A DNA stretch of 64,000 nt from the IMG/VR virus record IMGVR_UViG_3300046492_000163, positions 1 to 64,000 of that record. The stretch is one strand, 5' to 3'. A program made the translations under genes and the position numbers. The notes below the pieces were generated by a model, which searched no databases, was not told the DNA's origin, and worked only from the letters and a program-made list of their open reading frames with translations. How positions within the stretch are numbered: position 1 is the stretch's first letter; every line of letters begins with the position of its first letter. The DNA is from a virus (taxonomy: Duplodnaviria > Heunggongvirae > Uroviricota > Caudoviricetes). Below are positions 1 to 64,000 of this stretch, one piece after another.

Positions 1-2715
1 CTCGATAACAAGCAAGCCTTCCTCAAGCAGAATCAGAATTCCTTCACTGCCGCCGAATACGACCGCATCAATAAGAGCATTGATGCTGCCCGTGAGAAAG
101 TTAATCGGTATGGTGGTGTTCTAGGTCGCACTTCCCTCTCTGCTAAACAACTTCAGATGGCCCAAGCGGGTCTTCCTGCACAGTTCACTGACATCTTCGT
201 ATCCCTCCAGGGTGGACAAGCTCCACTAACCGTGTTGTTGCAACAGGGTGGACAGATCAAGGACATGTTCGGTGGCACTGGTGCGGCGATCAGAGGGGTC
301 GGTAGTGCCATTGGCTCAGTAATCAACCCACTCTCAGTTAGTGCCGCAGCATTTGCTACCCTGATTCTTCTGTGGAATGACGGTGCCAATCAGCTCAAGA
401 AGTTGAATGGCGCTATTATTCAAACAGGCGGATACTCTGGGCAAACTGCGGACCAACTACGTCAGTTGGCAGAGGCTCACGGGCAAGGCATCTCAAGCGT
501 TCGTGAAAACATTGAAGCCCTCGGTCTGCTGACCAAGGCCGGTAAGCTTGTACCTGAAACTTTCGGTGCTGTTTCCGAAGCTGCAACTTCCATGGCGAAC
601 GTCTCGGGCGCCAAGATTGAAGACCTGGTTGCTGACTTCAACACACTAGGCGAAGAGCCTGTTGAGGCAGCTCTGAAGCTGAATGAGAAGTACCACTTCC
701 TCACTGACTCGATCTACCAGCAAGCCCAAGCCCTGGTAACTCAGGGTAAAGAGTCTGAAGCAACTGCTCTTCTAACTAACCATCTTGCCGACACGATTGC
801 TACTCGTGCCAAGGACATGGAAGAGTCTGGACGTGGTGTAGCGAAAGTCTGGAACGAAGTAAAGAACGTTGTTAGTAACGCGATCACTGCTGCCGGTAAA
901 GGATTGAACCCAACGGACCAATCAGAATTGGAAGGGGTTCAAAACCGCCTCCAGCTCTTCCGTGACAACTTCGAATCTCGACCTCAGATGTACAAGAACG
1001 ATCCTGAGTACCTGATGCTGCTTCGGCAGGAATTGGAACTCAAAGAGCGGATTGAGATTAAAAACAAGCAAGCTAAACTTGTTCGTGCAGAAGAGCTAAA
1101 GACTGAAGCCACTATTTCAGCCCGTGCTGCATCGCTCAAGAAAGAGGAAGCGGGTTGGGATGCTGTTCGCAAGGCCAAGGAAGAACTCAAGAAGTTCGAC
1201 CAAAAGCTAAATCTAACAGGCAACAAACTTTCGAAGGGTGATCAGGATCTACTTCGTCAGCCATTCTTGGACTCAATCAAGAAGGCCGAAGAAGCCAAGA
1301 AGAAACAGGATGAGAGCAAGAATCCGAAGTCAGCGGTAATCGACAACACTGATGTCAACGAACTTAAAAATAAGGTCGCTGAGATTAAGTCGTTGTACAA
1401 GTCCTTGAATGAAACAATCATTCAGGAACAAGGTGCCGGGGCTATCTCTTCTGAAGTAGCAGTAGGTAAACGTAAGACACTGCTCGATGAAGAGTCCGCT
1501 AAGATCAGGGACGCTTACCAGCAACAGATTTCCGCCTTGGAAGCGTTGAAGGGCAGCAAGAACATCTCTGCCAACCAACTTATCTCAATTGACCGCCAGA
1601 TTGCAGATGCTCGTTCGAAGATGGTTATTGCTCAGCAAGATGCTGAGAAAGACTTGACCAAACTTGCAGGCGATGAAGAGCGGCGACTAGAGAAACAGCG
1701 ACGTGCAATTGCTGCCTACTCTGACTCTGTTGATCAGATGGTTAAGAACCTGGAGACGGCGGGTGAGCGTGAGCGTGCTGCACTTGGCATGAGTAGCGGT
1801 GAAGCTGATCTACAGAACAAGCTGAACAGTGAAGCTGACCGGTACAACCAAGAGTCACGAACTCTGGCCCTGCAAATCGGGGAGGAAGGCCGGGACCAGG
1901 CTGAAGTCCAGGCCAACATGCGGAAGGCTGCTGAAGGCCACACTGCGATGAAAAAGCAGATCGTCAGCAACTACCAGCAAATGAAAATTGCCCAACAAGA
2001 TTGGGGTGCTGGAATTAGTAGTGCCTTCCAAGAGTACATCGAAGCAGGCGAGAACTTCGCCGGTATTACTAACGAAGTAGTCACCAACGCTTTTAGTAGC
2101 ATGGAAGACTCCATTGTTAACTTCGTTGAAACTGGCAAGGCTTCTTTCTCGGACTTCACCAAGTCCGTTCTCGCTGATATGGCTCGCATGGCTGTTCGGA
2201 TTGCTGCCTCTAGAGCCCTGACGGCTGTACTGGCTTCATTCGCCGGTCCATCTGCGGCTCCTGCTGCTTCAATGAACAGTGCATCAGGCTGGAGCGATGG
2301 AATCATGGCGGCGAAGGGTGCCGCATTCAAAGGTGGTACACAGTTCTTTGCGAAGGGTGGTGCATTCACCAACTCAGTTGTAAGTAAGCCTACTGCGTTC
2401 AGCACTAGCGGTAGCAACAACAACGTCATGGGTGAAGCTGGTCCTGAAGCCATTATGCCGTTGACTCGTGCCTCTGACGGTTCACTGGGCGTTCGTGCCC
2501 AAGTTGATCTATCCGGCCTGCAACAGAATGCCGGAAGCGGTGTGCAAGTCTACATCAGCATTGATGGTGAAGGCAACAAACAGACTTCAGCTAATGATCC
2601 AGGCTACTCATCGTTCGGTAACGAGATTGGTCAATTTGTTGATCAGCGTTACAAGCAACTGATCGGCAAGGATCTACAACCAGGTGGAGACATCTGGAAA
2701 TCAATGCAGGGTTAA
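1..2715 (+). CDS. H: tail tape measure protein (lambda gpH-like), 5'-truncated by window start
   Basis: ORF 157..2715 continues in-frame to base 1 with no stop; LPAQFTD...GGQ...LLQQGGQ.KD.FGG motif matches the lambda H N-terminal region; coiled-coil middle and Gly-rich C-terminus; synteny H-M-L-K-I-J. Confidence 0.9.
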   Translation, partial: LDNKQAFLKQNQNSFTAAEYDRINKSIDAAREKVNRYGGVLGRTSLSAKQLQMAQAGLPAQFTDIFVSLQGGQAPLTVLLQQGGQIKDMFGGTGAAIRGVGSAIGSVINPLSVSAAAFATLILLWNDGANQLKKLNGAIIQTGGYSGQTADQLRQLAEAHGQGISSVRENIEALGLLTKAGKLVPETFGAVSEAATSMANVSGAKIEDLVADFNTLGEEPVEAALKLNEKYHFLTDSIYQQAQALVTQGKESEATALLTNHLADTIATRAKDMEESGRGVAKVWNEVKNVVSNAITAAGKGLNPTDQSELEGVQNRLQLFRDNFESRPQMYKNDPEYLMLLRQELELKERIEIKNKQAKLVRAEELKTEATISARAASLKKEEAGWDAVRKAKEELKKFDQKLNLTGNKLSKGDQDLLRQPFLDSIKKAEEAKKKQDESKNPKSAVIDNTDVNELKNKVAEIKSLYKSLNETIIQEQGAGAISSEVAVGKRKTLLDEESAKIRDAYQQQISALEALKGSKNISANQLISIDRQIADARSKMVIAQQDAEKDLTKLAGDEERRLEKQRRAIAAYSDSVDQMVKNLETAGERERAALGMSSGEADLQNKLNSEADRYNQESRTLALQIGEEGRDQAEVQANMRKAAEGHTAMKKQIVSNYQQMKIAQQDWGAGISSAFQEYIEAGENFAGITNEVVTNAFSSMEDSIVNFVETGKASFSDFTKSVLADMARMAVRIAASRALTAVLASFAGPSAAPAASMNSASGWSDGIMAAKGAAFKGGTQFFAKGGAFTNSVVSKPTAFSTSGSNNNVMGEAGPEAIMPLTRASDGSLGVRAQVDLSGLQQNAGSGVQVYISIDGEGNKQTSANDPGYSSFGNEIGQFVDQRYKQLIGKDLQPGGDIWKSMQG

Positions 2716-2717
2716 CA

Positions 2718-2746
2718 GAGGGGACGAAAGTCCCCTTCTTTTTTGA
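2718..2746 (+). terminator. intrinsic terminator/attenuator hairpin between tape measure and gpM genes
   Basis: GGGGAC-gaaa-GTCCCC stem followed by TTCTTTTTT. Confidence 0.5.
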
Positions 2747-2753
2747 GGAAGTT

Positions 2754-3092
2754 ATGGCAAGTCCAACTTTTACTTGGGTAGTGAATACTCAGGCCTCACC
2801 GACTATTGGATACACAGTTCGCTCTGCCCAGATGGGAGATGGCTACGTTCAAGAGATTGGTGAAGGCGTCAATAATAAAACAGAGTCTTGGGAAGTAAGT
2901 TACGTTGGGAGTGATACTGATATCGCTGCCATCATGACGTTCCTCGATGCTCTCGCGGGTTACAAGTCCTTCTTCTGGACTAACCCACTCAATCAACTCG
3001 GCCTGTATAAGTGCAAGAACCCTCAACCTACAGAACTAGGTGGGAATACTTTTAGCTTCTCAGGCACATTCACCAAAGCCTACGCGGCTTAA
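2754..3092 (+). CDS. M: minor tail protein M (lambda gpM-like)
   Basis: 112 aa; FGDGY.Q...KSFFWT.P pattern as in lambda M; position after H. Confidence 0.85.
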   Translation: MASPTFTWVVNTQASPTIGYTVRSAQMGDGYVQEIGEGVNNKTESWEVSYVGSDTDIAAIMTFLDALAGYKSFFWTNPLNQLGLYKCKNPQPTELGGNTFSFSGTFTKAYAA

Positions 3093-3103
3093 CAAGGAGA
3101 GTT

Positions 3104-3835
3104 ATGCCGATTAAGTTAGACGTTCAGAAACTTGAACCGGGACAACGTGTCCGTCTGGTTGAAGTTAACTGCACAGAGTTTGGTGGACCCGTGATGTACT
3201 TCCACAACTACAACGTGGAATACACACAAGCAGAACTACTGGCTGCCCAAACTGCCGGAACAGAGCTGGGTGCGAAGCCCATTATCTGGCAAGGGCAGAC
3301 TTATACTTGCTGGCCCTACGATATAGACGGCATTGAACTCGATGGTACTGGCTCTACGGCCTCCCCTACCCTCGCAGTTGCCAACGTTGATTCTACGATC
3401 AGCTCGCTGTGCCTTGCTCTCAATGACTTGGCTCAAGCCAAAGTAACGGTTCACATCACATTCCAACACTACTTGGACGGACAGCCAGGCGCTGACCCGA
3501 CTCAAGAGTTTGTACAGATTTGGTATATCGACCGCAAGACCAATGAGGATAACGTTTCCATCTCATGGAGCCTATCCAACCCAGCGGACACTAGCGGCAA
3601 ACTTATCCCTGCCCGTCAGGTTCACTCTATCTGCTACTGGATGCTCCAAGGTCAATACCGTGGTGCAGACTGCGGATATACGGGAACCAACTACTTCGAT
3701 GCAGACGGTAATGTTGTGGCTAACCCCGCCCTGGATAAATGCTCCGGCCTTCTAGGCACAGGATGCAAACTTCGCTTCCCCGGAAACATCCCTCTCCCCT
3801 TCGGCGGTTTCCCTGCAAGTGCTCTCATGAACTAA
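3104..3835 (+). CDS. L: minor tail protein L (lambda gpL-like)
   Basis: 243 aa; W.G..Y...P, YRG.DCGYTG, D.CSGLLGTGCKLRF...FGGF motifs shared with lambda L incl. Cys cluster. Confidence 0.9.
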   Translation: MPIKLDVQKLEPGQRVRLVEVNCTEFGGPVMYFHNYNVEYTQAELLAAQTAGTELGAKPIIWQGQTYTCWPYDIDGIELDGTGSTASPTLAVANVDSTISSLCLALNDLAQAKVTVHITFQHYLDGQPGADPTQEFVQIWYIDRKTNEDNVSISWSLSNPADTSGKLIPARQVHSICYWMLQGQYRGADCGYTGTNYFDADGNVVANPALDKCSGLLGTGCKLRFPGNIPLPFGGFPASALMN

Positions 3836-3844
3836 AGGAACTAC

Positions 3845-4666
3845 ATGGAAGTTTTTGACAACGAGAATGTGCGGGAAGATATCCGCCGTCACGCAGCAAA
3901 AGAATACCCACGGGAATGCTGTGGTGTAGTTGTGAGTATCCAAGGAAGCCCGCAATATTTTCCTTGCAAGAATACCTCTGAAGACCCGACCGAAGAGTTT
4001 CAGATGTCCCCCGAGGACATGACGGATGCGATGGACCTGGGTGAACTAGAAGCCATTGTACATTCCCACCCTGATGCAACTTCCCAACCCAGCACCTTCG
4101 ATCTAGCGTTCATGGAGCGCTATTACGCTCTTGAGCTGGCTTTGGACCCCGAAGCTAAACCAACCCCTTGGATAATCTTGTCGTGGCCTGAAGGCGATTT
4201 TAGACAGGTTGTAGCCCAAGGCGGTGTACCGCTAACTGGAAGAGAGTTTGTACATGGACTGCACGATTGTTGGCAGTGCTGTGCAGACTATTACTTCCGA
4301 ACTAGCGGCCTGACATTCCCCAACTTTGAAAGGCAAGACGGCTGGTGGGAAGAGAAGGATGGTCCTTCTCACTATGAACAGAACTTCTTGGACTGCGGCT
4401 TCTATAAAGTCCCGCTTGATGAAATTCAAGTAGGGGATCTTATCGTGATGCAGATCGGGCGTTCTTATCACCCCAACCACGCTGCCGTCTATCTTGGCAA
4501 TGTTCCGAAACTTCCAGATGAAGCGTTGGACATCTTCGGCCAAGGCCCTTTCATTCTTCACCACATGTACGCACGCAAGTCCGCAGTTGAAATATACGGA
4601 GGGCAGTGGCTACACCGTACATCATTTGTATTAAGGCACAAGGATTATGTCGGAGAGACTAGTTAA
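3845..4666 (+). CDS. K: tail assembly protein K (MPN/JAB + NlpC/P60 domains)
   Basis: ECCGVVV...HSHP (JAB/MPN) N-terminal part and Cys/His NlpC/P60-like C-terminal part; position after L. Confidence 0.85.
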   Translation: MEVFDNENVREDIRRHAAKEYPRECCGVVVSIQGSPQYFPCKNTSEDPTEEFQMSPEDMTDAMDLGELEAIVHSHPDATSQPSTFDLAFMERYYALELALDPEAKPTPWIILSWPEGDFRQVVAQGGVPLTGREFVHGLHDCWQCCADYYFRTSGLTFPNFERQDGWWEEKDGPSHYEQNFLDCGFYKVPLDEIQVGDLIVMQIGRSYHPNHAAVYLGNVPKLPDEALDIFGQGPFILHHMYARKSAVEIYGGQWLHRTSFVLRHKDYVGETS

Positions 4667-5282
4667 AGTAAAACTCTATGGTCACTTGAGAAAGTTCGGC
4701 AGAGAGTTTGAAGTATCCGTTAAAAGCCCTGCTGAAGCAGTACACGCACTTGGCGTGATGATTCCAGGGTTCAAGCACTTCCTAGAAACAGCAGAACTCA
4801 AAGGCATGGCCTTCGCTGTCTTCAATGGAAAACAAAACATTACAGCCGAGGAACTACGCCTCGGTGCAAAGCCTGAGATTCGAATCGCCCCTATATATGG
4901 TGGCCGTAAGAGTAGTGGCGGCTTCTCAGTGATCCTAGGTGTCGCCCTGATGGCTATTGCCGTTGTTGCGACTGGTGGTGTAGCAGGCCTCGGTATTGCC
5001 GGTGCTGCTGGCTGGGGTGGTGCCCTATCTGCCGGTGGGTTCGCCGGGGCTCTCGCAATGACAGGCTTCGCTATGGCTATTGGTGGGGTAATCCAAATGC
5101 TTACTCCAACCGCTAGCACCGGACTAAAGACTAGTGCGGATAGCGAAAACACTTCGGCCTACGCCTTTGGCGGGCCAGTTAATACAACATCGCAAGGCAC
5201 ACCAGTCGGCATCCTATATGGAGAGCGAGAGATTGGTGGTGCCGTTATTTCTGCCGGAATCTTCGCTGAGGATCGGGCATAG
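4647..5282 (+). CDS. I: tail assembly protein I (lambda gpI-like)
   Basis: KLYGHLRKFGREF start and Gly/Ala-rich hydrophobic middle mirror lambda I; overlaps K end by 20 nt. Confidence 0.85.
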   Translation: MSERLVKVKLYGHLRKFGREFEVSVKSPAEAVHALGVMIPGFKHFLETAELKGMAFAVFNGKQNITAEELRLGAKPEIRIAPIYGGRKSSGGFSVILGVALMAIAVVATGGVAGLGIAGAAGWGGALSAGGFAGALAMTGFAMAIGGVIQMLTPTASTGLKTSADSENTSAYAFGGPVNTTSQGTPVGILYGEREIGGAVISAGIFAEDRA

Positions 5283-5294
5283 TAGAGGATTCAA

Positions 5295-8200
5295 ATGGAA
5301 CAAGTAGTTCTAGAAGGCCACAAGGGCGGTAGTAGCACACCACACCAGCCCGTAGAGGAAAGAAACAACCTGCTCTCAAAGTCCTACGCCAAAGTGCTTC
5401 TTGCAATTGGTGAAGGTGAGTTCGCAGGCACCCCAACCGCAGAGAACATCTACCTCGATGGCACCCCTCTTGTAAGTGCCACCGGTCTGCAAAACTTTGG
5501 TGGAGTTAAATGGGAATACCGCTCTGGTCGCTCTGATCAGTCGCACATTCCCGGCATGCCGGACATCTCTAACGAGTTTGCTATTGGCTTGGCTCTCACC
5601 AGCACAACCCCATATACCCGCCTGATTACCAACTCGCAACTTGATGCGATCCGTATCACCCTCGCATGGCCTGCTCTTTATCAACAAAAAGATAACGGCG
5701 ACATCGTGGGCTACAACATTGTCTATGCAATCGACATCTCCACTAACGGTGGAGCGTACGTGCAACAGGGGCAATGGGATACAGGCTCTGGTAAAACCAA
5801 CGTCGAGTATAACCGTACTCACCGCCTCACACTTCCGAAGCCAGGTACATCGTGGACTTTCCGTGTTCGTCGGATTACTCCGAATCAGAACAACGCTAAG
5901 TTCGCAGACATCATGCAGGTTAAATCCTACGCAGAAGTCATCGATGCCAAACTTCGTTACCCTAACACTGCCCTGCTCTATGTAGAGTTTGATGCTGAAG
6001 CCTTCGGTGGTTCCTCGATCCCCAAAGTTTCTATTCGAACTAGAGGCCGTTTGATCCAAGTTCCACAGAACTACAACCCAGACACCCGCGTTTACTCTGG
6101 CGTGTGGAACGGTACGTTCAAATGGGCATGGTCGGATAACCCTGCCTGGGTCTTCTATGACCTGGTGACAAACGACCGGTACGGCCTGGGTGCTCGCATC
6201 ACAGCAGATATGGTGGACAAGTGGACCCTGTACCAGGTCAGCCAGTATTGCGACGTGATGGTTCCAAACGGCAAGGGCGGTACAGAGCCACGTTACACTT
6301 GCAACGTCTATATCCAAGCCCGCAAAGAAGCATGGCAAGTTCTCCGCGACATCGTGGGGATCTTCAACGGGATGCTGCACTGGTCCGGTACGCAGATGGT
6401 TGCATCGGCAGATATGCCTGTTGCAATCAACACTGTTCGTACTTACAACCGCAGCAATGTAGTAGACGGTAAATTCATTTACGGCTCTACATCAGAGAAG
6501 ACCATTGCTACAACGGCCTTGGTGTCGTTCGATGATCCAGAGAACCACTTTGAAACCGCTGTAGAGGCCGTCAACGAACTTAGTCTTGTTCAACGATACA
6601 AGACCTGGAACCAAGCGGAACTCGCCGCTATCGGCTGCACAAGCCGTGGACAGGCACAGCGTAAAGGTAAGTACACGATGCTTACCAACTCGTTGAATCG
6701 AGTTGTGACATTCAAACTTGGCCTAGAAGGTTATCTGCCCGGTCCAGGTGATGTCATCGGTGTTGCTGACCAAGTGTTGGCAGGCTCGCAATTCTCTGGT
6801 CGTATCAGCACAGCCACTTTGAAAGTTGTTACTTGCGACCGTGTACCCAACGCTGTTGCTGGAGATATTCTTTACATTAACAAGGCGGATGGAACTCTAG
6901 GCGAAGGCCGGACCATCCAAAGTGTTGTTGGCAAGGTAGTTACTGTAACAACCAACTACTCTGAGATTCCAGCCGCTGAGTTGGGATGGTACGTCGAGAA
7001 GACGACCCTGAAGTCTCAGCTCTACCGTGTAACTAAAGTTGCATGGAGTGACAACGACGGTAAGTTTGAAGTTACCGGTGTTCAATACGAAGACAGCAAG
7101 TATGCAGCCGTTGATAGCGGTGCCCGTCTTGAGTCTCGGCCTATTACCACTGTTCCAGCGGGTGGGCAAGCTGCTCCAACTGGCCTGACTCTTACCAGCT
7201 TCAGCTACATCGAACAAACGATGGCAGTTACAACGCTATCGGTGAAGTGGAACCCTGCTGCCGGTGCCATGAAGTACGAAGGACAATGGCGTAAAGATGG
7301 TGGTGAATGGAACAACGTTGGACTGACAGCAAGCACTGGGTTTGACGTTAAAGGGATTTACTCTGGTGCCTACCAGGCGCGTGTACGGGCTATCAACGCT
7401 CTCGGAACTAAGTCGATTTGGCTTGAGTCTGCAAACACGCAACTAACCGGTAAAGTCGGCAACCCACCTTCCCTAGCGACTTTGACCACAGTATCGGAAA
7501 TCTTCGGTATCCGGATTAACTGGACGTTCTCACCTGGTGCGGAGGATGGTAATTACATCCAACTGCAACAAGCAACAACGGACACTGGAACAGGTGCTGC
7601 TGATCTTACAATGGTTGCCTACCCTGCTCAGACTTACCTCAAGTCGAACATGCTGGGTGGTGCTCAACTGTACTTCCGTGGTCGTCTGATCGACCGTTCG
7701 GGGAACCAGAGCCCATGGACCGCATGGACCTACGGTATTTCCGAGTACGGTACTGACAAGATCCTGGAAGCGATTGTTGGTGAAATCGAGCGTACCGAAC
7801 TTGGTCAGGAGTTGCTGAGCGAACTGGACTTCACTAAACAGGATATTAACTGGCTAGAAGCTGAAGTCACCGGCCTTGAGCAGCAAGTTCAGAACAACAT
7901 CTCCGACTTGAACGACACCATCTCGGATGTCAATATCGTTGTTGATGGGTTGCATGAGCAACTTGATTCTGCCTTCTCTACTCCGGAATACGATGCGGCT
8001 AAAACTTACCAGAAGGGTGAAATCACTCGTGTTGGGGAACGTCTATACCAAGCATTGATTAACGTGCCAGCTAACACCACTCCACCCAACGTAACTTATT
8101 GGAAGGATGTTGGACAAGTTGTTTCCACTGTTAGTGGGATGGCTGCACAAGTTCAGATCAACACAGCAGACGTTGCTACGCTGGACGGTGTAACTACCGC

Positions 8201-11200
8201 ACAGGCTGGATTAATCTCTGGGGTGAAATCGACCCTAGACAATATCGGTGGTAGCGGAACTAACTTGGTTCCGGCTGAGTATTCTGTATTCGGTGCTAAC
8301 AAGCCTGAAATCGTGTATGGCGGGACTATCGCAACTACAGTAGCGGATGCAACTGCCCTGTACGGTTATGCCCTCAAGGTTACAACCAACAGCACAAACG
8401 CCACCGCAACTATCTACACTACCCCGCTGGAAACCTACGCTGCATTCAACATGGCGTGCAAGCCCGGTAAGTATATCCTGTCTTACTACGGCAAGACAGA
8501 TACTGCTGGTCACACTATTGCTATGTTCCTCCGGGGCCGTAATAGTGCAGACGTTGCTGTAAGTTCGACAGGCGCTCCACAAGATGCACTGACAACAGGC
8601 TGGGTTCGTTACTCGCAAGTTGTTGACCTGACCGTCGCTTCGTTTGCCGATAAAGATAAGATGTCTATCGGTATCCAGGTTAACCGTTCTGGTATTACTG
8701 GACGTGTGTTCTACCTCGACCGCATCATGCTTGAACCGATGCTTGGCGAGAACACTGCACCATCGCCATTCAGCGTTGGTAACAGCTTCGGTAAAGTTGA
8801 CGCTCTTGCGACTGCAACAACTGCCTTGACTACAAGCGTGAATCAACATGGCCTGGATATCACTAGCCAAGGCCAAGCAATCACAGCCGTTGAAGCAAGC
8901 ATTGGAAGCATGGGTGGTGCGGGAACTAACTTTGTTCCAGATACCTATAGCTGGCTTGGAACCGCAACACTTCCACAGACGGCGCTGAGTACAGCAACTT
9001 CGCTCACATCTGTTCCTGTTACAGGATCGGTGTCTGGGTATGGTTACAGGTACGTGAAGCCTAACGTGGCCGTGCCATGGTTCATGCTCTGCCCGAGCAA
9101 CAACGCAGCAGGCTGGAACATCCCTCTAGTTCCAGGTAAGTACCTGATGTCGTTCTACGCGAGCACTGACGCCCAAGGCGTTACAGATGGCTTGCAAGTT
9201 CGTGCAGCAATGTGGGATGGCAGCAGCAAGAGCCCAACAGACTTCACCCTGACAGCGACACGTACACGCTACACCGCTGTAATCACGATTCCGAACAGTA
9301 ATACCTACGGGTTTACGCTGTTCTTCGTGGGTGGTGTCGCAGGCAGCATTGCGTGGATTGACTCCCCAATGTTGGAGAAGCAGGTAGGTAATAACACTGC
9401 CCCTTCCCCGTTCGTAGCTGGAAGTAGTGCAGCCACTGTAGTAGCAACCGCTGCCGCAGTTACAGCCCTGACTGCAACAGTATCCCAAACAGGGACTACC
9501 GTTGATTCTCACACGAACGCTATCACCACGATTAACGCTACGGTGAATAATCTTGGGGGCAGTGGAACGAACATGGTCCCTGCTGAGTTTAGTGCGTTCA
9601 CTTCCAAAGTGCCGACGTTCAGTAAAGCTGCTCTGCTAACTGTAACAACTGAGGCAGATCCAGCGGCGTACTCGGGATATCTCCTGAGAGCAACTAACAC
9701 CACGGCAACTGTTGGGCACCTCTACTTGGGTTCTACAGCAACCGATTACAACATGCGTATCGCTCCGGACAAGAAATACATTATTTCGTTCTGGGCTAAA
9801 GGCGATGTTGCTCACAACGTTGGCATCCGTATTCGTTATCCGAACTCGGCAGGTACAGCGGTTGAGATTGGCTTGGCGTCAGTTGCGATTACAACAACAC
9901 TGGCCCGTTATAGCGCTGTACTCACAATGCCTGCGGCTGTAGTGGATCGAGGCGTAATCGTCCTCTATACACAGAACACCGCTGCTATCGGTGATACCTG
10001 GTTCGATGGCTTCATGGTTGAAGCTGCAATTGGCCCAGCAGTGACCCCAAGTGCGTTTGTACCTGGTAACTCGATGAGCCAAGTTATCGGGCAAGCTTCG
10101 GCAACCTCGGCACTTGACGCTCGCGTGGTAGTCACCGAAGGGAACATGATCAGCACTGGTAATGCGATCACTACCATCAACGCTAACATTGGCAAGATCG
10201 GTGCTGCGGGTTCTAACCTGCTGAACGATGACTATAGCTGGCTTACTTCAACTACGTTGCCAGCCAACGTAAGTGGAACTAGCTTGGCACGAGTTGGTGT
10301 AGCTGTTCCTGGCTCAGCTTCAGGCTTCGGTATGAAGATGACTACAGCCAGCACTAGCACTGGTCAGTTCATCATGCTCTGCCCAACGAACAACGCGGCT
10401 GGCTGGAACGTGGACTTGGAAGCCGGACTTTACTTGGTGTCCATGTATGTCCAAGGTTCAGTTGCGGGAACAATGCGTATCTCGATGTACGACGGTACAC
10501 ACCGTTATTCACCGATTATTGCATTCACCACAACTCGCACTCGCCTGACATTTGTTTGTGGAGCTACTGCATTCACCCGTGCAGCAGTAACGATCTACCC
10601 GAACATGGCGGGTCTGGCAGCAGGAGCTGAAATTACTGTTGACAGCGTAATGGTTGAGAAGACAGCGAACGATGTATCTAGCCAAGTTCCTTCGCCATTC
10701 GTTGCGGGCAACTCTGCACGGGCACTGTCGGCACTTGCCACAGTAACCAACGCAATGGGCACCACAGTTAGTCAGCATGGAACGGACATCAACACTGCGG
10801 CCAACAATATTCTGTCGTTGCAAACCTCAGTTGGTGGACAGACTCAAGAGAACTATGTTCTCGACCCAACTTTCAACGTTGATAAAGCGGGCCTGTCTAA
10901 CTCTTCTCAGGTAACTATTGTTCCTCAGACTGATGTAACAGTTCCATTAGGTTCATCGGTTCCGCGTCTTGCTCGTTGGGATGTTCCAACCTCGACAGGG
11001 AACACTTACTTGGGCTGGCAATGTGTAACTCTGCAACGCTCTCCTGCTAGCACGATCACCGCGTCTATGGCGCCTGGTGAAGTGTACGAAGTCTCTTGCG
11101 ATGTCTACATGGATGTTGCAGGGGCTGCTAGACAGCACGGGATCTGGTTCCAGTTCTACGATGCCGCAGGCGCCTCGATCAGCCATAACTGGGTAGTAGG

Positions 11201-12581
11201 GACTATCTCTACTAAGAACAGCCAATGGGAAACACTGGCAGGAACTGTAACGGTTCCAGCAACTGTTGTCCGTGGTCGTCCTACGTTCCGGATGAGCCTG
11301 GGTGATGCAACTCCGCTGTGGATTACCAACATGCGTTGGACGAAGCAGACTGTTGCACAGGCCGGTAACGCAGCAGCAATCAGTTCACTGTCTGCAACTG
11401 TTGACAGCATGGATGGGATCGTTACTTCAACGGCAAAGGAAATTAGTAGTCTTACCGCCACTGCCAGACAGAACGATGGTACAGGTGATCTATCTGATGC
11501 TTTGAACTTGTGGCAGGCAACCGCGAAGATCCAGACTGAAGCAGTTGCCCGTGCTTCCGAAGATGGGGCAATGGCATCTAGGATTGATACGGTTAGTGCT
11601 CAGTTGAGTGACACCGCCGCGATGGTTCAGCAGGAGGCTATAGCAAGAGCCAACGGTGACTCAGCAGTTGCTAACTACACAACCTCTGTTCAGGCGAACC
11701 TGAATAACACCAACAGCAACTTGGCTACTACTAACGCGAACGTCACAACTGCGTCGAATGCTATTGCAACACTGAACGGTAAAGTAGCAGCATCGTACAG
11801 TATCAAGTTGGGGGTCAGCTATAACGGGTACTACTATGCCGCTGGCATGGGCATCGGGATTGAAAACACCCCGGCTGGTATGCAAAGCCAAGTGATCTTC
11901 CTGGCTGATCGTTTCGCGATCATGAATGGTGCAACTGCTAACTTCGTTGCTCCGTTCGTAGTGCAAGGTGGTCAGACGATCATCAACAACGCATTGATTG
12001 GTACAGCAAGCATTACTAACGCGATGATTGCCGATGCTCAAATCACCTACGCGAAGATTGCTGCGGCACAGATTGCTGATACCCATATCATCAACGGCCA
12101 CATCACCAACGCGAAGATTGGAGACGCAGCGGTTTCTACTGCGAAGATTCAAGACCTATCTGTGAACACGTTGAAGATTGCTGGTCGGGCTGTAACTGTC
12201 CCGATTGCTGTTTACTCTGAAGGTGTCGTGGGCTGCCCTGGTACTGTCAACGCACCTAACTGGACTGCTGTACAAGGTATAACGGTATCGAGTAGCGGTG
12301 ACGTGGGCTTGTTTAGCTTCACCTGCCAATTGAGTTTGAATAGTAATGCTGGCTACTGGCGTATCCGTCGTAGTGACGGTGCAATCCTGGCTTCGGGGCG
12401 TATGGCTGGAGATAACTTCAACTTCAACACCCCGGCTAACAGCTTCGCTATCAACATCCACCACTACTTTGCTGGCACGCTGGCCTTCTACCTCGACATC
12501 GCACCTTGGTACACCAATTTGGGAACCACCACGATGTATGTAGATAACCGTGCTATCACCTACACGAGTTTTATGCGATGA
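5295..12581 (+). CDS. J: central tail fibre / host specificity protein J-like, 2428 aa with long repeat-containing insertion
   Basis: N-terminal ~1100 aa collinear with lambda J (RYPNTAL, RGRL.QVP.NYNP.TR.YSG.W.GTFK, GGTEPR.TCN.Y, TYNRSNVV); four internal ~215-aa modules (GGSGTN.VPAE, D.YSWL..TTLP, MLCP.NNAAGWN); J-like C-terminal domain. Confidence 0.95.
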   Translation: MEQVVLEGHKGGSSTPHQPVEERNNLLSKSYAKVLLAIGEGEFAGTPTAENIYLDGTPLVSATGLQNFGGVKWEYRSGRSDQSHIPGMPDISNEFAIGLALTSTTPYTRLITNSQLDAIRITLAWPALYQQKDNGDIVGYNIVYAIDISTNGGAYVQQGQWDTGSGKTNVEYNRTHRLTLPKPGTSWTFRVRRITPNQNNAKFADIMQVKSYAEVIDAKLRYPNTALLYVEFDAEAFGGSSIPKVSIRTRGRLIQVPQNYNPDTRVYSGVWNGTFKWAWSDNPAWVFYDLVTNDRYGLGARITADMVDKWTLYQVSQYCDVMVPNGKGGTEPRYTCNVYIQARKEAWQVLRDIVGIFNGMLHWSGTQMVASADMPVAINTVRTYNRSNVVDGKFIYGSTSEKTIATTALVSFDDPENHFETAVEAVNELSLVQRYKTWNQAELAAIGCTSRGQAQRKGKYTMLTNSLNRVVTFKLGLEGYLPGPGDVIGVADQVLAGSQFSGRISTATLKVVTCDRVPNAVAGDILYINKADGTLGEGRTIQSVVGKVVTVTTNYSEIPAAELGWYVEKTTLKSQLYRVTKVAWSDNDGKFEVTGVQYEDSKYAAVDSGARLESRPITTVPAGGQAAPTGLTLTSFSYIEQTMAVTTLSVKWNPAAGAMKYEGQWRKDGGEWNNVGLTASTGFDVKGIYSGAYQARVRAINALGTKSIWLESANTQLTGKVGNPPSLATLTTVSEIFGIRINWTFSPGAEDGNYIQLQQATTDTGTGAADLTMVAYPAQTYLKSNMLGGAQLYFRGRLIDRSGNQSPWTAWTYGISEYGTDKILEAIVGEIERTELGQELLSELDFTKQDINWLEAEVTGLEQQVQNNISDLNDTISDVNIVVDGLHEQLDSAFSTPEYDAAKTYQKGEITRVGERLYQALINVPANTTPPNVTYWKDVGQVVSTVSGMAAQVQINTADVATLDGVTTAQAGLISGVKSTLDNIGGSGTNLVPAEYSVFGANKPEIVYGGTIATTVADATALYGYALKVTTNSTNATATIYTTPLETYAAFNMACKPGKYILSYYGKTDTAGHTIAMFLRGRNSADVAVSSTGAPQDALTTGWVRYSQVVDLTVASFADKDKMSIGIQVNRSGITGRVFYLDRIMLEPMLGENTAPSPFSVGNSFGKVDALATATTALTTSVNQHGLDITSQGQAITAVEASIGSMGGAGTNFVPDTYSWLGTATLPQTALSTATSLTSVPVTGSVSGYGYRYVKPNVAVPWFMLCPSNNAAGWNIPLVPGKYLMSFYASTDAQGVTDGLQVRAAMWDGSSKSPTDFTLTATRTRYTAVITIPNSNTYGFTLFFVGGVAGSIAWIDSPMLEKQVGNNTAPSPFVAGSSAATVVATAAAVTALTATVSQTGTTVDSHTNAITTINATVNNLGGSGTNMVPAEFSAFTSKVPTFSKAALLTVTTEADPAAYSGYLLRATNTTATVGHLYLGSTATDYNMRIAPDKKYIISFWAKGDVAHNVGIRIRYPNSAGTAVEIGLASVAITTTLARYSAVLTMPAAVVDRGVIVLYTQNTAAIGDTWFDGFMVEAAIGPAVTPSAFVPGNSMSQVIGQASATSALDARVVVTEGNMISTGNAITTINANIGKIGAAGSNLLNDDYSWLTSTTLPANVSGTSLARVGVAVPGSASGFGMKMTTASTSTGQFIMLCPTNNAAGWNVDLEAGLYLVSMYVQGSVAGTMRISMYDGTHRYSPIIAFTTTRTRLTFVCGATAFTRAAVTIYPNMAGLAAGAEITVDSVMVEKTANDVSSQVPSPFVAGNSARALSALATVTNAMGTTVSQHGTDINTAANNILSLQTSVGGQTQENYVLDPTFNVDKAGLSNSSQVTIVPQTDVTVPLGSSVPRLARWDVPTSTGNTYLGWQCVTLQRSPASTITASMAPGEVYEVSCDVYMDVAGAARQHGIWFQFYDAAGASISHNWVVGTISTKNSQWETLAGTVTVPATVVRGRPTFRMSLGDATPLWITNMRWTKQTVAQAGNAAAISSLSATVDSMDGIVTSTAKEISSLTATARQNDGTGDLSDALNLWQATAKIQTEAVARASEDGAMASRIDTVSAQLSDTAAMVQQEAIARANGDSAVANYTTSVQANLNNTNSNLATTNANVTTASNAIATLNGKVAASYSIKLGVSYNGYYYAAGMGIGIENTPAGMQSQVIFLADRFAIMNGATANFVAPFVVQGGQTIINNALIGTASITNAMIADAQITYAKIAAAQIADTHIINGHITNAKIGDAAVSTAKIQDLSVNTLKIAGRAVTVPIAVYSEGVVGCPGTVNAPNWTAVQGITVSSSGDVGLFSFTCQLSLNSNAGYWRIRRSDGAILASGRMAGDNFNFNTPANSFAINIHHYFAGTLAFYLDIAPWYTNLGTTTMYVDNRAITYTSFMR

Positions 12582-12958
12582 AAATCGTTCAATATGATAC
12601 AACGACAGGGAAAATCCATAGTGTTCAAACTATGGATGACCTGACGATGAGTGACGACTACAGGGCGTTTCTGGGGGAAGAGGGGGTGCTGTACCTCCCC
12701 TCTGTCTTCACCGCTCACATCAGCGACGTGAAGCACTACGTCAACGATTCGACGGTTATGGAGCGTCCTACCTCCACTATCTATTTAGACGGTGCAACAC
12801 TATGTAATGTCAGGGAAAATGCCAGTGTAATAATCGACGGCGTTAGCTACGAGGCAGACGGAAGTGATATAACTTTAGAGTTTTCCCACCCCGGAACCTA
12901 CCAACTAACCGTCAAAGACTGGCCTTTCCTCGACTGGGAAGGAACTTATGAAAATTAA
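12578..12958 (+). CDS. hypothetical protein (ATGA overlap with J stop)
   Basis: 126-aa ORF translationally coupled to J. Confidence 0.5.
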   Translation: MKIVQYDTTTGKIHSVQTMDDLTMSDDYRAFLGEEGVLYLPSVFTAHISDVKHYVNDSTVMERPTSTIYLDGATLCNVRENASVIIDGVSYEADGSDITLEFSHPGTYQLTVKDWPFLDWEGTYEN

Positions 12959-13124
12959 TCACGCGGCAGATGTGGCAAGTCGTAGAAAAGTCGAGTATCC
13001 TGAGATTGCAGACCAACTAGATGCACTCTGGCATGCCATGGATCAAGGGCAACTTCCAAAGATCCCCGGCTTTTACGATGAGATTAAGGCGGTTAAAGAC
13101 CGCCACCCCAAAATCCAAGGATGA
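12948..13124 (+). CDS. small hypothetical protein (58 aa), coupled at both ends
   Basis: ATG at 12948 overlaps preceding stop; its TGA overlaps ATG of lipoprotein gene (ATGA); below ORF-track length cutoff. Confidence 0.3.
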   Translation: MKINHAADVASRRKVEYPEIADQLDALWHAMDQGQLPKIPGFYDEIKAVKDRHPKIQG

Positions 13125-13453
13125 TTCCGATGAAAACCTTGATCATGGCAACACTGGTAACTGTAGCTCTGACTGGCTGTGCCTCTAACGGCTGGCAAGA
13201 ATATGCAGCCAAGAATGATTGCGTTGCTACTGGCAACAGTAAGCTTTTACAGGAAACTGCCATGTCCAGCATGGATGGTGGAGCTGGAGGGGGTATTGGT
13301 CTTAGCCCTGGTGGAAACACTTTCTCAATGCCGAGGTTGTCGATTCGACGTGCCTATGAATACTCCTGCTCCAATGGGGGTATCTGGTCCTACAGCGAAC
13401 CAACTAACGCACAGCAACGGGCACCCGATATGGTTGCCGCACAGCGCCAGTAA
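13121..13453 (+). CDS. lipoprotein (signal peptide + LTGC lipobox); candidate Cor/Llp-like superinfection-exclusion protein
   Basis: MIPMKTLIMATLVTVALTGC: n-region, h-region, lipobox; location immediately downstream of J as for cor in T1/phi80/N15-type phages (positional inference only). Confidence 0.55.
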   Translation: MIPMKTLIMATLVTVALTGCASNGWQEYAAKNDCVATGNSKLLQETAMSSMDGGAGGGIGLSPGGNTFSMPRLSIRRAYEYSCSNGGIWSYSEPTNAQQRAPDMVAAQRQ

Positions 13454-13480
13454 CCACCACGGTTACATGGTTAGCAAGTA

Positions 13481-13508
13481 GAGGGAGGCCTAGAGCCTCC
13501 CTTTTTTA
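13481..13508 (+). terminator. intrinsic terminator
   Basis: GGGAGGC-ctag-GCCTCCC stem + TTTTTT. Confidence 0.6.
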
Positions 13509-13525
13509 TGGAGAAAATAAACTAA

Positions 13526-14356
13526 ATGGCTTGGTATTCTACCGGGTCGATCACTGCAACGAACAATAGCGGAGCAATAACGGGCGTGGGAACGTCCTTT
13601 ATGACGAACGTACGGATCGGAGACGGCGTTACCATCACCGGTAGCACGTCCATCCATGAAGTTGTTAACGTGACCAGTGACACCCAACTAACTGTTGCAC
13701 CCGTCTACGGTGGAACAACCGGCAGCGGTAAAACTTACAGTATCGTCCCTGTTCAGGGATATACAAAAAGCTTGGCCGACCAGGCTAAGTCACTCCTTCT
13801 CTCTTTCAGTTCTGTAGGGTCTTCACCCAGCGTAGCGGCGTTGGCCGGTATCACGGGGGCTGCGGACACGATTCCTTACTTCACGTCGGGCTCAACGATG
13901 TGGACAACGCCGCTAACTCTTCAGGCACGCGGACTACTAGATGACACAACTCCTGCTGCAATGCGTACAACCCTTGGGTTGGGTTCGGCAGCAGTAGCCA
14001 ACATCGTCGGTAGTGTAGGAGCCGGGAATATCATCGAAACTGCAACTAACGGGAACGGCACTTACGTGAGGTTCCAGGATGGAACGCAAATCTGTTTCCG
14101 AACCTTTTTCGGCACCACGACGATGTATGGGTTAGGTAATGGTATCTACTATGGCGTTATCAATGGTCTGACTTGGGCTGCCTCCTTTATTGATGGAGGA
14201 TACGCAGTAGCGTGCTCTGGAGCAGACTCGGCATCAGTAGGCTGGGTATCTGGTGGAGTAACTAGCGTTTCTGATTACGTCATCTATTACTTTTCTCTGT
14301 CCGGCACCCACACAAGTACAGGACTACGATTTATTGCCATAGGGAGGTGGAAGTAA
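13526..14356 (+). CDS. side tail fibre protein, Stf-like paralogue 1
   Basis: 276 aa; conserved AALAGITGAADTIPYFTSG...LL...MRTTLGL segment resembles the LPYF region of lambda Stf / P2 gpH; N-terminal 90 aa shared with two downstream paralogues. Confidence 0.8.
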   Translation: MAWYSTGSITATNNSGAITGVGTSFMTNVRIGDGVTITGSTSIHEVVNVTSDTQLTVAPVYGGTTGSGKTYSIVPVQGYTKSLADQAKSLLLSFSSVGSSPSVAALAGITGAADTIPYFTSGSTMWTTPLTLQARGLLDDTTPAAMRTTLGLGSAAVANIVGSVGAGNIIETATNGNGTYVRFQDGTQICFRTFFGTTTMYGLGNGIYYGVINGLTWAASFIDGGYAVACSGADSASVGWVSGGVTSVSDYVIYYFSLSGTHTSTGLRFIAIGRWK

Positions 14357-15180
14357 TGGCCTGGTATGGAGTGGGCACTGTAACCGCAACAAACAACAGT
14401 GGAACTATTACGGGTGCAGGCACTGCCTTCATCTCTAATATTCGTGTAGGAGATGGTATTACCCTAGCGGGTAGCACTTCACTTCACGAAGTAACTAACA
14501 TCGTTAGTGAAACTCAACTAACGGTTTCTCCCGTATATGGTGGAACAACCGGTGCAAGTAAGACTTACGCCGTTGTACCAGTACAGGGGTATGTACAAGG
14601 CTTGGCGGATCAAGTTAAGAACTTGGTCCTCACGTTTGGCAACGTAGCCGCTAACGCTTCAGTTAATGCCTTAATGACGGTCACTGGTGCAGCGGACAGG
14701 CTTCCGTACTTCACTAGCGGCACAACTATGGCTACAACTGGCCTCACGCCTCTAGCGAGAACTTTGCTCGATGACGGATCAACTGGTTCAATGCGTACAA
14801 CTCTTGGATTGAAGACTGCGGCTGTATACGACGCGGTTGGTTCTGGAGGGATTATAGAACGGGGTGCTAACGCTAACGGCGAGTACACCAAGTTCGTAGA
14901 CGGCACTCTAATTTGTTGGTTCTATCAAACCATCGCAGCTAACTTGTCTTCAACAGGCTACGGAAGTGGTGCATATAACTCTTATAACTGGACCTTCCCT
15001 GTAGCTTATGCAGCGATTCCAGGATTAGCCGTACAAGCTGTAATTGCCGGTCGTATCATTTTCTGCGGACAGACAACTGGGATTACAAATAGTGCTGCTG
15101 GTTGTTTCTTCTGGGACGCATACGGCACTGCCCAGGCGCCGATGCTTACACGCTGGATGGCTATAGGGAGATGGGGATAA
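14356..15180 (+). CDS. side tail fibre protein, Stf-like paralogue 2
   Basis: ATG at 14356 overlaps stop of paralogue 1 (TAATG); GGGAGGTGG RBS; same N-terminal/middle architecture, divergent C-terminal ~80 aa. Confidence 0.8.
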   Translation: MAWYGVGTVTATNNSGTITGAGTAFISNIRVGDGITLAGSTSLHEVTNIVSETQLTVSPVYGGTTGASKTYAVVPVQGYVQGLADQVKNLVLTFGNVAANASVNALMTVTGAADRLPYFTSGTTMATTGLTPLARTLLDDGSTGSMRTTLGLKTAAVYDAVGSGGIIERGANANGEYTKFVDGTLICWFYQTIAANLSSTGYGSGAYNSYNWTFPVAYAAIPGLAVQAVIAGRIIFCGQTTGITNSAAGCFFWDAYGTAQAPMLTRWMAIGRWG

Positions 15181-16031
15181 TGTGGTATAACGCAGGGACA
15201 GTGACGGCGACACTTAATAACGCGACAGTAACAGGAGCGGGAACGCTATTCCTTGCAAACGTTCGTGTAGGAGATGGGATTACCATTGCTGGTAGCACTG
15301 TTATCCATGAAGTTACGAACGTTGCAAGTAACACGCAACTTACAATCTCCCCGGTTTATCCAGGCACAACTGGTGCAACTAAGGCTTATGCAGTCATCCC
15401 AGTACAGGGTTACGTTAAGGATCTAGCCGACCAGGCTAAGCAACTTATCCTAACTTTCAGTACCGTTGGATCGAGCGTCAGTGTTAACGCACTGGCTGGC
15501 ATCACTGGTGCAGCCGATAAGATCCCGTACTTCACTTCAGGGTCCACGATGTGGACAACCCCATTAACCCTGATGGCTCGCGGGCTATTAGACGATCCTG
15601 ATGCTGCCTCTATGCGAGCCACCCTCGGATTGAAGACTGCTGCTACTGCTACCCTAGTTGGGGATGTGTATGCCGGTGGGGTCATGGAGCGAGGATATAA
15701 CTCGAACGGTGAGTGGGTTAGATACGCTAACGGTAATATTCATCAGTGGGGGTACATCATCTTTGGGCAAGGACCGATACTGACAACGATCAGTGCCAAT
15801 ATCATCTTTCCCACGCTGTTCTACGACAACACCTATACCATCTCACTAACTCCGCAGGTTTCAAATAACGGCGCCGGTAGTCAAAGTTGCATAGGTGAAT
15901 ACTACGCTAATGGCGCGTACCTGAACAAAGCCACAGATTACTGTGGAGTTGGTATGTACACCTACCGCTACGCACAGACGTCTCAAGTTGTTCTTCAATG
16001 GCACGCTATTGGCCGTTGGCAAGCTAAATAA
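15180..16031 (+). CDS. side tail fibre protein, Stf-like paralogue 3
   Basis: ATG at 15180 overlaps stop of paralogue 2 (TAATG); GGGAGATGGGG RBS; MWYNAGTVTAT... same fold, divergent C-terminus (ORF-track start 15102 is an upstream extension). Confidence 0.8.
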   Translation: MWYNAGTVTATLNNATVTGAGTLFLANVRVGDGITIAGSTVIHEVTNVASNTQLTISPVYPGTTGATKAYAVIPVQGYVKDLADQAKQLILTFSTVGSSVSVNALAGITGAADKIPYFTSGSTMWTTPLTLMARGLLDDPDAASMRATLGLKTAATATLVGDVYAGGVMERGYNSNGEWVRYANGNIHQWGYIIFGQGPILTTISANIIFPTLFYDNTYTISLTPQVSNNGAGSQSCIGEYYANGAYLNKATDYCGVGMYTYRYAQTSQVVLQWHAIGRWQAK

Positions 16032-16045
16032 TCAAGGAATACCAA

Positions 16046-16336
16046 ATGAAACTTATTCTAACCCCGCAACGGCGGGACGATACACTGTCGGTCATCGTTT
16101 CTGGTGACATCTTAATCCTCAACGGCGAAGTCCTGAACTTCGGTCCATTACCAGAAGGCGGAACACTACCAAGTGATGCTGTTGGTAGCCCATGGATTCT
16201 TGGAGATATCCACCGCGTTAATGGACAAATCGAACTAACCCTAATCCTTCCAAATGCAGCAGATGCTTCTGAAGCCGCACGCTTCCCTGTGCCTCTGGTT
16301 GTCAATATGGATGGTCCCGTGGAGTTGCCAGTATGA
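16046..16336 (+). CDS. hypothetical tail-associated protein
   Basis: 96-aa ORF, operon context. Confidence 0.5.
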   Translation: MKLILTPQRRDDTLSVIVSGDILILNGEVLNFGPLPEGGTLPSDAVGSPWILGDIHRVNGQIELTLILPNAADASEAARFPVPLVVNMDGPVELPV

Positions 16337-16716
16337 TTGACTGGGGCAAAGTAGTAACAGCATCAGACAAGGCCGCAACGGCTCTTGCAGACCTCAAGAA
16401 GCGTGTGGCGACAGTTCGCTACGAACATGAAGTAAGCGGCATCACTGTTGCCGGTATGGCAGTTGATACAGGCCGTGATAGCCAAGGCCTTATTGCTGGA
16501 GCATGCCTTGCAGCAATCATCGATCCTGACTATGTAGTGAACTGGAAGACCTCCAGCGGAGAGTTCCTACCGCTTACAGCACAGCAGATCATCGGCGTTG
16601 CCACAGCAGTTCGTGCCCACGTCCAGGCTTGCTTCAACCGGGAGCACGAGTTGCTAACTGAGATTGACAACCTGACGTTCACTGAAAGTAAGTTGGAACA
16701 AGGGTGGCCTGAATGA
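16333..16716 (+). CDS. hypothetical protein (possible tail fibre assembly/chaperone by position)
   Basis: 127 aa, 4-nt overlaps both sides. Confidence 0.5.
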   Translation: MIDWGKVVTASDKAATALADLKKRVATVRYEHEVSGITVAGMAVDTGRDSQGLIAGACLAAIIDPDYVVNWKTSSGEFLPLTAQQIIGVATAVRAHVQACFNREHELLTEIDNLTFTESKLEQGWPE

Positions 16717-17075
16717 GTAACGGCTTCCCACTTCCACTAAATGTTCAATACAACAACACCGCCAAGACTTGGAAACTTCTTCAGCCTTTCATCTTCGTAG
16801 ACGAAGTAGAAGGACCAATCGATGTTCCAGCTCGCTTCACAACTAACGGACTTACCCTCCCCCGCATCCCGCTGGTACTTGCCATGTTTGATAACTACGG
16901 CTTCCCAGCAGCGGTTGTACACGACTATCTCTACGCAGCCTCGGGGGTAGGTCGGAAAGAGTCCGATCAAGTCTTCTACCGGGCTCTCAGGGCCTCTGGT
17001 GTGGCTCGCTGGAGAGCAAGTTTGATGTATGCAGGTGTAAGACTCTTTGGCAGGTTTTATTACGAGGCTCGATAA
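16713..17075 (+). CDS. hypothetical phage protein (DUF1353-like, FTTNGLTLPRIP motif)
   Basis: 120 aa; motif resembles the F.TDGaSiP signature of a common phage family; recalled from memory. Confidence 0.45.
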   Translation: MSNGFPLPLNVQYNNTAKTWKLLQPFIFVDEVEGPIDVPARFTTNGLTLPRIPLVLAMFDNYGFPAAVVHDYLYAASGVGRKESDQVFYRALRASGVARWRASLMYAGVRLFGRFYYEAR

Positions 17076-17653
17076 TGGCTAAGGCAACTTACGTTACTAA
17101 CTCTACGGGTAGTAACTGGGTTGACATCGTGGTAGGTGAGTGTACAATTGCTTCAGTAGCAATGACTGCAACTTCTCAGGACACACTAGTTGCTCTGAGA
17201 ATTCTCAAGGGTGGTACAACACCCTCGCTTATCCTTCCCGGTAATACCCTTTCTCTTAATACTCCACATCGCCCTGCCGTTGGTGGCATCTGCCTCAAGC
17301 CAACTGACAAACTTCAATGTTTATCAGAGTTTGCGGTAAGTTGGATCACCACAGTTGTAACTGGCTCTGCTTATAACTCAGCAGTGGCAACTTCCCCGGC
17401 TGGTGGTGCCTGGACAACCTTGGCAACTGGCCCTGTAAACCTTCGGGCTGTCTTCGCCTGTGTGCCCTCTGGCGGCACTGTAGGCATCCGGCTACACAAA
17501 ACCGCATCTGATACCTCTATCGTCCTCGCAGAGGCTGTAGACCTGGCTGGAGCTAAGCGTCTGCTGACTCCGCTTGTCTTGGCCTCGGGAGAAACTTTGC
17601 AAGTTCAAAGCACAACTAGTGCCCAGTGGATTGCATCAGGGATCGGGACATAA
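17075..17653 (+). CDS. hypothetical beta-rich tail protein
   Basis: 192 aa, Ser/Thr/Gly/Ala-rich. Confidence 0.5.
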   Translation: MAKATYVTNSTGSNWVDIVVGECTIASVAMTATSQDTLVALRILKGGTTPSLILPGNTLSLNTPHRPAVGGICLKPTDKLQCLSEFAVSWITTVVTGSAYNSAVATSPAGGAWTTLATGPVNLRAVFACVPSGGTVGIRLHKTASDTSIVLAEAVDLAGAKRLLTPLVLASGETLQVQSTTSAQWIASGIGT

Positions 17654-17670
17654 TCCATTAAGGAGGCACT

Positions 17671-19677
17671 ATGAGTGCAATGGGACTTGTGACCACTCTT
17701 CCGAGTGCGATCCAACAGGCCAACTTGAGTCTTGACTTTGTTAACCAGCAATTCGCGGTTAACGGAACAAGTAAGACTTTCAATGATCTATTCACCTTCG
17801 CCCGTACTTCACAAGCCACTTACTTTGGGTCTGATGGCTTGGTTAAGTATGCCGCTGCAAACACTCCACGCTTCAACTACGACCCAGCAACCAAAGTTGG
17901 CAATGGGCTGCTGATCGAGGAATCAAGAACCAACTTGCTCAAGTATACAGAGCGGCTTGAATTCTTACCTTGGACACGTAGCGCTGCATCCATTGTACCT
18001 GGAGCTGCAATAGCTCCAGATGGTCGCTACTCAGCAGATAAACTGATCGAGAACACAGCCAACAGTGCTCACTATCAAGACCAGGTAATCGATGGCACAT
18101 ATACCACTGGGCAAGTCTTCTCTGGATCGATCTTCCTGAAGGCCGCTGAGCGTACTCGGGTTCGGATGAACTTCTACTACGCCATTGGCGCATCAGGCGG
18201 GAAACAGATTATTTTTGATCTATCCACTAAGACAATTGTTTCCCAAGACGCGGGCATCCTGTCCAGTGGCACAATCGATATGGGCAATGGGTGGGTCCGC
18301 TGTTGGTTTACTGCGGCTGTCGATACTCCCGCAGAGACTCGCTTACTGATCCGGACCTATCTGGTCAGCACCGGCTCGACATCCACTTATACCGGGGACG
18401 GCTTATCTGGTGTGTATGCCTGGGGTGCTCAAGTTGAGTTGGGTGCATTCCCAACAATGTATATCCCCTCTGAGGATACTTTCACTTCCCGCACATCCAT
18501 TGCAACTTACTACAACAATGCGGGAGTCTTGCAAACTGCCGCTAGCGGTGTAGGGAGAACTTCAGCCTTTGAGTATGACAGTAACGGTGTGTTGTGGCCT
18601 CTTGGCTTGCTGGCAGAGAATGCAAGTACAAACTTACTGCTGCGATCAGAAGTGTTCGATAACGCTTCATGGGCAAAGACCAACGTAACCGCAGTTGCCA
18701 ATGGCGCTATTGCACCAGACGGTACAATGTCAATGGACTTACTTCGGGCAACGGCGACGGTGGGCAACCATACAGCCACGCAGACAGTCGCTGCCACTGC
18801 ATCCACTACCTACACCGCGTCCGTCTTCATTAAAGCAGGTGGGTACACTTGGGGCCGAATCCGAATTGCAGACTCTGTGGGTTTCCTCAGAGATGCAGTT
18901 ATTGATCTAACCAACGGGGCTGTATTCAACCCATCAACTCTTACTAGTGTTGAGAATGTTGGGAATGGGATCTATCGCGTTAGCATAGTTGTGACGACCG
19001 CAGCCGCTGCAACTAACCTGAGTATGGGGGTGTGGGTGTACGACAACACTCGTGCATCCAGTTTCGCGGGAGATGGTGTCTCAGGCATCTATGCCTGGGG
19101 TGCTCAGATTGAAGCGGGTTCATTCTCCACTTCCTATATCCCTACCACCACTGCCGCAGTAACTCGGGCTGGGGATGTGACAGCCAGTGTAGTAGGTGTG
19201 CGAGCCGATGAAACAACATCGCTTGCCCTCGATACGGCCTGGTTCAACGCAGCCGCATTCACTGTGTACTCAGAGGCACAGGCTCAACTCCCACGCGATG
19301 TATTTGCACGGGTGTATGAGATGTCCGCTATCGCAGACAACCTGAACAGGTTCGGCGTGCTCTACAACCAGAACTTGTTCACCGGGAAGCTCCAGGTTGT
19401 TACCGCTGGAACGAACGTGGCTGACATCCTGTCACCGACCATCGAAGCCAATACGATCTTCAAGGCCGCAGTGGTATGTAAAGTCAATGACTATGCCGCC
19501 AGTTACAACGGAGCGACAACTACAACCGATACCGCTGGAGCATTGCCTACCGGAATGGAGCGGCTGTACATCGGTTATTACCGTGCAGGTGGCTCCGTGC
19601 TCAACGGGCATGTTCGGAAGATCCAGGTGTTCAACCGCAGACTAACGAACGCAGTATTGCAAATCCTTAGTTCGTAA
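17671..19677 (+). CDS. tail fibre / receptor-binding protein with internal tandem duplication
   Basis: 668 aa; two ~230-aa modules each starting TNLL..SE.F and ending GDG(L/V)SG(V/I)YAWGAQ(V/I)E.G.F.T.YIP. Confidence 0.7.
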   Translation: MSAMGLVTTLPSAIQQANLSLDFVNQQFAVNGTSKTFNDLFTFARTSQATYFGSDGLVKYAAANTPRFNYDPATKVGNGLLIEESRTNLLKYTERLEFLPWTRSAASIVPGAAIAPDGRYSADKLIENTANSAHYQDQVIDGTYTTGQVFSGSIFLKAAERTRVRMNFYYAIGASGGKQIIFDLSTKTIVSQDAGILSSGTIDMGNGWVRCWFTAAVDTPAETRLLIRTYLVSTGSTSTYTGDGLSGVYAWGAQVELGAFPTMYIPSEDTFTSRTSIATYYNNAGVLQTAASGVGRTSAFEYDSNGVLWPLGLLAENASTNLLLRSEVFDNASWAKTNVTAVANGAIAPDGTMSMDLLRATATVGNHTATQTVAATASTTYTASVFIKAGGYTWGRIRIADSVGFLRDAVIDLTNGAVFNPSTLTSVENVGNGIYRVSIVVTTAAAATNLSMGVWVYDNTRASSFAGDGVSGIYAWGAQIEAGSFSTSYIPTTTAAVTRAGDVTASVVGVRADETTSLALDTAWFNAAAFTVYSEAQAQLPRDVFARVYEMSAIADNLNRFGVLYNQNLFTGKLQVVTAGTNVADILSPTIEANTIFKAAVVCKVNDYAASYNGATTTTDTAGALPTGMERLYIGYYRAGGSVLNGHVRKIQVFNRRLTNAVLQILSS

Positions 19678-19681
19678 CTTA

Positions 19682-19708
19682 GGGGGCTCTGCCCCCATTC
19701 TTTTAGAG
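19682..19708 (+). terminator. intrinsic terminator after tail module
   Basis: GGGGGC-tct-GCCCCC + ATTCTTTT. Confidence 0.55.
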
Positions 19709-19715
19709 AAATAAT

Positions 19716-20138
19716 ATGAGTAATGAAAAAGACATAGACGTGCTCGCCCGAACACTTTGGGGAGAGGCACGAGGGGAAGGATTTAACGGCATGATCGCTG
19801 TTGGCTGGACGATCCGCAATCGGGTATTCGACGGTAAGTCGAACTCTTGGTGGGGAGAAGGCTACGCGGGAGTTTGCCAGAAGGCCTGGCAGTTTAGTTG
19901 TTGGAACAAGAGTGATCCGAACTCTGCCTACCTACGGGGAGAGAAAGCCATCCCGGCTGATCAATTCGCCCTGGCAAAGAAGGCTGCTGAGACGGTAATC
20001 GAAGGGTTGATCCCTGATCCGACCGGCAAGGCCACGCACTACTTCAGCACCTCAATGAAAACACCGCCTGCTTGGGCCGCTGTTGGCACTAAGACGGTAC
20101 AACTTGGAAGACACTTGTTCTACAAGGATGTCAAGTAA
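19716..20138 (+). CDS. endolysin, SleB-type cell wall hydrolase (Hydrolase_2-like)
   Basis: LARTLWGEARGEG..G.IAVGWTIRNRV pattern typical of SleB-family amidases used as lysins by Pseudomonas phages. Confidence 0.85.
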   Translation: MSNEKDIDVLARTLWGEARGEGFNGMIAVGWTIRNRVFDGKSNSWWGEGYAGVCQKAWQFSCWNKSDPNSAYLRGEKAIPADQFALAKKAAETVIEGLIPDPTGKATHYFSTSMKTPPAWAAVGTKTVQLGRHLFYKDVK

Positions 20139-20148
20139 AGGGGGCCTC

Positions 20149-20409
20149 ATGGCTATTCTAGCACCCAATAGTAAACACTTGCACAAGAGCAGCACTGTAG
20201 TTCTCAGTGCCCTCCTGTTCGTGATTACACTGTTGGAAATCTTCCAGCCTCATGTGGAAATCCTGGCACCTCTCATGTTGCCACCGGGAACTTACCCGTA
20301 CGTGTCCGCTGGAATCAGTATTGCAATTGGAGTAGGCCGTTACGTAAGTCAACAGTGCCTACAAGTTAAGAAAGAAGAAGAGGACGCTTCGGATGAAAGC
20401 GCTGTTTAG
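20149..20409 (+). CDS. holin candidate (2 TM, charged C-terminus)
   Basis: ATG at 20149 with AAGGGGG RBS; TM segments VVLSALLFVITLLEIF and VSAGISIAIGVGRYV; KKEEEDASDE tail; ORF-track start 20083 is likely an upstream extension. Confidence 0.55.
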   Translation: MAILAPNSKHLHKSSTVVLSALLFVITLLEIFQPHVEILAPLMLPPGTYPYVSAGISIAIGVGRYVSQQCLQVKKEEEDASDESAV

Positions 20410-20926
20410 TTTGATTAGCTCTGTGTCAATGACGACTTTATGGGCAAAGTTGAAAGTTGGTCTGTTAGTTTCCGCCATCTCCTTCATGGTGTGGCAAGGG
20501 TGGCAGATGAACGCTTTGCAGCACGACGTGACCAAACTGGAGACTATCCAGACTGGCCTCCAGCTCCAGGTACAACAAATTTCAGCGGACTACACAATGC
20601 TCCGCGATAACTACAAGAACTCAGCCAAGACAAGTTTGCAGTATTTCGAATCTGTTAACCAACTCAATGGCAAATCAACAGAACTAGAGAAGTCCTTTTC
20701 CGCCCTTGAGCTGAAGGCTGCCAACGCCTCCCAGAAGGCCGATACAGCGCTGTCTCTATCTAAGGGCACTGCCACGAGGGCAAGCAATGAAACAAGCTCT
20801 ACAACGGCTCGCAAGAGTCTTGGGCGGGATTCTAACGATGGGGCTAGTGGTAGTGATGCTGAGTGGCGCGAGTTGCTCGACAAAACCTACTGTTCCGTCT
20901 ATCCCACCGACAACAAATGTACTTAG
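20393..20926 (+). CDS. i-spanin (Rz-like): N-terminal TM + periplasmic coiled coil
   Basis: TM VGLLVSAISFMVW then long Q/L/E-rich helical region; overlaps holin end. Confidence 0.6.
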   Translation: MKALFSLISSVSMTTLWAKLKVGLLVSAISFMVWQGWQMNALQHDVTKLETIQTGLQLQVQQISADYTMLRDNYKNSAKTSLQYFESVNQLNGKSTELEKSFSALELKAANASQKADTALSLSKGTATRASNETSSTTARKSLGRDSNDGASGSDAEWRELLDKTYCSVYPTDNKCT

Positions 20927-21116
20927 TGATATCCAAGTGCCCAAGTATCTACTCAACGAATGCCTATACGAGAGAGTGAATTGGGAAGAAGAGCGGGGCT
21001 TAGAAAAAGCTTATGCCCGGAACTTACTTATCGGTAAAGGGTGCAACGATAAGATAAAGGAGTTCAGGGGCTGGGTTGACGGTACTTTCCCGGCCTCTAA
21101 CGAAGTGAGCAAATAA
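20787..21116 (+). CDS. o-spanin (Rz1-like lipoprotein) in +1 frame overlapping i-spanin 3' end
   Basis: signal peptide MKQALQRLARVLGGILTMGLVVVMLSGASC + Pro-rich mature part STKPTVPSIPPTT; starts inside Rz-like gene and extends beyond it. Confidence 0.55.
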   Translation: MKQALQRLARVLGGILTMGLVVVMLSGASCSTKPTVPSIPPTTNVLSDIQVPKYLLNECLYERVNWEEERGLEKAYARNLLIGKGCNDKIKEFRGWVDGTFPASNEVSK

Positions 21117-21117
21117 G

Positions 21118-21417
21118 ATGGCTGACAATGGAGAAATGAGCGTAGTAGGGAAAGCCCTGCTCGACTTCAGCAGTAAGTGGATATTGCCAATTGTGCTTGC
21201 CTTTGTGACTTGGCAGTACACTGAAATCAATACCCTAGAGAAGCGTGTAAACGATCTTCAACGTGAAGCAGTCACCCATACGGAGCTGCAAGTAACTGAA
21301 ACTCGGATGGTCAGTCTGCTGGATCTACGGATTAGAGACTTGGCCGAACGACAAGAGATTACCAATGGCTACTTGAAACAGCTCATTGGAATGCAACAAA
21401 GCAAAAGCCGCCCATAG
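21118..21417 (+). CDS. membrane-anchored coiled-coil protein (lysis-associated?)
   Basis: TM WILPIVLAFVTWQY then coiled coil; stop codon sits in the terminator loop. Confidence 0.45.
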   Translation: MADNGEMSVVGKALLDFSSKWILPIVLAFVTWQYTEINTLEKRVNDLQREAVTHTELQVTETRMVSLLDLRIRDLAERQEITNGYLKQLIGMQQSKSRP

Positions 21418-21432
21418 GGCGGCTTTTTATTT
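21404..21432 (+). terminator. intrinsic terminator ending late/lysis operon
   Basis: GCCGCCC-atag-GGCGGC + TTTTTATTT. Confidence 0.7.
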
Positions 21433-21445
21433 GCCTGTAAGAAAG

Positions 21446-21670
21446 TCACATCCAAGTTTCAACGAGTTCAGGTACGTCTGATTCATCTCGCCGGAAACAG
21501 ATCAGTCCTGGTGGGATAGCCTTACGCGCTTCTTGCAACGTCTTGGCAAACTTCTGCACCGGGGTGAGGACCAACCTGCCATTCACAACTAGCCACAGCC
21601 GAATTACAAAGAGGTCCGGGTACTCTATGGGCCGCTCATAGATCACCCAGTTTTCCAGATACTTACTCAT
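21446..21670 (-). CDS. HicB-like antitoxin candidate (short, N-domain only)
   Basis: 74 aa directly downstream of HicA-like gene with 4-nt overlap; YPDLFV...TLQEARKAI loosely resembles HicB N-domain. Confidence 0.4.
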   Translation of the reverse strand: MSKYLENWVIYERPIEYPDLFVIRLWLVVNGRLVLTPVQKFAKTLQEARKAIPPGLICFRRDESDVPELVETWM

Positions 21671-21903
21671 GCAGCCTCCCTGAGTTTCTGCCGTTGCTCA
21701 GACTCGATGATCGCGTGCTTCAAGTCTCGACGGGTGTTCAAGCATGCACGGTAACAGCTTGGGCTCTTCGCAGAGAAGACAGGCATTGTATTTGGACGCC
21801 GGAATACCAAGTGCTTACTGCCATATTCACAGACAAAGCCCAGCTCTTCAGCCCACCGTTGAAGTTCCAGTACCTCTCCGTTCTTACGAATCGCTCTTCC
21901 CAT
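21667..21903 (-). CDS. HicA-like toxin
   Basis: 78 aa; LQRWAEELGF...GSKHLVFRR..MPV...P...RA.L aligns with E. coli HicA (FRRWLESQG...GSNHLKLRF...MPRHP...LRKAIL), recalled from memory. Confidence 0.6.
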   Translation of the reverse strand: MGRAIRKNGEVLELQRWAEELGFVCEYGSKHLVFRRPNTMPVFSAKSPSCYRACLNTRRDLKHAIIESEQRQKLREAA

Positions 21904-22342
21904 ACCTGTCTACCTTCTTGTAGTAGTTTTTGTCCAATAGTACCAAGTCTTCTTTAGTGAAATACTCTGCCAGCCACTCTTCTATTTTCCGCTCTACTTC
22001 TAATCCTTGCCTAAAAGTCTTCCGCTGTCCATAGACAACGGCGACGTTTAATAGCACGAGGCCGACATTCAGCCAACCTCCCCATGGATTCCCACCACTA
22101 AACGCGAGAGATGCCATCCAGATACACCAGGCACTAACGATGGTATTGGCACAACTTGCTATCTGGAGGACTCGGAACCGGCCCCTGTATCTGCGAACAC
22201 CTTTGACAATAACAGATATATCCAGGACTGCCAGTCCAATCAGCAAGCCAGTGAAGAACCACTGTCCGGCAGAGATAGCAAAGACCAAGAGGCTTATCGT
22301 TGCACAGAAGATCACCGTGCGAAAAATAGGATTTTCGTTCAT
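21884..22342 (-). CDS. small inner-membrane protein (4 predicted TM)
   Basis: 152 aa, hydrophobic segments. Confidence 0.5.
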   Translation of the reverse strand: MNENPIFRTVIFCATISLLVFAISAGQWFFTGLLIGLAVLDISVIVKGVRRYRGRFRVLQIASCANTIVSAWCIWMASLAFSGGNPWGGWLNVGLVLLNVAVVYGQRKTFRQGLEVERKIEEWLAEYFTKEDLVLLDKNYYKKVDRYGKSDS

Positions 22343-22659
22343 CTTTTTCTCACTTGGTAAATGAACCAGGCCGATGCACTGGCTGCCATTAGATTAAATC
22401 CAGTCGGAACCCACTTCCCGTCCATCCCATAGTCAACTGCGATCATGAGGAACAACACACCCAGCACACTGAACGCCCTCGACAGTGCCACGAAGACAGG
22501 GGCGGTCTTCTTTCGCAACTTCTGCCCCGCATGGAAGCAGGTAAAAGACATGAGGCCAACAAGAGTGGCGAGCGAGTAATCCTTAGTCACGTAGTACAGC
22601 ACGGCAGAAAAGGCATAGAAGCCAGTCATCACGTAGGTGCCGATAACGTATTGGTTCAT
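22339..22659 (-). CDS. small membrane protein (3-4 TM)
   Basis: 106 aa hydrophobic. Confidence 0.5.
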   Translation of the reverse strand: MNQYVIGTYVMTGFYAFSAVLYYVTKDYSLATLVGLMSFTCFHAGQKLRKKTAPVFVALSRAFSVLGVLFLMIAVDYGMDGKWVPTGFNLMAASASAWFIYQVRKR

Positions 22660-22922
22660 CCCTTTGTCCCTACCACTACCACCCTTCTGCTCTTCAGGGC
22701 AAGGTAGAACTCAAAGACTGCCAAGAAGGCGAACCACGCACAACTGCCGTAGTGCTCTTGCTGGAAGTAGGTGAAGGAAATAGCCCCGAACACCGCTGAG
22801 ATAAAGAAGAACACTTTCCCTGCTGTAGTAAAACCCCGCACAAACTTCCCCAATCCGCCTGTTGTTAGTGCGCGAGATTTTACCACGGGCCGGGGTAGCC
22901 CCACCAGCTCACTCATCGTCAT
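22656..22922 (-). CDS. small membrane protein (2 TM); start chosen at internal Met
   Basis: MTMSELVG... start with GGTGG RBS; the longer ORF-track version has an implausible Pro/Ser/Arg N-terminus. Confidence 0.4.
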   Translation of the reverse strand: MTMSELVGLPRPVVKSRALTTGGLGKFVRGFTTAGKVFFFISAVFGAISFTYFQQEHYGSCAWFAFLAVFEFYLALKSRRVVVVGTKG

Positions 22923-23181
22923 TGGCGAGCCACCGAGAGAACCTGGCCCACGGGTTGGTGCTGTTCCGCTTCCAGGCATACTCGACGGTGTAGCACACCA
23001 CCCACAGGGCGAAGACGGACGTGACGACCGCCACAATCGCACCGCCGTAGCCTACGACGAACCTGCCTGCCGTAAGCCTGCCGTCGAGGCCTGCCGCCAT
23101 CAAGGACACCCCCACCCACCAGCCTATGACCAGCACGGGAGACGACACCAGCCACACCTTGGCCTCATGACGCAATCTCAT
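22909..23181 (-). CDS. small membrane protein (2-3 TM)
   Basis: 90 aa hydrophobic; first gene of leftward moron operon. Confidence 0.45.
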   Translation of the reverse strand: MRLRHEAKVWLVSSPVLVIGWWVGVSLMAAGLDGRLTAGRFVVGYGGAIVAVVTSVFALWVVCYTVEYAWKRNSTNPWARFSRWLANDDE

Positions 23182-23513
23182 ACACTTACCTCAACTTTAG
23201 TTAAAACTAAACGAATAAAACGATATAACTTCTGACAACCAAGGTATTGCTCTAAGGAATCACCGTCAAGTGTAAAAGAAAATTTTCTCAGACACTTGAC
23301 AGGGGTTTTTGGAGCGGGCAGGATGCATCACATCGGAGCGAAACACAGCCGATCCACAGCGAAGTACCAGCAGTACCACATAGAGCACCCAAGATCCCTG
23401 CCCACTACTAGTAGCACGAGTGGAACACGCAGAACGATCTTCACAATACAGAACCGATTTCTAGCCTGATGGAGGTAGTTACCATCAGGCATTGTTGCGT
23501 CCGGAGTTTAACG

Positions 23514-23816
23514 ATGCGTAAATCGAGCGAACTTCTAAAGTTAGCCAAGAACGATCCGAGCTACCTAGAGAGTCAGCACTATCTCTGCCGCGTGGCCTCC
23601 ACGCTGCTATTAGAGGGTGAGATTACCCTCCCCGAGTATTACGAACTATCCCAAGCCATCTTGGGCTCTCTGGACGGGTTTGCGTACCTCCGCAGCTTCT
23701 TCCGTGCAGGGAACATCATTGCCCACCAGGACGATGAACGCTCACCAAGTTACGCGGCACTTGCACATGCCCACTGGGATGCATGGATCGCTGAACTAGA
23801 AGCACAGGGTTTGTAA
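23514..23816 (+). CDS. hypothetical protein
   Basis: start at MRKSSELL (GGAG RBS); first gene of rightward operon. Confidence 0.45.
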   Translation: MRKSSELLKLAKNDPSYLESQHYLCRVASTLLLEGEITLPEYYELSQAILGSLDGFAYLRSFFRAGNIIAHQDDERSPSYAALAHAHWDAWIAELEAQGL

Positions 23817-23966
23817 GTGGCAAAGAAGAAGAAGGGTAAAAAGAAGAAGTCCCTTCCAAGGAATCTGGTAGCGAAACACCTACCGAAGCAACACAAGAGC
23901 GTCCCATTCAGGGACAAAACCAAATACAGTCGCAAAGACAAAGAGAAATCACAGAATGACCATTAA
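23817..23966 (+). CDS. very basic 49-aa peptide (Lys-rich), GTG start
   Basis: VAKKKKGKKKKSLPRNLVAKHLPKQHK...; starts right after the previous stop and overlaps the next ATG; not in ORF track (below cutoff). Confidence 0.3.
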   Translation: MAKKKKGKKKKSLPRNLVAKHLPKQHKSVPFRDKTKYSRKDKEKSQNDH

Positions 23967-24510
23967 GTTGCCAGTTGAAGTTGAACAGTTCGCCAAAGAA
24001 TATTTCGCTGCCCAAGAGCGTGCATCCGATTATTTCAATGGCCGCAAAGTATTCCGCACTATCGATCAGAAAGAACTCGCACGTAAATGCAAGGCTCTGT
24101 TTGAAAGCGGTGCGGTAGAGAGCATGTACCAGTTGACCAAAGACCTGGCTGCCTACAAGCCTGGTTACACCAGCACGGCCCATACCCTGCGTTTGGGTAA
24201 CTTCGCTAAGCGTACCGGTATCACCTATCCGAAGCCTGCTGCCCCGGTTGCTGCTCCTGCTGCTGCCCCTGTCGCCGCTCCAGTGAAGACCGAATTCAAC
24301 CTGAAGTCTGTGTTGAATACCCACTTCCACCAGGCCCTGCGGTCGGGCATCTCGATCACGGTTCTGCAAGAGCAAGTAGCGGAAGTTGTCGGTGAACATA
24401 CCAAGCGTGTACACACTGAAACCCGCATTCAAGACCTGGTTCGTAAAACTGGCCTGAACCGTCAGCAACTGTCTGAAATCGCCACCGTTATGCAAGGACT
24501 GGCCGCATGA
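23956..24510 (+). CDS. two-domain protein with Pro/Ala-rich linker; C-terminal HTH-like segment
   Basis: 184 aa; PKPAAPVAAPAAAPVAAPV linker. Confidence 0.5.
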   Translation: MTIKLPVEVEQFAKEYFAAQERASDYFNGRKVFRTIDQKELARKCKALFESGAVESMYQLTKDLAAYKPGYTSTAHTLRLGNFAKRTGITYPKPAAPVAAPAAAPVAAPVKTEFNLKSVLNTHFHQALRSGISITVLQEQVAEVVGEHTKRVHTETRIQDLVRKTGLNRQQLSEIATVMQGLAA

Positions 24511-24896
24511 ATTCCCATGACAAGATTGAACAGCATCTGATCCAACAGAAAGCCCGTTCCGTAGATGAAGGGAACAAGGTGTGTATGTACCGTGGCGAGC
24601 AAGGCCGTATGTGTGCCGCTGGCTGTCTTATTCCAGACGAAGTTTATGGCCGTCACCTGGAAAGTAAGTCCATCGCTGTCTTGAAGGAACAAGGCTTGAT
24701 GGAAGTCTTCCCAACTGACATTACTTCTGAGGAACTGCTCTACTGGCAGCAGTACCACGACAGCGGTGTATTCCTCATCCGCCTGGGCGTCTCGTTCAAC
24801 TACAAGAAGTGGGTCGATGGTGACGAAGGCCATCACCCGAGCCTGTTCAAGGAGGCTCTGGTAGCCACTCTGGCGCCCTTGGCGGTGGCAGCTTGA
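24507..24896 (+). CDS. hypothetical Cys-motif protein (C.YRG..G..CAAGC)
   Basis: 129 aa. Confidence 0.5.
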   Translation: MNSHDKIEQHLIQQKARSVDEGNKVCMYRGEQGRMCAAGCLIPDEVYGRHLESKSIAVLKEQGLMEVFPTDITSEELLYWQQYHDSGVFLIRLGVSFNYKKWVDGDEGHHPSLFKEALVATLAPLAVAA

Positions 24897-25345
24897 CGTT
24901 CGTAAGCGATCAGGGCCGCAAGGCCCTGGTGAAGGTCGCAGAGTGGCTGGAAGCCGGTGCCCCACATCGAGACCTGGAGAACGGCCTACGGGTGGACCGC
25001 TTCGCCATGGACTCGGTGGTTCAGGTAGATCCGGACTGCGGCACGTCCTGCTGCATCGCCGGGGCGGTCTGCCAGTTCGAAGGCTTGGGCCTTGCAGCCC
25101 GTGACGTAGACGGCGAACTGGACTGGCTGGGTGAAGAAGGCGGGTTTGAGCTGGCCTACAACTTCCTCGGCATCGATCACGACAAAGCCTGCCAGATGTT
25201 TGAACCGTGGAACGCCTTCGGTGGAGACGATGAGAGCTTCAACTCCGCAGCCCGAGGCGCATCAGTAATCCGCCACTTCCTTGCAACGGGTGAAGTGGAA
25301 TGGGATGGGTTTGATGATCTAGGACTTAAATACGAGGCAGTCTAA
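24893..25345 (+). CDS. hypothetical Cys-motif protein, distant paralogue of previous (CGTSCCIAGAVC)
   Basis: 150 aa. Confidence 0.5.
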   Translation: MTFVSDQGRKALVKVAEWLEAGAPHRDLENGLRVDRFAMDSVVQVDPDCGTSCCIAGAVCQFEGLGLAARDVDGELDWLGEEGGFELAYNFLGIDHDKACQMFEPWNAFGGDDESFNSAARGASVIRHFLATGEVEWDGFDDLGLKYEAV

Positions 25346-25501
25346 GTGGCTTGGATTTATATAATCCCGATCTTCGTACTTACTGATGTTCTGTTGTATA
25401 TGAAAAATTGGCGGATCTTCGCACAGCGATTCTACTTCATGGATTATGGGATCGCTGTTGGCTGGAGGATGGCCTACAAGTTGAGGAAGCGTCATGGTTA
25501 G
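25346..25501 (+). CDS. small membrane protein candidate (GTG start, 51 aa)
   Basis: VAWIYIIPIFVLTDVLLY... starts right after the previous stop; alternative ATG at 25400. Confidence 0.3.
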   Translation: MAWIYIIPIFVLTDVLLYMKNWRIFAQRFYFMDYGIAVGWRMAYKLRKRHG

Positions 25502-25613
25502 TGTGTGTGCGGTCCTTGGTGCGATGGTAATCCTTTACTTCGTCGGCCTGGGTGTAGTTGAACATTTCGATAAAAAGAAAGTAGCAGATTTGCAAGACAG
25601 CGACGACGAATAA
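25494..25613 (+). CDS. small membrane protein candidate (39 aa, 1 TM + acidic tail)
   Basis: strong GAGGAAG RBS 5 nt upstream; MVSVCAVLGAMVILYFVGLGVV...DSDDE. Confidence 0.4.
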   Translation: MVSVCAVLGAMVILYFVGLGVVEHFDKKKVADLQDSDDE

Positions 25614-25646
25614 AAGTAAGTCCCGTCAATAATCAAGGAAGTATTA

Positions 25647-26948
25647 ATGCAGTTCATGAAGAAAGTGGGTATCGGTCTGGTAGCAGGCGCCCTGGTTCTC
25701 GTTGGAACCTTTAACAGCGTCTTCGTATATAACGAAGCTGGCTATCAAACTCACATCCGTACAATCACGGGTGAAGAGAAAGTAATTACCGATGTTGGCT
25801 ATGCCACTAAATGGTTTGGTAAGGCCACGCCCTGGAAACAAGCACAGACTCTCCAGTTCTCCATCGTAGGCCCGAATGAAACGAGCCGTGAAGTTGATGA
25901 CGGTGTTGGGGTAGACAACTACAAGGTTGTCTTCTTGGGCAACGTAGACGGCGTTGTGGAGGCTTCTACACGGGTTCGTATGCCGGTCGGTGAGCAGTTC
26001 TTGCAGATCGCTCGTGAGTACCGTACCCCGGAGAACTTCCTGCAACTTGCAGTAGTTCCAGCAGTAAAAGAAACCCTACAAACCACCGCCTCTTTGATGA
26101 CTGCGGATGACTTCTTCGCAGGCGGTCGTTCTGAGTTTGGTAACAACTTCGACGATCAACTTCGCAACGGCCAGTACGCTGTAAAGCGTAAGGAAGTTCA
26201 GAAGGCAGTTGTCCAGGAACGTCAGGAAGGCGATAAAACTGTCTCGGGTGCTGGTAATGATGGTGAACAGAAGCGGACTGAGTTCATCACTGAGAAAGAA
26301 GTTGATAACAAGGGCCAGGAAATCCGCAAGGCTCAGCAGTTTGTTAGTTTGGGTGCCCAAGTTGTAGAAGCCCGCATCACCAACATCATCCCGAACGAAC
26401 AGTTCCGTGGTCGGATGGTGAAAGTTCAAACTGCACAAGCGGACCTGGCTGTAGCCCGTGCTGATCGACTGAAAGAAGAAGAAGCAAAACTTCTGGCAAT
26501 CGCTAAGGGTCAGCGTGAAGTTGAACAGAAGCGTCAAGAAACTTTGCGTATGCAGGTAGAACAAACTACCAACGCAGAAACTTCCAAACTTCTGGCCCTG
26601 ACTGAGGCGTCCCAAGCAGAAGAGTCTGCGAAGATCAGCAAGCGTACCGCACTGGAACTGCTGGACAAGGCGAAGACCGATGCTCAAGCAAAGAAAACTT
26701 CTGCTGACGCAGAGGCTTACGCACTCCGCGTAGTGCTGGAGGCTGACGGTGCATTGGACAAGAAGCTGGCAACTATGGAACGCATGTCGCATTACATGTC
26801 GGAAGCCATCGCTCGTGCTCCAGTGTCGCAGTTTTCGATGGGTGGTGGTGGCTCTGGAAGTCGTGCAAGTCAAGTTGAAGACTTCATGGGTTTGATGAAC
26901 GCACAGAACATGAAAACCCTGTCGCTGGATATGAACATCAAGAAGTAA
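25647..26948 (+). CDS. SPFH/band-7 (flotillin/YqiK-like) membrane protein with long coiled-coil C-terminus
   Basis: N-terminal TM, then SPFH-like core, then ~200 aa E/A/K/Q-rich coiled coil; resembles E. coli YqiK architecture. Confidence 0.55.
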   Translation: MQFMKKVGIGLVAGALVLVGTFNSVFVYNEAGYQTHIRTITGEEKVITDVGYATKWFGKATPWKQAQTLQFSIVGPNETSREVDDGVGVDNYKVVFLGNVDGVVEASTRVRMPVGEQFLQIAREYRTPENFLQLAVVPAVKETLQTTASLMTADDFFAGGRSEFGNNFDDQLRNGQYAVKRKEVQKAVVQERQEGDKTVSGAGNDGEQKRTEFITEKEVDNKGQEIRKAQQFVSLGAQVVEARITNIIPNEQFRGRMVKVQTAQADLAVARADRLKEEEAKLLAIAKGQREVEQKRQETLRMQVEQTTNAETSKLLALTEASQAEESAKISKRTALELLDKAKTDAQAKKTSADAEAYALRVVLEADGALDKKLATMERMSHYMSEAIARAPVSQFSMGGGGSGSRASQVEDFMGLMNAQNMKTLSLDMNIKK

Positions 26949-27052
26949 GTGTTAGAGAAAAGAGTCTTGTAACAGGAAGTGCAAGACTTTTTAAAGCAAA
27001 AGCGTGTTAACAGTGTTTGAGAAAATTCGAGATTAGTGTAAGAGAGAACGAT

Positions 27053-27475
27053 ATGGGCAAGTATGCAAGTAAGACTGAAACTAACGTACCACTGTTTAAA
27101 TTATCCGGTGAAGTTCGTTATAAACATCTGCGACACTATGTGATTAATTACGACACTCACGCAGAAGGAATTTATAACCAAGGTGGGATAACTATCGCGT
27201 ATCAGCGACTCACCGATGTGGAACTTGAGCTGATCTTGGGATCGACTGAAGAACCGGCAATTCGGATTGGCTTCGCGGGCTGTAGCTTGTCGGACAATTA
27301 CGACCGGAAATTTGGTCGCATGATTGCCGAACAGCGGTTGGCAACGTCGCGAGACGTGATCGTTGGGGAGAAATACATCGAGCGGATTTTGAAGGCAATC
27401 GAACCTGGAGAAGTGGCCGATGTGATCTACGGACCACTGGCGGCACAGGGAATTCGATTTGAGGCTTGTGCGTAG
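27053..27475 (+). CDS. hypothetical protein
   Basis: start MGKYASK with AAGAGAGAA RBS. Confidence 0.45.
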   Translation: MGKYASKTETNVPLFKLSGEVRYKHLRHYVINYDTHAEGIYNQGGITIAYQRLTDVELELILGSTEEPAIRIGFAGCSLSDNYDRKFGRMIAEQRLATSRDVIVGEKYIERILKAIEPGEVADVIYGPLAAQGIRFEACA

Positions 27476-28165
27476 CTGGAACTAACCCGTTGAATCTACT
27501 GATAAAAAATTTCACTTCACACCTCGTCGTGACAAAGCCCACACGGACTAATCCTGTGGACGGTTTTTGGTCAAGATCGAGGGTGAATCAGTAGACAAGA
27601 CGGAGTGATCCCGCTAAAATCAAGTCTACTGAATCGAGAATTCCCGCCGCTTAAAACAGGATTCTTCCTCGATTCCGGGACCAGGGGGTTGGTAGCTCCG
27701 CTGATCCCTTCAAAGCCTCGCTTAGTGCGGGGCTTTGTCGTTGATGGGGCTGAGATTAGTCCCGTTCATCGACTAACGCAATACCCGATTGTAAAATCAA
27801 TTTCTCTTGACTTCCAGATTGAGCTGTGGCAGGCCGGATTGGCAACCCCAGCGAAGCGCCGGGTTGACGATGCGGCCTGCCACAGCCGACAAGCGAAGCG
27901 CGTCAGTGCTCCAGGCACCTCGATTCCCCCTGCCAAAACACCCCCTAAAAGAAAAGAAGCTTTTCCGAACCCCCGGTTTTATTACCTTTCGCCCGTTTTT
28001 TATAAACTATGCTCTTATGACCCGTAAGCTATTTCCTTACAGGTTGTAATTTAATGGGGTATAAAAGACAATGGCGCAATCGGGGTACGGAGGGGCTGTT
28101 TTTGACCCATCCTCTAGTACCTTGATTTAGAAGATTTTCCCGATCACCTGGAGGGGCACGCAACC

Positions 28166-28654
28166 ATGGCACGCGACAAGAAAACGGTTAAAAATCGTAC
28201 AGAGACGATCATCACCGATCACAAGACTGGGGAGGTTTTGAGCCAAGAATCGACCGTCACTTACAAAGTCCCACAAGAGCCGGACTTCGTGAAGGTGTAC
28301 ATCGAGTCCTTCACGGACATGGGACTGAGGGATCACCATGTGACCCTACTCTTCCAACTCGTTCGCAAAATGAACTACGAGAACGTGATTGCTCTCACAC
28401 CGGGCGCTCGGGTCAGGATCGGGGAAAAGCTGAAGATCCAGCAACAAACCTTCCGCAATTACCTGGCTGTTCTACTGGAGGCAGATATATTCCGGCGAAT
28501 AGGTCACGGAGAGTTCATGGTGAACCCGACCTACATTGCGAAGGCGAGGTTTGAGGAAAACGTAGCTCGACAGAAGATTTATTACAAAATCAAGCAAGTA
28601 AAGACTAAGAAAGGCCGAACTCCGAAGCCCAAGGAAGTTGCTCCAGATACTTGA
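28166..28654 (+). CDS. winged-HTH DNA-binding protein (candidate plasmid-type Rep or regulator)
   Basis: 162 aa; QQTFRNYLAVLLEADIFRRIGHGEFMVNP looks like recognition helix + wing; preceded by 690-bp repeat-rich non-coding DNA; convergent with par operon. Confidence 0.5.
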   Translation: MARDKKTVKNRTETIITDHKTGEVLSQESTVTYKVPQEPDFVKVYIESFTDMGLRDHHVTLLFQLVRKMNYENVIALTPGARVRIGEKLKIQQQTFRNYLAVLLEADIFRRIGHGEFMVNPTYIAKARFEENVARQKIYYKIKQVKTKKGRTPKPKEVAPDT

Positions 28655-28664
28655 GACAACAACT

Positions 28665-28690
28665 AAAGGGGCCGCAAGGCCCCTTTTTAG
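28665..28690. terminator. bidirectional intrinsic terminator between convergent genes
   Basis: AGGGGCC-gcaa-GGCCCCT + TTTTT. Confidence 0.6.
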
Positions 28691-28701
28691 TTCCATCATC
28701 C

Positions 28702-29238
28702 TTACTTGAGCTGCATCTTTCTCAATGTCTCAGCAGCCTTCTCGGGGGTGAGAAACCTATTGTGGGTCAACCACATGATCAACCCTTCCATTAGGATTGT
28801 CTGCCCAGTCAGGCCCCGAATTTCTTTCCGTGCTTCATCAACTACTTCGAACAGGTCGGGCGGAACTTGCACGCTCATTTGACTTGAGTTCTTTTTCTTC
28901 GTGCGATCATGTACAGGTGCGGCAAACATTACCGGCACCAGTTCTGGTTCAGGTTGAGCTGAAGTAACGAAAGTAATTGGTGGTTTCACGGGTTCTGGTT
29001 CTGGTTGACCTGGTTCTTCAGCAACTTTTGCTACAGGTGCGGCAGGCTGCGGTGCAACTTCCGGGGCATCCGCGATCTTGTGCAGCAATTGTTCAACCTC
29101 TTGCACTGGTGCGGGAGCTGGGGGCTCGACCGCTTCCGCTGGTGCCGCTGGCTGTAGTGGCACGGCTGTTGGATTGGGCGTTGCCTTCTCAGCCATTATC
29201 CCCGGTCTAAGGATGGATTCGCGTCGAGTGCGTGTCAT
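28702..29238 (-). CDS. ParG-like centromere-binding protein (RHH C-terminal domain, Pro/Ala-rich disordered N-terminus)
   Basis: C-terminus SVQVPPDLFEVVDEARKEI..GQTILMEGLIMWL fits a beta-strand-helix-helix (RHH) layout; downstream of parA; alternative start at 29196. Confidence 0.55.
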   Translation of the reverse strand: MTRTRRESILRPGIMAEKATPNPTAVPLQPAAPAEAVEPPAPAPVQEVEQLLHKIADAPEVAPQPAAPVAKVAEEPGQPEPEPVKPPITFVTSAQPEPELVPVMFAAPVHDRTKKKNSSQMSVQVPPDLFEVVDEARKEIRGLTGQTILMEGLIMWLTHNRFLTPEKAAETLRKMQLK

Positions 29239-29289
29239 GTTCGATTACCTGCGTACATGCGTGATTGAGTGCCCGGTTACTCGCATAAC

Positions 29290-29420
29290 CGGGTGGGTAC
29301 TCGGCTACCTACCAGAGTACCACACCGCCTACCTATTTGAATGGGTAACTGGGTAAGTACCCAACTGAGTAAATGGGTAGATACCCAGAGGTATATACAA
29401 GTGGGTAACTGGGTACTTAC
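29290..29420. repeat. centromere-like palindrome cluster (TGGGTA-NN-TACCCA units) downstream of parA
   Basis: TGGGTAAGTACCCA, TGGGTAGATACCCA, TGGGTACTTACCCA; the 31-bp block at 29370..29400 recurs at 31021..31051 with 1 mismatch. Confidence 0.5.
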
Positions 29421-29465
29421 CCACCTACCCACTCCAATACCCAAGCAGGGCAGTAAGGAATTAGG

Positions 29466-30224
29466 TCACTGGCTACTCACCAGCTTGAGTCCACGGGTGC
29501 CTTCTTTGACACCCAGCGACTTGCCTGCAACCTTCGGCCCGACCTTCGCCCGTTTCTTGACTTTTTCCTTGGGTTTCCGCAACTCAGCAGGTACTGGGTT
29601 CGGTTCTTTGATGCCAACTTCTTGCAGGATGAACTCAACCAGGTTGTCGATTTCCTCCACGCCTTGGTGGTTGGGATCGTATTCGTCCAAGGATTCGCCC
29701 CAGCCCATGCAAGTCTTAAAGGCAGTTGCTCGATGGACAATGCCCGCAACTTTCCCCACGCGGGAAAGCTCCATGACGGTTTCGGTTGTGATCCGTTCGC
29801 GTTTATCAACGATGTTCATCAGGAACACGGAGCGAGCGTGGTGTTCGGTCAGCGTGCCGAAGGTGTCGGCTGTACCTTCCAAATCCAATGGGCTTGGCTG
29901 GCACGGCACAACTACCAGATCGGCAATTTCATAAAGCTTGGACAGTTCTTCGTGCTTCCAGCCGGGGGTGTCGATCACGACACAATCCACGCCCAACTCC
30001 CGCAATTCATCGAGCCTTGGGCGAAGTTGTTCGAACGTAACTTTCAGCAGTTCGGGGAACTGAGATTCACGGCGTTCCCACCAGCGTTTGATGCCGCCTC
30101 GGTGGTGGTCAACGTCAATTAGAACGGTGTAGTAGCCACGGTTATCCAGGTTGACGCCAACCTGGGCGGTGATGGTGGACTTGCCTACACCCCCCTTTTC
30201 GTTGGCAACAGCGAAAATTTTCAT
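29466..30224 (-). CDS. parA: ParA/Soj-family partition ATPase (type Ib size)
   Basis: MKIFAVANEKGGVGKST deviant Walker A; GAGGAA RBS before ATG at 30224; ORF-track N-terminal extension to 30305 rejected. Confidence 0.9.
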   Translation of the reverse strand: MKIFAVANEKGGVGKSTITAQVGVNLDNRGYYTVLIDVDHHRGGIKRWWERRESQFPELLKVTFEQLRPRLDELRELGVDCVVIDTPGWKHEELSKLYEIADLVVVPCQPSPLDLEGTADTFGTLTEHHARSVFLMNIVDKRERITTETVMELSRVGKVAGIVHRATAFKTCMGWGESLDEYDPNHQGVEEIDNLVEFILQEVGIKEPNPVPAELRKPKEKVKKRAKVGPKVAGKSLGVKEGTRGLKLVSSQ

Positions 30225-30299
30225 TGGGTGTTCCTCTATATAGGTGCTCACCTGGGTGAGCGGTTCCTTGCTTAAGTGATTGCTTGCGCGAATCCCCGC

Positions 30300-31060
30300 A
30301 TCCATGCGTGATTGGGCGAACGCTTACCTGTGTAAACGAACGGGTATGTCCCTAAGTCCGCAGTTCCCTGAGTAACTGAGTAAAGACGGAAGCGTGCAAT
30401 TACGCATTCACTTACGTCCGCAACCGGGCGAGTAATGGCTCACGGGCGTGGTTCCCCACTTCTTCCCTTGGGCGTCCACCTGTGTGAGCACGCACTCGGT
30501 TGCTCAATTACCTAAGTCAGTAGCCAGTTCCCCACGTACCTCAATGAGGAAGTCACCACCTACCTAGGCAAACACCTGGGCAAGTACATACCTGCTTGGG
30601 TGTTTACTCAGACGCATGCGTCCTTACCTGGGGATTTAACTACTCGGGTGGGTAATTGTCAACTTACTCGCACAATTAATGTAATACGCGCCTACCCACG
30701 TACCCAACCAAGCGAGTCCCTAGGGAGGTAGGTAGGTGCATGGTTGGTTGAGTAGTTGAGTGTGGAGGTAGGTACTCAGACAACCACCTAGTTACCCAAA
30801 TAGGTAAGTGAATGGCTACTGGCGTACCTATGGAATTACCTGAATACGCAAGGGATTACGCACCCACACACGTACCCGGTTAGGTAAGCACACAAGTGAT
30901 TACGTGGTTCCTTGCGTGCTGGAGTATGCGGTGACGTACTGGTGTACTGGAGTACCCAAATGAGTAATTACCCAAGTGAGTAGCTGGGTAGGTGGGTAAG
31001 TACCCAAAAGGGTAGATGGGTAAATGGGTAGATACCCAGTGGTATATACAACCTGTTTGA
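30300..31060. repeat. repeat-rich non-coding region upstream of parA (degenerate GGTAAG/TACCCA and ATTAC motifs); candidate centromere
   Basis: no credible ORF; >8 ATTAC(C/G) copies and many GGTA/TACC half-palindromes; perfect TGGGTA-NN-TACCCA units at 31000..31040. Confidence 0.45.
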
Positions 31061-31449
31061 TTTCCCGCTTGGCAGGGTCTGCCACCAGGTGTTGAGGCAG
31101 CAGCCGCAGCCCGAAGTTCTGTGAGCCTCTGTGAGGCCTTATAGGAGGTCGGCAACCCATTAGTAGCCTCGCCCTGGCAACGTCGCCTGGCTGGGCTATA
31201 GTGAAGGCGGGTAAGGTGTTGCCGGACGAATTTTCCCCATAACCCGGCATTCACGCAGATCAGGACGGGGTTGCCTCTGGCGTGCTGAAAGATGCGCGTA
31301 CAGCGAGTACGGACAGACACGGCCTTACCTGAAGCCCTGCCATGACCTGGTGGGGCTTTTTATTGTCCTACAATAATCCACTGTACATCTACACAGTGGT
31401 GGCTATACTGAGTACGTCAACCTCGGGCAGACCGTCAATCTTCCCATTT

Positions 31450-31480
31450 AGCCGCCCCTCACCAGGGCGGCTTTCTTTTG
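31450..31480 (+). terminator. intrinsic terminator
   Basis: GCCGCCC-ctcacca-GGGCGGC + TTTCTTTT. Confidence 0.55.
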
Positions 31481-31488
31481 TCCAATGC

Positions 31489-31580
31489 CGCTACAGGGGG
31501 CCTGGCTCCCAGAATGCCCGTACAGGGGGCTAGCCCCCAGTTTCCTCATAGGGGGGTATGCACTACACGGGGGTGGGTTG
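31489..31580. repeat. ACAGGGGG-core repeat cluster (4 copies, irregular spacing) incl. perfect palindrome GGGGGCTAGCCCCC
   Basis: tacagggggc x2, cataggggggt, acacgggggtg. Confidence 0.4.
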
Positions 31581-31688
31581 CGGTGGTGCCGCCTGTCAGG
31601 TAGGATCGCCGTGCGTGTCCGAGACTGTAGCTTCGACAGGGGTGTACCTGCTCCATCCCGTGGGTACATCAGAACAGAAGCATTGATC

Positions 31689-31720
31689 AGCCGCTTAGCC
31701 CACCTAAGCGGCTTTTCTTT
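31689..31720 (+). terminator. intrinsic terminator
   Basis: AGCCGCTTAG-cccacc-TAAGCGGCT + TTTCTTT. Confidence 0.55.
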
Positions 31721-31857
31721 GCCTGGTGGAAAGGCATCCTGGTGTTGACCTGGTGTTGACCTGGTGTTGGTCCGACCGATGTGGTAACGTGCCTGGGCTT
31801 TCCTTGTGTTGTGTTGTAATGGCAGGGGTGGGGAACTCGTAAACCCCCACCCATTGA

Positions 31858-31890
31858 AAAGGCCGTCCTCTTGGACGGCCTTTTCTTTGT
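31858..31890 (+). terminator. intrinsic terminator
   Basis: GGCCGTCC-tctt-GGACGGCC + TTTTCTTTG. Confidence 0.55.
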
Positions 31891-31923
31891 CCGGTAGAAA
31901 GTCCTGGTCCGACCTGGTTAAAC

Positions 31924-32295
31924 TTGGATAAACCTGGTGAGGGAACAGACATGCCCTACTATGACGGTCGTTGGCATCTATATAGCGAGCAAGAACGCCG
32001 CGAATATGGCGAGCGGAAGCGTGCCGAGTTGAGTAAGAAGTGGCACGCCAAGTGGATCAGTAGACAGGGCCTGAAAGATCGGCTCTGGACTGATAAGGCG
32101 ATCCAGGATTTTCTAGGTAAGCCTCGGGCAGCAGGCGCGATTAAAGCTTGGCTACGCAAGGATGTATTGCGGGCAGAGCGTGGCCCTGAATTCCAGACCT
32201 GGATGGAGAAACGCCGTAGATGGTTGGCGGCACGCGGCAAGCTACCCGCACCATATCCCCTGCCGGACAACGTGTTCCCCATTCGCCCGATGTGA
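31924..32295 (+). CDS. hypothetical basic protein (Arg/Lys/Trp-rich)
   Basis: 123 aa; lies between the two ACAGGGGG repeat clusters; alternative start at MPYYDG. Confidence 0.45.
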   Translation: MDKPGEGTDMPYYDGRWHLYSEQERREYGERKRAELSKKWHAKWISRQGLKDRLWTDKAIQDFLGKPRAAGAIKAWLRKDVLRAERGPEFQTWMEKRRRWLAARGKLPAPYPLPDNVFPIRPM

Positions 32296-32349
32296 TCCAG
32301 CAGAAAGAGAAAAGCCAGCTTTCGCTGGCTTCTCGCTTATCTTTCGCTC

Positions 32350-32733
32350 TTATGCAGCGGCAGACACTTGCTTCCAGCTCAGAACTTCGTCTTTGCCGTA
32401 CTTGCCGATCCACTCTTGAATCTTCTTCTTCAAGATGTTCGCCGCTCGCACGACTTCCCCAGTGTGTGGGTTTTTGTACTCAGTAAAGACTGTGTTCGGT
32501 CCTGCCTTCTTCGGCTTCTTCTCTTTGACCTCTACCACTGGCGGTACATAGTTCGGATCAAGGATCGTGTTCACATCTACCAAGGACATCCCGTATTTGG
32601 CTAGGAGTTCTCGCTGCTCAGCTTCGAAGGCCTGGAGCTTCTGTAGCTGGGGGTTATTCTCAAGCTCTTGAAGGCGGCGCTGTACGGCTTCGAACTCTGC
32701 TCTTGCTTCGTGTAGCTGCTTTACCAATGACAT
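32350..32733 (-). CDS. MvaT/MvaU-family H-NS-like nucleoid-associated protein (xenogeneic silencer homologue)
   Basis: 127 aa; MSL...coiled coil...ILDP...Lys-rich linker...EYKNPHTGEVV...LSW matches P. aeruginosa MvaT (LLDPDA, QYKNPHTGEVIETKGG...ESW), recalled from memory. Confidence 0.85.
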   Translation of the reverse strand: MSLVKQLHEARAEFEAVQRRLQELENNPQLQKLQAFEAEQRELLAKYGMSLVDVNTILDPNYVPPVVEVKEKKPKKAGPNTVFTEYKNPHTGEVVRAANILKKKIQEWIGKYGKDEVLSWKQVSAAA

Positions 32734-32892
32734 TCCGTTGCGTATCCGTGTTTGTTGTTAGGAGGCCGCACTATATCGCCCTGGATGAGACAACGGAAGA
32801 CCTGGTAGAGAGAACCCGATAAGTGAGAGAGAAAATTCCTCGATGCTCGACCTGGTTCTATCTTGATTGACCTGGATAAGCCTGGGTGTTCC

Positions 32893-32985
32893 CACTACAG
32901 GGGGGTGCTGGATTTCCCCACACGGGGGTACTGGATTTGCCCACAGGGGGGTCGCCAATGTCGCCACAGGGGGGTGGCCCCCTCG
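32893..32985. repeat. iteron array: 4 direct repeats, exact 23-bp phasing, core CCACAGGGGGGT
   Basis: GGGGGT ends at 32906, 32929, 32952, 32975; first two units also share (G/A)CTGGATTT. Confidence 0.6.
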
Positions 32986-33181
32986 GGAGTTCTCGCCCTG
33001 GTTGATCCAGGTAAGTCGTCCAGGTTGAGCCAGGTCCCCGCCCAAAATCCCCCGGCATCGAGCATCGATCCCCTGTCTGAACAGCGGACAGGCAGAAGCC
33101 CCCGGCTGGCCCGTAGGCCCCGGATTTGGCGCTATATAGAAGGGAATCGACGGCTGAAAAGAATTTGAAGAAGCGGCTTTA

Positions 33182-33198
33182 CTGTACGATTCATACAG
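33182..33198. promoter_or_regulatory. operator-like palindrome CTGTA-N7-TACAG (copy 1 of 4)
   Basis: CTGTACGATTCATACAG 48 nt upstream of gene 33246. Confidence 0.4.
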
Positions 33199-33245
33199 CC
33201 TAGGCTTGCCCCTATCGAAACGAGAAAGCCCCTAGGGGTGTAGGA

Positions 33246-33779
33246 GTGGCAACCATGCAAACCATGTCTAAGCGTTTCCCTATCAAAGAAGGCCCCCTGC
33301 CTGCCTTCGCCTTCGCTGGCTTCCAATGGCCGCGTTTTGTGGCTGCCTTGCCTCAAGGCTCCAAGGCTAAACGCCTTGCCCGCTATAAGGCGCTAGTGTG
33401 TGGCCCTACCTTCCACGCGCCTATCCCTGTAGTCGGCTCGAATCACTGCATAGGCTTCTATCTGGCTGGCGATGATATGCCCGCCTTGCGTTGGGCGTGG
33501 TGTGATGAAGTTTTCGGCATGGGGCGGGCTATTAACCATACCGGATGGTTTACCGACGAACACGGCGACGGGGAAAAAATCCGTGGCGTTGTTTTTACTC
33601 TAACCCATGGTCGCGGGTATTTGGCCGGGTGGTCTATGGGCCACGGCATGGCGAGCGGCTTAGAGTGCTACGTCTATGCAGATGCTACTAGTGCCGCATA
33701 TGCCGCCGATAGTGCCGCGCAGTTTCTGGCGGAAGTTGAACGCGACAACAACGCAAACAATGCAGACGAAGGGGAGTAA
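33246..33779 (+). CDS. hypothetical protein
   Basis: 177 aa, GTG start per ORF track. Confidence 0.5.
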   Translation: MATMQTMSKRFPIKEGPLPAFAFAGFQWPRFVAALPQGSKAKRLARYKALVCGPTFHAPIPVVGSNHCIGFYLAGDDMPALRWAWCDEVFGMGRAINHTGWFTDEHGDGEKIRGVVFTLTHGRGYLAGWSMGHGMASGLECYVYADATSAAYAADSAAQFLAEVERDNNANNADEGE

Positions 33780-33784
33780 TTAAT

Positions 33785-34246
33785 ATGGCACGTATTAAAA
33801 AAGGTTCTTATGTTCGCCATGCCGCCGTTTGGGTTAAAGGCGCGGCTGTTAGCCATATCTGGCACTTGGATTCTAATCCGGTTGGCTTGCGTGTTTCCCT
33901 GATGGAATGGGAAGACCACCCACACGAAGCAGAGTTAATTAAAGGCGATGGCCGCACCATTAACTTTAAAGTGTTGGCCGCTGGTGAACTTGTGGGGCCA
34001 CGGGTAGACGTTACTTTTGCAACCGCCGAAGTTGTATTAAAGGCAGCAAGGGAACAGGACTTAGACGCGGCTTGCATTATTATCCAAGACGCTATCGGCC
34101 AAACTGACGGCGGTGTCGCTGGAATGTTCTTTTCTGATCTTGACACCCCGGCAGAGTGGGGCACGTTCACAGTATCGGAACGCCTAGAGCGCCTTTGTAA
34201 TTATGTCTTGATGGAAAAGGCATACGCCGGAAACGGGAGTAACTAA
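33785..34246 (+). CDS. hypothetical protein
   Basis: 153 aa. Confidence 0.5.
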   Translation: MARIKKGSYVRHAAVWVKGAAVSHIWHLDSNPVGLRVSLMEWEDHPHEAELIKGDGRTINFKVLAAGELVGPRVDVTFATAEVVLKAAREQDLDAACIIIQDAIGQTDGGVAGMFFSDLDTPAEWGTFTVSERLERLCNYVLMEKAYAGNGSN

Positions 34247-34248
34247 CC

Positions 34249-34539
34249 ATGGTAACTCTACGCAATGAATTGTTGGTGCAAGTTCGGGAGTTTATCCGCC
34301 AGCCTCTAGCGTGGCCGGGATGCTATCCCAAAGTTTTGTTAATGGCAGACGGCGAAGTAATGTGTGCCGTATGTGCCAAAGCGAACTATCGGCTTATCAG
34401 TCAGGCCACGCGGTCTAATGATCGGCGTGATAGCTGGTGTGTTGCTGGTGTAGACTTGTTCCTTGAGGGCTCGCCCCTGTCGTGTGCCCACTGCAATAAG
34501 CCAATCGAATCAGCCTATGGAGAGCCGGAAAATGAGTAA
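34249..34539 (+). CDS. hypothetical Cys-rich protein (CAVCAKANY...CAHCNKP zinc-ribbon-like)
   Basis: 96 aa with two CxxC pairs. Confidence 0.5.
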   Translation: MVTLRNELLVQVREFIRQPLAWPGCYPKVLLMADGEVMCAVCAKANYRLISQATRSNDRRDSWCVAGVDLFLEGSPLSCAHCNKPIESAYGEPENE

Positions 34540-34813
34540 CAACGCCCCGCCAAGCATCCGCGTTTACGATGAACAGGAAGTCAGCCGCAAAGACATGCTA
34601 CGGGCGCTAGAGATAGGGGAAAGCATTATCTTCGCGTGTGCCCCTGATCAGTCCCTTGCACGTCTACAGGCCGGAATTTCTGGCTCCTACCGTGGCAAGG
34701 AGAGCATGTTTAAAGAAGGCCTAGAGCAGCAACGGGGGCTGCTGGTGTTTGAAGGTGAGGTGTCTGTACCTGTTACCCGCGTAACCCGCGTTAAGTCGCC
34801 ACCAGGAAATTAA
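34532..34813 (+). CDS. hypothetical protein
   Basis: start MSNNAPP with GGAG RBS. Confidence 0.45.
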   Translation: MSNNAPPSIRVYDEQEVSRKDMLRALEIGESIIFACAPDQSLARLQAGISGSYRGKESMFKEGLEQQRGLLVFEGEVSVPVTRVTRVKSPPGN

Positions 34814-34846
34814 AAAATTTTCTGCAAAATGGAGAAAATCGCCTTG

Positions 34847-34863
34847 CTGTATGGAAAATACAG
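34847..34863. promoter_or_regulatory. operator-like palindrome CTGTA-N7-TACAG (copy 2), inside 37-bp block shared with copy 4
   Basis: AAAATCGCCTTGCTGTATGGAAAATACAGCGCTACTCTT vs 39386..39422. Confidence 0.45.
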
Positions 34864-34920
34864 CGCTACTCTTCCCCTGTCGATAACGAAAACGCCCCCT
34901 AGGGGGCAAAGGGGTTCTAA

Positions 34921-35517
34921 ATGGCTACTACTTACGAACAGGCTTTTGCTAGCTGGACCGCCGACATCAAGCCACTGGTGATTGATCAGTACGGCGAAGA
35001 CGATGAGGTGGCATTGTCGGAAAGCTGGAACGATTACACCGATAGCCTCTGTAAAGAAGGCGAGTTTTCTGATTTGCAGTATCACCACTGCCCCGCGTGG
35101 GATGATTCAATGCCTGATTCTGATCAGGCGTATATTCTTGAAGCTTTGGGCGTGGCTATGTCCAGCATTAAACTTGCGTCCCGTCCCGATAAACTAGACG
35201 AGAACTTTTCTGCCGATAGTACGCATTGGAAGGTTCTAATTAAACGCGGCAAAAACGAATTTGAAACTTTCTACAGTATGGGCAGCGCCTACACTACGTC
35301 ACCAGATATTGAGGACGTAATGTATAGCCTGTTGTCGGATACTTCGAACGTAGACGGCTATTCGTTCGAAGAATGGGCCAGCGATTTGGGCATGGATACC
35401 GATTCCCGCAAGGCTGAAAAGATGTTCAAGGCTTGCCAAGATACTTTGCTTCAATTGCGTCTGTTGTTCACTGAAAAAGAATTAGACGACTTGCGCGAAG
35501 TTTACCAAGACTTTTGA
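34921..35517 (+). CDS. hypothetical acidic protein
   Basis: 198 aa. Confidence 0.5.
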   Translation: MATTYEQAFASWTADIKPLVIDQYGEDDEVALSESWNDYTDSLCKEGEFSDLQYHHCPAWDDSMPDSDQAYILEALGVAMSSIKLASRPDKLDENFSADSTHWKVLIKRGKNEFETFYSMGSAYTTSPDIEDVMYSLLSDTSNVDGYSFEEWASDLGMDTDSRKAEKMFKACQDTLLQLRLLFTEKELDDLREVYQDF

Positions 35518-35595
35518 GTAGCCTTTTAGATAGCCCGCCTCGGGCTATCCATAAAGTTTATTCGCAACGCTGTTAATTAGTTGAGGGTTAACACC

Positions 35596-36177
35596 ATGCA
35601 GACTACACAAACTTACGCCCACTATGTCGCGGTTGTTTCCGCCCGTGGTGTTACGCCTGTAACAGAAGTTCAGTTTAACGCTCTGCAAACTCTGCCGCGT
35701 GTGGCTGATGTAAACATGCCCCGTACGCTAAACTACGCTATCGGCGTAGCGTTGGAAGCGGGCGATAATACCGGGGCTGCTAGTTTGATCAGACAGGGCG
35801 ACGAATATACGCAAGAATGTTGGCAGATGTTTACAGAAGAGGGGGACCATCTCCCGGCAGAAGGCTTGCATGCGAATATAGAACAATGGGCAAAGTTTGG
35901 GCGTGACGAAGTACGCCCTTTAAATATTGCTTACATGTTGGACTTTGACGGTAATTCGCCAAAGGATCAAACTTGCTTTTCAATCGGCAAACAAAACTTT
36001 TTCTTTAATGGGGATAGTATTTGCCAGTGGGATAATGAACGGGAGTGGGATTTTCTCTGCTTCCACTTCTTGTCTAATCCAACTTTGAAACAAATCCTAG
36101 TTATAACTATCGGCTGCTTTGATGTTGAAAGTTTGGCGGATATGTTGGCAGGCGACGAAGTAAAACAAGACGGATAG
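35596..36177 (+). CDS. hypothetical protein
   Basis: start MQTTQTY with GAGGG RBS. Confidence 0.5.
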   Translation: MQTTQTYAHYVAVVSARGVTPVTEVQFNALQTLPRVADVNMPRTLNYAIGVALEAGDNTGAASLIRQGDEYTQECWQMFTEEGDHLPAEGLHANIEQWAKFGRDEVRPLNIAYMLDFDGNSPKDQTCFSIGKQNFFFNGDSICQWDNEREWDFLCFHFLSNPTLKQILVITIGCFDVESLADMLAGDEVKQDG

Positions 36178-36185
36178 GAGGTTCT

Positions 36186-36452
36186 ATGGTGTGGCCAGTT
36201 AAACCCGTTTTAATTGAAGGCGACACGGTTAATTTAAAGGCGTTAACGCCTCGGTTAGCCGCAATAATCAAAACTTGTTTAGGCAAGTTGGACAGGACGG
36301 TGTTAGAACCGTTGGAAGCGGAACAGATACAGAGTCTGTATGCCGCTCTAAGCGGGGAAGATTGGGCGTTAGTTGTAAAGGGTAGGATAGGGGACTATGG
36401 CCCGCCAATAGAGTATATATTGGCCCTGCCACCTTCCCCTAAACGCAAATAA
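36186..36452 (+). CDS. hypothetical protein
   Basis: 88 aa. Confidence 0.5.
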   Translation: MVWPVKPVLIEGDTVNLKALTPRLAAIIKTCLGKLDRTVLEPLEAEQIQSLYAALSGEDWALVVKGRIGDYGPPIEYILALPPSPKRK

Positions 36453-36479
36453 GCAATTGTATATATAGAGGTGGGCTTT

Positions 36480-36716
36480 ATGTCTGTATTTGCTGAAATC
36501 GCGTTGGTGGTAACGTTGTGTACTTCGTCGGGTGGCATACCTGCCGAGTCCTGTAACAACGAAGCCCCGGAAAGCTGGACAAGCGCTAGCGTTGCGGAGG
36601 CTTCGCAAGACTGGCAGGCCTGCAAACGTACCGAGGCCGCGTATCTGGCTCGCCCCGGTGTATCCAAGGCCGTTTGCCGGTATACTCGGTACGCCGGGAG
36701 TGCTGTTCATGAATGA
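36480..36716 (+). CDS. hypothetical protein
   Basis: start MSVFAEIALVV. Confidence 0.4.
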   Translation: MSVFAEIALVVTLCTSSGGIPAESCNNEAPESWTSASVAEASQDWQACKRTEAAYLARPGVSKAVCRYTRYAGSAVHE

Positions 36717-36840
36717 ATTCCCGGCGTTTATCAGGCTCAAGATTAGCGGGTATGAACTAATAGCGTTCTCGCTTGCTGATATCCCTAGAGGCGTGGAGTT
36801 CATCGTCATAGGGCGTAATGTTAAGTTTAAGAAGCGGTAG
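36712..36840 (+). CDS. small ORF (42 aa), ATGA-coupled
   Basis: MNEFPAFIRLKISGYELIAF... Confidence 0.25.
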   Translation, partial: NEFPAFIRLKISGYELIAFSLADIPRGVEFIVIGRNVKFKKR

Positions 36841-36936
36841 AAATAGCCCTGCCCTAGTGGTGGGGCTTTCAATAAGAAAGTTCGCCAACACTGCAAATTC
36901 CTGGGTAATTCCTGGAGAGAAAGGGACAGTTTAAAA

Positions 36937-37320
36937 GTGAAAAAGAAAGCGGATAATTACGAACGTTTGCAGTTGGGTTTGCACTTGTGGCAAGGGATGG
37001 CGCCGCACCTCGGGCGGTCTTTCAAAGAATCAAAGGCTAGTTTTCCGATACGTGTAAGCGAGCATGATAAACACTTTGACCTGTTTAAAACTACCGATGT
37101 CTGGAACTATGACGGCTGGCTTATTACGTCGTCCAGCGTTGCCCATGGTGTCGCCCGTTGTAACGTCCGCAAGGGTACACAAGTCGGGCTATTAGTCGTT
37201 GAGGCTGACGCTATGTTCTACCATGATAATCCGTCTCTACCGTTCGAAGAGACGTCGCAAAACAGTTCAGGGGAAGCCGGCGACACGCTAGGGCAGGCCA
37301 AGCGAAGCCCTAAAAAATAA
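36937..37320 (+). CDS. hypothetical protein
   Basis: 127 aa. Confidence 0.45.
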   Translation: MKKKADNYERLQLGLHLWQGMAPHLGRSFKESKASFPIRVSEHDKHFDLFKTTDVWNYDGWLITSSSVAHGVARCNVRKGTQVGLLVVEADAMFYHDNPSLPFEETSQNSSGEAGDTLGQAKRSPKK

Positions 37321-37324
37321 TGTG

Positions 37325-37341
37325 CTGTATGGGGTTTACAG
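37325..37341. promoter_or_regulatory. operator-like palindrome CTGTA-N7-TACAG (copy 3; TGCTGTA/TACAGCA perfect 7-bp arms)
   Basis: TGCTGTATGGGGTTTACAGCA upstream of gene 37423. Confidence 0.45.
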
Positions 37342-37422
37342 CATGGCTGTAGGCCCCTATAGTGTTAGGTAGATAGACAGCAAGGCCGTTAGTCCCGACA
37401 GTCAGTTAAAGGAGTTTTAAAA

Positions 37423-38064
37423 ATGGCACTAGTTACCCTTCCGTTTTCCGGCTTCTATCAGTCGCTGCATGATGGCGAGATAGACCGCGAAATTGCCTCG
37501 ATGTTCTCAGACCGGGATACCGGCTGTGATCGTAACCAAGGCTTAGAAAGTGCGCTTTTCGATAAGTGCGACTTTCGCCAAGTTCATCAGGCTTATACAC
37601 AAGCCTATGCGGAAAAGTTCGCACAAGAATTCAAAGTTAAAGGGCTCAAGTTTGAAAGTATGTCCAGCCCGAAAGAATATAACTTTGAAACAGACCGCGT
37701 ATTTGCACTAGTGTCTAAAAAGGAATTGACGCGCATTTATCGTAACTTAGATAAAAGCGTTTTTGCTGATGTCTTAAAAGACAAGTTCACAAGTTGCGAC
37801 GGTTTTAGTTCGTTCTACTCTAACGATGTGAAAGATTGGGGGCCAATCGCAAGTTGGGACCATAACCAATACGGCGCTATTCTGTTAGCGTTGGCTATTG
37901 AAGAAAGTACCAACGGCGAGTTTGACCAATGGGCGGAATATAACTTGTGCGAATCCTTTAGCGGTAACGGCGATTTAACCAGATGGATTGAAGCCGCTAC
38001 ACCTAACGTTGAACGCCTGTATAAAATTCACGACTACCTTGAAACACGTTCAGGGCGGGTTTAA
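37423..38064 (+). CDS. hypothetical protein
   Basis: 213 aa. Confidence 0.5.
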   Translation: MALVTLPFSGFYQSLHDGEIDREIASMFSDRDTGCDRNQGLESALFDKCDFRQVHQAYTQAYAEKFAQEFKVKGLKFESMSSPKEYNFETDRVFALVSKKELTRIYRNLDKSVFADVLKDKFTSCDGFSSFYSNDVKDWGPIASWDHNQYGAILLALAIEESTNGEFDQWAEYNLCESFSGNGDLTRWIEAATPNVERLYKIHDYLETRSGRV

Positions 38065-38067
38065 CTA

Positions 38068-38256
38068 ATGCGCGCCATTATTACACTTGACCGTTACGAC
38101 GGATCGCAAGGCAAGTCAAAGGAAATAGACTTAGAGTCTTTTCCAATGCGTGAACTTATTTACGCTCTGATGGAATCCGACGTTTGCGGGTTTACAGTTA
38201 CCAAAGTTAACACCCCGGAAAAACTTATTCGCAAACTTGACGAACTAAGAGGTTAA
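38068..38256 (+). CDS. hypothetical small protein
   Basis: 62 aa. Confidence 0.45.
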   Translation: MRAIITLDRYDGSQGKSKEIDLESFPMRELIYALMESDVCGFTVTKVNTPEKLIRKLDELRG

Positions 38257-38258
38257 TC

Positions 38259-38792
38259 ATGCCTATTATCGTTTCTCAAACTTTCCAGATCGTTACAGAA
38301 GAATCCGCCGAACATGGCGAAGCGGCAGAGTCTGGCTTCGACTTTGAAAATCAAAGTTATGGCTTCCGTGAACTTGTGGAGTATATCAAGTCGGAAGGGT
38401 TCACTAATTCCTCCGATTCTCACGGTGTACCGCGTTGGCTTACTAGCGAAGTTGTACAGGACCGGGCATGGCTTGAACGCGGCGAAGATAAAACTTTTTC
38501 CCTACACCCTGCCAGTGACGCCCGTTCTTTGCGTTATTGGGAGAAAGCCTGCCGTGCCGCTGACATCCTAAAAGATGCTAAATATTGGCGCGGCATGATC
38601 GTTGGTATACATGCCAACGGCTACCGGGCGGAAGTCACGTATAAAACACCGCACGGCTACAGCAAAGGCCTAGCCACGCACAACCCGACTAAGGGCGTAG
38701 GCCCCGAGGGGGTTTTGTTCGTTTGTGTAGATAGTTTCACAAACCGCGTACATCTGGACAATGTAATCAGCGTTAAACGGGTGGTACAGTAG
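38259..38792 (+). CDS. hypothetical protein
   Basis: 177 aa. Confidence 0.5.
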   Translation: MPIIVSQTFQIVTEESAEHGEAAESGFDFENQSYGFRELVEYIKSEGFTNSSDSHGVPRWLTSEVVQDRAWLERGEDKTFSLHPASDARSLRYWEKACRAADILKDAKYWRGMIVGIHANGYRAEVTYKTPHGYSKGLATHNPTKGVGPEGVLFVCVDSFTNRVHLDNVISVKRVVQ

Positions 38793-38808
38793 GCGCCGTT
38801 TTACGGCG

Positions 38809-39123
38809 ATGCAGTTAGAAGTGTGGATTTATAACCTAACCATTGGTGGGCATATGGACAGTAAAGTTTTCAGCGTTGCCGAATTAAACAGCGTGCTAAG
38901 CCAGACCTTCAAAACGAAGCGTCTGATTAATACCCCCGATTGCGTGGGGTACATCGTCAAGCTTGACCGGCCTATGTTGCCCGTCACGTCGGTGGATACC
39001 GAGGTTAGCGGGGGCGATTTGATGGCGATGCTCTCCAAGCTGAACGAATGGGAAAAGACCATAGAAGAGGTGCGCAAGGGGATCTTGCACATCATAGAGA
39101 GCCAGCTACAGACGCCCAAATAA
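38809..39123 (+). CDS. hypothetical protein (start uncertain, alt 38854)
   Basis: 104 aa. Confidence 0.45.
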   Translation: MQLEVWIYNLTIGGHMDSKVFSVAELNSVLSQTFKTKRLINTPDCVGYIVKLDRPMLPVTSVDTEVSGGDLMAMLSKLNEWEKTIEEVRKGILHIIESQLQTPK

Positions 39124-39136
39124 GCGAGCCGGGATA

Positions 39137-39166
39137 AACCCGCCCTAATCCCCTAGGGCGGGTTTT
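39137..39166 (+). terminator. intrinsic terminator
   Basis: CCCGCCCTA-atcccc-TAGGGCGGG + TTTT. Confidence 0.6.
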
Positions 39167-39395
39167 GGCGTTGGTGGGAAATAGGCCTAGGGCGAGCAAG
39201 GGCGCTCTAACGTTCGTTGCTCTATCAGCCGCTGGCGTCCCTCTAGGGGCCAAAGAATCGACGGCGGGTTACTTGTTCAACGTTCACCAGGGCGAGCCCA
39301 GGACGAACGACAAAAAAGCTAATGAAACCGGGGGTTTTGCCCTTTCCGGGGCCTTTTTCGTGTCCGGGGTAAAAATAAATTGATAAATCGCCTTG

Positions 39396-39412
39396 CTGTA
39401 TGAAAAATACAG
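39396..39412. promoter_or_regulatory. operator-like palindrome CTGTA-N7-TACAG (copy 4)
   Basis: TGCTGTATGAAAAATACAGCA; TTGATA upstream could be a -35. Confidence 0.45.
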
Positions 39413-39474
39413 CACTACTCTATGCATCAGGGGTTAGGCGAAGGGCCTACCCGGTAGGCTCTAAGGGTGACAAA

Positions 39475-39684
39475 ATGCGTGTTTTCCAAGCCTTTGTTTT
39501 CTTCATGATGTCGCTGATGCTGATTAACCAATACGCGCCAATGATTGGCGACCACTACCGGGCCAAGGAAGCGGCAGAAAAGGCCGCTGTGTTCCAAGCG
39601 AAACAGGAAGCAAGCCGCAAGGCCCGTATGTGTGCCGAGTTGCCGTTTCTCCGTGTTTGCAAGCCTCCACACCACGTCCGTTAA
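39475..39684 (+). CDS. small membrane/secreted protein
   Basis: start MRVFQAFVFFMMSLML with AAGGGTGA RBS. Confidence 0.45.
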   Translation: MRVFQAFVFFMMSLMLINQYAPMIGDHYRAKEAAEKAAVFQAKQEASRKARMCAELPFLRVCKPPHHVR

Positions 39685-39698
39685 TAAGGGGCTACATC

Positions 39699-40046
39699 AT
39701 GAACGAACTCTATAACCCGGACGACAGCTTCCCCCCGTTCGATAATATCGGGTCTTGCGTTGGAACCGAAAACGAAGGCCTTTGTTCGTGCTGCATTCCG
39801 GCGCCTAAACGCTCCTACTTCCTTAATCCAATCCTTGTATTGGCCGCAAGTGCCGCCCGTGGCGGTAACTCTATGTTCGCTGATTCGCTGTTAGATGTTG
39901 GCCGTGGTCGTCGCGATTGTAAGTCAATCCGTAAGAGCATTACCCGCTTGCGTGGTAACTGTGATTTGAATATCGCCCGCATTACTGAAAGTTCGTTGTT
40001 GCTTACTGGCTCGCCTTCCCTTGTCCGTCCTAAAGTAGGGGCTTAA
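39699..40046 (+). CDS. hypothetical Cys-containing protein
   Basis: start MNELYNPDD with AAGGGG RBS. Confidence 0.45.
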   Translation: MNELYNPDDSFPPFDNIGSCVGTENEGLCSCCIPAPKRSYFLNPILVLAASAARGGNSMFADSLLDVGRGRRDCKSIRKSITRLRGNCDLNIARITESSLLLTGSPSLVRPKVGA

Positions 40047-40048
40047 TC

Positions 40049-40633
40049 ATGATTAATACAAAGAACGCTCGTGATCTTGATATGTACGATGTTGGCGTAT
40101 TGTTCGCCGCCATGGTCGGCGTTAATTCTTCGGAACTTGCCGAAGAGGCCGACCGTTCGTTGGTTCAAATCGGCTATGACGAAGGGCTGGCCCGTTGCAC
40201 TTTCGCCGTTCAAGTTGTTGCGGAGAATCATCGCGACGAAGGCGACAACCGCGACGGTTGCATGTGGCTGGAAAGTTACGACGATGAGCACGAAGGCGGG
40301 CTCGCCCATCAATTGTTCATGTTGGACGTGAACAAAGAAGAGAACGCCGAACTGTTTCATGAAGTTGTTAAAGGCGTGGCCCTAGAGTGGCTGCATGAAG
40401 TTCAGGGCCTTACACTGTTCGCCGTTAATGACTTGGCGGGGGAAACTCTGTTCTGTGTTCAGGCTGAAACAACGCAGGAGGCTTTTGATTGTATCCCTGT
40501 CGCTCTAGAGGACAAGTTTGAAGTAGGGAACGTATACACCAGCATCGCTGAAACTTACGAAGATTACACTGTGTATCGCATGCCTGAACATCAGGCCGAC
40601 ACTTTCGCCGTCCTGATCAAGAAGGCGGGCTAA
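40049..40633 (+). CDS. hypothetical acidic protein
   Basis: 194 aa. Confidence 0.5.
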   Translation: MINTKNARDLDMYDVGVLFAAMVGVNSSELAEEADRSLVQIGYDEGLARCTFAVQVVAENHRDEGDNRDGCMWLESYDDEHEGGLAHQLFMLDVNKEENAELFHEVVKGVALEWLHEVQGLTLFAVNDLAGETLFCVQAETTQEAFDCIPVALEDKFEVGNVYTSIAETYEDYTVYRMPEHQADTFAVLIKKAG

Positions 40634-40635
40634 TC

Positions 40636-40761
40636 ATGTTTATTAAATTTCTCACTAGTGACATGGCGTTGCACTTGCTCGCCCTTGTTATTCTCGGGTC
40701 CGTTGTTGCTGGTGTGTTTGTTCACTTCGTCCGCAAGGCAATTAAGGAGGGTTCGCTGTGA
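40636..40761 (+). CDS. small membrane peptide (41 aa)
   Basis: MFIKFLTSDMALHLLALVILGSVVAGVFV...; tightly coupled to both neighbours. Confidence 0.3.
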   Translation: MFIKFLTSDMALHLLALVILGSVVAGVFVHFVRKAIKEGSL

Positions 40762-40988
40762 TTACCCGGCCTGATGTCTCGGGCTTTACTGCCCACCGGA
40801 TCAGGGAAGAGGCAGCAACACAGCCCATTGGGTTTGTGTTAGATTTTCCCGCCTGTTTCAGTGTAACGATGGTCGTTATAGGTGGCGAAGTTCTCGCCGC
40901 CCATGATCAGCAAGACGACGATGTAACTAAGTTGGTTCGCGAAGTTTGTGCCCCGGTGTTGCGTGCGTTGCCACGCTTCCCGGTGTAA
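40758..40988 (+). CDS. hypothetical protein (GTG start)
   Basis: 76 aa. Confidence 0.4.
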   Translation: MITRPDVSGFTAHRIREEAATQPIGFVLDFPACFSVTMVVIGGEVLAAHDQQDDDVTKLVREVCAPVLRALPRFPV

Positions 40989-41035
40989 CATGTAGTAAAG
41001 CAAGAAACTAAGTTCAATCAAACGGAGTCAATACC

Positions 41036-41674
41036 ATGGCAACAACTAAGAGCATTAAAACGGTTCAACAGATCGAAGCCGGGGGCGTCCACTATGGCTT
41101 GATCATGCAAGACGAAAGCGGGCTGTTCTATCGCCAGAAAGGGAAAAGCGGCCTGCATAACCCCAAGCATGACGGCATGCATTGCCCTGACATCGCCGCT
41201 GTAAAACAGGCCCTGTTGAACTCGGGCGATGAGCAGCAAGTAAAGGCAGGCCACGCACTCAAGGCGCCTAAAGCGGCTCCAAAGGCCAAGGAGGAAGCCC
41301 CGAAAGAGGCAGCCCCCAAGGCAACTAAAGAACCCGTGAAACAGCCAGCCAAAGAACCGGCTAAGCCTGCCCACGCCGTGGAAGTTCCCCCGGCAGGCGC
41401 CTCTAAAGTCCGTTACAAGTTGGTTGAAGCGTCCGGTGCCGTTGGCACGCATTATTGGCTCTATGCGGGCTATGAACACGCAACCGGCTTTAAATGGAAC
41501 GGGTCCGGCGGTTTTATGTTCCTGAACATGAACGCTGTAAACGACTTTCTACGTTCTAACGGTATCGACGGAAATATTGAAGTTGAAACCGTAGACGTTA
41601 CAAACGGAAGTTACGACCCTAACAAGGGCGTTGTAGCGCTCTATAAAGTTGGCCAACAAAGTCTCAGTTTGTAA
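41036..41674 (+). CDS. two-domain protein with Lys/Pro/Ala-rich linker
   Basis: 212 aa; APKAAPKAKEEAPKEAAPKATKEPVKQPAKEPAKP linker. Confidence 0.5.
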   Translation: MATTKSIKTVQQIEAGGVHYGLIMQDESGLFYRQKGKSGLHNPKHDGMHCPDIAAVKQALLNSGDEQQVKAGHALKAPKAAPKAKEEAPKEAAPKATKEPVKQPAKEPAKPAHAVEVPPAGASKVRYKLVEASGAVGTHYWLYAGYEHATGFKWNGSGGFMFLNMNAVNDFLRSNGIDGNIEVETVDVTNGSYDPNKGVVALYKVGQQSLSL

Positions 41675-41684
41675 GGGGGATAAC

Positions 41685-41948
41685 ATGAGTATTGAAATTT
41701 CGAAAGCCATTGAAACCTTCGTTAGCGCTAACCAAAACTTGCTCGGTAATCTTTGGGGTCGCTGGCAGGATGAAAAAGAATATGAAGACATCAACGAGTA
41801 TGGCGCGGTAATCGCTAAGAATTTTCCAGAAGGCTGGAAATTAATCAAATCTGCCAAACGTCCATTCGGGGTTACGGTTCAAATCGAACAAGAGCAATGG
41901 CAAGTCTCTGTAACTGGCCGCTCCATGGGTTGGAAGCGTATAAAATAG
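41685..41948 (+). CDS. hypothetical protein
   Basis: start MSIEISKA with AAGGGGGA RBS. Confidence 0.45.
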   Translation: MSIEISKAIETFVSANQNLLGNLWGRWQDEKEYEDINEYGAVIAKNFPEGWKLIKSAKRPFGVTVQIEQEQWQVSVTGRSMGWKRIK

Positions 41949-41965
41949 AACCCCAACGAAAGACC

Positions 41966-41994
41966 ACGCCGGGGCCAATGCCCCGGCTTTTTTA
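41966..41994 (+). terminator. intrinsic terminator
   Basis: GCCGGGGC-caat-GCCCCGGC + TTTTTT. Confidence 0.65.
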
Positions 41995-42148
41995 TGTCTG
42001 TTCCTGGGCTCGCCCTGGAGGAAGTCCCGAACACCCGAAGAAACACCCCCGCCAAGCCCCTGTGGATCGATTCCAGGAATTCCCCCGTCACCAGGTCATT
42101 ACCCCACCACTTTCTAGGCTCGCCCTGTGTAGGCCTCTATAGGAGCCC

Positions 42149-42740
42149 CTAGCAGCTAGGCCCCCAACTTAACTAATTACATATCTATTAATATGTGGCG
42201 TAGACGCCACGGGTAATTATCGCTAAGACGTACCGTCTTTCTTGTAATAGAGGGGGCAGGGGCCAGAAAGCCCCCTAATTAAAAAGCGTTCAATGCCGCG
42301 TAATACGCGGGGTGTAGCGTTATTCCGTGACGTGAACGTCACATATATACACCAGTCTATTGCGTAGCAATAAGTTAGTTACACTGCCCCATATACACTA
42401 CCCCATATAACTCCCTGCATAGTATAACTTCCGACTGTTAGTCGGGTATATGTCTCTATATATGTATTGAACTAACTTAGTTCAAATCCCCGTATTGCTT
42501 GCAATACAGTTAATTAACTATGACATATAGCCTATATCTTGGCGTAGCTAATCGGGACGATTGGGGTTAAGCCAAGCCTTTTTTCTATGGATTAAATTAT
42601 TTATATAGTTCCACGTGGAACAATTCGAACAGACACGCTAGTGTCAGAGTAAACCTAGACAGATAGCCCCGAGTCAGGGAGAATCTAGTGGAATCTGGCA
42701 CAGCCCAGGAATAGAGTCAGCTAATCGATCCTGGTGGATC
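42149..42740. repeat. AT-rich non-coding region densely packed with short perfect palindromes (>=12)
   Basis: GTGGCGTAGACGCCAC, AAGACGTACCGTCTT, CCGCGTAATACGCGG, GTGACGTGAACGTCAC, TATTGCGTAGCAATA, CCGACTGTTAGTCGG, TTGAACTAACTTAGTTCAA, GTATTGCTTGCAATAC, GTTAATTAAC, TTCCACGTGGAA, GACACGCTAGTGTC, GATCCTGGTGGATC. Confidence 0.5.
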
Positions 42741-42798
42741 AATAGAGATAAGACCCCCATATAACCATCCGACCTAGATAACACCAGGGTTAGAACGT

Positions 42799-42826
42799 TG
42801 TTCCCATATTAGGTATTATGTTAAAT
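42799..42826. other. dif-like 28-mer (candidate Xer recombination site)
   Basis: TGTTCCCATAT-TAGGTA-TTATGTTAAAT; right arm identical (11/11) to the XerD-binding arm of E. coli dif, ~21/28 overall to the Pseudomonas dif consensus (from memory). Confidence 0.45.
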
Positions 42827-43075
42827 CCCGGCCTAGTCGGCCCAGGTCAACTGACGAACGGTACTTGCGATATTTCTAGATTGTGCTAGCCAGGCCGGGG
42901 CCAGAAGCAAGAGCGGGTTTAACACCGAGCCACAGTTGGATGGATTCCAGGTATTACACCGAGCCACAGATTGTCGATATCTGGAAGTTACAAACTGTCC
43001 TGGTTAGTCCGTCCTGGTTGACCTGGCTGATAGTTGATATTCGCCCCAGTTGATATTCGGCAGGCGTAAGTAAGG

Positions 43076-43363
43076 GTGGTTTTAAAATTTGGAAAGTGGT
43101 ACACTTTTAAAATGGGAGACGTGCCCTCCAAAACAAAGTGGGAGTTTGCAATGGAAGCCAAGCTAGGCCGCAAGTACAGGATCGGTGGAGATGGTTGGTG
43201 GTACCTGGAACCAGGCGTACCCATCCTGGTGACGGATGAAATCCAGGTGAGTAGCCGCAATCCCACGGGCGTAGTTATAGAAGTGAAACGTGATGGTGAG
43301 TTACTGGGGCATAAGGCGATGCACCCCACCTTCTTCCAGCAAGACTTTGAGTTGATCGATTAA
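43076..43363 (+). CDS. hypothetical protein (start uncertain: GTG 43076, or ATG 43151 with GGGAG RBS)
   Basis: 95 aa. Confidence 0.4.
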   Translation: MVLKFGKWYTFKMGDVPSKTKWEFAMEAKLGRKYRIGGDGWWYLEPGVPILVTDEIQVSSRNPTGVVIEVKRDGELLGHKAMHPTFFQQDFELID

Positions 43364-43375
43364 GGATAGGCTGAG

Positions 43376-43933
43376 ATGTACAAGTTGACTGAAGACGACC
43401 TCCTAGAGTTTGCAAAGTGGTACTGGGAGAATAACGAAGTTCCCGAGGGCGTAGAACCCTTTGCGATTGGCGAAGATGGGGCCTACGTTCAGGAAGCCAC
43501 CCGTGATGCTCTGGTCCGCTGGGTGGACATGAAGTGTGCCGATGCTCTGATTGCATCTGGTATAACCCAAATAACTCGCTTCGGTGCTCCGCTGTACTGG
43601 ATCTTGGCTGAGGATGGTAGAACACCCAAGCAGACAAACAGTATCGCGCTGTGGGCTCAGTGCATGGGCAATGAAGCCATTAAGCGAGTTGCCTACGACA
43701 GTGACGACAACCTGGGTATCTCCGTCTCCACGGTGTTCTTGGGTATTGACCACGGCTACCACAGTAGCGAGCCAGTGCTGTTTGAGACGATGATTTTTGG
43801 TGGCAAGCACAACGAGTGGATGCAGCGTTACTGCACTTGGGAAGAGGCGGAACTAGGCCACCAAGAAGCCTGCGATCTGGCAGGAATCCAACGGAAGTTA
43901 TCAACCTGGATCGAGGGTCAACTAGATGCCTGA
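43376..43933 (+). CDS. hypothetical protein
   Basis: 185 aa. Confidence 0.5.
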   Translation: MYKLTEDDLLEFAKWYWENNEVPEGVEPFAIGEDGAYVQEATRDALVRWVDMKCADALIASGITQITRFGAPLYWILAEDGRTPKQTNSIALWAQCMGNEAIKRVAYDSDDNLGISVSTVFLGIDHGYHSSEPVLFETMIFGGKHNEWMQRYCTWEEAELGHQEACDLAGIQRKLSTWIEGQLDA

Positions 43934-44102
43934 ACTGACTGCCGAAGAGCACAAAGAGTTTGCAGAGTGGTTCAACAAGAATATCGAGATTCCCGATGAC
44001 GTGGAAGCCTTCGATGTTATGCCGGATGGCACATACGTTTGGCATGCCGCCCGTGACGGCCTGGTACGCTGGCTGGAAATGAGGCAGAGAGAGAACAACT
44101 AG
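43926..44102 (+). CDS. small ORF (58 aa)
   Basis: MPELTAEEHKEFAEWF...; coupled at both ends; N-terminus resembles start of gene 43376 (MYKLTEDDLLEFAKWY) suggesting a paralogue. Confidence 0.35.
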   Translation: MPELTAEEHKEFAEWFNKNIEIPDDVEAFDVMPDGTYVWHAARDGLVRWLEMRQRENN

Positions 44103-44486
44103 ATGACTACTCCAGTTGCAGTAAAGCGCTTTGTCATGTTGAACCCAGACGGGACTAACCGTGCAGGTAGTCTCATGAAGGCAGACGCTACAGTGGTGAT
44201 GACTCCGAGGGACGAACGGAATGCTATTGCACGCATCCTTGGCTGCAAGCAGGTCTATTGGTACGAGTTAAAGCTTCAGCAAGCGGATGGCGATTATCAC
44301 GCCAATGTCTACTTCGATCCAGACGCTGCTGAGAAGCGGTTGCCTATCAATGACCGCATAGACGTGATGATCCGTGACATGCACGATAAGAAACTAGCGC
44401 CCTACCCTGAGCTGCCAGTTTGCCTATATGGCCCTGTAGTCCTGGTCCCCGCTTCCGTTGGTGGTAATGGAGTTATGACCGCATGA
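44103..44486 (+). CDS. hypothetical protein
   Basis: 127 aa. Confidence 0.5.
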   Translation: MTTPVAVKRFVMLNPDGTNRAGSLMKADATVVMTPRDERNAIARILGCKQVYWYELKLQQADGDYHANVYFDPDAAEKRLPINDRIDVMIRDMHDKKLAPYPELPVCLYGPVVLVPASVGGNGVMTA

Positions 44487-44971
44487 GCAATGAAGTAGAC
44501 ATTATCACGAAGTTGATGCTGGCCCAAGTTAGCGCCTGCTCCTGTCAGACAAAGACTAGTGAAGCGGCCTGGCATGATACTTACTGCCTCTACCGCGTCC
44601 TAGATGAAGCTGTAGGAACGATCACCAGGCAGCATGTAGAGCAAGAAACCCTTCAGGCAGCCTATGAGTCGATGCGTGATCGCAAGAATTCGATTGTGCA
44701 TCTGCAACAGCAACTGTCTGCTGCTGCGGCAGAGATAGCCGAGCTGAAAGTTGACAAGGCTCGGCTAGACTTCTGGCAGGCCACCCCTGCCTATGTTGGT
44801 GGCTTTGCTCCCGGTAAGCGTCAGGTCTGGTCCTTCTTCGTTCCACCAGAGAGGGTCCGCAGTGGAGTAGGCAAAGTCTGCTACGGCGATACACTACGCG
44901 AAGCAATGGATCAGCTCCAGGTTATGCACGCGGATTTGACCAAGGGTTCTGACACAACTAAGCGGCACTGA
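44483..44971 (+). CDS. hypothetical protein
   Basis: 162 aa. Confidence 0.5.
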   Translation: MSNEVDIITKLMLAQVSACSCQTKTSEAAWHDTYCLYRVLDEAVGTITRQHVEQETLQAAYESMRDRKNSIVHLQQQLSAAAAEIAELKVDKARLDFWQATPAYVGGFAPGKRQVWSFFVPPERVRSGVGKVCYGDTLREAMDQLQVMHADLTKGSDTTKRH

Positions 44972-44979
44972 GGGCGAAC

Positions 44980-45177
44980 ATGGACAGTGAGAAGAAGATT
45001 CACGAGAAGTATTACCGCTTTGCCGTAGCTGAGTTACCCCGTGTTAAACAGGCTCTAGAAGCCCTCCAGCCCACTGGGGTTGATTGGTTGGACTCACTGT
45101 TCAGGATGCATATCAAGGACACGATACAGGGCTTTGAGGACACTATCGAAGAGTTTGAAAACAGGCCCAAACACTGA
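44980..45177 (+). CDS. hypothetical small protein
   Basis: 65 aa. Confidence 0.4.
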   Translation: MDSEKKIHEKYYRFAVAELPRVKQALEALQPTGVDWLDSLFRMHIKDTIQGFEDTIEEFENRPKH

Positions 45178-45264
45178 TAATAAAAGTTTGAAAAGTCGTA
45201 CACTAAGCTTGCTCCCCTGCTATACTGAAAGTACGTCGAAGGACTTACTAGTGGGAGCAAGTAC

Positions 45265-46200
45265 ATGATCGATTTTCAGGCTGGTGTAGATTCTTTCTGC
45301 GAATACCTGCGACTTGAACGTCAAGCGTCTGTTCACACTATCCAAGCCCGTCGTCGTGACCTGGCTAAAGTGATTGCCTACTGCAAGGCCTGCCATATCC
45401 CTGACTGGTCCTCCTTTGAGGCTGCGAACATGCGGGGCTTGGTCGCAAAGATGAACGAGAATGGTCAAGAGGCAAACAGCGTCAAGCGTCTGATGTCTTC
45501 CGTCCGTAGATTGTTCCGCCACCTCAAGTTGCAGAACGTGATCGCTGATGGTCATAACCCGCTTCATAAAGTGGACACACCAAAGGGTCACAAACGGCTT
45601 CCTCGGCACCTGCTCTCCTATGAGTCTGGCGACATGCTCGATGCTGAAGTGGAAGACACTTTCATTGCCCGTCGTGACCATGCCATTGTTGAACTTTTCT
45701 ACTCTTCTGGCCTTCGCCTCACTGAACTAGTGAACCTCGACATGGAGCACGTAGACTTCAACGACAAGTTGGTAACGGTAGTTGGCAAGGGCAATAAGAC
45801 CCGGATCGTTCCAGTGGGTCGCAAGGCTCTGGAGTCGCTTCAGGAATGGTTCAAGCACCGCGACCTGGTGGAAGCAAAGGGCAAGGCGATCTTCATCAGC
45901 CAGCAGGGCCAACGCCTCACCGGGCGGGCTGTCCGCATGCGGGTAGAAGCCATGGGCAAGAGCAAGCTGGGCCGTCACCTGTACCCGCACATGCTCCGTC
46001 ATTCCTTTGCCACAGATATGTTGTCTTCGTGCCACGACTTGCGTGTTGTACAGGAGCTGCTCGGTCACGCAGACATCAAGACCACGCAGATTTACACGCA
46101 CTTGGATTACGGCCATCTTGCAGGGGTGTACAACAATGCTCACCCACGGGCTAAACGCATTACAACTGATTCCGATATTGGAAAGAGCCATGAACTATAA
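45265..46200 (+). CDS. XerC/XerD-like tyrosine recombinase
   Basis: 311 aa; C-terminus HMLRHSFATDMLSSCHDLRVVQELLGHADIKTTQIYTHLDYGHLAGVYNNAHPRAKR near-identical in pattern to XerC; GGGAG RBS. Confidence 0.85.
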   Translation: MIDFQAGVDSFCEYLRLERQASVHTIQARRRDLAKVIAYCKACHIPDWSSFEAANMRGLVAKMNENGQEANSVKRLMSSVRRLFRHLKLQNVIADGHNPLHKVDTPKGHKRLPRHLLSYESGDMLDAEVEDTFIARRDHAIVELFYSSGLRLTELVNLDMEHVDFNDKLVTVVGKGNKTRIVPVGRKALESLQEWFKHRDLVEAKGKAIFISQQGQRLTGRAVRMRVEAMGKSKLGRHLYPHMLRHSFATDMLSSCHDLRVVQELLGHADIKTTQIYTHLDYGHLAGVYNNAHPRAKRITTDSDIGKSHEL

Positions 46201-46579
46201 GGGTTTCCGCATTGAGAATGATCCAGCTTACATCTGGCGTACCTACTGCTGGGGTTCGCATGCTGGGCATAACCATGTAGCTTGTTGGTACGTGTTCAAT
46301 GCGGAAGGTAAGCGTGTTACAGGGGGTTATACTTCGGGGAACAATACCCGTAGTGGTTCGGTTGATCTGGCACGTCGCAAAGATGCCAAGGCCTGGGTAG
46401 ATGGTTATTGTGCCTACCGCGATGAGCCAGAACATCGGGAGATTTGTGCTAATGGTACTGCCGTGTATGCACCAACTTATGCCCTGCACGCTCTTGATAC
46501 GGAACAACAAGCATCTTTTGATGCTGGTTACTGGGATGCACAAAGACAAATCCAGCGAGTTAAACTCAGCACTAGCTAA
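46190..46579 (+). CDS. hypothetical Cys/His-rich protein
   Basis: start MNYKGFRIEN overlapping recombinase stop. Confidence 0.45.
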   Translation: MNYKGFRIENDPAYIWRTYCWGSHAGHNHVACWYVFNAEGKRVTGGYTSGNNTRSGSVDLARRKDAKAWVDGYCAYRDEPEHREICANGTAVYAPTYALHALDTEQQASFDAGYWDAQRQIQRVKLSTS

Positions 46580-46591
46580 GGAGTAATATAG

Positions 46592-46915
46592 ATGGCGATA
46601 GTACAGAAGATTACCCTGGTGGATCGAGGTCAGGATTTCACTGAGTGGTACGTGCGAGATACTGTTGTTATTGATTGCCAGCCTTTCAGTGGTGCGATGT
46701 GGGTTGGCACTCAGATAGAGTTGCCCGAGGGGCCACTGAAAGTTGGCAGCACCCTGCATATTCGCACCCCCATTAAGAAGTGGGAAACTACTACCCTTAA
46801 CTATCCGGTTGAGGCCATTGAAGTCTTGTCGGACGTAGAGGCTGCTGAAGTGGAAGATATTGGTCGTCGTTGGGCCGGTCTGCGAGGTATCGCTGCATCA
46901 GAATGGGGGCTGTAA
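46592..46915 (+). CDS. hypothetical protein
   Basis: 107 aa. Confidence 0.5.
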   Translation: MAIVQKITLVDRGQDFTEWYVRDTVVIDCQPFSGAMWVGTQIELPEGPLKVGSTLHIRTPIKKWETTTLNYPVEAIEVLSDVEAAEVEDIGRRWAGLRGIAASEWGL

Positions 46916-46917
46916 TC

Positions 46918-47193
46918 ATGACCCCTATTATTGAAATCGAGCCAGCAAGGAAGTTAATGAGTCTGGCAGCAGAACTAGCGGCCCGTCGTCCACTTCGGCC
47001 TCTAGAGGATCTTTGCCAGCGGCAAAAGTCTGTCACTACTTCGCGGCTTCTTGAGTCCGTCGAGATGTGCGGAGATACACTGGCTCAGATTGCCTATGAA
47101 ATCCGCCAAGCCTATGACAAAATGCAAGCCACTATCGAGCAACAGGCCGCAGAGTTGGCTGAGTACCGAGGAAAGAATGACATCGCTAGCTGA
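46918..47193 (+). CDS. hypothetical protein
   Basis: start MTPIIEIEP. Confidence 0.45.
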   Translation: MTPIIEIEPARKLMSLAAELAARRPLRPLEDLCQRQKSVTTSRLLESVEMCGDTLAQIAYEIRQAYDKMQATIEQQAAELAEYRGKNDIAS

Positions 47194-47656
47194 AGCCCTT
47201 CGCCCTGCTGCTCTACAGGATGAATTCACCGCCTGGATGCTGAAGGAAGATGGTGGGGGTTACATAGGTGCAAGGAGACTTCCTGACGGAAGTTACGCGG
47301 GGGTACTTCGGCTCGCATTTACCTATGGCCTGTGCCTGGGTGTGGACCGGGGTTGTCCTGCAACCAAGCGTTATTGCTTCGAACACATCTATGACTGCCT
47401 AATTGCCTTTGAGCAACTAACGTCATCCGACGATGAGCCTGTAGGTTGGGTGGCAAGTCGGCCCAAGCAACTAGAAGAGGACTGGAACCCCGTCGTCACT
47501 GCTCCACGCGACGGCACTATTATTCGCATGGCTAACTTCGCCTTTGGGCACTGCCACTATTGCCGCTCTGCTGCCTATCAAAATGGTGAGTGGATCGAGG
47601 TCGATAGTTCCAGAGAGGGGCAGCCCCTGAAAGACCCCACGCACTGGCTACCGTAA
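47177..47656 (+). CDS. hypothetical Cys-containing protein
   Basis: start MTSLAEALRP with GAGGAAAG RBS. Confidence 0.45.
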   Translation: MTSLAEALRPAALQDEFTAWMLKEDGGGYIGARRLPDGSYAGVLRLAFTYGLCLGVDRGCPATKRYCFEHIYDCLIAFEQLTSSDDEPVGWVASRPKQLEEDWNPVVTAPRDGTIIRMANFAFGHCHYCRSAAYQNGEWIEVDSSREGQPLKDPTHWLP

Positions 47657-47670
47657 CTTGCAGGCAAAGA

Positions 47671-47698
47671 AAAGCCCCGCTCTTGGCGGGGCTTTTTA
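47671..47698. terminator. bidirectional intrinsic terminator at strand switch
   Basis: AGCCCCGC-tcttg-GCGGGGCT + TTTTATT. Confidence 0.65.
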
Positions 47699-48409
47699 TT
47701 AACTATTTGAAGTAGACTCTTTAACCTTGGCCCGGTAGCCCCGTTCTGTCCAGTGCTTGTTCCCGGCCAGTATGTCTTCGATGATTGCCTTCTTGGAGTT
47801 TGCTGGAACTGTCTCACCCCGGATGTTCACGAACGTAGGCGGATCCAGCAGTCGCCCATCTGCTGAGATGTCGAAGCCCAAGAACTCAAAGAATTCTTTC
47901 TCTGTACCAGGTAACTTGGCGGCACCTGCGTTCTTCATCGCCTCGATGCTCGTTCCGCCGTGGCTGATGATGTACACGGTCCCCTTTGGAGCCTCAGTAG
48001 ATCGGTCCCGGCGTGGTGTCTTCTTGCCCTTGTGCAGGCCTTCCTGTGTCGTCTGGAGAACCAGTAGGCCCAGCTCGTACACCAGCGACTTGTAGTCCCT
48101 CGGGAAGGCCCTCATGACCTCGGCAAAGGTGAAGTCTTCAGCGATCTGGTGCAGGCGGGAGTTGCGTTGCTCTTCGTCCTGCTTCGCCTTCTTCAGTTCG
48201 TCTGTGAGCCTGAAGATTGCCTCTGTATCGCCTTGGCCTGCGGCCTCATGAATGCGGCGAGTGAGGTCCGCTGCCCTAGCATCGTTTCGATTCTGGAATA
48301 ACCGATCGATCACGGCGTTCGCACTGCTGCGGGATACTGGGTTCAGGTCCGCGTCTTGGGTTGCCCCCTTGTACACCATCTCATAATCGATTAGCGCTTC
48401 ACTATTCAT
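47699..48409 (-). CDS. hypothetical protein
   Basis: 236 aa. Confidence 0.5.
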   Translation of the reverse strand: MNSEALIDYEMVYKGATQDADLNPVSRSSANAVIDRLFQNRNDARAADLTRRIHEAAGQGDTEAIFRLTDELKKAKQDEEQRNSRLHQIAEDFTFAEVMRAFPRDYKSLVYELGLLVLQTTQEGLHKGKKTPRRDRSTEAPKGTVYIISHGGTSIEAMKNAGAAKLPGTEKEFFEFLGFDISADGRLLDPPTFVNIRGETVPANSKKAIIEDILAGNKHWTERGYRAKVKESTSNS

Positions 48410-48482
48410 TCTGGCATCCCTGATATGCGTGTCGAGGCAGACATCTTACGGAAAATCTCCCCGAGTAGGAAGCCATCGCCTG

Positions 48483-49082
48483 TCAAGCCTTCGGGGGGAA
48501 GAAGTCTCGGATATCTGCCCAGACTTCATCAATGAAGACTAGCCCATGTGCTACATGGATTTGCTTCAAGTTGATCTGTGGAACTATGCTCTCACCCGGT
48601 GGAACTTCCGTATTGCAGAAGTGGGGACTGTCAGCGAGGTTCTGATGTAGACGGCAGGCCATTGGGCGAGCTTCATAGATACTGCACTTGCCCTTCACCA
48701 GGAATGGGCATGGTACACCGCGCCATTTATGTACGCCTGCCTCATGATCCGTATTTGCATCCAACTTCTTGGGCTTACGCTTTGCGGCCTTGCCCATTAT
48801 CTGGGCTTCTGTCTCAGTAATAATTGTTGCGATGCTGCAACAGTAGCTACAGTTGGCCTTACATGCAGTAAATGGTCTAACCGCCTTACTAAACTCTCCC
48901 GCAACTTCCAAGAAGCGTTGGGCCTTAGCCCGTTTCGGGATATCTAGTTTGTTCACGCGCTTGAATGCAGCTTCGAACTTCACTAAGTCAACCGTATTGT
49001 TCAGGCGTTCTATATTGACTTCAGCCTGACGTATGGCTTCTGCTTTCAACTCTTCGATAAGTGTTACGGGAATCTTTTCCAT
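48483..49082 (-). CDS. Cys-rich putative Fe-S/Zn protein (YkgJ/UPF0153-like CxxCxxCC motif)
   Basis: CKANCSYCC ... CPFLVKGKCSIYEARPMACR. Confidence 0.45.
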   Translation of the reverse strand: MEKIPVTLIEELKAEAIRQAEVNIERLNNTVDLVKFEAAFKRVNKLDIPKRAKAQRFLEVAGEFSKAVRPFTACKANCSYCCSIATIITETEAQIMGKAAKRKPKKLDANTDHEAGVHKWRGVPCPFLVKGKCSIYEARPMACRLHQNLADSPHFCNTEVPPGESIVPQINLKQIHVAHGLVFIDEVWADIRDFFPPKA

Positions 49083-49083
49083 C

Positions 49084-49314
49084 TCACTTTCCTACAGTAG
49101 CAAGCATTGTCTTGAAGTCTCGTAGCCAGCTTTCAGTTTCTAGGTAGTATTCTCTATCTGCTGGAACAAGTCTGGATAAGGCTTGTTCGATTGTTTCGTC
49201 CTGACGCTTATAGAACGAAGCGCTCGCAACTCGTAGCCTATCCTCGTAGTCCCTGATCGCAGGAAGCAGGAGTTCTCTTAGGACTTCATTCTCGCCATGC
49301 TCGTACTTAGCCAT
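49084..49314 (-). CDS. hypothetical protein
   Basis: 76 aa. Confidence 0.45.
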   Translation of the reverse strand: MAKYEHGENEVLRELLLPAIRDYEDRLRVASASFYKRQDETIEQALSRLVPADREYYLETESWLRDFKTMLATVGK

Positions 49315-49332
49315 TTTCGCCTCCCGATAGAC

Positions 49333-49527
49333 TTACGCTTCCGGTGTTTCGGCTGGAATACTAACTGCACCCTTGTACGCCATGTTACGACGACTGCCAC
49401 AGCAGCTAGGGTGCGGGGTGTTCTCTGCATCCTTTAGCACTGGCTCCAGATGCTCTTTCAAGCACCCTCGGCACACGTACTTAAAGTGTGTTGTCTTGTT
49501 GTCCATCGTTTTTCTCCCGTGAGGCAA
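49333..49527 (-). CDS. small zinc-ribbon-like protein (CRGC...CCG)
   Basis: 64 aa. Confidence 0.4.
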   Translation of the reverse strand: MPHGRKTMDNKTTHFKYVCRGCLKEHLEPVLKDAENTPHPSCCGSRRNMAYKGAVSIPAETPEA

Positions 49528-49705
49528 ACGTGCGTGTCCTATTAATCCGGGTTGCGATGTTCTTTACTTCATCGCAGCAGAGTTTGTACTCTTCCTCGGT
49601 CAATTCCTCTGCCCAAGGCTGCCAGATTATCTCCAGGTTATCGACAGCGCCTTGAGCAAGTGCCCTCACTCTGTCTTTTAACCAGGCAGCCCGGTCAGTG
49701 TTCAT
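49481..49705 (-). CDS. hypothetical protein
   Basis: 74 aa; overlaps previous gene start. Confidence 0.4.
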   Translation of the reverse strand: MNTDRAAWLKDRVRALAQGAVDNLEIIWQPWAEELTEEEYKLCCDEVKNIATRINRTRTFASREKNDGQQDNTL

Positions 49706-49716
49706 ATCATCTCCCG

Positions 49717-49938
49717 CTACGGGTAGGCCCGCTTAAACGCTGCTGTCGCTTGCCAGTTCAATACAGAGTGAGCATAGACCATGTTACCTGGATAAGTCTT
49801 GTTATACATGGCAAAATCCAAGGAGGCTTGGGGCTTACTGATCGAGAAAAAGTCTACCAACTGGCGGGGTGCTACGAACCCGTAGCTCGCCAGAAGGAAG
49901 TCAATGAGCCGCAGCCGTTGTTCAAGGGCGTAGGTCAT
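49717..49938 (-). CDS. small HTH protein, tandem paralogue A
   Basis: MTYALEQRLRLIDFLLASYG... Confidence 0.5.
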   Translation of the reverse strand: MTYALEQRLRLIDFLLASYGFVAPRQLVDFFSISKPQASLDFAMYNKTYPGNMVYAHSVLNWQATAAFKRAYP

Positions 49939-50156
49939 GGATAGACACGCTTAAAGTCAGCGGTGGCTAGCCAGGATTTCTCAGAACTCCCGTACACCAT
50001 GTTGCTGGGGTGCAATTCGTTGTACAGGGCGAAATCGCGGGTTGCTTGCGGGAGGCTGATCCCGAAGTAATCGATTAAATGGCGTGGACCCACACTGGCA
50101 TAGTTAGCCAGCAGGAAATCAATTAGCCGCATGCGTTGCTCGATGGCGTAAGTCAT
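49935..50156 (-). CDS. small HTH protein, tandem paralogue B
   Basis: MTYAIEQRMRLIDFLLANYA...; ~60% identical to A. Confidence 0.5.
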   Translation of the reverse strand: MTYAIEQRMRLIDFLLANYASVGPRHLIDYFGISLPQATRDFALYNELHPSNMVYGSSEKSWLATADFKRVYP

Positions 50157-50289
50157 AGCGAGAATATCACAATGGCTGAGATTTCCAGTATCAGTTCAAA
50201 GAACGATATACATATCGCGTAGAACCAGTTGTCTTCGGTAATTACACGCTTGCCGCGTGCCCAAGTGGCGCAGATAGCTATGATCATGG

Positions 50290-50826
50290 TCAGTCGAGCA
50301 CCTTGAGGGCGGGATTAATTGCAATTGCAGCGGATTGCAAGGCATAGAGTTGTCGTTGGAGGTTGATCCACCGTATCAGGGTCAAGACGAACCAGTCGTT
50401 CATAGACGCTCTCTCAAAAAGAGAGTTTTCAATTCCGTCACGAACAACATCCCGCACATCTGGCGGGAAGCGTAGAACAAACTTTTTAGGAGTAATCAAC
50501 TGGCTCCACTCAAACTCTGGCAAGGCTGCCAGTACGTGAGCACTGACTTCATCGCCTAAGTGCCCGACCAGAATATTCAGCATGGCGGAAGTACGTTCCC
50601 ACTCGCTAATCCCCTCTAGCACCGCCATTTGAGCTTCAGAGTTTCTGCTACGGCAGAACCGGATGCCAAGGGTATCTAGTTCTTGCCACAACTCCAGGTA
50701 GCCACGGATAACGAACTTATCAGCAGTACGGCTGTTCGTCTTTTGAGGCGATTTTGGTGCCTCATTTGCAGCACTAACTGCCTGCTCTAGGGTGTCTGTA
50801 GCTCGTTGCATAATCAGAGATGTCAT
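50290..50826 (-). CDS. hypothetical protein
   Basis: 178 aa. Confidence 0.5.
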   Translation of the reverse strand: MTSLIMQRATDTLEQAVSAANEAPKSPQKTNSRTADKFVIRGYLELWQELDTLGIRFCRSRNSEAQMAVLEGISEWERTSAMLNILVGHLGDEVSAHVLAALPEFEWSQLITPKKFVLRFPPDVRDVVRDGIENSLFERASMNDWFVLTLIRWINLQRQLYALQSAAIAINPALKVLD

Positions 50827-50863
50827 TACACTTGCCTATTTTCAACTGCTACTTGGTCAACTA

Positions 50864-51199
50864 CTAGAATCGACTGCCAAAAACCATGTCTTTCAGTGCG
50901 AACGCACGCATAGCGCCCTTGTCGTGATCGATGGCGTACATCAACCACTGCTCTTCTGGGTGGTGCTCCGTCTTGCCGAACTCAAATCGAATAGGAGTGG
51001 CCCGACGTTCGGAAAATTCGCCTCGGTAGTTGGTGTAACCGAAGGAAAATACGTCGCCCTTCGCTCCTGCCCAGTGCTGATCGTTGATTTCCAGGCACTG
51101 GCGGCAGAAGCCACGCTTGATTTCACGCTCAGTCTCGGAATACCCACGGCAGTGCATGTAAAGTTGGCACTCTGGTGGGGCTTTTGTTATATTAGTCAT
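50864..51199 (-). CDS. zinc-ribbon protein (CQLYMHC...CRQC)
   Basis: start MTNITKAPPE with GGAGAG RBS. Confidence 0.45.
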   Translation of the reverse strand: MTNITKAPPECQLYMHCRGYSETEREIKRGFCRQCLEINDQHWAGAKGDVFSFGYTNYRGEFSERRATPIRFEFGKTEHHPEEQWLMYAIDHDKGAMRAFALKDMVFGSRF

Positions 51200-51536
51200 T
51201 ACAAGCTCTCCGATGAGCTGCTGCTGTCTTCTGAATAATCCACCGACTAACCCCAAACTTGTCTGCCACCTCTTGCTGAGTGTGATGTTCAAGTAGGATT
51301 AGTGCCTGAACCTTCTGCTCCGCAGTTAGCGATGAGACTATCCCCCGTGGCCTGGATGCAACTCCTAGGATTTTGAGAACTCGGGCGACAGATAGAGAGG
51401 AAGCTCCGTGACGTTCGCCAATACTCTTCATAGATTCCTTGGCTAAGTACCGTTGCTTTACATCTTCAAGTTGGTCGCGTTTCCAGATGTGCTTGCAATG
51501 ATACTTTGCCTGTTGTAACTGTAGATCCGTAACCAT
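51192..51536 (-). CDS. HTH DNA-binding protein (two HTH-like segments)
   Basis: SMKSIGERHGASSLSVARVLK and TQQEVADKFGVSRWIIQK. Confidence 0.5.
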   Translation of the reverse strand: MVTDLQLQQAKYHCKHIWKRDQLEDVKQRYLAKESMKSIGERHGASSLSVARVLKILGVASRPRGIVSSLTAEQKVQALILLEHHTQQEVADKFGVSRWIIQKTAAAHRRACND

Positions 51537-51670
51537 TCCCTATCACAGCTCCATTTATTATTTTGTAACGCTCTGGTGAGGCATGTAAACTGGGATTGGT
51601 ACATCCCTTAGTGCAACTGTGGCAATCGCTGATGCCCATATTGCCACTATGAGGCTGAGTGTAAGAGTTT

Positions 51671-51919
51671 TCAGCATAGAAGTAAACCGCGTTTTGACAG
51701 GATGTCGTAGATCCCCGTCCAGGTGCTGGCCCCCTCGTGGAAGGCCGGGAACCAGACGTACCAGCCACAGTGCGGGCTGACCCTGCCCTTGGCTAAACGC
51801 ATCATCTGGATCATGTCGACCTTGGTCTGCCACCAGATATTCTCAGTCTTCAGGATCAGGGTTGGTAAGGCAAGGTCGGCCTCTGGGCCATGGTAAATAA
51901 TTGTCTGGATGTGGCTCAT
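51671..51919 (-). CDS. hypothetical protein
   Basis: 82 aa; preferred over the overlapping 51558..51833 ORF. Confidence 0.4.
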   Translation of the reverse strand: MSHIQTIIYHGPEADLALPTLILKTENIWWQTKVDMIQMMRLAKGRVSPHCGWYVWFPAFHEGASTWTGIYDILSKRGLLLC

Positions 51920-52116
51920 GGGTAGTCTTCTGCGTTAAAGTCTTGGCCCCACGCATCTAGTGCTTCTTTCAAAGTGAAGTGATAAACAACTGGTGGGGCG
52001 ATATAAGTGCGTGTGTATTCCCGAATAGCTTCGTTCATTGGCAAGTCTCGCCAGTAAATACGCCCTTCTTGGGACAGGCATTCAGGACATTGTTGATTCT
52101 TCGTAACTGTAGTCAT
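51916..52116 (-). CDS. hypothetical small protein
   Basis: 66 aa. Confidence 0.45.
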   Translation of the reverse strand: MTTVTKNQQCPECLSQEGRIYWRDLPMNEAIREYTRTYIAPPVVYHFTLKEALDAWGQDFNAEDYP

Positions 52117-52318
52117 CTTCTACCGCCTCTTTGGGGCTCACGATCAGCTCTCCACCCTCATCCAGGTTACGGTACATGAGACTGGTTGCGTAAATACCCG
52201 CAGCAGCTTGTTCATCAGGGCCAAACATACCCGTCAGGATAAGTAGGTCTGCAACTTCCTGTTTCCAGTATTTCCGCTCTGCTGCTTGGCGATTTACGCG
52301 GGTAGTTCCGTGATTCAT
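52082..52318 (-). CDS. hypothetical protein
   Basis: 78 aa. Confidence 0.45.
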   Translation of the reverse strand: MNHGTTRVNRQAAERKYWKQEVADLLILTGMFGPDEQAAAGIYATSLMYRNLDEGGELIVSPKEAVEDDYSYEESTMS

Positions 52319-52606
52319 TCTAGTTCCTTTTCCAACTCTTTGATACGAGCTTCCAGCTCAAGTATCTTGTAACGCTTCTCGATGTTCCGCTTTACCGCTT
52401 CGGCGTGCTTCGGAGAGTCATAAAATTGTGGGTTGTCGTCTACCCACGCAAGTTCCCATGCCATCAATCACGCACCCTGAAACCTTCAACTTCATATTCA
52501 TCTTCGGCGTGACCGCGTGCTTGTGCCCATAGATGAGCAAGTTCGCGTTCGGCAAACGGATGTGGATACCACTGCATCGTCTTCAACACCCTGACTAGGT
52601 AGACGT

Positions 52607-52834
52607 TCATCGCATCACGTCCGCCATAGTTACGGCACCGTCTTCAATCGCCTGAGTTTGCTTCGCCATCTCTTCAAACTGACGCCAGTGTTTGGTTGCA
52701 TCCACCACAAACTTGCATTCACGGGTATTCAAACCCAAGTAGTAGTCTGCCAAGACTTCCAAGCGACGGATCTTTTCTTTATCGGAGAGCCGATCATATT
52801 GGCGTTGCAACTTACCAAGTTCTTCGTGTTTCAT
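52607..52834 (-). CDS. hypothetical protein
   Basis: 75 aa. Confidence 0.45.
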   Translation of the reverse strand: MKHEELGKLQRQYDRLSDKEKIRRLEVLADYYLGLNTRECKFVVDATKHWRQFEEMAKQTQAIEDGAVTMADVMR

Positions 52835-53061
52835 GTGTGCTTACACTCTATAATAGTTCCGTTAAACCCCGTGTACGGGGCAGTTCGATCATACTCAAGC
52901 CATTTTGACTTATGGTATGACCTGAAAGAAAATTCTTTGGCAATCTCTACCGCGAAAGGGTCGCAGAGTTCGTCAATGTTAAAAAAGAGGTCGTCTATCG
53001 AGCACGATAGAGTCCCTAGATACTCTTTGTTCTCTTTTAGTCGGATAATCCAGCGTGCCAT
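52831..53061 (-). CDS. hypothetical protein
   Basis: 76 aa. Confidence 0.45.
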   Translation of the reverse strand: MARWIIRLKENKEYLGTLSCSIDDLFFNIDELCDPFAVEIAKEFSFRSYHKSKWLEYDRTAPYTGFNGTIIECKHT

Positions 53062-53074
53062 CTAGCCCCCCTTA

Positions 53075-53428
53075 TTATTTATTTGCTAAACTTAGTGGTA
53101 ATCCACGCATCCGCCCTATTAGATAGTTCAGATCCGGTGGCGGTACTGGTACATGGAATTCAATGCGGGAGAACTGTCTCCCGGCATGCTTTAATACCCA
53201 GCGGTTCGGCTTTTCACTATCTACATACGCATCTTGAGGGCAAGTCCAATGCCACCGGTACGTGCGACCCTGGTATTCGACTTTTGCTTTATTTGCTCGA
53301 TGGTTGAACTCCAGTCCCTGATGCCCGCAGAACCTTGCAGCATGCTCATCTATAGCCGCCTCATCTTCCATGACAAACAGCGTACATGGGTCGTGCATCT
53401 CTTCACTGAAACTGAGAATAAAGGCCAT
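53075..53428 (-). CDS. hypothetical protein
   Basis: 117 aa. Confidence 0.5.
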   Translation of the reverse strand: MAFILSFSEEMHDPCTLFVMEDEAAIDEHAARFCGHQGLEFNHRANKAKVEYQGRTYRWHWTCPQDAYVDSEKPNRWVLKHAGRQFSRIEFHVPVPPPDLNYLIGRMRGLPLSLANK

Positions 53429-53730
53429 TACTGGTCCCCCTGCTCAGGCTTCTTGAAGCGGCTCGCTATTACTTCGACACTGGCCCAAATAACCTTCAGG
53501 TTCTTCAGGAGCAGTTCGCAAAATACGTGTCCCGCGTAATACAAACCTACAACGACGATGAGCGGCCAGCCGAGAGGCCAGAAGACCGCTAAGATCATCC
53601 CCAAGGCGTTGGTAAACTCGTGATCAGTCTTGATAAAGAACCAGCACCAAGTTTGGAATGGCTTCGTTGACATAAACCCAATGAGTGAGTAAAGTGCGAC
53701 GACAAACAACAGTAACAATACACCTTCCAT
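53428..53730 (-). CDS. membrane protein (3 TM)
   Basis: 100 aa hydrophobic. Confidence 0.5.
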   Translation of the reverse strand: MEGVLLLLFVVALYSLIGFMSTKPFQTWCWFFIKTDHEFTNALGMILAVFWPLGWPLIVVVGLYYAGHVFCELLLKNLKVIWASVEVIASRFKKPEQGDQ

Positions 53731-53826
53731 TAAAACTCCTATGACGCTCTGTACGCGCCTAGTGGGATACCTAGTATGTTGGTATCCCGTCCATGTTAAA
53801 ACCTCCCAAAACGCACTACAGAGCGT

Positions 53827-54054
53827 TTAAAGAGGGGTATTCCCCCACCAGGGTGCATTGGGATGATAAGGGTTTTCTAAGTAGCGTTTGGGTGGCAGTA
53901 GATACCGCTCCAACAACTGCCTAATTACATCGTGTGGCTTTCCTTGGTAACTGAATACCGTAACTGTGCCGTCCTTGTATGTATAAACGATTTCACAGTT
54001 CTCTAGGGTTAGTAGGGTTACTTCACTCATCTTGCCGTCCTTGACGCTAACCAA
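53827..54054 (-). CDS. hypothetical protein
   Basis: 75 aa. Confidence 0.45.
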   Translation of the reverse strand: MVSVKDGKMSEVTLLTLENCEIVYTYKDGTVTVFSYQGKPHDVIRQLLERYLLPPKRYLENPYHPNAPWWGNTPL

Positions 54055-54617
54055 ATCATTACTCGCTCTCGATCATCTCGCACAGCTAGGTTGTAGCGGT
54101 TGATGTTGTAACGCTCTGCGATCTTCCAGGCCGTGCGGGTTCCACCCTCTGGTACACCGTGGATATCAGGGATTGCCCAACAGATAAGCCAGCTACTGTA
54201 GCTCTCTGGCGCCATGTCCGGCCCCAAGACCTGGTAGACGTTCCGTGCATGCATTTCACGGGCAAGTTGATCGCACTTGTGCCACGCTGGGTGAACTTCA
54301 GAGGCGAGTTGCACGGCCTCCGCGTAATTGCTGTACTTCTGTGCGTTGTACAGGCCCTTACTTGGGTCATGACACCGCCCATCCCGAAGTCTATTCCGGT
54401 GAATGAAGATTTCTTTGTTATTGTTGTCTTGCACGCCTGATTCGAAGTAAGTATCGGCGCCTCTCGCGGCACCAGAGCGGAGAATAAACCCTGCCCTTTC
54501 GAGGTGAAACCCTAACTTCATCATCATCAGCCCAATCTCTGCTGGGCACTCTCGGCTTCCAATGCCTGCGTAGTACATTAATCTTGTACCCTCGTTGGGT
54601 ATTCTAAGATGTGGCAC
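54027..54617 (-). CDS. SLOG-superfamily (DprA/Smf-like Rossmann) protein
   Basis: YAGIGSR...LRSGAARGAD resembles the DprA/LOG nucleotide-binding signature. Confidence 0.5.
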   Translation of the reverse strand: MPHLRIPNEGTRLMYYAGIGSRECPAEIGLMMMKLGFHLERAGFILRSGAARGADTYFESGVQDNNNKEIFIHRNRLRDGRCHDPSKGLYNAQKYSNYAEAVQLASEVHPAWHKCDQLAREMHARNVYQVLGPDMAPESYSSWLICWAIPDIHGVPEGGTRTAWKIAERYNINRYNLAVRDDRERVMIWLASRTAR

Positions 54618-54781
54618 TGCCCCACCCCATCAACAAACCCAACACCAAACCCGCCCTGGATAATTTCAAACGTTTTAATATAGTCGGCTAGGCCATCTAT
54701 CGTTTTGAAGAACCGCTGGGTAACTTGCGGGGGAATCACTTCCCCCTCTAGGCCTTCCTGTTGATTTACAACTTCTTCCAT
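54578..54781 (-). CDS. hypothetical protein
   Basis: 67 aa. Confidence 0.4.
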   Translation of the reverse strand: MEEVVNQQEGLEGEVIPPQVTQRFFKTIDGLADYIKTFEIIQGGFGVGFVDGVGQCHILEYPTRVQD

Positions 54782-54788
54782 GTATTCC

Positions 54789-55460
54789 TCATTGAATCTG
54801 AACTAAAGTTAGAAACCCGCCAGTAAACCCTGAACCAGTGTCCACGTAGGTGACGTTACCGAGGGTTGTTGGCTGATCTACGCAAGAGTGCCCTACATAG
54901 ACGTGATGTATCCCTTCTACTATCCGCGTGGTCCCGCGTGAGAGGCGAGTTCTTGACCACATGGCTACCGCATCAAAGTATTCTTTGTTGTCAGCGTACA
55001 AGGCTTTGAAGTCATTCCAGTTGCACCATGGAACTTCGGCATGGACGATCCCGATCAAACCGCGATCCGTCTCTACTTCGATTGCAAGGGGAAGGTCGTC
55101 AAAGACCAGGGCGATGCATTGCTGCTCTACGGTAGGAAGGCCGTAGAACCACGTTCCGCCATTCTGGCAGTGATTGCCAGCAGCGTTAGGATAGTCGGGG
55201 TTTAGTGCATCGATGAGCATCTGTTCGTGATTGCCTTTGATGGCATGGAACCAGTGTTCGTTCATCACGTAGTACACAGCGTCATCACTTTCCGGGCCTC
55301 TATCAACTAGATCGCCCGTCGAGAAGAGCCGGTCGTAGCGTTGGTCGAAGGCTACTGCCTCCAAGGCTTCTTCCAACTTGGTGAAACACCCGTGGATGTC
55401 ACCTACAACAAAATCTCTACCGTACTTGTTTAGTTCGTACCGCTTGAATATCTCGGACAC
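54789..55460 (-). CDS. Ser/Thr protein phosphatase (lambda-PPase-type metallophosphoesterase)
   Basis: GDIHG ... GDLVDRG ... GNHE motifs. Confidence 0.8.
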   Translation of the reverse strand: MSEIFKRYELNKYGRDFVVGDIHGCFTKLEEALEAVAFDQRYDRLFSTGDLVDRGPESDDAVYYVMNEHWFHAIKGNHEQMLIDALNPDYPNAAGNHCQNGGTWFYGLPTVEQQCIALVFDDLPLAIEVETDRGLIGIVHAEVPWCNWNDFKALYADNKEYFDAVAMWSRTRLSRGTTRIVEGIHHVYVGHSCVDQPTTLGNVTYVDTGSGFTGGFLTLVQIQ

Positions 55461-55532
55461 TTTGCGTGCTCTTTCTGGTGGGGCCGAGTGTAAGAGAAAA
55501 CCCTCACACCTGTCAACCCGAATCGTGAACGT

Positions 55533-55558
55533 AAAAAAGCCCCGCTCCAGGCGGGGCG
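55533..55558 (-). terminator. intrinsic terminator downstream of nrdB (minus strand)
   Basis: minus-strand GCCCCGCC-tgga-GCGGGGC + TTTTTT. Confidence 0.6.
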
Positions 55559-55681
55559 TTGTGCCTCATCCTTGAGGCTTGAACTGTGCGGTCTTGGCTT
55601 TCCAGAGGGTATCAACCCACCAGCGAGCCATCAACGCATCTTTCATGTAGAAACACCATTCAACCGCGTCAAGAGGCGTCA

Positions 55682-56713
55682 TCATGCTGCACCCGGCAGC
55701 ATATGCAAGTAGCGGTTATAATTAACTTCACCCGGCAACTTCCTGTGAACGTAATCCGTTACTTTCTTCTCAAAGAAGTTAGAATGCTTGTTAGCACCCA
55801 GCAACCATTCCATCCATGGGAGCGGATTCACCGGCACTTCAGACAACTGGACATATCCCAACTGGAACAAGCGAAGTTGACAGAGATAATCGATGTAGCC
55901 TTTCATCTCTTCCAGAGTCAGGCCTTCTGCACCGCCCATCTCAAACACAAGTTCAAGATACCTATGCTCTGCTAGGCGGAAACGATCAACGAAACGGCGA
56001 GTAACGTACTCCAGAGCCATACGCTCAACCTCAGTCAGGTCGAGTCGCATCTCTTTAACAGTGTTGATGTTGTAGATTACGTGTTCTGACTCATCCTTCA
56101 GGCTCCATTCATTGATGTCATTAAAACCATTCATGATGCCGTTGCGTTTCTGATTCAACAGAGTACCGAAGGCGCCGAACAGGCCGACACCCTCCCCTAG
56201 GAGAATCTGTGTCAACTTGATAGTTGCACGGAGTTCATCACGGGCACCAACTGGTACAACGTCCTCGGCCATGATATCCAGCTTATCAACCATTTCTTTA
56301 TACTCAGCGAACGCAGTCCAATCTGAGTTACTAAAGCCGAAAGTCTCTGCCGCAAGAGCATATGCTGTCTGGTGTGTTACTTCCCGACTCGCGAATCGCA
56401 GCATCATGTTGCGAATCTCGTTATTCCGGATGTATGGCAACACCTCGGTATAGCCAGCACCTACGGTACGATCCATCTCTGTAAACAAACAGAGGGTTTT
56501 ATCCAAGATGGCTTTGTTCTGTTCGTGCGATACCGTGGCAGTTTTCATACCCTCTTTAGAGTAATACTGCTGGATATCATCTTGCAGGTTGATCTGCTTT
56601 GTTGACCAGTACATATCAATCTCGTGCCGCTGTGCAGCCTCAACGGCCCAAGGGTAAGTAAACGGACGATACGATGCACTTTCTTTAAATACGCTCACTA
56701 TTAACCCTCGCAC
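55682..56713 (-). CDS. nrdB: ribonucleotide reductase class I small subunit (R2)
   Basis: two E..H iron-ligand motifs (EVTH, ESEH), EGVGLFGAF motif; immediately downstream of nrdA-like gene. Confidence 0.8.
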   Translation of the reverse strand: MRGLIVSVFKESASYRPFTYPWAVEAAQRHEIDMYWSTKQINLQDDIQQYYSKEGMKTATVSHEQNKAILDKTLCLFTEMDRTVGAGYTEVLPYIRNNEIRNMMLRFASREVTHQTAYALAAETFGFSNSDWTAFAEYKEMVDKLDIMAEDVVPVGARDELRATIKLTQILLGEGVGLFGAFGTLLNQKRNGIMNGFNDINEWSLKDESEHVIYNINTVKEMRLDLTEVERMALEYVTRRFVDRFRLAEHRYLELVFEMGGAEGLTLEEMKGYIDYLCQLRLFQLGYVQLSEVPVNPLPWMEWLLGANKHSNFFEKKVTDYVHRKLPGEVNYNRYLHMLPGAA

Positions 56714-58563
56714 GCAAGACAGTTCGTCTCTTCGTACTCAACTTTCTTAATTACCGGGACTGCGTTCAATGGTTTCCCACCACCAGTACCAATATCAGCT
56801 TTGGAAGTTCCTTCTGCTCGGCAGTAGTACAGCGTTGGAACACCGCCGTACCAAGCTTTCATGGAGATATCCGACATCTGTTCGTTAGTTACATCCTTGG
56901 AGACTTTGATGTTCAAGCTTGTGGCCTGGCAGATATACGGCGTCCGTGCAATGGCTTGCTCAACGATCCACATTGGATCTGTCTCTTTGAACGTCTTGAA
57001 TACCTTCTTCTCGTGCTCAGACAAGAAGTCCAGGTGCTGTACTGATCCGTCGTTCTGCTCAATCGACTTCCACACCTCTTCGGTGTCTTTCTCGATTGCC
57101 TGAAGCACCGTTTGAAGGTGCGTATTCTTGATCAGGAAGGCCCCTGCACGCCCGTCAGCGACGAAACAGTTATCCGCCCAAGGCTCGATGCTCGGACTTG
57201 CTCCAACCAGGCTAGAACTCGATGCGTTCGGTGCAATGGCGAACAGGTGGCTGTTTCGCATACCACTACCACGGCAATCCGGTGCTTCACCACGCTCAAG
57301 AGCAAGTTGCAGGCTGGACTTAATGCCACGCTCACGGAGTTGCTTGTAGATCATGTGCGTGTGTTGAATAGCCGAGTTAAAACCACCGCTTTCAAACGGG
57401 ATCATCTTACTTTGCAAGTAAGAGTGCCAACCCAGAGTACCAAGACCCAAGGCACGCTCTTTACGGGCAGAGTAAACAGCCTTCTTCAGCTCTGGTGGTG
57501 CCAAGCGAATGAAGTATTCCAACACGTTGTCGAGATAACGAATCAAGTCCTCAACAATCGTCGTGTCCTTCCACTCTTCGTACTTCTCAAGGTTCAGTGA
57601 GGACAAGCAACATACCGCAGTACGCTTCTCAGAGGTCCACAACAGAATCTCACTGCACAAGTTGGATTGACCAACATAGTAATGCGGATTACGAATCCAA
57701 CCAGGACGCTTACGGTTCGCAGTGTCGCGGAACAGGATATAAGGCTCGCCAGTTTCAAAACGCATCTGGTGAATCTCTTCCCAGACAGTGCGTGCGTCCA
57801 GGAAGCGGCCTGTACCACCGTGCTTCGGATCAACTAGTTCGTATTGCTCGCCCTTAATAACAGCGTGCATGAACTTATCGGTGATAGTCACCGCGTTATT
57901 CAGATTGAAGCACTTCTTATTCTGATCACCACCCACCGGGTCGCGCATCTGAATAAACTGCATAATCTCTGGGTGATCGATATCCAAGTACGCGGCAATA
58001 CTGCCACGGCGGGATTCTTTCTGTTTGAACGCCAGAGTATCGGCATCGTAGCCAGCCATGTGAGCCATAACACCGGTTGATTTCTCATCCGGGGCACGGT
58101 TAGCCGCCCATACACCAACACCACCGCCCAGCATTGAGAGCCATTCAGTCTCACTGCGGGTTTCAACGAGAGATGCTTTATCGTCTGAAATTTTAGTCAG
58201 GAAGCAACTGATCGGCATGCCATCTGGCGTGACGTTCTTCTGTAACCAGTCCCCAGCCTTTTCAAACTCATTTGGACCGAACTTGGGCCAGTTAACTTCT
58301 ACGGCGTTGGAAAGAACCGGGCTTGCGTTCGTGTACCAGCCCTTCGAAGCATATTCGTAAATCCGCTGAGCGAATTCATAGTCACCGAAAGAGTAACAGG
58401 TAGCTGCTCGTGCGAATCCTTCCTGCGGACTAGTTTCCCAGTCCCGCTTATAAAACCCCTTGCGGGTAAGCATTGCGAGCCCCTGCTCTGGCAGAGACGC
58501 ATCACGCGAGAGGTCGATTTGCACCCCGAGGTGCTGCTTTACGTAGTCTTCCGTGACAATCAC
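56701..58563 (-). CDS. nrdA: ribonucleotide reductase large subunit (catalytic core, no ATP-cone)
   Basis: 620 aa; SNLCSEI catalytic motif; C-terminal Cys pair (CLACEG). Confidence 0.8.
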   Translation of the reverse strand: MIVTEDYVKQHLGVQIDLSRDASLPEQGLAMLTRKGFYKRDWETSPQEGFARAATCYSFGDYEFAQRIYEYASKGWYTNASPVLSNAVEVNWPKFGPNEFEKAGDWLQKNVTPDGMPISCFLTKISDDKASLVETRSETEWLSMLGGGVGVWAANRAPDEKSTGVMAHMAGYDADTLAFKQKESRRGSIAAYLDIDHPEIMQFIQMRDPVGGDQNKKCFNLNNAVTITDKFMHAVIKGEQYELVDPKHGGTGRFLDARTVWEEIHQMRFETGEPYILFRDTANRKRPGWIRNPHYYVGQSNLCSEILLWTSEKRTAVCCLSSLNLEKYEEWKDTTIVEDLIRYLDNVLEYFIRLAPPELKKAVYSARKERALGLGTLGWHSYLQSKMIPFESGGFNSAIQHTHMIYKQLRERGIKSSLQLALERGEAPDCRGSGMRNSHLFAIAPNASSSSLVGASPSIEPWADNCFVADGRAGAFLIKNTHLQTVLQAIEKDTEEVWKSIEQNDGSVQHLDFLSEHEKKVFKTFKETDPMWIVEQAIARTPYICQATSLNIKVSKDVTNEQMSDISMKAWYGGVPTLYYCRAEGTSKADIGTGGGKPLNAVPVIKKVEYEETNCLACEG

Positions 58564-58962
58564 TTAAAAACCCCGCTCACTCGATACTTCAGAGTGCATA
58601 CTGCGTAGAGCGAACCGCATACTGCCGTCTTTCGATGAGGCGATAACTGCATTCATTGATGGTGCGCCATTCTTCAGCCAATCGGCATCGAGGCGTTCTG
58701 AACCTTCAAAGCGGTAACACGATACAATCTTGTTCTGTAAGTTACGGTGTTGGATAAATACAATCTCCACCGGCTCTTCGATATCCACCCCATTGTTATA
58801 TAGATGCTGGAGGATAATGGAGTCATGTACAAAGATATGACGCTCCCCCACTTCCTCTACAACTTCATATCCCAGCGGGAAGGCATCGATGCTTGCGGCA
58901 AAGTCTTTCTTAAACTTGTCGATCAAATTCAGATCGCTGACACTTAGTGCGAAATCTACCAC
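58564..58962 (-). CDS. hypothetical protein
   Basis: 132 aa. Confidence 0.45.
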   Translation of the reverse strand: MVDFALSVSDLNLIDKFKKDFAASIDAFPLGYEVVEEVGERHIFVHDSIILQHLYNNGVDIEEPVEIVFIQHRNLQNKIVSCYRFEGSERLDADWLKNGAPSMNAVIASSKDGSMRFALRSMHSEVSSERGF

Positions 58963-58966
58963 TGGA

Positions 58967-59941
58967 CTAACCTTTTCTTACGTTATTTGGGATGAGCTGA
59001 CGATGCTGGATATAGCCGCAGAAGTTTCCGGACCAGAAGTAGTCGTCGCGGTCGAGGTGAGTTACACCGTTCTCCCACTCAACATGATCTTGGGTCCACT
59101 CTGCCGCTGGAATGTTGATGTAACTAAGCGTCTTATCTACGCCTGTTGCATACGTCATTGGTGTAGCTTGATGTTCAAATGGGCTAGCATGTACTGGCTC
59201 GCTATCAACCAAGCGACCATAAATCGTTTGTGCCTTACTAAGGCTCATGTCCAGAGTTCGATAACTCACTTGGGCACAGCAGCTAGAACTAACTGCAAGG
59301 GCTTCCTCAGCCGTGAGGAACTGTGTCTCGTATACATCTTCTGCGATGTACACTTCGGTGAGGTACATGAGGCCAGCCGTACCACGCATGCGGTTCACAT
59401 ATGGTACGTGCCACTCACCAGGGTGGATAATGAACGGTGTACTGTTATCAAGGGCCTGCACCATTGCGTCTGCTAGTGCGTAGATCGTTGGGTCAGCATC
59501 GCCGTGATGACGTAGCCATTCCCAGTTATTGCCTTCGGTGTAAGTCAGTACGACTTTCATCCACTGGTACGGTTCGGTTACACGGTTCGCTACTTGCTTG
59601 TGGGCACCCAAGTTCGCCATGGCTTCCGAGACTTCAGCAGCCGCAAGGGCAGATTCGAACCAGAGGTGCCTTGTAGCTGCCAGTTGAAAGCCGTCCAGCT
59701 CTTCACGGGCCTGCATGCCTGGTTGATTCTTACCCCAGTGTGACGGAAAAGCCGGGTTGTCACGCACCATCTCAACCACTTTCGCAATCGGAATGGCGCG
59801 GCTACTTGCACTGTTACGGCTGAACATCCTATGGGTTAGGAGTTCGGCATGGATTATCCGTGGATATACCAGTTCGAACGTTACAATCTCTTTACCGCTG
59901 ACAGAACACTTACTGCGTTGAACAATAGTTGCTGTAATCAC
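58967..59941 (-). CDS. thyX: flavin-dependent thymidylate synthase ThyX
   Basis: ThyX signature RHR-X7-S: THRMFSRNSASSRAIP. Confidence 0.85.
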   Translation of the reverse strand: MITATIVQRSKCSVSGKEIVTFELVYPRIIHAELLTHRMFSRNSASSRAIPIAKVVEMVRDNPAFPSHWGKNQPGMQAREELDGFQLAATRHLWFESALAAAEVSEAMANLGAHKQVANRVTEPYQWMKVVLTYTEGNNWEWLRHHGDADPTIYALADAMVQALDNSTPFIIHPGEWHVPYVNRMRGTAGLMYLTEVYIAEDVYETQFLTAEEALAVSSSCCAQVSYRTLDMSLSKAQTIYGRLVDSEPVHASPFEHQATPMTYATGVDKTLSYINIPAAEWTQDHVEWENGVTHLDRDDYFWSGNFCGYIQHRQLIPNNVRKG

Positions 59942-60303
59942 GCGACGGCCTTATCAGCACGATCTTGTGCGGCCTTATCGCTGTACTTGAAGCCCTTGTA
60001 ACGCTCTTCTAGTTTGTAGATGTTCTGGCGGATAATGAAATCCCGAGGGAGAGCAAGTTGGTCCCTCATCCCTTCCATGTAGAACTCCAGATCACCTAGT
60101 TCTTCTACAATGTTTGCAAGGTCTGGCTCTTTGTTGTAGATGACGTGCTTCTTGATAGCGTCCAGAAGTTCACCAGCTTCACCGGCAATCCCAATCGCCA
60201 TATGGAGCAAGTGAGCCTTTTCCGGTGTCAGCGAGGCAACGATATCCGCACCCGGTTTAGCCAGGGCGCGAACCATGTCTTCAAAATCGATAATGGTACT
60301 CAC
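59938..60303 (-). CDS. MazG-like nucleotide pyrophosphohydrolase
   Basis: EE.GE...EELGDLEFY all-alpha NTP-PPase motifs. Confidence 0.75.
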   Translation of the reverse strand: MSTIIDFEDMVRALAKPGADIVASLTPEKAHLLHMAIGIAGEAGELLDAIKKHVIYNKEPDLANIVEELGDLEFYMEGMRDQLALPRDFIIRQNIYKLEERYKGFKYSDKAAQDRADKAVA

Positions 60304-60845
60304 CAGTCTGTTGCCTCTTCTTTACGTTCGTAACGCTGTTCCAACTTACCAACGCTGTATTCAATTTTGTTCTTTTCGTAACTTACGGAGTTGCCAGCTT
60401 TACCGGCACCGTTGAATGCACCCCACAAGCGGACCAAACTCTTAAACGCATTACCCGCATCGAAGTCGTCGTTGAAGGCGGCTTCAATGAGTTCTTCCGT
60501 TTTAATGTAGGCACGCCCTTCAATAATGCGGTTGAGTACCCGATCAATAAGCCAGTCTGGTAGGTCGATGTCATAATAAGCGCTGGAACGTCCATCTGAT
60601 GCAATCGCACCGACCGTTTCATCTGTACAAGCAATACCAACATCCTCATCCACTTCATCTTCTACCTGCACCCATGTCCCATCATCGAAGAACTGTGCAA
60701 TCAGGCCCGCTGGATAGCGATGGGAGCGTTCACCATATATGTCGTCCCAGCTAATCAAGTTGCCATCCAGTGTGTAAATCGTCTCGGGATTATTCGGGTT
60801 ATAAAATTTAATAGTCATTTCTTTCTCGCTTACTTGCGGATCCAT
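60300..60845 (-). CDS. hypothetical acidic protein
   Basis: 181 aa. Confidence 0.5.
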   Translation of the reverse strand: MDPQVSEKEMTIKFYNPNNPETIYTLDGNLISWDDIYGERSHRYPAGLIAQFFDDGTWVQVEDEVDEDVGIACTDETVGAIASDGRSSAYYDIDLPDWLIDRVLNRIIEGRAYIKTEELIEAAFNDDFDAGNAFKSLVRLWGAFNGAGKAGNSVSYEKNKIEYSVGKLEQRYERKEEATDW

Positions 60846-60982
60846 CGCCCGTTAGTGTCGAGCAACATCGGCTCAAGAATTGGTTGGCTGTCGATAATCA
60901 AGCCAGTACCAATAACGGGTCGTTTAATATTTACGTTGTTGTAACTGAATGCCAAGGCGTCATCGTCGATGAGACAACCGCA

Positions 60983-61741
60983 CTACATGCCCCAGAACAA
61001 ACCGTTAGGGTTGCCCCAATAGTCGATCCGGAAACCTTCATGGTAGTGCCCTTGAATAGCGTTCATCCCCATTTGCTGACTTAGCTTGATTACATCGCTA
61101 GTCTTGCCGTGGTGGATGTAACACTTCTGTCCATTGGGGAGCGTGATAGTTAGATCGTAACTCCACTTCCAACCTGGACCTACGCCAAGTACATCGTTGT
61201 AACTCTTGATGTAGTGTTTTGGGATGCCGTGAGTCTTTGCTTTACGTAGTACAAGACTACCGTGGTTGGAATCGATCACATCCACGTCAGGGAACATCTC
61301 TTCAACCTTCTGAATGATCGGAAGGCTTTTACGCAGTTCATCGCCTGCACTTGGCAAGTCTGGGTCGCTGTCGTGATAACTTAGAGCGTGCTTGTCCAGT
61401 TCATCACCCAAACAGATAACTCGGGTTGGGCGATACTTGTCCTTGAGGTGTTGCAGGAAATCAAGCAGGTCCGGATGGTTGTACGGGATGTGCATATCCG
61501 AAATCAAAAGGATTCTGGAGTTGTCTTCAGTGCCATCAACTTTCCGTACTGCAAATCTTTCGCTACTGTGCTTCTTCTCAACAACTTCTCGGCTAAATTC
61601 CTTCCGCAAGTAATCGGACACGGTACTCTTCGGTTGATCAAGTTCTGCCGCGATTTGACGCCAAGAGATACCAAGTCGTGCGAGGCCTAGGGCGCTCTCT
61701 TTCCAGAATTCATCCATTGAACTTGGCTCCGAAGTAAGCAT
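60983..61741 (-). CDS. calcineurin-like metallophosphoesterase with N-terminal HTH; ORF may continue past an in-frame TAG to 60833
   Basis: DMHIPYNHPD...GDELD...DSNHG motifs; reading frame stays open for 50 codons after the TAG. Confidence 0.6.
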   Translation of the reverse strand: MLTSEPSSMDEFWKESALGLARLGISWRQIAAELDQPKSTVSDYLRKEFSREVVEKKHSSERFAVRKVDGTEDNSRILLISDMHIPYNHPDLLDFLQHLKDKYRPTRVICLGDELDKHALSYHDSDPDLPSAGDELRKSLPIIQKVEEMFPDVDVIDSNHGSLVLRKAKTHGIPKHYIKSYNDVLGVGPGWKWSYDLTITLPNGQKCYIHHGKTSDVIKLSQQMGMNAIQGHYHEGFRIDYWGNPNGLFWGM

Positions 61742-62024
61742 GTATATCCTCAGAGAGGTTCAAGTCATAGTCGGCATTGCCTAGGCAGGAATAGGCCCGT
61801 GACAGGAGCATTTCAGCAACTTGAAGTTGCTGTGCCTCAACTGGAACAACTTCTACAATCTCGTACACGTCCTGCTCATCGAAGCGAACGCCGCTGCGGT
61901 AAGCGTATTTGTTGGTGAATGCCGCCTTCGCGTGCCCTACCGTCTTCCAGACGCTTTTCTTACCACGGGAAGTGGAGAACTGCTCATGCGTTTCTTTGTG
62001 GCGAATAATGTATTGCTTAGTCAA
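61710..62024 (-). CDS. hypothetical protein
   Basis: 104 aa. Confidence 0.45.
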   Translation of the reverse strand: MTKQYIIRHKETHEQFSTSRGKKSVWKTVGHAKAAFTNKYAYRSGVRFDEQDVYEIVEVVPVEAQQLQVAEMLLSRAYSCLGNADYDLNLSEDIHAYFGAKFNG

Positions 62025-62352
62025 TAGGGTAATCCTTTGGTTTCCAGAGTTTTGCGAAGGTAAGTAGCGGTGGAACTTCGTGCGGAGTCATGGGTAGAAC
62101 TACCAGGCATGAAGGCTGAGCTTCGCAAATAGTGTTCTCGTGTCCTTTCCAACACTGATAACGGGATGCAATCTTGTCGAACTCTTTGCGACCAACACGA
62201 ACTACAACTTTCTTAAACGAGTTCAACAGCCAGTCGTCGTATTCGGGACTTCCTTCGAAGTACCTGTGTGCGTTAATTGCACTGTGGGCCACAAGTGTTG
62301 GCACCATATAGTCTGGAGCATCGTCCAGTACCGCGATGTACATCTTTCTCAT
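62017..62352 (-). CDS. hypothetical protein
   Basis: 111 aa. Confidence 0.45.
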   Translation of the reverse strand: MRKMYIAVLDDAPDYMVPTLVAHSAINAHRYFEGSPEYDDWLLNSFKKVVVRVGRKEFDKIASRYQCWKGHENTICEAQPSCLVVLPMTPHEVPPLLTFAKLWKPKDYPID

Positions 62353-62488
62353 TGGATAGACTCAATCAATCTAGCTTCGAAAATGTGATAGCCGGGAAGG
62401 CGCAGATATGAGAGGCGTTCCGATGCTTCTTTATAGGTGCTGTACTTCTCTACGATGTACATCGCTGGACTGCATACCAGATAACAGA

Positions 62489-63043
62489 TCATTGCTCTTC
62501 CTTTAGCACTTCTTCAACTTGCGTTCTACGTTTGGCAGCACTTGTTGCGGGTTTAACGCCGTGCTCGATGAGGAACTGTTTGTCTTTCTTGGTCTTGCAG
62601 ATTTCGATGGCCTGTTTAATTACAACTGCCTCTTCGAAAGTCAGGCCCATCCGCTCAGCGTAAGATTTGATCTTGTGAGCTTCCTTCTCCACGTACTGCA
62701 TGTTCTCTTTACTTGCACACAAGTGCTGAATGAACGGCAGTACGTCTTCCCATGTTTGCAATGAAACATGCCCATGGATGTGATCAATCTCAGCAGCCGA
62801 TTTACCTACCCACTTCCCTGTGAGGGCACAGTAGTTGCCTGATTTAGCCCTACCGGTGTAACCAGGTGGGGGTGGTTCGCAAAACTGGTTCTTGAACTCC
62901 AGCTTGAGCGGCCACTTCTCCCAGACTGCTCGCCTCAGTGCTCCGCGTAGGAAGGCGAAGAACGCCGCCTGGGTCTTCCAGATATGCGGGGCTTCAATCC
63001 ATGGCTCACTCATTCCAGGCATCGCCAAAGTATCGAGCGGCAT
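62489..63043 (-). CDS. hypothetical protein with possible HNH-like motif (EIDHIHGH); start uncertain
   Basis: start moved to internal Met preceded by AAGTGGG; overlaps FEN gene 3' end. Confidence 0.35.
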   Translation of the reverse strand: MPLDTLAMPGMSEPWIEAPHIWKTQAAFFAFLRGALRRAVWEKWPLKLEFKNQFCEPPPPGYTGRAKSGNYCALTGKWVGKSAAEIDHIHGHVSLQTWEDVLPFIQHLCASKENMQYVEKEAHKIKSYAERMGLTFEEAVVIKQAIEICKTKKDKQFLIEHGVKPATSAAKRRTQVEEVLKEEQ

Positions 63044-63950
63044 CCCACTTATCGTCTTCACTCCGCAATAGATAGAGGAAGAAGGCGTTGTCATCCAGGC
63101 GCTCTTTCCAGTCTTCAGGGTGTGAGCCCCTGTAGCACTCCACAACGCGATTCGCTAGGTCTGCCTCAGTCTTACAGTCAGCTAGCAACTTAATCGCCGT
63201 GGCTGGCCCTACACCGTTCACGCGGATGTTGTATTTCTGCTTCAACTCAGCCGATAGGCCCTCGATCCCCGGAATCTCATCGGCGTTATCGCCGGTGAGG
63301 CACTGGGTCGCGAAGTTATAGCTTTGCGTGAATCCATCGTTCCAGAAGATCCCATCTTCCAGGTGCTTGTAGTTCAACATCCAGCCACGCCCGTTTGCGG
63401 GGATATCCTTATCACAGTAGGCAATGACGTAGTTTGCTTCGTCCTTGTCGAGGTACTTCAGGCTCTTGTTGTAACTAATCCAAGACCGCATAACTACTTC
63501 GTCGTCAGTTTCCCGGTCCACTGCCATCAGAAGGTTGTGCCGATACTTAGAACGAACGAACTCTTTGCATTGGTGGAACAGCAGCGGCTTCTCTGGTCGC
63601 GATCCCTTGTAGTTAACAAACTTGGATTCGCGTTCCATCCGGAAATTGCCTGGGCCTTCCATGATGATCAGGAAGTCATCGCATTTGCCAGCAGTGACAA
63701 TGTTTGACAGCTTCTGATCGATGGTGCTGAAAGCATGGCTGGCTTCACCAGTCAGCTCAGACTTAACCCTGAAGTCGAAGTCCTCTTTCGTCCAGCGGTC
63801 TTGGCCTTTAACCCAATTATTGAACTCTGTCTTCGACTCCCACAACTTCTCCCGGCCAGACTCTCTGTGAATGGCAATACATCGGTTCGTTTGTTGTTGT
63901 GCGGCTGAAGAGTAGAGAACCGTGTCAAAATCTATGACTAGTGTTCTCAC
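63006..63950 (-). CDS. 5'-3' exonuclease / flap endonuclease (T5 D15 / Pol I 5'-nuclease family)
   Basis: VIDFDTVLY N-terminus; GDNADEIPGIEGL... VGPATAIKLL H3TH motif. Confidence 0.8.
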   Translation of the reverse strand: MRTLVIDFDTVLYSSAAQQQTNRCIAIHRESGREKLWESKTEFNNWVKGQDRWTKEDFDFRVKSELTGEASHAFSTIDQKLSNIVTAGKCDDFLIIMEGPGNFRMERESKFVNYKGSRPEKPLLFHQCKEFVRSKYRHNLLMAVDRETDDEVVMRSWISYNKSLKYLDKDEANYVIAYCDKDIPANGRGWMLNYKHLEDGIFWNDGFTQSYNFATQCLTGDNADEIPGIEGLSAELKQKYNIRVNGVGPATAIKLLADCKTEADLANRVVECYRGSHPEDWKERLDDNAFFLYLLRSEDDKWDAARYFGDAWNE

Positions 63951-64000
63951 TCTTCCACCTTAATATCCTGACAGTTCTTCGTACTTGTCGAATACAGCCT

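Follow-up and report, generated by a model that had tools for sequence, protein, structure and literature searches.

The main repeat array of this phage (32889-32975, plus strand) is a genuine, conserved, iteron-like element that keeps its sequence and orientation independently of the Rep, Par, and immunity modules, and it is not made up of cognate iterons of any initiator encoded at the locus. Tentatively, and at less than even chances, we read it as a conserved cis-acting docking platform with an upstream regulatory or architectural role rather than as iterons cognate to a Rep protein. The window, i.e., the whole stretch of 64,000 nucleotides that was analyzed, is part of a ~107-kb phage known only from metagenomes. 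This phage carries a plasmid-maintenance module with RepL (28166-28654), ParA, and 8-bp centromere-like repeats (TGGGTA/TGAGTA arrays at 29337-29445 and 30368-31057), and it has a T7-like replisome, with genes for a primase-helicase, Pol A, and a 5'-3' exonuclease.

Four 18-nt units in exact 23-bp phase make up the main array, namely TTCCCACTACAGGGGGGT (32889-32906), ATTTCCCCACACGGGGGT (32912-32929), ATTTGCCCACAGGGGGGT (32935-32952), and ATGTCGCCACAGGGGGGT (32958-32975), and direct reading places their ACAGGGGGGT-type cores at 32897, 32920, 32943, and 32966, all on the plus strand. The original prediction of four perfectly phased 23-bp iterons was correct for the phase and not for the copies, since only copies 3 and 4 contain the exact 12-mer CCACAGGGGGGT, and copy 1 (CTACAGGGGGGT) and copy 2 (CCACACGGGGGT) each depart from it at one position. 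CCCCCT at 32979-32984 is complementary to the last G-run and forms with it a short hairpin or a partial inverted copy. Tandem Repeats Finder reports a period of 23 at 32897-32952 with a score of 91, the second highest in the window after that of the centromere-like array. A second, less regular cluster with a related core and a perfect palindrome had also been claimed, and it was recovered as four looser units at 31485-31574 on the plus strand (31493-31574 when counted from the first core). Their cores start at 31493, 31522, 31548 (ATAGGGGGGT), and 31565 (ACACGGGGGT), i.e., at spacings of 29, 26, and 17 bp (Tandem Repeats Finder period 29), and the palindrome GGGGGCTAGCCCCC lies among them at 31525-31538.

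The core string ACAGGGGG occurs six times in the 64 kb against 2.3 expected; five of these occurrences fall in the main array and the upstream cluster, and the sixth (46319) is located within an ORF. None of 500 dinucleotide shuffles gave four A[CT]A[GC]GGGGG matches within 100 bp on one strand, the biggest cluster in any of them being 1. A chance origin of the repeats was rejected on the basis of this excess, the Tandem Repeats Finder score, and the shuffles. A weight matrix for the motif built from all relatives recovers eight strong sites in the window, all of them on the plus strand and in the two non-coding clusters, with scores of 21.7-27.6 bits in the main array and 18.9-23.9 bits in the upstream cluster. 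The array, with a GC content of 0.64-0.69, is the most GC-rich DNA of the region. In a full-text literature search, the motif string turned up nothing but primers and unrelated sequences, and comparing the region with plasmids and phages by megablast gave nothing useful. Rfam gave no match above threshold; the best one, at 31815-31887, was RNAI-like and reached 29 bits where the gathering score is 47.

The upstream cluster starts 13 nt past a plus-strand terminator (31450-31472) and ends 3 nt ahead of the weak -35 of a promoter-like element that abuts it (31578-31606, plus strand, TTGCGG-N17-TAGGAT). Because this -35 scores just 3/6, the element is missing from a consensus promoter scan, and we treat it as a putative promoter; a non-coding unit of ~100 nt follows, with a terminator (31689-31713) at its end. 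The same layout of a site, a TTGCnn-N17/18-TAGnnT element that the after-terminator site abuts or overlaps, and a terminator is found in the related contigs L002, L127, L129, and L145. Directly left of the main array, ACCTGG(T/A)-type repeats occupy 32849-32886 on the plus strand at ~10-11 bp spacing (ACCTGG at 32850 and 32870, degenerate copies at 32860 and 32880), and directly right of it the inverted hexamer CCAGGT occurs at 33007, 33020, and 33030 (32996-33036, minus strand), so that the array is flanked by inverted ACCTGG blocks, as it is in L145. Similar blocks are present at 31737-31770 (3 x 11 bp, perfect) and 31902-31938, and the density of CCWGG is 17.4 per kb in the control region versus 2.9 per kb across the window. 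That the CCTGGTG(G) repeats are Chi-like is an idea only.

An early-operon promoter-like element, placed by comparison with relatives (33179-33207, plus strand, TTTACT-N17-TAGGCT), lies 213 bp downstream of the last array unit and holds the palindrome CTGTACGATTCATACAG (33182-33198) in its spacer. The palindromes at this position vary among relatives (CTGTA..TACAG in the window and L129, CAGCATG..CATGCTG in L124 and L126, CTATAG..CTATAG in L002 and L127; L145 was compared as well) and are therefore likely immunity operators; the ACAGGGGG units are alike in all lineages, and an immunity-operator reading of the units was rejected on these grounds. As the original prediction had it, the two clusters flank a gene for a 123-aa basic protein (31924-32295, plus strand), which has no Pfam, PHROG, or PDB match and no tblastn match in any relative, and an mvaT-like gene (32350-32733, minus strand; PF22055, MvaT_DBD) that is transcribed away from the array. 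The bracketing did not extend to the relatives as a conserved feature: the mvaT-like gene is found in most of them, but L122 retains the array without an mvaT cassette, and upstream sites number one or two in other relatives and are located elsewhere.

The motif, its strand, its position, and a roughly 23-bp phase are kept in nine lineages, namely the window, L002 (=L123), L122, L124 (=L125), L126, L127, L128, L129, and L145 (=L146), where the L128 contig stops after one upstream site, short of the main array. Relatives carry 4-5 units at a spacing of 21-31 bp, all weight-matrix matches in the relatives and the window lie on the plus strand in non-coding DNA, and the array is under selection. 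In relatives, two other conserved promoters each have a single site ahead of their -35, at distances of 40 and 44 bp; the promoters near sites are predictions, and the site-promoter geometry was read by sequence inspection. In six relatives, an AT-rich block (62-70% AT, TAGCTAAC repeats) is located 60-110 bp downstream of the array, giving the order array, AT-rich repeat block, and GC-rich block that is also seen in L148, a member of an unrelated phage group. The interval from parA to the early operon is otherwise highly mosaic. The type of ParA/ParB-like proteins co-varies with the 8-bp repeats (TGGGTA in the window and L126, TGCGTA in L002 and L127, ATGGGTC in L124 and L128) and the ACAGGGGG units do not co-vary with Par type; a centromere reading of the units was rejected because the Par proteins have this separate repeat family. 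More distant SPFH-bearing phages and a Pseudomonas megaplasmid were not syntenic, and a collection of species-representative genomes contained no relatives of the SPFH protein or RepL.

Near-identical 23-bp units are also present in an unrelated group of small siphoviruses (L148/L149/L057) and in the cultured Roseobacter phages CRP-811 and CRP-6, none of which have a locus-encoded DNA-binding protein in common with the window phage; likewise, no protein with a DNA-binding signature common to the three array-bearing phage groups was found. In CRP-6 and at the downstream array of the L148 group, the units stand at the head of an operon with their G-rich strand as the coding strand, and AT-rich DNA and then a promoter come after them. 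Single units are found 4-6 nt ahead of the ATG of gene X in L148 and of an HTH_37 gene in L002 and L127, where they serve as the ribosome-binding regions. A scan of viral contigs for three ACAGGGGG copies returned more than 119 loci, mostly unrelated G-rich repeats, of which only L034 (the same contig as L002) and L057 were convincing on re-analysis. The hosts appear to be Alphaproteobacteria for the Roseobacter phages and are probably Gammaproteobacteria for phages of the window type, as judged from the MvaT-like gene and the Pseudomonas relatives of the SPFH protein.

Several proteins of the locus were considered as binders of the units. The 123-aa basic protein was dropped because none of the array-bearing relatives has it. 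MvaT prefers AT-rich DNA; the sites are G-rich and persist in L122 without a phage mvaT gene, which makes host MvaT an unlikely binder. RepL was abandoned because L145 keeps the sites without it and the O-like initiators have repeats of their own. Proteins universal to the array loci have no recognizable DNA-binding domain, and RepL, the O-like initiator, ParA and its partner, the 123-aa protein, and the immunity repressor are all disfavored. With no locus-encoded binder left, the units would be expected to be read either by a factor of the host or by a core protein that the phage encodes beyond the available sequence, and given the apparently wide host span a common host factor would need to be very broadly conserved.

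The array had been proposed as an iteron-controlled theta origin without a classical Rep encoded nearby. The latter point was wrong: the winged-helix protein in the Rep slot (28166-28654, plus strand) belongs to the RepL family (Pfam PF05732, E=2.5e-11, above the curated cut-off), where it forms a clade of 12 proteins in a family of about 1,700. Its AlphaFold model had low confidence (pLDDT 53.7) and conveyed a generic winged-helix topology only, and a PDB sequence search with RepL and the ParB-like protein gave no homologue. That the repeats are classical iterons for this RepL, marking a plasmid-prophage origin or a copy-control (handcuffing) locus, is suggested by their canonical geometry within the maintenance module, by the invariance of both the motif and the RepL helix-turn-helix plus wing within the clade, and by 7/7 outgroup RepL loci (including small plasmids such as Pseudomonas pBYT5-6 and the phages HS5 and phiSG1) that carry 3-4 direct repeats with a period of 21-22 bp, from which RepL replicons would be of the iteron type. 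However, the outgroup repeats differ in sequence and lie 60-200 bp upstream of repL, whereas the 690 bp upstream of the window repL contain no repeat array, nothing comparable flanks this gene, and the array is found 4.2 kb downstream of it, on the far side of the par operon. A C(A/T)CAG-type core seems by eye to be common to the motif and the outgroup iterons, but the motif weight matrix ranks the latter only 6th-56th in their own loci (combined p about 0.16). Moreover, the P1 oriL is located inside repL (PMC9948254). In the closest relative, L145, an unrelated O-like initiator with its own upstream repeats replaces RepL, which neither tblastn nor hmmsearch --max detected in 21 kb of that contig, yet eight ACAGGGGG-type sites (one degenerate) are retained; the O-like initiators of L122 and L145 have their own co-varying palindromic repeats. 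By lineage the Rep slot thus holds RepL, an O-like protein, or both while the motif stays constant, and iterons for RepL are a very doubtful explanation. The distance to repL, the GC-rich composition, and the unchanged state of the array after replacement of RepL in L145 also speak against any Rep-controlled theta origin. Of the features of an iteron-type origin, the repeat geometry is present and under selection; an adjacent, co-varying cognate Rep, DnaA boxes, and, in the window, an unwinding element next to the array were not found.

An origin that is independent of Rep would escape this objection, as independence from the Rep slot is what it predicts: the array and the downstream AT-rich block would form a replication start at which a host initiator or transcription/R-loop priming acts before the phage T7-like replisome takes over. 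The succession of array, AT-rich block, and GC-rich block in the six relatives and L148 fits such a start, as do the primase-helicase, Pol A, and 5'-3' exonuclease that CRP-6 has in common with the window phage and the G-runs that are always on the coding strand. G-runs on the coding strand favor stable RNA:DNA hybrids, as in ColE1 and mitochondrial CSBII. The T7 primary origin, T4 oriF/oriG, and ColE1 resemble the locus in combining an oriented tandem element whose G-rich strand is coding with, in most relatives, an AT-rich stretch; in contrast to those origins, the units are not demonstrable promoters, and the AT-rich stretch is missing from the window. Here, the AT-richest 40-bp segments within 100 bp of the array reach only 0.50-0.55 AT, so that there is no AT-rich unwinding element in that range, and the flanks of the window and L145 arrays have 28-40% AT (L145 also lacks an AT-rich block after the array by eye). 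No DnaA box (TTATCCACA) was found at <=1 mismatch in the control region of the window or six relatives; there were only 2-mismatch matches, two of them within array units. The TTTCC..CACA half agrees with the box at 7/9 positions in two window units and inconsistently elsewhere, and the TTTTCCACT unit of L148 agrees with the relaxed form TTWTNCACA at 8/9 by eye. Furthermore, no promoter was seen ahead of the main array, the replisome of L148 is of a different type, and cumulative GC skew neither peaks nor bottoms out at 32.9 kb, although in this phage it tracks the direction of the genes. Altogether, we consider an origin of this kind rather unlikely, though it is the rival to be taken most seriously.

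Packaging or terminus-proximal sites (cosB- or pac-like) bound by the small terminase subunit would offer a core protein that stays constant while Rep, Par, and immunity modules are swapped, in line with a binder that must be host-encoded or a core phage protein. The lambda cosB R sites and pac repeats are similar in grouping several ~16-bp protein sites near an operon start, and the arrays of CRP-6 and L148 lie upstream of terS/terL operons, that of L148 by 1.5 kb from terS and that of CRP-6 60-170 bp from the end of its linear record; the L057 contig terminates inside its array. Early operons commonly begin near a genome end. Against packaging, gp01 starts at base 1 of the CRP-6 record, whose ends may therefore be arbitrary, assemblies are in any case expected to break within tandem repeats, and the ~107-kb contigs begin at unrelated positions with no fixed end at the array. 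The window array is distant from packaging genes (the terminase genes of this phage lie outside the window), and extra copies are dispersed beside small-RNA-type promoters, all of which makes packaging sites improbable. If the "terminator plus unit" junctions instead acted as homology patches for cassette shuffling, comparable to the promoter-stem-loop junctions at module boundaries of T4-like phages, this would account for arrays bracketing variable cassettes within the mosaic interval, i.e., the 123-aa and mvaT genes in the window, a small-RNA unit plus mvaT and a CCTGG block in L145, the HTH_37 gene in L002/L127, and gene X in L148. We find this very unlikely, since a ~23-bp phase, 4-5 copies, and a bipartite motif with a variable spacer suggest molecular recognition and the phased array of L122 brackets no cassette. 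Least probable of all seems a role in RNA or the transcription bubble, in which leader G-runs resembling Shine-Dalgarno sequences would recruit 30S subunits or stabilize mRNA, or the non-template strand would act as a pausing or antitermination signal where a long operon begins. AGGGGGU and GGAGGGG do pair with the anti-Shine-Dalgarno sequence, the units ahead of ATG codons are placed accordingly, and the downstream array of L148 lies inside an operon with the G-rich strand coding, as always. However, the window array may not be transcribed, since a convergent gene precedes it and the only convincing early promoter comes after it; in addition to the lack of an Rfam match, neither a hairpin nor covariation was consistently seen, and the conserved TTTCC half has no obvious function in RNA.

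The docking platform that we tentatively favor would consist of asymmetric bipartite sites of ~17 bp with the consensus (A)TTTCCnY(A/T)ACAGGGGG(G)T, arranged as 4-5 units head-to-tail about two helical turns apart, a spacing that would place bound protein on a single side of the helix. The sites always point toward the downstream operon and would mark the starts of rightward units, either directly after terminators or abutting weak "-35" elements, with the large array preceding a second repeat family or an AT-rich stretch and then the early promoters. From this orientation and position, the sites can be read as an activator or insulator array for downstream promoters, and the constancy of the array despite the swap of initiators probably indicates that the units form a docking array in front of an operon and not an origin of the classical plasmid kind. 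Protein binding and a regulatory role are thus suggested by the arrangement of the sites. Some observations fit this less well: between the main array and the first convincing rightward promoter there are 210-450 bp, a long way for a simple activator, the gap to the mvaT promoter ranges from ~10 to 95 bp, the AT-rich block after the array in six relatives and L148 also suits an origin, and AGGGGGU and GGAGGGG mimic Shine-Dalgarno sequences strongly enough for a role at the RNA level to be possible.

Among known systems, direct-repeat binding sites of monomeric activators with two subsites (AraC/XylS/MarA type) and phased upstream activating sequences come close to the putative platform as asymmetric bipartite sites of ~17-20 bp in direct repeats ~21-23 bp apart, with an orientation that follows the promoter and small clusters that abut or overlap weak -35 elements. 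This is a resemblance in general layout; no such protein was identified in the locus, and the main array is remote from the nearest promoter. Plasmid iterons (RK2 oriV, pPS10, P1 incC/incA, F ori2) likewise comprise 4-5 repeats of ~17-18 bp in the same orientation ~22-23 bp apart, in a maintenance module near a par locus and, as in most relatives, followed by an AT-rich and then a GC-rich block. Unlike plasmid iterons, the units studied here have no adjacent cognate Rep gene, stay the same whichever initiator (RepL, the O-like protein, or both) fills the Rep slot, lack an AT-rich unwinding element and DnaA boxes in the window, and occur as extra promoter-proximal copies and in unrelated phages. 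Stoperators of the mycobacteriophage L5 type share the short asymmetric sites in one orientation relative to transcription and their placement in short intergenic spaces, including those after terminators, but they are spread genome-wide and co-vary with the repressor, whereas the present units are constant across immunity types and confined to one control region.

A more general reading, which we hold to be unlikely and put forward with reserve, is that the 23-bp unit is an undescribed phage cis-element, widely shared and read by a universal host machine instead of a protein specific to the phage. It could then mark an R-loop-primed replication start or a pausing/antitermination signal on the G-rich coding strand, and would head major operons in unrelated alpha- and gammaproteobacterial phages while outlasting exchanges of the modules for initiation, partition, and immunity.

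It is unusual for an array shaped like iterons to be uncoupled from the initiator gene, and this warns against calling origins from repeat geometry alone. As a by-product, the 21-22-bp iterons upstream of repL in 7/7 loci add to what is known of RepL replicons, whose mechanism is poorly known. The locus further documents an uncharacterized group of ~107-kb phage-plasmids, so far metagenome-only, in which replication, partition, and immunity modules are exchanged around a constant control element. It also raises the question of what reads a 23-bp unit common to unrelated phages of different host classes, for which the cultured phages CRP-6 and CRP-811 make the element experimentally accessible.

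The main array comprises four ACAGGGGGGT-type cores at 32897, 32920, 32943 and 32966 on the plus strand, all in direct reading and at a spacing of exactly 23 bp, as the original prediction had stated, and was scored by Tandem Repeats Finder at period 23 with a score of 91. The predicted fourfold repeat stands for the phased cores but not for one identical sequence, since the exact 12-mer CCACAGGGGGGT occurs in only two copies and copies 1 and 2 deviate (CTACAGGGGGGT and CCACACGGGGGT, respectively). The second, less regular cluster was also seen as described, with cores at 31493, 31522, 31548 and 31565 and the perfect palindrome GGGGGCTAGCCCCC within it. Five of the six occurrences of ACAGGGGG in the 64 kb fall within the two clusters, the sixth lying within an ORF, and a chance product was ruled out, as four motif matches in 100 bp on one strand arose in 0 of 500 dinucleotide shuffles.

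Relatives were recruited via RepL and the neighbouring SPFH protein. The clade is known from metagenomes only, mostly as contigs of ~100-108 kb; neither plasmid nor phage collections gave a near match to the window, and species-representative genomes yielded no relative. In all lineages whose contigs cover the region, the motif keeps its strand and its location, with the leftward mvaT/parA genes on one side and the rightward operon on the other, and comprises four to five units. Successive spacings are 25, 31, 25 and 23 bp in the related loci L002 and L127, 25, 21, 23 and 23 bp in L124 and L126, 47, 25 and 21 bp in L129, 24, 24 and 23 bp in L145, and 23, 23 (a degenerate copy) and 23 bp in L122. 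The extended consensus is approximately (A)TTTCCnY(A/T)ACAGGGGG(G)T, and all weight-matrix hits are non-coding and on the plus strand. Bracketing of the mvaT cassette, part of the original prediction, is not a conserved property, because in L122, where the cassette is missing, the array persists in perfect phase at 220 bp from parA. A link between the array and the 123-aa basic protein (31924-32295) was rejected, as this gene is unique to the window and absent from the relatives.

Repeats of ACCTGG(T/A) at a spacing of ~10-11 bp also occur in this region, at 31737-31770, 31902-31938 and 32849-32886 and, inverted, at 32996-33036, with counterparts at 17195-17375 and 17503-17540 in L145; in both loci the main array is flanked on both sides by inverted ACCTGG(T) blocks. 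CCWGG is enriched 5-6 times in the window control region. Several copies of the family read CCTGGTG(G), which is 7/8 identical to E. coli Chi, and are oriented as for an end between them; that they are Chi-like sites is an idea only. The 21.3-kb L122 locus has neither CCTGG repeat blocks nor a single CCWGG in 21 kb, where ~40 would be expected by a rough estimate, whereas the other relatives have 5.6-7.9 per kb, which suggests strong restriction avoidance in that lineage.

The 23-bp unit also occurs in other phage groups. L148 and L149, from a two-unit pattern search of IMG/VR, and L057, from re-analysis of a prior scan, represent a small lambdoid-like siphovirus group that encodes RusA, exonuclease VIII, a RepA-type primase-helicase and terS/terL, and that has no protein in common with the window group save a tail-fibre fragment. 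Their units, GAGCTTTTCCAYYACAGGGG(G)T, recur every 23 bp exactly. Two are placed after a terminator and ahead of the ATG of a 230-aa gene, and at least four run from the stop codon of that gene, followed by AT-rich DNA and a promoter-like element. BLAST with this array matched cultured Roseobacter phages: CRP-811 has two units (…TTTTCCATCGGAGGGG) after the homologous gene, and CRP-6 has five in a divergent control region, oriented with the late operon; behind them come some ten copies of another repeat, and then AT-rich DNA and a promoter. CRP-6 has only T7-like replisome proteins in common with the window group, and only one function-unassigned gene and tail genes in common with the L148 group. 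The three groups show no locus-encoded DNA-binding protein in common.

The window is phage DNA, with tail genes at 0-20 kb, a leftward DNA-metabolism block (ribonucleotide reductase, thymidylate synthase, 5'-3' exonuclease), a long rightward operon of small genes starting at 33.2 kb, a XerC/D-like recombinase, and a primase-helicase and Pol A encoded just past its right end. Placed between those phage gene blocks is a plasmid-maintenance module. The earlier claim that no Rep is encoded nearby is contradicted by a 162-aa RepL-family protein at 28166-28654 (PF05732, E=2.5e-11), which is accompanied by a small ParB-like protein (28702-29238) and ParA (29466-30305), both leftward. The parB-like/parA operon is flanked by 8-bp periodic TGGGTA/TGAGTA arrays in inverted orientation (29337-29445 and 30368-31057), presumably comparable to the parH/ParG arrangement of TP228 with its 8-bp period. 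Because the 8-bp unit sequence changes with ParA/ParB-like type among relatives (the L002 array spans ~900 bp), these repeats are the likely partition centromere; the 23-bp array, which shows no such co-variation, was rejected for this role. Among the small genes of the loci, conservation is highest for that at 23817-23966, which encodes a 49-aa extremely basic protein (KKKKGKKKKSLPRNLV...) with 79-92% identity in 7/7 relatives.

RepL itself was tested as the cognate binder of the array, and its recognition helix and wing, invariant throughout the clade, count in favour. Outgroup RepL loci (L131, L132, L133, L135, L139, L140 and L141, comprising phages HS5, phiSG1 and Vibrio 1.148.O, one metagenomic contig, and three small plasmids from Pseudomonas, Aeromonas and Arsenophonus, 2.8-5 kb in size) carry, in 7/7 cases, three to four direct repeats of 21-22 bp period 60-200 bp upstream of repL, a pattern that points to iterons as a general feature of RepL replicons; those of pBYT5-6 are followed by AT-rich repeats. 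The weight matrix of the 23-bp motif did not single out these outgroup iterons, and the 690 bp upstream of the window's repL contained no direct repeats. The closest relative available, L145 (SPFH 86%, p152 75% and p177 72% identity, with the same operator type as the window), yielded no RepL in its 21-kb locus by tblastn or by hmmsearch with the clade profile. Its Rep slot, the initiator-gene position of the module, is occupied by a 207-aa protein with matches to 'replication initiation O-like / DnaD-like' PHROG families. This protein has no relationship to RepL (hhalign probability 0.2%) and shares 60% identity with the second initiator-like gene of L122. Since L145 nevertheless keeps eight ACAGGGGG-type sites (one degenerate) in a window-like layout, the array is not the cognate iteron set of the Rep-slot initiator, be it RepL or O-like.

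Three to six palindromic repeats lie just upstream of the O-like (HTH_36) genes, TGGGCTA-N4-TAGCCCA in L145 (12642-12863) and TGAGCTA-N4-TAGCTCA in L122 (14908-15047); their half-sites differ by one base and co-vary, and they probably serve replicons of this type as origin or operator. L122 carries, besides its O-like initiator, a RepL-like C-terminal domain fused to an N-terminal T5orf172/MUG113 (GIY-YIG-like) domain (14031-14858). In the window, the AT content of the region peaks at 27960-28080 (GC 0.35-0.40), immediately upstream of repL, and oriL of P1 is located within repL (PMC9948254); the real Rep-associated repeats and origin would more likely be found at the Rep slot than at the array. 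The 690-bp non-coding stretch 27476-28165, which includes this AT-rich segment, blocks conserved in relatives, a hairpin with 26-bp arms (27823-27886) and a terminator-like element, is a candidate site of the actual origin or control region associated with RepL.

Smaller motif clusters recur directly 3' of Rho-independent terminators, where they abut or overlap TTGCnn-N17/18-TAGnnT promoter-like elements in the window, L002, L127, L129 and L145, each element being followed by a short unit closing in a terminator. Single motif sites in relatives precede the -35 of two other conserved promoters, by 40 and 44 bp. A divergent intergenic region of the window contains a conserved rightward promoter whose -35 (TTGACA) is overlapped by the 28-bp palindrome AGTGTAAAAGAAAATTTTCTCAGACACT (23269-23301); a ACAGGGGG unit is found 40 bp upstream of the TTGACA in relatives and none there in the window. 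The early-promoter spacer contains a palindrome at 33182-33198, with equivalents in L002, L124, L126, L127, L129 and L145 that differ by lineage (CTGTA..TACAG, CAGCATG..CATGCTG or CTATAG..CTATAG); relatives have another copy ~230 bp upstream, and the window's version, CTGT-N9-ACAG, is one base longer than a LexA box. These palindromes look like operators that define immunity groups, a role rejected for the 23-bp array, which is constant where they vary.

A canonical SOS box (CTGT-N8-ACAG) overlaps a promoter with the -10 TATACT/TATAAT (window 31381-31409 and 31450-31472; L002 ~12195-12320; L124 ~12745-12860; also L126, L129 and L145); behind it comes a unit of 60-110 nt with GTCAACCTCGG at its start and a terminator at its end. 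As this arrangement is conserved beside mvaT in all relatives, the unit is a candidate LexA-controlled small RNA or peptide. Close to parA, a conserved non-coding block of ~300 nt (L002 11186-11532; L124 12200-12530; also L126, L127 and L128), divergent in the window, combines a TTGCAG-N17-TAGAGT promoter-like element with a terminator; it is reminiscent of the non-coding RNA close to parABS on which extrachromosomal mycobacteriophage prophages depend for their replication (PMC7157519).

The oriented, phased direct repeats do have the iteron geometry of the original prediction, but the window's array has no link to an initiator, lacks both an AT-rich element within 100 bp and a nearby DnaA box (≤1 mismatch), and lies in the most GC-rich DNA of its surroundings (0.64-0.69). 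In six relatives, an AT-rich TAGCTAAC-repeat block follows 60-110 bp downstream of the array, and then a conserved GC-rich block; the window and L145 have their inverted ACCTGG(T) blocks instead. A Rep-independent origin, primed by transcription or by a host initiator, is a live alternative, as are a terminase or terminus-proximal site, an element acting in RNA or in the transcription bubble, and a recombination element at the module junction. The 2.3-kb IMG/VR contig L093, unrelated by protein content, has CGTACAGGGGGGTACGTCA units of 21-bp period beside an AT-rich stretch (150-260), possibly representing the iterons of a small circular replicon.

Judged from the sequence comparisons, the array is oriented, phased and bipartite, has the character of a set of recognition sites, marks where rightward transcription units begin, and is invariant through module exchange. 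We favour, with modest confidence, a docking platform for a host or core phage factor that would act, once bound, on the neighbouring promoters in a regulatory or architectural capacity. Arrays of phased direct repeats are familiar as a kind of element; one of iteron shape, uncoupled from an initiator and common to unrelated phages, is an unusual variant, and the cultured Roseobacter phages give experimental access to this array system.

Follow-up and report, generated by a model that had tools for sequence, protein, structure and literature searches.

A 17-bp palindrome, CTGTA-N7-TACAG, recurs at the starts of four successive rightward units in the window, the whole 64-kb stretch of viral DNA analysed here, and the question raised by this locus is what such a shared site could be for. 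The exact palindrome occurs four times in the window, compared with 0.12 copies expected from shuffled sequences, and in none of 100 shuffles was a count of four reached. The copies lie at 33182-33198 (CTGTACGATTCATACAG), 34847-34863 (CTGTATGGAAAATACAG), 37325-37341 (CTGTATGGGGTTTACAG), and 39396-39412 (CTGTATGAAAAATACAG); all of them are intergenic and together they span 6.2 kb, while a search of the window allowing one mismatch adds a single intragenic match at 35657, which is within chance. Moreover, no further copies at up to one mismatch are present in the neighbouring segments of this contig (L039 and L040) and, therefore, these four sites are the only ones in ~81 of the ~106.7 kb. Copies 2 and 4 are embedded in 37-bp blocks (34836-34872 and 39385-39421) that share 95% identity, and the arms GCTGTA/TACAGC are perfect in copies 2, 3, and 4, with ACTGTA/TACAGC in copy 1. 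Across 18 half-sites from this and related phages, the full site reads TGCTGTAW-N5-WTACAGCA, that is, a 17-bp core within 21 bp made of two 8-bp inverted repeats and a 5-bp spacer, with a CTGT...ACAG spacing of nine bases. The recurrence, the shared block, the three perfect pairs of arms, and a spacing of nine rather than eight had all been described in the first-pass annotation, and each of these observations was borne out.

Each copy precedes a gene, the called start codons (33255, 34921, 37423, and 39475) being 57-82 nt downstream of the palindromes. It had also been proposed that each copy follows a terminator or a gene end, which is correct for copy 2 (stop codon 34 nt upstream), copy 3 (stop codon 5 nt upstream), and copy 4 (terminator-like hairpin at 39328-39352), but not for copy 1, which is preceded by a non-coding iteron-like region. 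When the intergenic regions of this phage and of its syntenic relative L011 are scored with a sigma-70 weight matrix (PWM), the best match overlaps the palindrome in seven of eight regions, and in the same register in both phages. Thus, a predicted promoter 1 (33178-33206, plus strand; TTTACT, 17-bp spacer, TAGGCT), which is the top match of its intergenic region (score 8.5), overlaps copy 1 and would serve the operon 33255-34813. Predicted promoters 2 (34844-34872) and 4 (39393-39421), also on the plus strand, have the same hexamers (TTGCTG, 17-bp spacer, TACTCT), lie inside the 37-bp blocks, and would open the operons 34921-37320 and 39475-41948, respectively. Predicted promoter 3 (37324-37363, plus strand), which would serve the operon 37423-39123, has its -35 TTTACA (37335-37340) formed by the right arm of copy 3, followed by a 17-bp spacer containing a third half-site, GCTGTA (37346-37351), and the -10 TATAGT (37358-37363); it matches the consensus at 10 of 12 positions and its PWM score of 13.3 ranks at the top of those of random windows. 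The site is placed differently relative to the hexamers at promoter 3, where it covers the -35, than at promoters 1, 2, and 4, where it takes up the spacer and extends over the -35, a difference that counts against a common operator. The hexamers of these last three are weak, with PWM scores of 7.6-9.8; these exceed the median of random windows (5.6), but a single one exceeds their 90th percentile (9.1), so that it is conservation and the analogy with relatives that support their assignment as predicted promoters. The 25 bp upstream of the sites have an A/T fraction of 0.56-0.80, against a background of 0.49. The four putatively controlled units (33255-41948, plus strand) comprise ~21 small genes to which no function is assigned, with zero Pfam matches in Pfam and PHROG scans; homologues of these genes belong to the early regions of Aeromonas phages and of two Burkholderia phages, AH2 and BcepNazgul.

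The sites are kept in close relatives, including all four at orthologous positions in L011, in which the gene after copy 2 shares 77% amino acid identity with that of the window, and site 4 in a third relative, L045. Conservation is concentrated in the arms (37 of 40 positions, compared with 12 of 28 in the centre; Fisher p=1.3e-5), where C-8, G-6, T-5, and A-4 are invariant in all 18 half-sites, and the spacer is not consistently A/T-rich, since it can read GCGGA in L011. The promoter-like hexamers are retained together with the palindrome: the L011 orthologues are TTTACA-17-TAGGCT for promoter 1, in the same register, TTGCGG-17-TACGCT for promoter 2, and TTGCTG-17-TACTCT for promoter 4, whereas L045 has TTGCAG-16-TAGAGT at promoter 4, a different -10 in the same place. 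The promoter 3 block of L011 is nearly identical to that of the window, and the site 3 hexamers across both phages are TTTACA-17-TATAGT or TACACT.

In more distant relatives, the homologous early promoters have other palindromes, which begin within the -35 and run into the spacer, as TTGACActgctaaacagtgacaacTAAGAT does in AH2 and TTGACAcccggcgcgggtttcttTAATGT in L013, and in these two phages near-consensus promoters with their own palindromes stand ahead of the homologue of the gene after copy 2. Homologous early genes behind such promoters are common to the modules of related uncultured phages (L001 and AH2-like Casjensviridae) and to this phage, but the letters of the palindrome differ by lineage (TTGCATTTGATGCAA in L001, CACTGCTAAACAGTG in AH2, and ACCCGGCGCGGGT in L013), and so does the density, L001 having ~16 copies of GGGGTTGCATTTGATGCAACCCC...TATACT per 20 kb compared with four here. 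Palindromes specific to each lineage at a shared promoter position are the pattern that would be expected of phage-specific operator/regulator pairs.

The palindrome is, thus, probably (a probability of roughly 0.6) the operator of a dimeric protein that co-regulates the four early promoters, most likely by repression. A 21-bp operator would be built into four sigma-70-type promoters that open successive early units of a ~106.7-kb plasmid-like siphovirus, and a two-fold-symmetric DNA-binding protein would touch both arms in successive major grooves. A dimer bound in either of the two placements would, therefore, exclude RNA polymerase, so that all four units would be kept silent or turned off in concert. 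The first-pass annotation had suggested an operator for a CI-type or LexA-like repressor; the conserved arms and the overlap with the hexamers at four rightward units agree with an operator, but the spacing and a variable T in the arms do not agree with a LexA-like protein, and a Pfam scan of ~55 ORFs of the window found no CI/S24 (HTH_3) repressor.

Other functions can be considered for the same features. The weak hexamers at promoters 1, 2, and 4 would be understandable if the site bound an activator, or were a promoter-specificity element for a phage factor replacing or assisting -35 recognition, with these promoters firing only when bound; the palindrome does lie over the -35, a position used by class II activators and sigma appropriators, and the conserved arm TGCTGTA loosely resembles the T4 MotA box, TGCTTtA. 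However, the palindrome at these promoters is centred near -24 in a 17-bp spacer, which is the classic position of a steric repressor and not that of known activators, and MerR-type activators require spacers of 19-20 bp. Such a function seems unlikely, as the near-consensus promoter 3 should need no activation and the near-consensus promoters of relatives carry palindromes in the same place. Conserved arms around a free centre are also compatible with an RNA stem-loop in read-through transcripts, such as a boxB-like hairpin for loading an antiterminator, or an element for processing or stabilising the RNA. Of eight sites that were folded, five reach -9.6 to -10.6 kcal/mol (z -3.1 to -5.0), 7-bp stems are possible at copies 2 and 4 with the pentaloops GGAAA and GAAAA, the latter being the loop of lambda nutL boxB, and the change from T:A to A:T at +/-3 between the window and L011 keeps the pairing. 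Nevertheless, the fold is lost or weak in the other three (c1, s1, and s2; -3.2 to -6.1 kcal/mol, z -0.2 to -0.9), of which s1 folds differently, and in site 4 of L045, outside the eight, an arm position is likewise unpaired. Substitutions in the arms between relatives yield A-C, G-A, and A-A oppositions instead of compensatory pairs, the loops vary from GAAAA to GCGGA, and no Rfam family is matched. Given the conserved promoter register, the palindrome would be upstream of the start at three sites, and an antiterminator loaded at a site behind a terminator would come too late to act on it, all of which makes an RNA element rather improbable.

Were the sites variant SOS boxes, recognized by host LexA or by a paralogue tolerating CTGT-N9-ACAG, DNA damage would induce the early block. 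In copies 2 and 4, the arms CTGTAT/ATACAG equal the outer bases of the LexA consensus of gammaproteobacteria, TACTGTATATATATACAGTA, and a host factor would explain the same arms in three phages, but canonical boxes all have a spacing that is one base shorter, and the two DNA-binding domains of LexA contact each other on DNA, which fixes that spacing. Besides, 4 of 18 half-sites have A or G in place of the T of CTGT, a base that hardly varies in SOS boxes, GC-rich centres occur (GCGGA, GGTGG), the sole CTGT-N8-ACAG of the window (31381) is at chance frequency and absent from L011, and a literature search for N9 spacing yielded nothing. Both the wrong spacing and the variable T make LexA very unlikely. 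The sites might also be core sites of the XerC/D-like tyrosine recombinase encoded nearby (45265-46200), which would mark exchangeable gene cassettes; their short inverted arms do surround a 5-7-bp centre, and sites 2 and 4 have nearly the same centre within each genome, as partner sites would (TGGAAAA and TGAAAAA in the window; AGCGGAT twice in L011). This similarity, however, spans the whole -35 to -10 module and is better explained by promoter homogenisation, sites 1 and 3 have other centres, and the arms are far shorter than dif, lox, and att cores. The window and L011 have the same order of genes between the sites and, therefore, show no trace of shuffled cassettes, and a recombination function is the least credible of these alternatives.

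If the palindrome is an operator, a possible binder is a pair of stand-alone winged-helix proteins encoded at 49717-50156, a tentative assignment. Among the helix-turn-helix candidates put forward in the first-pass annotation, the ORF at 28166 proved to be a RepL-type replication protein and that at 51192-51536 has two weak HTH matches, whereas 49717-50156 is now the best candidate, but on different grounds. Protein A (49935-50156, minus strand) is a 73-aa stand-alone BrxR/CapW-type winged-helix domain that lacks WYL and WCX domains, with the recognition segment GISLPQATRDFA, and matches PDB 7tb5 (E=1.9e-8) as well as 7tb6, 7qfz, and 7t8k. Protein B (49717-49938, minus strand), its tandem paralogue of equal length, is 64% identical to it (47 of 73 residues), has the recognition segment SISKPQASLDFA, and aligns to residues 23-92 of 7tb5, including the ISxPQAS segment; both proteins have a precomputed assignment to Pfam PF26109 (WHD_BrxR). 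The S, Q, and S residues of the ISxPQAS segment are needed for DNA binding by CapW (PMC9122588), and these contact residues are present in the phage pair as S..Q.S/T. The pair is the leading candidate because published BrxR/CapW operators are inverted repeats with a 5-bp spacer located over core promoter elements. On the other hand, the pair lacks the WYL/WCX scaffold through which BrxR and CapW dimerise, and the genes are 10-17 kb from the sites in an oppositely transcribed block. Relatives that keep the operator encode a homologue of protein A that is 75% identical and has an identical recognition segment, and CTGTA-N7-TACAG was not found in phages L041-L044, which have similar stand-alone domains; this co-occurrence is not discriminating because the operator-bearing phages are all close relatives. 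A repressor encoded in the remaining ~26 kb of the element is about equally likely as the winged-helix pair.

Seen against known systems, the shared site would be an ordinary kind of phage control element, while its likely binder would be unusual. As with the cI/Cro operators of lambda, the site is a 17-bp odd-centred pseudo-palindrome over the -35/-10 of early promoters; however, lambda has tandem triplets flanking the repressor gene, whereas here single sites (with an extra half-site at promoter 3) lie over four promoters, with no adjacent cI/cro pair. The SOS box resembles it in its outer arms, CTGT(A)/(T)ACAG, and in its location over promoter elements, but not in its N8 spacing, its second base, or its centre. 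The dispersed operators of C1, the master repressor of the plasmid prophage P1, are comparable in that a short site is repeated at the promoters of several operons of a phage that appears to be maintained as a plasmid, a lifestyle suggested here by ParA, a RepL-like protein, iterons, and a Xer-like recombinase; as the site recurs at several operons, one regulator would control many units. P1 C1 operators are asymmetric 17-mers, whereas here a two-fold palindrome is seen in four copies within one 6.2-kb block, and no C1 homologue was identified. In BrxR/CapW (wHTH-WYL-WCX) of bacterial defence islands, published operators are 10-11-bp inverted repeats that lie over the -35 or -10 and have a short A/T-rich centre, including a 21-bp imperfect palindrome for Ec CapW, ATACCGTAAA-AATAA-TTTACTGTAT for BrxR of Acinetobacter, and GAAACCTACTG-AAAAA-CAGTAGGTTGC for BrxR of E. 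fergusonii. These systems have one operator beside the regulator gene, compared with four on phage early promoters here, the GTA...TAC cores are 2 bp closer here than in the Acinetobacter and Ec CapW sites, the A/T-rich spacer is not a consistent feature of the phage sites, and the phage proteins consist of the winged-helix domain without the ssDNA-sensing WYL domain or the WCX dimer scaffold. Nevertheless, in both cases two inverted repeats stand 5 bp apart, with a base pair at the centre of symmetry, and overlap the core promoter, the half-site core C-N-G-T-A-W resembles the Acinetobacter half-site C(C/A)GTAAA, and the phage element encodes homologues of the DNA-binding domain with the S..Q.S contact segment.

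The window contains four copies of the palindrome CTGTA-N7-TACAG (33182, 34847, 37325 and 39396), where 0.12 copies are expected and none of 100 dinucleotide-preserving shuffles reaches four; these positions had been given exactly by the first-pass annotation. All four copies are intergenic and sit at the start of the rightward block (33.2–47.7 kb), with called start codons 57–82 nt downstream. Perfect GCTGTA/TACAGC arms are found in copies 2, 3 and 4, and a 37-bp block, 95% identical, surrounds copies 2 and 4, in agreement with the original description. The further statement that each copy follows a terminator or gene end is accurate for three of them, but copy 1 is preceded by a non-coding, iteron-like region. 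If one mismatch is allowed, a single extra site appears in the window, at 35657, which is intragenic and within chance, and the 17 kb of the same element beyond both window ends contain no copy at one mismatch or fewer. The genome-wide motif scan proposed in the same annotation, run over about 81 of the 106.7 kb of the element, thus returns the same four sites only. In a form suited to a probe, the 21-bp operator sequence is TGCTGTATGAAAAATACAGCA. Copy 3 also shows a second palindrome with N6 spacing (CTGTAGGCCCCTATAG), for which a single additional GCTGTA half-site is the better reading.

All four sites are kept at orthologous positions in L011, a syntenic 63-kb contig in which the protein from the gene that follows copy 2 has 77% identity to its counterpart in the window, as TTACAGTAAGCGGCTTACCGCA (s1), TTGCGGTAAGCGGATTACAGCA (s2), ATGCTGTAAGGGGTTTACAGCA (s3) and TTGCTGTAAGCGGATTACAGCA (s4); moreover, site 4 is kept in a third relative, L045, as TTGCAGTATGGTGGATACAGT. 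The consensus of these nine sites, or 18 half-sites (four sites from the window, four from L011 and one from L045), is TGCTGTAW-N5-WTACAGCA, and its half-site, numbered from the palindrome centre, reads T-10 G-9 C-8 T-7 G-6 T-5 A-4 W-3, with C-8, G-6, T-5 and A-4 invariant in 18 of 18. Between the window and L011, the arms are identical at 37 of 40 positions and the central seven bases at 12 of 28 (Fisher p = 1.3e-5). Sites 2 and 4 are more alike within a genome than orthologues are across genomes, their centres being TGGAAAA and TGAAAAA in the window and AGCGGAT at both in L011, and this likeness between the sequences indicates that the whole promoter module has been homogenised. Protein-guided searches found carriers only in L011 (with L012 and L046) and L045, and relatives at 65% amino acid identity or less have other palindromes instead. 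Scans of IMG/VR with TTGCKGTA-N7-TACAGCRCTAC and with the site-3 block gave no matches, and exact-pattern scans of GTDB genomes and metagenomes gave only single, taxonomically scattered matches that were judged to be chance.

A sigma-70 position-weight scan of eight intergenic regions (window and L011) placed the best match over the palindrome in seven of them, in a register common to both phages, and the sites overlap the conserved −35-like hexamers of these predicted promoters. With a spacer of 17 in each case, the −35 and −10 hexamers are TTTACT or TTTACA and TAGGCT at site 1, TTGCTG or TTGCGG and TACTCT or TACGCT at sites 2 and 4, and TTTACA and TATAGT or TACACT at site 3, where the −35 is formed by the right arm and the spacer contains a third GCTGTA half-site. 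Site 4 of L045 has TTGCAG-16-TAGAGT, with a different −10 in the same place. The 25 bp upstream of the sites are A/T-rich (0.56–0.80 versus 0.49). Sites 1, 2 and 4 have weak hexamers (7.6–9.8; random windows have a median score of 5.6 and a 90th percentile of 9.1), and the promoter assignment there draws on their conservation and on how the promoters of relatives are built. At copy 4, another possible promoter, TTGATA-17-AAAAAT, has a good score (11.6) but is not conserved in L011, where it scores 1.7. In distant relatives, near-consensus promoters precede the homologous genes, and a different palindrome begins inside the −35: TTGACA-ctgctaaacagtgacaac-TAAGAT in Burkholderia phage AH2, TTGACA-cccggcgcgggtttctt-TAATGT in L013, and about 16 copies of GGGGTTGCATTTGATGCAACCCC...TATACT in L001. 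Phage-specific operator/regulator pairs produce just this pattern, in which the promoter position is fixed and the palindrome changes with the lineage.

The early-promoter module of L001 is very regular, with about 16 copies per 20 kb at positions 1–20630 of this 183-kb contig (IMG/VR 3300047444_000299), and consists of the palindrome GGGGTTG(C/T)ATTTGATGCAACCCC over the −35, a TATACT −10 and the conserved leader ACACCAACCGAAAC...ATG; TTGCATCAAAT is present there in both orientations. A short G+C hairpin (GCCCCTAGGGGC or GCCCCGTAGGGC) recurs in the 5' leaders that follow the operators, immediately before the Shine–Dalgarno sequence (33225–33240 and 34890–34905 in the window; 7855–7870, 9976–9990 and 13083–13097 in L011); it may be an mRNA-stabilising or translation-control element of several early units. 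In addition, three phages with differing operators (window 33133–33147, L011 7757–7771, L013 1019–1033) have the box CTATATAGAAGGGA conserved about 40 bp before the first early promoter, where it may bind a host factor or mark the boundary of an origin.

Taken as a whole, we put at roughly 60% the probability that the palindrome is a shared operator in the four early promoters. Rather than a boxB/nut-type RNA hairpin, we favour a site in double-stranded DNA that a symmetric protein would recognise. Five of the eight folded sites do form hairpins of about −10 kcal/mol, but the hairpin is lost in the other three (c1 in the window, s1 and s2 in L011) and arm substitutions leave A-C, G-A and A-A oppositions, one of them in the ninth site, that of L045, none being compensatory. 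The putative loops also vary (GAAAA, GGAAA, GCGGA, GGGGT, GGTGG), without conservation of a GNRA-like pentaloop, and an Rfam search gave no family match. An intrinsic terminator is excluded as well, since the stems have only three G-C pairs in seven and no T-run follows them on the plus strand; terminator scoring picked up only copy 3, on the minus strand only. Steric repressors classically use sites that fill the spacer and overlap the −35, and we accordingly infer that the bound protein would repress; the main rival is that the same site serves activation.

The first-pass annotation had proposed a likely operator for a CI-type or LexA-like repressor, and of this only the operator reading is supported. 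The LexA SOS box is a 16-bp core, CTGT-N8-ACAG, with fixed spacing and near-invariant CTGT/ACAG tetranucleotides, whereas the sites in the window, L011 and L045 are CTGT-N9-ACAG throughout, the spacing of 9 rather than 8 having been noticed at the outset, and T-7, the T of CTGT, is replaced by A or G in four of 18 half-sites. Given this spacing, the varying T and centres that can be GC-rich, LexA is an unlikely binder. The canonical CTGT-N8-ACAG is found once in the window (31381), at chance frequency, and is not kept in L011. As for CI, Pfam scans of about 55 ORFs of the window revealed no CI/S24-type (HTH_3/S24) repressor, and lambda-type cI/Cro systems have tandem operators between a divergent repressor gene and cro, whereas the sites here are single and dispersed, and the gene diverging from site 1 is MvaT-like. 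Other known motifs were rejected: the L011 sites (TGTAAGCGGATTACA) agree with lacO1 in 13 of 17 bases, but their central GCGG is absent from the window and L045; the TGG...TTGC spacing does not fit a sigma-54 site; the spacing is wrong for TyrR boxes (TGTAA-N8-TTACA) and CRP sites (TGTGA-N6-TCACA); and a MerR-type model is ruled out by the 17-bp spacer. A literature search for the motif gave no match.

At 31378–31475, the single canonical box belongs to a 22-bp palindrome, CCACTGTACATCTACACAGTGG, which overlaps a promoter-like TGTACA-16-TATACT, with a strong terminator (31450–31472) about 40 nt downstream, an arrangement that suggests a putative small RNA of about 65 nt. L011 conserves the −10, the transcribed stretch and the terminator at 6820–6910, and not the left half of the palindrome.

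The Logan contig that holds the window, SRR26076637_59053, measures 106,769 bp and a JGI assembly with an identical early-gene product 106,866 bp; the window has two placements on the contig, with offsets differing by about 106,739 bp, and therefore the element appears circular. Among its products are siphovirus tail proteins with a lambda-like tape measure, ParA, a RepL-like protein, a XerC/D-like recombinase and an MvaT-like silencer; the element also carries iteron-like repeats and has a leftward replication/nucleotide block (RNR, ThyX, exonuclease, DNA polymerase A, primase-helicase, NAPRTase and PRPP synthetase). Our reading is that the element is a plasmid-like phage whose lineage has no close annotated relative. 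Megablast gave no matches in the plasmid collection, and the closest match otherwise was a 96-bp stretch of phage AH2, 81% identical; the DNA polymerase is only about 50% identical to Pseudomonas phage polymerases. The small genes of the rightward block have no Pfam matches, and homologues of them occur in the early regions of Aeromonas phages and of the Burkholderia phages AH2 and BcepNazgul. That operators recur in the early promoters of phages is textbook knowledge; here, the site would define a four-promoter regulon in a lineage without a cultured or annotated close relative, and one 21-bp site with four invariant bases and few candidate binders would provide a concrete handle on about 21 early genes annotated without function.

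The phage-borne MvaT-like xenogeneic silencer (PF22055; 32350–32733, minus strand) is divergent from the first early promoter, is conserved in L011, and hints at a Pseudomonas-like host. Between parA and the early block lies a large non-coding region (30300–33060) with dense short repeats of the GGTAGGT, GAGTAA and TACCCAA types (30300–31030), ACAGGGGG repeats at 23-bp spacing (31485–31540 and 32897–32975), CCTGGT iterons and four terminator-like hairpins; its layout is similar to that of L011 5500–7700, and its probable functions are those of plasmid origin, centromere and copy control. A 1.2-kb non-coding stretch (41950–43150) splits the rightward block, with more CCTGG repeats and an A/T-rich core that contains many short palindromes (e.g., gtgacgtgaacgtcac and attgcgtagcaat); it is conserved by eye on the reverse strand of L045 (about 17500–16480) and could serve as a second (lytic) origin or in some other cis-acting role. 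Moreover, a 40-nt inverted repeat pairs 39280–39319 with 41986–42025.

Three loci had been put forward as HTH candidates for the binder. The one at 28166 is RepL-like, and that at 51192–51536 has two weak HTH matches. The third, 49717–50156 on the minus strand, does encode HTH proteins, namely two BrxR/CapW-type winged-helix domains (7tb5, PF26109), as tandem paralogues that are 64% identical: candidate A (49935–50156) and candidate B (49717–49938). Both match the N-terminal winged helix of CapW/BrxR (7tb5, E = 1.9e-8; also 7tb6, 7qfz and 7t8k), and their homologues carry a precomputed Pfam assignment to PF26109 WHD_BrxR. At 73 aa, A and B stop where the wHTH stops (chain residue 92 of 299), with neither WYL nor WCX, and all 11 homologues found are 72–92 aa; literature searches found no description of such domain-only phage proteins. 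The S..Q.S segment, which CapW needs for DNA binding (PMC9122588), is kept in both, and the relatives that keep the operator also keep the protein, with an identical recognition segment. No operator-like site was found near the A and B genes, and autoregulation was rejected. In four other phage contigs (L041–L044), domain-only WHD_BrxR genes lie directly 3' of an integrase gene and are followed by an adjoining MvaT-like gene; stand-alone proteins of this kind could regulate phage genes or act as decoys for the operators of host defence islands. One of these contigs, L042, from an unrelated phage, has a 19-bp palindrome, GTCCGTTGTCCGCACGGAC, in two identical copies at 19163–19181 and 20095–20113, before two rightward genes, which may be its own operator.

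BrxR/CapW-type regulators are used by bacteria to control BREX, CBASS and other defence islands, and the added value of the present operator is its possible link to a stand-alone winged helix of this type, a sensor-less reader being one lead worth testing. Among known operators, that of Acinetobacter BrxR is ATACCGTAAA-AATAA-TTTACTGTAT and overlaps the −35 (PMC9122589), that of E. fergusonii BrxR is GAAACCTACTG-AAAAA-CAGTAGGTTGC (PMC9122601), and that of Ec CapW is a 21-bp palindrome inside TAAAAACTGATCGTATAATAATGCTACGCT that overlaps the −10 (PMC11662680, PMC9122588). Their published geometry (10-N5-10, 11-N5-11 and a 21-bp palindrome; PMC9122589, PMC9122601, PMC11662680) is the same as here, with inverted repeats around a 5-bp spacer and an odd centre (TGCTGTAW-N5-WTACAGCA), and the Acinetobacter half-site C(C/A)GTAAA is resembled by C-N-G-T-A-W. 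A cognate-type winged helix is also encoded on the same element, but it is domain-only and non-adjacent. Several differences count against A and B as the binder: the family is wHTH-WYL-WCX, so the dimerising scaffold is missing from these wHTH-only proteins; their genes are 10–17 kb from the sites, in the opposite block; the central 5 bp are A/T-rich, with a narrowed minor groove, in the known operators and not consistently A/T-rich here (GGAAA and GAAAA in window copies 2 and 4; elsewhere GGGGT, GCGGA, GCGGC and GGTGG); the GTA and TAC cores are nearer to each other by 2 bp than in the two known sites that can be compared (Acinetobacter BrxR and Ec CapW); and CTGTA-N7-TACAG is absent from L041–L044. 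We consider it less likely than not that A and B bind the four operators, in which case the early switch would be a bare BrxR/CapW DNA-binding domain, with no sensor, on a site 2 bp tighter; as a further possibility, they could also occupy host BrxR/CapW operators and hold defence systems off. If A and B do bind, they would show how phages use, or first used, the DNA-binding module of defence-island regulators and would provide a minimal, sensor-less system for the DNA recognition and spacing rules of that domain.

Follow-up and report, generated by a model that had tools for sequence, protein, structure and literature searches.

The question raised by this locus is what a dif-like sequence, situated on the same strand as and upstream of a xerC-like recombinase gene, does in the genome of a tailed phage. 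Two roles had been put forward in the original prediction, resolution of plasmid dimers by a Xer paralogue of the element's own and Xer-mediated integration at the host dif. The window, i.e. the whole stretch of 64,000 nucleotides analysed here, derives most likely from a siphovirus-type phage of about 107 kb with a host in the Pseudomonas group. Plasmids and non-tailed integrating phages are already known to carry Xer sites; no report of such a site on a tailed phage was found in the literature.

The 28-bp site and its conservation

The candidate site, TGTTCCCATAT-TAGGTA-TTATGTTAAAT (Table 1), occurs once in the window when up to three mismatches are allowed, and no other copy of TTATGTTAAAT is present there at one mismatch or fewer. 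Aligned, as had been proposed, with a host dif, that of P. aeruginosa PAO1 (GATTCGCATAATGTATATTATGTTAAAT; PMC2731167), it is identical at 21 of 28 positions, with 11/11 matches in the XerD arm (which is likewise identical, 11/11, to that of E. coli dif), 7/11 in the XerC arm and 3/6 in the spacer. No other position on either strand of the window matches dif as well, the runners-up scoring 19 and 18, and a score of 21 was reached in none of 300 dinucleotide shuffles, whose maximum of 20 was seen in 10 shuffles; the binomial expectation for a match this good is 0.005 sites per window. The earlier description of the 28-mer as the only dif-like site in the window, combining a perfect XerD arm with a degenerate XerC arm, is upheld by these figures. 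No second dif-like site and no symmetric XerC-type site or other XerC-arm palindrome was found in the 64 kb, and a 19/28 dif match at 37928-37955 was rejected, as it is internal to an ORF, has no XerD arm and scores within the range of the shuffles.

Table 1. Features of the window bearing on the putative Xer site, the recombinase gene and the plasmid-type module.
Feature	Position	Strand	Details
RepL-family replication protein gene	28166-28654	+	PF05732, 43.8 bits versus cutoff 20.3, nearly full profile
GGGTA/TACCC repeat arrays, 8-bp phasing	29294-31041	.	flank parA on both sides
ParA-family partition ATPase gene	29466-30305	-	Pfam MipZ, CbiA, ParA; PHROG 164
MvaT/MvaU-family nucleoid silencer gene	32350-32733	-	Pfam MvaT_DBD; Pseudomonas-type H-NS analogue
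Array of at least 7 short conserved hairpins	42190-42620	.	200-600 bp from site
Palindromes GTTCCACGTGGAAC and GACAC..CTAGTGTC	42608-42660	+	~180 bp to XerC-arm side; most of 9 phages
28-bp Xer recombination site (predicted)	42799-42826	+	11-bp XerC-type arm, 6-bp spacer, 11-bp XerD arm
XerC-type (left) arm	42799-42809	+	TGTTCCCATAT
Spacer	42810-42815	+	TAGGTA
XerD (right) arm	42816-42826	+	TTATGTTAAAT
Conserved blocks CTTGCGATATTTCTAGATTGTGCTAG and AGAGCGGGTTTAACACCGAGCCACA	42864-42934	+	40-110 bp downstream of site; in 9/9 phages
xerC leader	45208-45261	+	kept upstream of xerC in L081, L082
Inverted repeat in xerC leader	45208-45216 and 45253-45261	+	CTTGCTCCC and GGGAGCAAG
Extended -10-like element in xerC leader	45218-45226	+	TGCTATACT
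xerC-derived tyrosine recombinase gene	45265-46200	+	311 aa; PF00589 (Phage_integrase), PF02899 (SAM_1)

A dif-like site is found at the same place, within a gene-free region of about 1 kb, in eight related metagenome phage contigs of about 100 kb. Across the nine phages (the window and its eight relatives) the 11-6-11 layout is kept throughout and TTATGTTAAA, comprising ten bases of the XerD arm, is invariant, in a 340-bp alignment around the site whose mean column identity is 53%. The spacer, in contrast, takes seven forms among the nine phages, none of them the TGTATA of host and other proteobacterial dif sites (the first two bases match in 2/9 phages and the last two in 4/9), and such free variation is expected if the site need match only its own copy. 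Most positions of the XerC arm are also variable. According to published rules, Xer sites have 11-bp arms around a centre of 6-8 bp, with a better conserved XerD arm and an unconserved centre (PMC11724359), and the site in the nine phages fits these rules in its layout, its XerD-arm conservation and its free spacer. The most conserved positions of Xer sites are, by the published rule, the mutually palindromic inner arms CATAA and TTATG; the inner five base pairs of the XerC arm read CATAA in L108 and L111, CATAT in the window, L081, L082 and L114, and TGTAA, TAGAA or AAGAA in the remaining phages. No match to the region was obtained among INPHARED phages and PLSDB plasmids, by megablast or sensitive blastn, and when IMG/VR was scanned for the recombinase, the adjacent 235-aa protein, the pattern of the 28-mer and a conserved hairpin motif, only generic integrases or nothing came up.

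The phage-encoded XerC homologue

The xerC ORF begins 2,438 bases beyond the 28-mer, with five ORFs in between, which agrees with the predicted arrangement of a site 2.4 kb upstream of a full recombinase gene (here encoding 311 aa). Also confirmed is the assignment of the protein as XerC-like and not lambda-Int-like: it scores 311.2 bits with the NCBIfam XerC profile (TIGR02224) against 254 bits for XerD, and no lambda-Int-type arm-binding N-terminal domain is present. The XerC profile outscores the XerD profile in all five phage proteins of this type, two of which (L082, 339.7 bits; L110, 340.8 bits) exceed the TIGR02224 cutoff of 335.15, the window protein and those of L081 (308.4 bits) and L114 (324.3 bits) falling under it. 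The catalytic R-K-H-R-H-Y residues (R151, K175/K178, H242, R245, H268 and Y277) are invariant, and the C-terminal motif THLDxxxLxxVYxxAHPRAKR is common to the phage, Pseudomonas and Salmonella XerC proteins and absent from XerD. Comparison of the window gene with its phage orthologues gives dN/dS values of 0.15-0.30, indicative of purifying selection. Identity to chromosomal Pseudomonas XerC is 53-56%, and the closest non-phage homologues are ordinary chromosomal XerC proteins (at most 55% identity). Judged by its sequence, the phage recombinase is derived from Pseudomonas XerC, and its location, surrounded by the genes of a phage, identifies it as a captured paralogue and not the host housekeeping gene. 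It is the only tyrosine recombinase gene in the 64-kb window.

A xerC gene is present in four of the relatives and hence, with the window, in five of nine phages; in the other four relatives no recombinase gene lies within 10 kb of the site. Because these four keep the same XerD arm, the site appears to be independent of the phage recombinase, and the recombinase-free relatives suggest that it is first of all a site for host XerCD, to which xerC was added later in part of the group. In every carrier xerC belongs to the first operon reading rightward from the site, and in L110 and L114 it is the first gene past it, at a distance of about 370-390 bp, which is the usual linkage of a recombinase with its site. 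The genes between site and xerC differ among the three phages with a window-type XerC, and the left arm TTCCCATAT is found only in these three. A T at position 11 of the XerC arm occurs in 4/5 phages with xerC and in 0/4 without it. The group thus forms a graded series, running from phages with a near-canonical arm and no xerC, through those whose XerC is 64-67% identical to that of the host, to those in which this identity is 49-56% and the arm is re-written. However, L107 and L109 have degenerate XerC arms yet no xerC within 10 kb of the site, and the link between possession of xerC and arm divergence is a weak one, resting on about one evolutionary event.

Plasmid-type genes and the role of the site

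Plasmid functions for partition and replication are represented in the window by ParA, phased repeats and RepL (Table 1). The ParA product matches PHROG 164, the ParA-like partition proteins, and its top NCBIfam family is ParA_partition (115 bits, under the cutoff of 180); orthologues with 67-76% identity are found on four other contigs, three of them of 101-108 kb. The GGGTA/TACCC repeats number 29 copies in the 29-32 kb region against about 2 per kb elsewhere, are enriched around parA in the relative L117 as well, and are candidates for a centromere or iterons. An MvaT/MvaU-type silencer (NCBIfam silencer_MvaTU, 75.6 bits versus a cutoff of 75) is likewise shared with L117. Neither a ParB nor a repressor was recognised in the 64 kb of this genome of about 107 kb. 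Of the structural genes, those for the tape measure, tail tip, tail fibre and minor tail proteins are in the window, whereas those for head and packaging lie outside it. With its genes for ribonucleotide reductase, thymidylate synthase, an exonuclease and MazG, the rest of the genome looks like that of a large lytic-style phage, which counts against a plasmid reading. The top match of the tail-tip protein is Pseudomonas phage Lana, which was set aside, as only the tail module and MazG are common to both and Lana lacks a recombinase as well as a dif-like site. Since no cultured member and no INPHARED or PLSDB entry of the group was found, it is from gene content alone that an extrachromosomal state is deduced.

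Taken with the conservation of the site, these genes make it probable that the 28-mer is a real Xer site of the dif/cer/psi class, belonging to the maintenance kit of a prophage kept as a circular plasmid at low copy number. Dimers of the prophage would arise when sister copies undergo homologous recombination, recombination between the two directly repeated 28-mers of a dimer would restore monomers, and these would then be partitioned by the ParA system. Host XerD would bind the right arm, TTATGTTAAAT; the left arm would be taken by host XerC in relatives without xerC and, in the window and two close relatives, by phage XerC, the arm TTCCCATAT having drifted from the host XerC consensus. The existence of the site, its conservation, the nature of the recombinase and the presence of plasmid-type genes are shown by the sequences; that the phage lives as a plasmid, that its XerC pairs with host XerD and that the reaction runs towards monomers is what we infer from them. 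Dimer resolution by a Xer paralogue of the element, as originally predicted, is thereby retained in part: the plasmid module, the presence of the site in nine phages and the free, non-host spacer are in its favour, but the site appears to be independent of the phage recombinase. Plasmid prophages are reported to carry Xer-related recombinases commonly, for dimer resolution (PMC8026635); for most of these no target site has been described and the proteins are only distantly related to Xer, whereas the phage XerC described here is close to host XerC (two orthologues passing the TIGR02224 cutoff) and has an identifiable cognate site.

The sites of ColE1 (cer), pSC101 (psi) and R27 (PMC11724359) share with the phage site the 11-6-11 layout, the degenerate XerC arm and the free spacer, as well as the putative role in multimer resolution of a circular replicon, and the XerD arm of R27 is identical to TTATGTTAAAT. 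The pattern of a perfect XerD and a degenerate XerC arm, which had been taken as typical of elements exploiting host XerCD or of plasmid resolution sites, is normal for plasmid Xer sites and is no mark of host exploitation as such. In size (about 100 kb), in its 28-bp site and in having no recognisable accessory sequence, the phage replicon resembles the large-plasmid Xer class; it differs from plasmids in being a tailed phage, and five of the nine phages add a xerC of their own. A further parallel is phage P1, which combines a plasmid prophage with a partition system, a tyrosine recombinase of its own and one short site at which this enzyme keeps the plasmid monomeric (PMC2409434). Cre, however, needs no partner, recognises a symmetric 34-bp site and is not orthologous to Xer, whereas the site described here is unrelated in sequence to loxP, has a host-type XerD arm and is accompanied by a XerC homologue only, implying a mixed phage-host recombinase. 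Linkage of a recombinase gene to a dif-like site is also seen in XerS/difSL and XerH/difH, but these systems are chromosomal and employ one recombinase on both arms; in the phage site the arms are clearly different and the right arm is canonical XerD.

Whether phage XerC joins host XerD in a mixed recombinase acting on a co-diverged half-site (TTCCCATAT versus TTCGCATAA), performing a dimer resolution orthogonal to that of the host, is a more tentative proposal, for which we would claim somewhat less than an even chance. If it holds, the site would have passed out of reach of host XerC and recombination with the chromosomal dif would not take place, FtsK or accessory proteins of the host might lose control over the reaction, and a mobile element would have captured and re-targeted only one half of a two-recombinase machine. 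The maintenance reading itself, if correct, would reveal an uncultured group of Pseudomonas tailed phages of about 100 kb that live as plasmids and rely on the host dimer-resolution machinery, for which TTATGTTAAA in the conserved intergenic region would be a simple metagenomic marker, and which would offer a graded natural series for the evolution of XerC half-site specificity and of the XerC-XerD partnership.

The second role originally proposed, in which the 28-mer is an attP for Xer-mediated integration into host dif as in CTXphi, VGJphi and TLCphi, with the self-encoded XerC helping, draws on the perfect XerD arm of a dif-like site, on the occurrence of such sites in Xer-exploiting elements (PMC12715192) and on the notion that a XerC paralogue could favour a XerC-first exchange. 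We regard it as unlikely. CTXphi, VGJphi, TLCphi and the dif-type double jelly-roll phages do carry a dif-like site for host Xer, but known Xer-exploiting phages are non-tailed and have no recombinase of their own (PMC12715192), are integrated at dif and have a spacer constrained by the host on one side, none of which is seen here; nor does the IMEX definition, 'no self-encoded recombinase', describe a window that encodes a XerC homologue. The spacers vary among close relatives, and TAGGTA has no consistent match to TGTATA on either side, although the dif of the actual host may differ from this sequence. All nine contigs have phage genes on both flanks of the site. A scan for the hybrid TTCCCATAT-N6-TTATGTTAAA in 185,579 species-representative genomes (one genome per species, window-type arm only) and in JGI metagenomes revealed no hybrid or integrated copy, and hence none of the dif-flanked prophages that integration had been expected to leave; the 6 and 13 matches, respectively, lie on unrelated and mostly AT-rich contigs without similarity to the window, at about the chance rate, and were dismissed. 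That the closest non-phage homologues of the protein are chromosomal and at most 55% identical likewise means that no prophage copy appears among sequenced genomes, and the ParA module speaks for an episome. The spacer mismatch, and the lack of an integrated copy in the genomes and metagenomes scanned, thus weigh against integration at host dif.

A functional separation of site and gene, with host XerCD using the 28-mer and phage XerC acting elsewhere, either as an integrase at another site or on host dif, disrupting or usurping the resolution of chromosome dimers, would accommodate the four relatives that keep the site with no recombinase gene nearby, as well as the 2.4 kb and five ORFs that intervene in the window. 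It is nonetheless improbable in view of the constant position of xerC in the first rightward operon and its adjacency to the site in L110 and L114, the co-occurrence of the TTCCCATAT arm with window-type XerC despite differing intervening genes, the uniqueness of the dif-like site and the protein's lack of a lambda-Int-type arm-binding domain. Rather less probable as an alternative is a role in the infection cycle, either circularising terminally redundant injected DNA or processing replication intermediates, in the manner of Cre-lox in P1. The lytic-style replication and nucleotide-metabolism module speaks for it; such a role would require the site to be inside the terminal redundancy and leaves the ParA, repeat and MvaT module unexplained. 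In P1, one lox site serves both plasmid maintenance and the infection cycle, and an infection-cycle role here would be compatible with multimer resolution rather than exclusive of it. Very improbable, finally, is the possibility that the 28-mer serves as a conserved regulatory element and that its likeness to dif is fortuitous: it does lie in a densely conserved non-coding control region with other palindromes and promoter-like blocks, but the chance expectation given above is low, conservation coincides exactly with the XerD arm, the 11-6-11 layout persists while the spacer varies, and xerC follows the site in 5/9 phages.

Non-coding surroundings

The preferred reading of a multimer resolution site raises the question of how the reaction would be controlled. 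Unlike plasmid Xer sites, the phage site has no recognisable ArgR, ArcA or PepA accessory region nearby and no KOPS polarity, KOPS motifs (GGGNAGGG) showing no convergence on it (1 forward versus 7 reverse on the left side). The 180 bp on the XerC-arm side are poorly conserved save for the two palindromes, GTTCCACGTGGAAC and GACAC..CTAGTGTC, such that there is no sign of either known mode of control, by FtsK or by accessory sequences; the palindromes are candidate binding sites for accessory proteins or regulators. The cumulative G-C maximum is at about 47 kb, and since gene orientation switches there, it is uninformative on polarity.

On the other side of the site, the blocks CTTGCGATATTTCTAGATTGTGCTAG and AGAGCGGGTTTAACACCGAGCCACA, the latter with a second copy from about 42950 as a direct repeat, probably serve to control the rightward operon with xerC. 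The hairpin array comprises 59 predicted pairs, 15 of which show compensatory changes among the nine phages; no Rfam family matches anywhere in the window. Within the xerC leader, an extended -10-like element accompanies an inverted repeat whose arms would base-pair across the GGGAG ribosome-binding site.

A dif-like site in a gene-free region

The right arm of the 28-bp Xer-type site is identical to the XerD arm of both E. coli and P. aeruginosa dif and its left arm is degenerate, as originally noted; the proposed alignment, run against PAO1 dif (GATTCGCATAATGTATATTATGTTAAAT; PMC2731167), gave 21 of 28 matches (7/11 in the left arm, 3/6 in the spacer). This is the best dif-like match on either strand of the window, its score being attained in none of 300 dinucleotide shuffles (expectation ca. 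0.005 such sites per window), and the claim that the window holds no other dif-like site is likewise upheld. In the sequence GATTCGCACAA-GTTATA-TTCCGCCCATT (37928-37955, - strand), the host-type XerC arm is near-perfect (10/11 matches to PAO1 dif) and an XerD arm is missing; this was judged a chance match because the sequence is internal to an ORF and scores 19/28, a value within the shuffle distribution.

No plausible genes occur in the ~930 bp around the site, a stretch that separates a strong terminator from the next gene; xerC starts 2,438 bases downstream of the site. Searches with xerC and with the gene of a 235-aa neighbour protein traced eight related contigs of independent metagenomic origin (six are 100-107 kb long), all of which have a ~1-kb gene-free region with a 28-bp dif-like site at the equivalent place; no group members were found in INPHARED, PLSDB or IMG/VR. 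Bases 1-10 of the XerD arm are invariant in the nine phages, the mean column identity of the surrounding alignment being 53%.

Xer-type sites and XerC proteins of the nine phages (L-numbers, related contigs). Identities are to a Pseudomonas XerC set; NCBIfam XerC equivalog cutoff, 335.15 bits.
Phage	XerC arm	Spacer	XerD arm	Own xerC	Identity	NCBIfam XerC
window	TGTTCCCATAT	TAGGTA	TTATGTTAAAT	yes	49-54% (56% to L114)	311.2, fails
L081	CCTTCCCATAT	TGGGGA	TTATGTTAAAT	yes	52-54% (55% to L114)	308.4, fails
L082	CCTTCCCATAT	TAGGTA	TTATGTTAAAG	yes	58-64%	339.7, passes
L114	GTGGCGCATAT	CGGGTA	TTATGTTAAAT	yes	58-62%	324.3, fails
L110	ACTACGAAGAA	TAGACA	TTATGTTAAAT	yes	62-67%	340.8, passes
L107	ATTACGTAGAA	CGGGTA	TTATGTTAAAG	none within 10 kb
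L108	ACTACGCATAA	CGTTCA	TTATGTTAAAT	none within 10 kb
L109	ATTGCGTGTAA	TGGTCA	TTATGTTAAAC	none within 10 kb
L111	GCTACGCATAA	TAGTCA	TTATGTTAAAT	none within 10 kb

An array of short hairpins is kept in all nine phages, with compensatory changes in 15 of 59 predicted pairs, and matches no Rfam family; it may represent a structured RNA or else a single-strand DNA or RNA-based origin, on either strand. Palindromes ~180 bp from the site, on its XerC-arm side, are kept in most of the nine and are possible binding sites for a regulator or accessory protein. Neither KOPS polarity nor an accessory-sequence signature was found around the site.

Features of the window
Feature	Position	Strand	Remarks
RepL-family replication protein	28166-28654	+	Pfam PF05732, 43.8 bits; adjoins partition module
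177-aa ORF	28702-29238		downstream of parA; no family match
GGGTA/TACCC repeats	29294-29440 and 30340-31041		8-bp phase; both sides of parA
ParA-family ATPase	29466-30305	-
MvaT/MvaU-family nucleoid silencer	32350-32733	-	NCBIfam equivalog 75.6, cutoff 75 just reached
Terminator	41968-41997
Hairpin array	42190-42620		at least seven, e.g. GTGGCGTAGACGCCAC, CCGCGTAATACGCGG, GTGACGTGAACGTCAC, TATTGCGTAGCAATA
Palindromes	42608-42660		GTTCCACGTGGAAC and GACAC..CTAGTGTC
Xer-type site	42799-42826	+	TGTTCCCATAT-TAGGTA-TTATGTTAAAT; single occurrence
Common motif	43083-43103 / 45182-45202		AAAATTTGGAAAGTGGTACAC / AAAGTTTGAAAAGTCGTACAC
Two ORFs between site and xerC	43376-43933 and 43926-44102		N-termini LTEDDLLEFAKWYWENNEVPEGVEPF and LTAEEHKEFAEWFNKNIEIPDDVEAF
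xerC leader	45208-45261		extended -10-like TGCTATACT; inverted repeat CTTGCTCCC / GGGAGCAAG
xerC	45265-46200
235-aa neighbour gene	47699-48409

The phage xerC and its relation to the site

The window recombinase, which has Phage_integrase and SAM-like domains, retains all six catalytic residues and the XerC-specific C-terminus THLDxxxLxxVYxxAHPRAKR, absent from XerD, and thereby confirms that its C-terminus is XerC-like and unlike that of lambda Int. Its NCBIfam scores are 311 bits for the XerC equivalog (below the cutoff) and 254 for XerD, and it is 42% identical to Salmonella XerC versus 37% to XerD; of solved structures, that of E. coli XerD (1a0p) is the nearest. The top three matches among 5.8 billion proteins searched were the protein itself and two phage orthologues (83% and 64% identity), and among the remaining matches listed with a source name nearly all were chromosomal Pseudomonas XerC (50-55%). 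Identity to Pseudomonas XerC forms a graded series across the five phage copies; dN/dS among phage copies is 0.15-0.30. Judged by sequence, the gene is a captured, diverging xerC rather than a lambda-type integrase.

Wherever xerC occurs (five of the nine phages), it lies in the first rightward operon past the site, at only ~370-390 bp in L110 and L114. Since four relatives have the site and no recombinase gene within 10 kb, the ancestral site was probably served by host XerCD. The re-written arm TTCCCATAT, in which the CG, constant elsewhere, and the terminal AA are lost, is confined to the three phages with window-type XerC, among which the genes between site and xerC differ, and a T beside the presumed XerC cleavage position is present in 4/5 phages with xerC versus 0/4 without. 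These patterns tentatively suggest mixed binding, by phage XerC at the left arm and by host XerD at the right; the association represents about one evolutionary event, and the arms of L107 and L109 are loose though no xerC lies within 10 kb of their sites.

The inverted repeat of the xerC leader would pair across the ribosome-binding site, which, together with conservation of the leader in L081 and L082, suggests that translation of the recombinase is tightly limited. Both xerC and the first gene past the intergenic region are preceded by a common motif, perhaps a phage-specific promoter or operator; the first copy of the motif is also kept in L081. The two ORFs between site and xerC encode similar N-termini and are therefore regarded as paralogues; they have in common a 5' segment of 76 nt (43386-43461 / 43936-44011, 74% identical).

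Possible roles: multimer resolution or integration at dif

The window is a portion of a ~107-kb siphovirus-type phage contig, in which a plasmid-type module is located between a + strand tail module (tape measure, minor tail proteins, a 2,428-aa tail-tip protein and tail fibres) and - strand nucleotide-metabolism genes (ribonucleotide reductase, thymidylate synthase, MazG, phosphoesterases and exonuclease). The GGGTA/TACCC arrays (29 copies in 3 kb around parA, ~2 per kb elsewhere), likewise enriched around parA in the further relative L117, are a candidate centromere or iterons, and the 177-aa product is a candidate for the centromere-binding partner; neither a ParB nor a repressor was recognised within the 64-kb window (of ~107 kb). 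Orthologues of parA (67-76% identity) lie on four further contigs, of which three measure 101-108 kb. The MvaT/MvaU-family protein, whose gene is also present in L117, is reminiscent of the H-NS-like 'stealth' proteins that plasmids encode, for instance Pmr of pCAR1. From this gene content we infer a plasmid state for the phage group.

In Xer sites of secondary replicons, which have an 11-6-11 layout, the XerD arm is well conserved, the XerC arm loose and the spacer free (PMC11724359), and the pattern in the phage group is this published signature; the XerD arm is also that of the R27 site (PMC11724359), and the phage site agrees with a Xer site in the sequence criteria of layout, arm conservation and spacer. 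Between the two roles originally envisaged, dimer resolution by a Xer paralogue and Xer-mediated integration at host dif, the spacer is informative: a site whose only partner is its second copy within a dimer would be free to change it, whereas one obliged to recombine with host dif would not. Seven variants are found in nine phages, none being TGTATA, and neither side matches TGTATA consistently. Integration is further disfavoured by the phage genes always seen on both sides of the site, by the partition and replication module, and by scans of 185,579 species-representative genomes and JGI metagenomes (pattern built on the window-type left arm), in which neither a hybrid site nor a prophage copy was detected. 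Multimer resolution of an episome is therefore favoured.

This proposed function would be analogous to those of Cre/loxP in P1 and of cer or psi with host XerCD. Integrative elements exploiting Xer, in contrast, are non-tailed, have no recombinase and are found integrated, a description that this tailed, xerC-carrying phage does not fit. The general idea is not new, since Xer-related recombinases, with dimer resolution as their presumed role, are already described as frequent in plasmid prophages (PMC8026635). What is new is that a canonical Xer site is identifiable in a group of tailed phages, that it occurs both with and without a phage xerC, and that a true xerC has been captured with no xerD alongside and with an altered half-site.

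The host

Four lines point to a Pseudomonas host: MvaT/MvaU is a Pseudomonas-type protein, the XerC relatives are largely from this genus, the best matches of the tail-tip protein are Pseudomonas phages, and the 235-aa neighbour protein has homologues on Pseudomonas megaplasmids. Distant homologues of the latter (43-48%), in unrelated gene contexts and with no dif-like site, lie on a P. luteola contig (GCA_044903105.1, JBJDQB010000048.1) and on NZ_CP032678.1 (PLSDB), a 904-kb megaplasmid of Pseudomonas sp. Leaf58.
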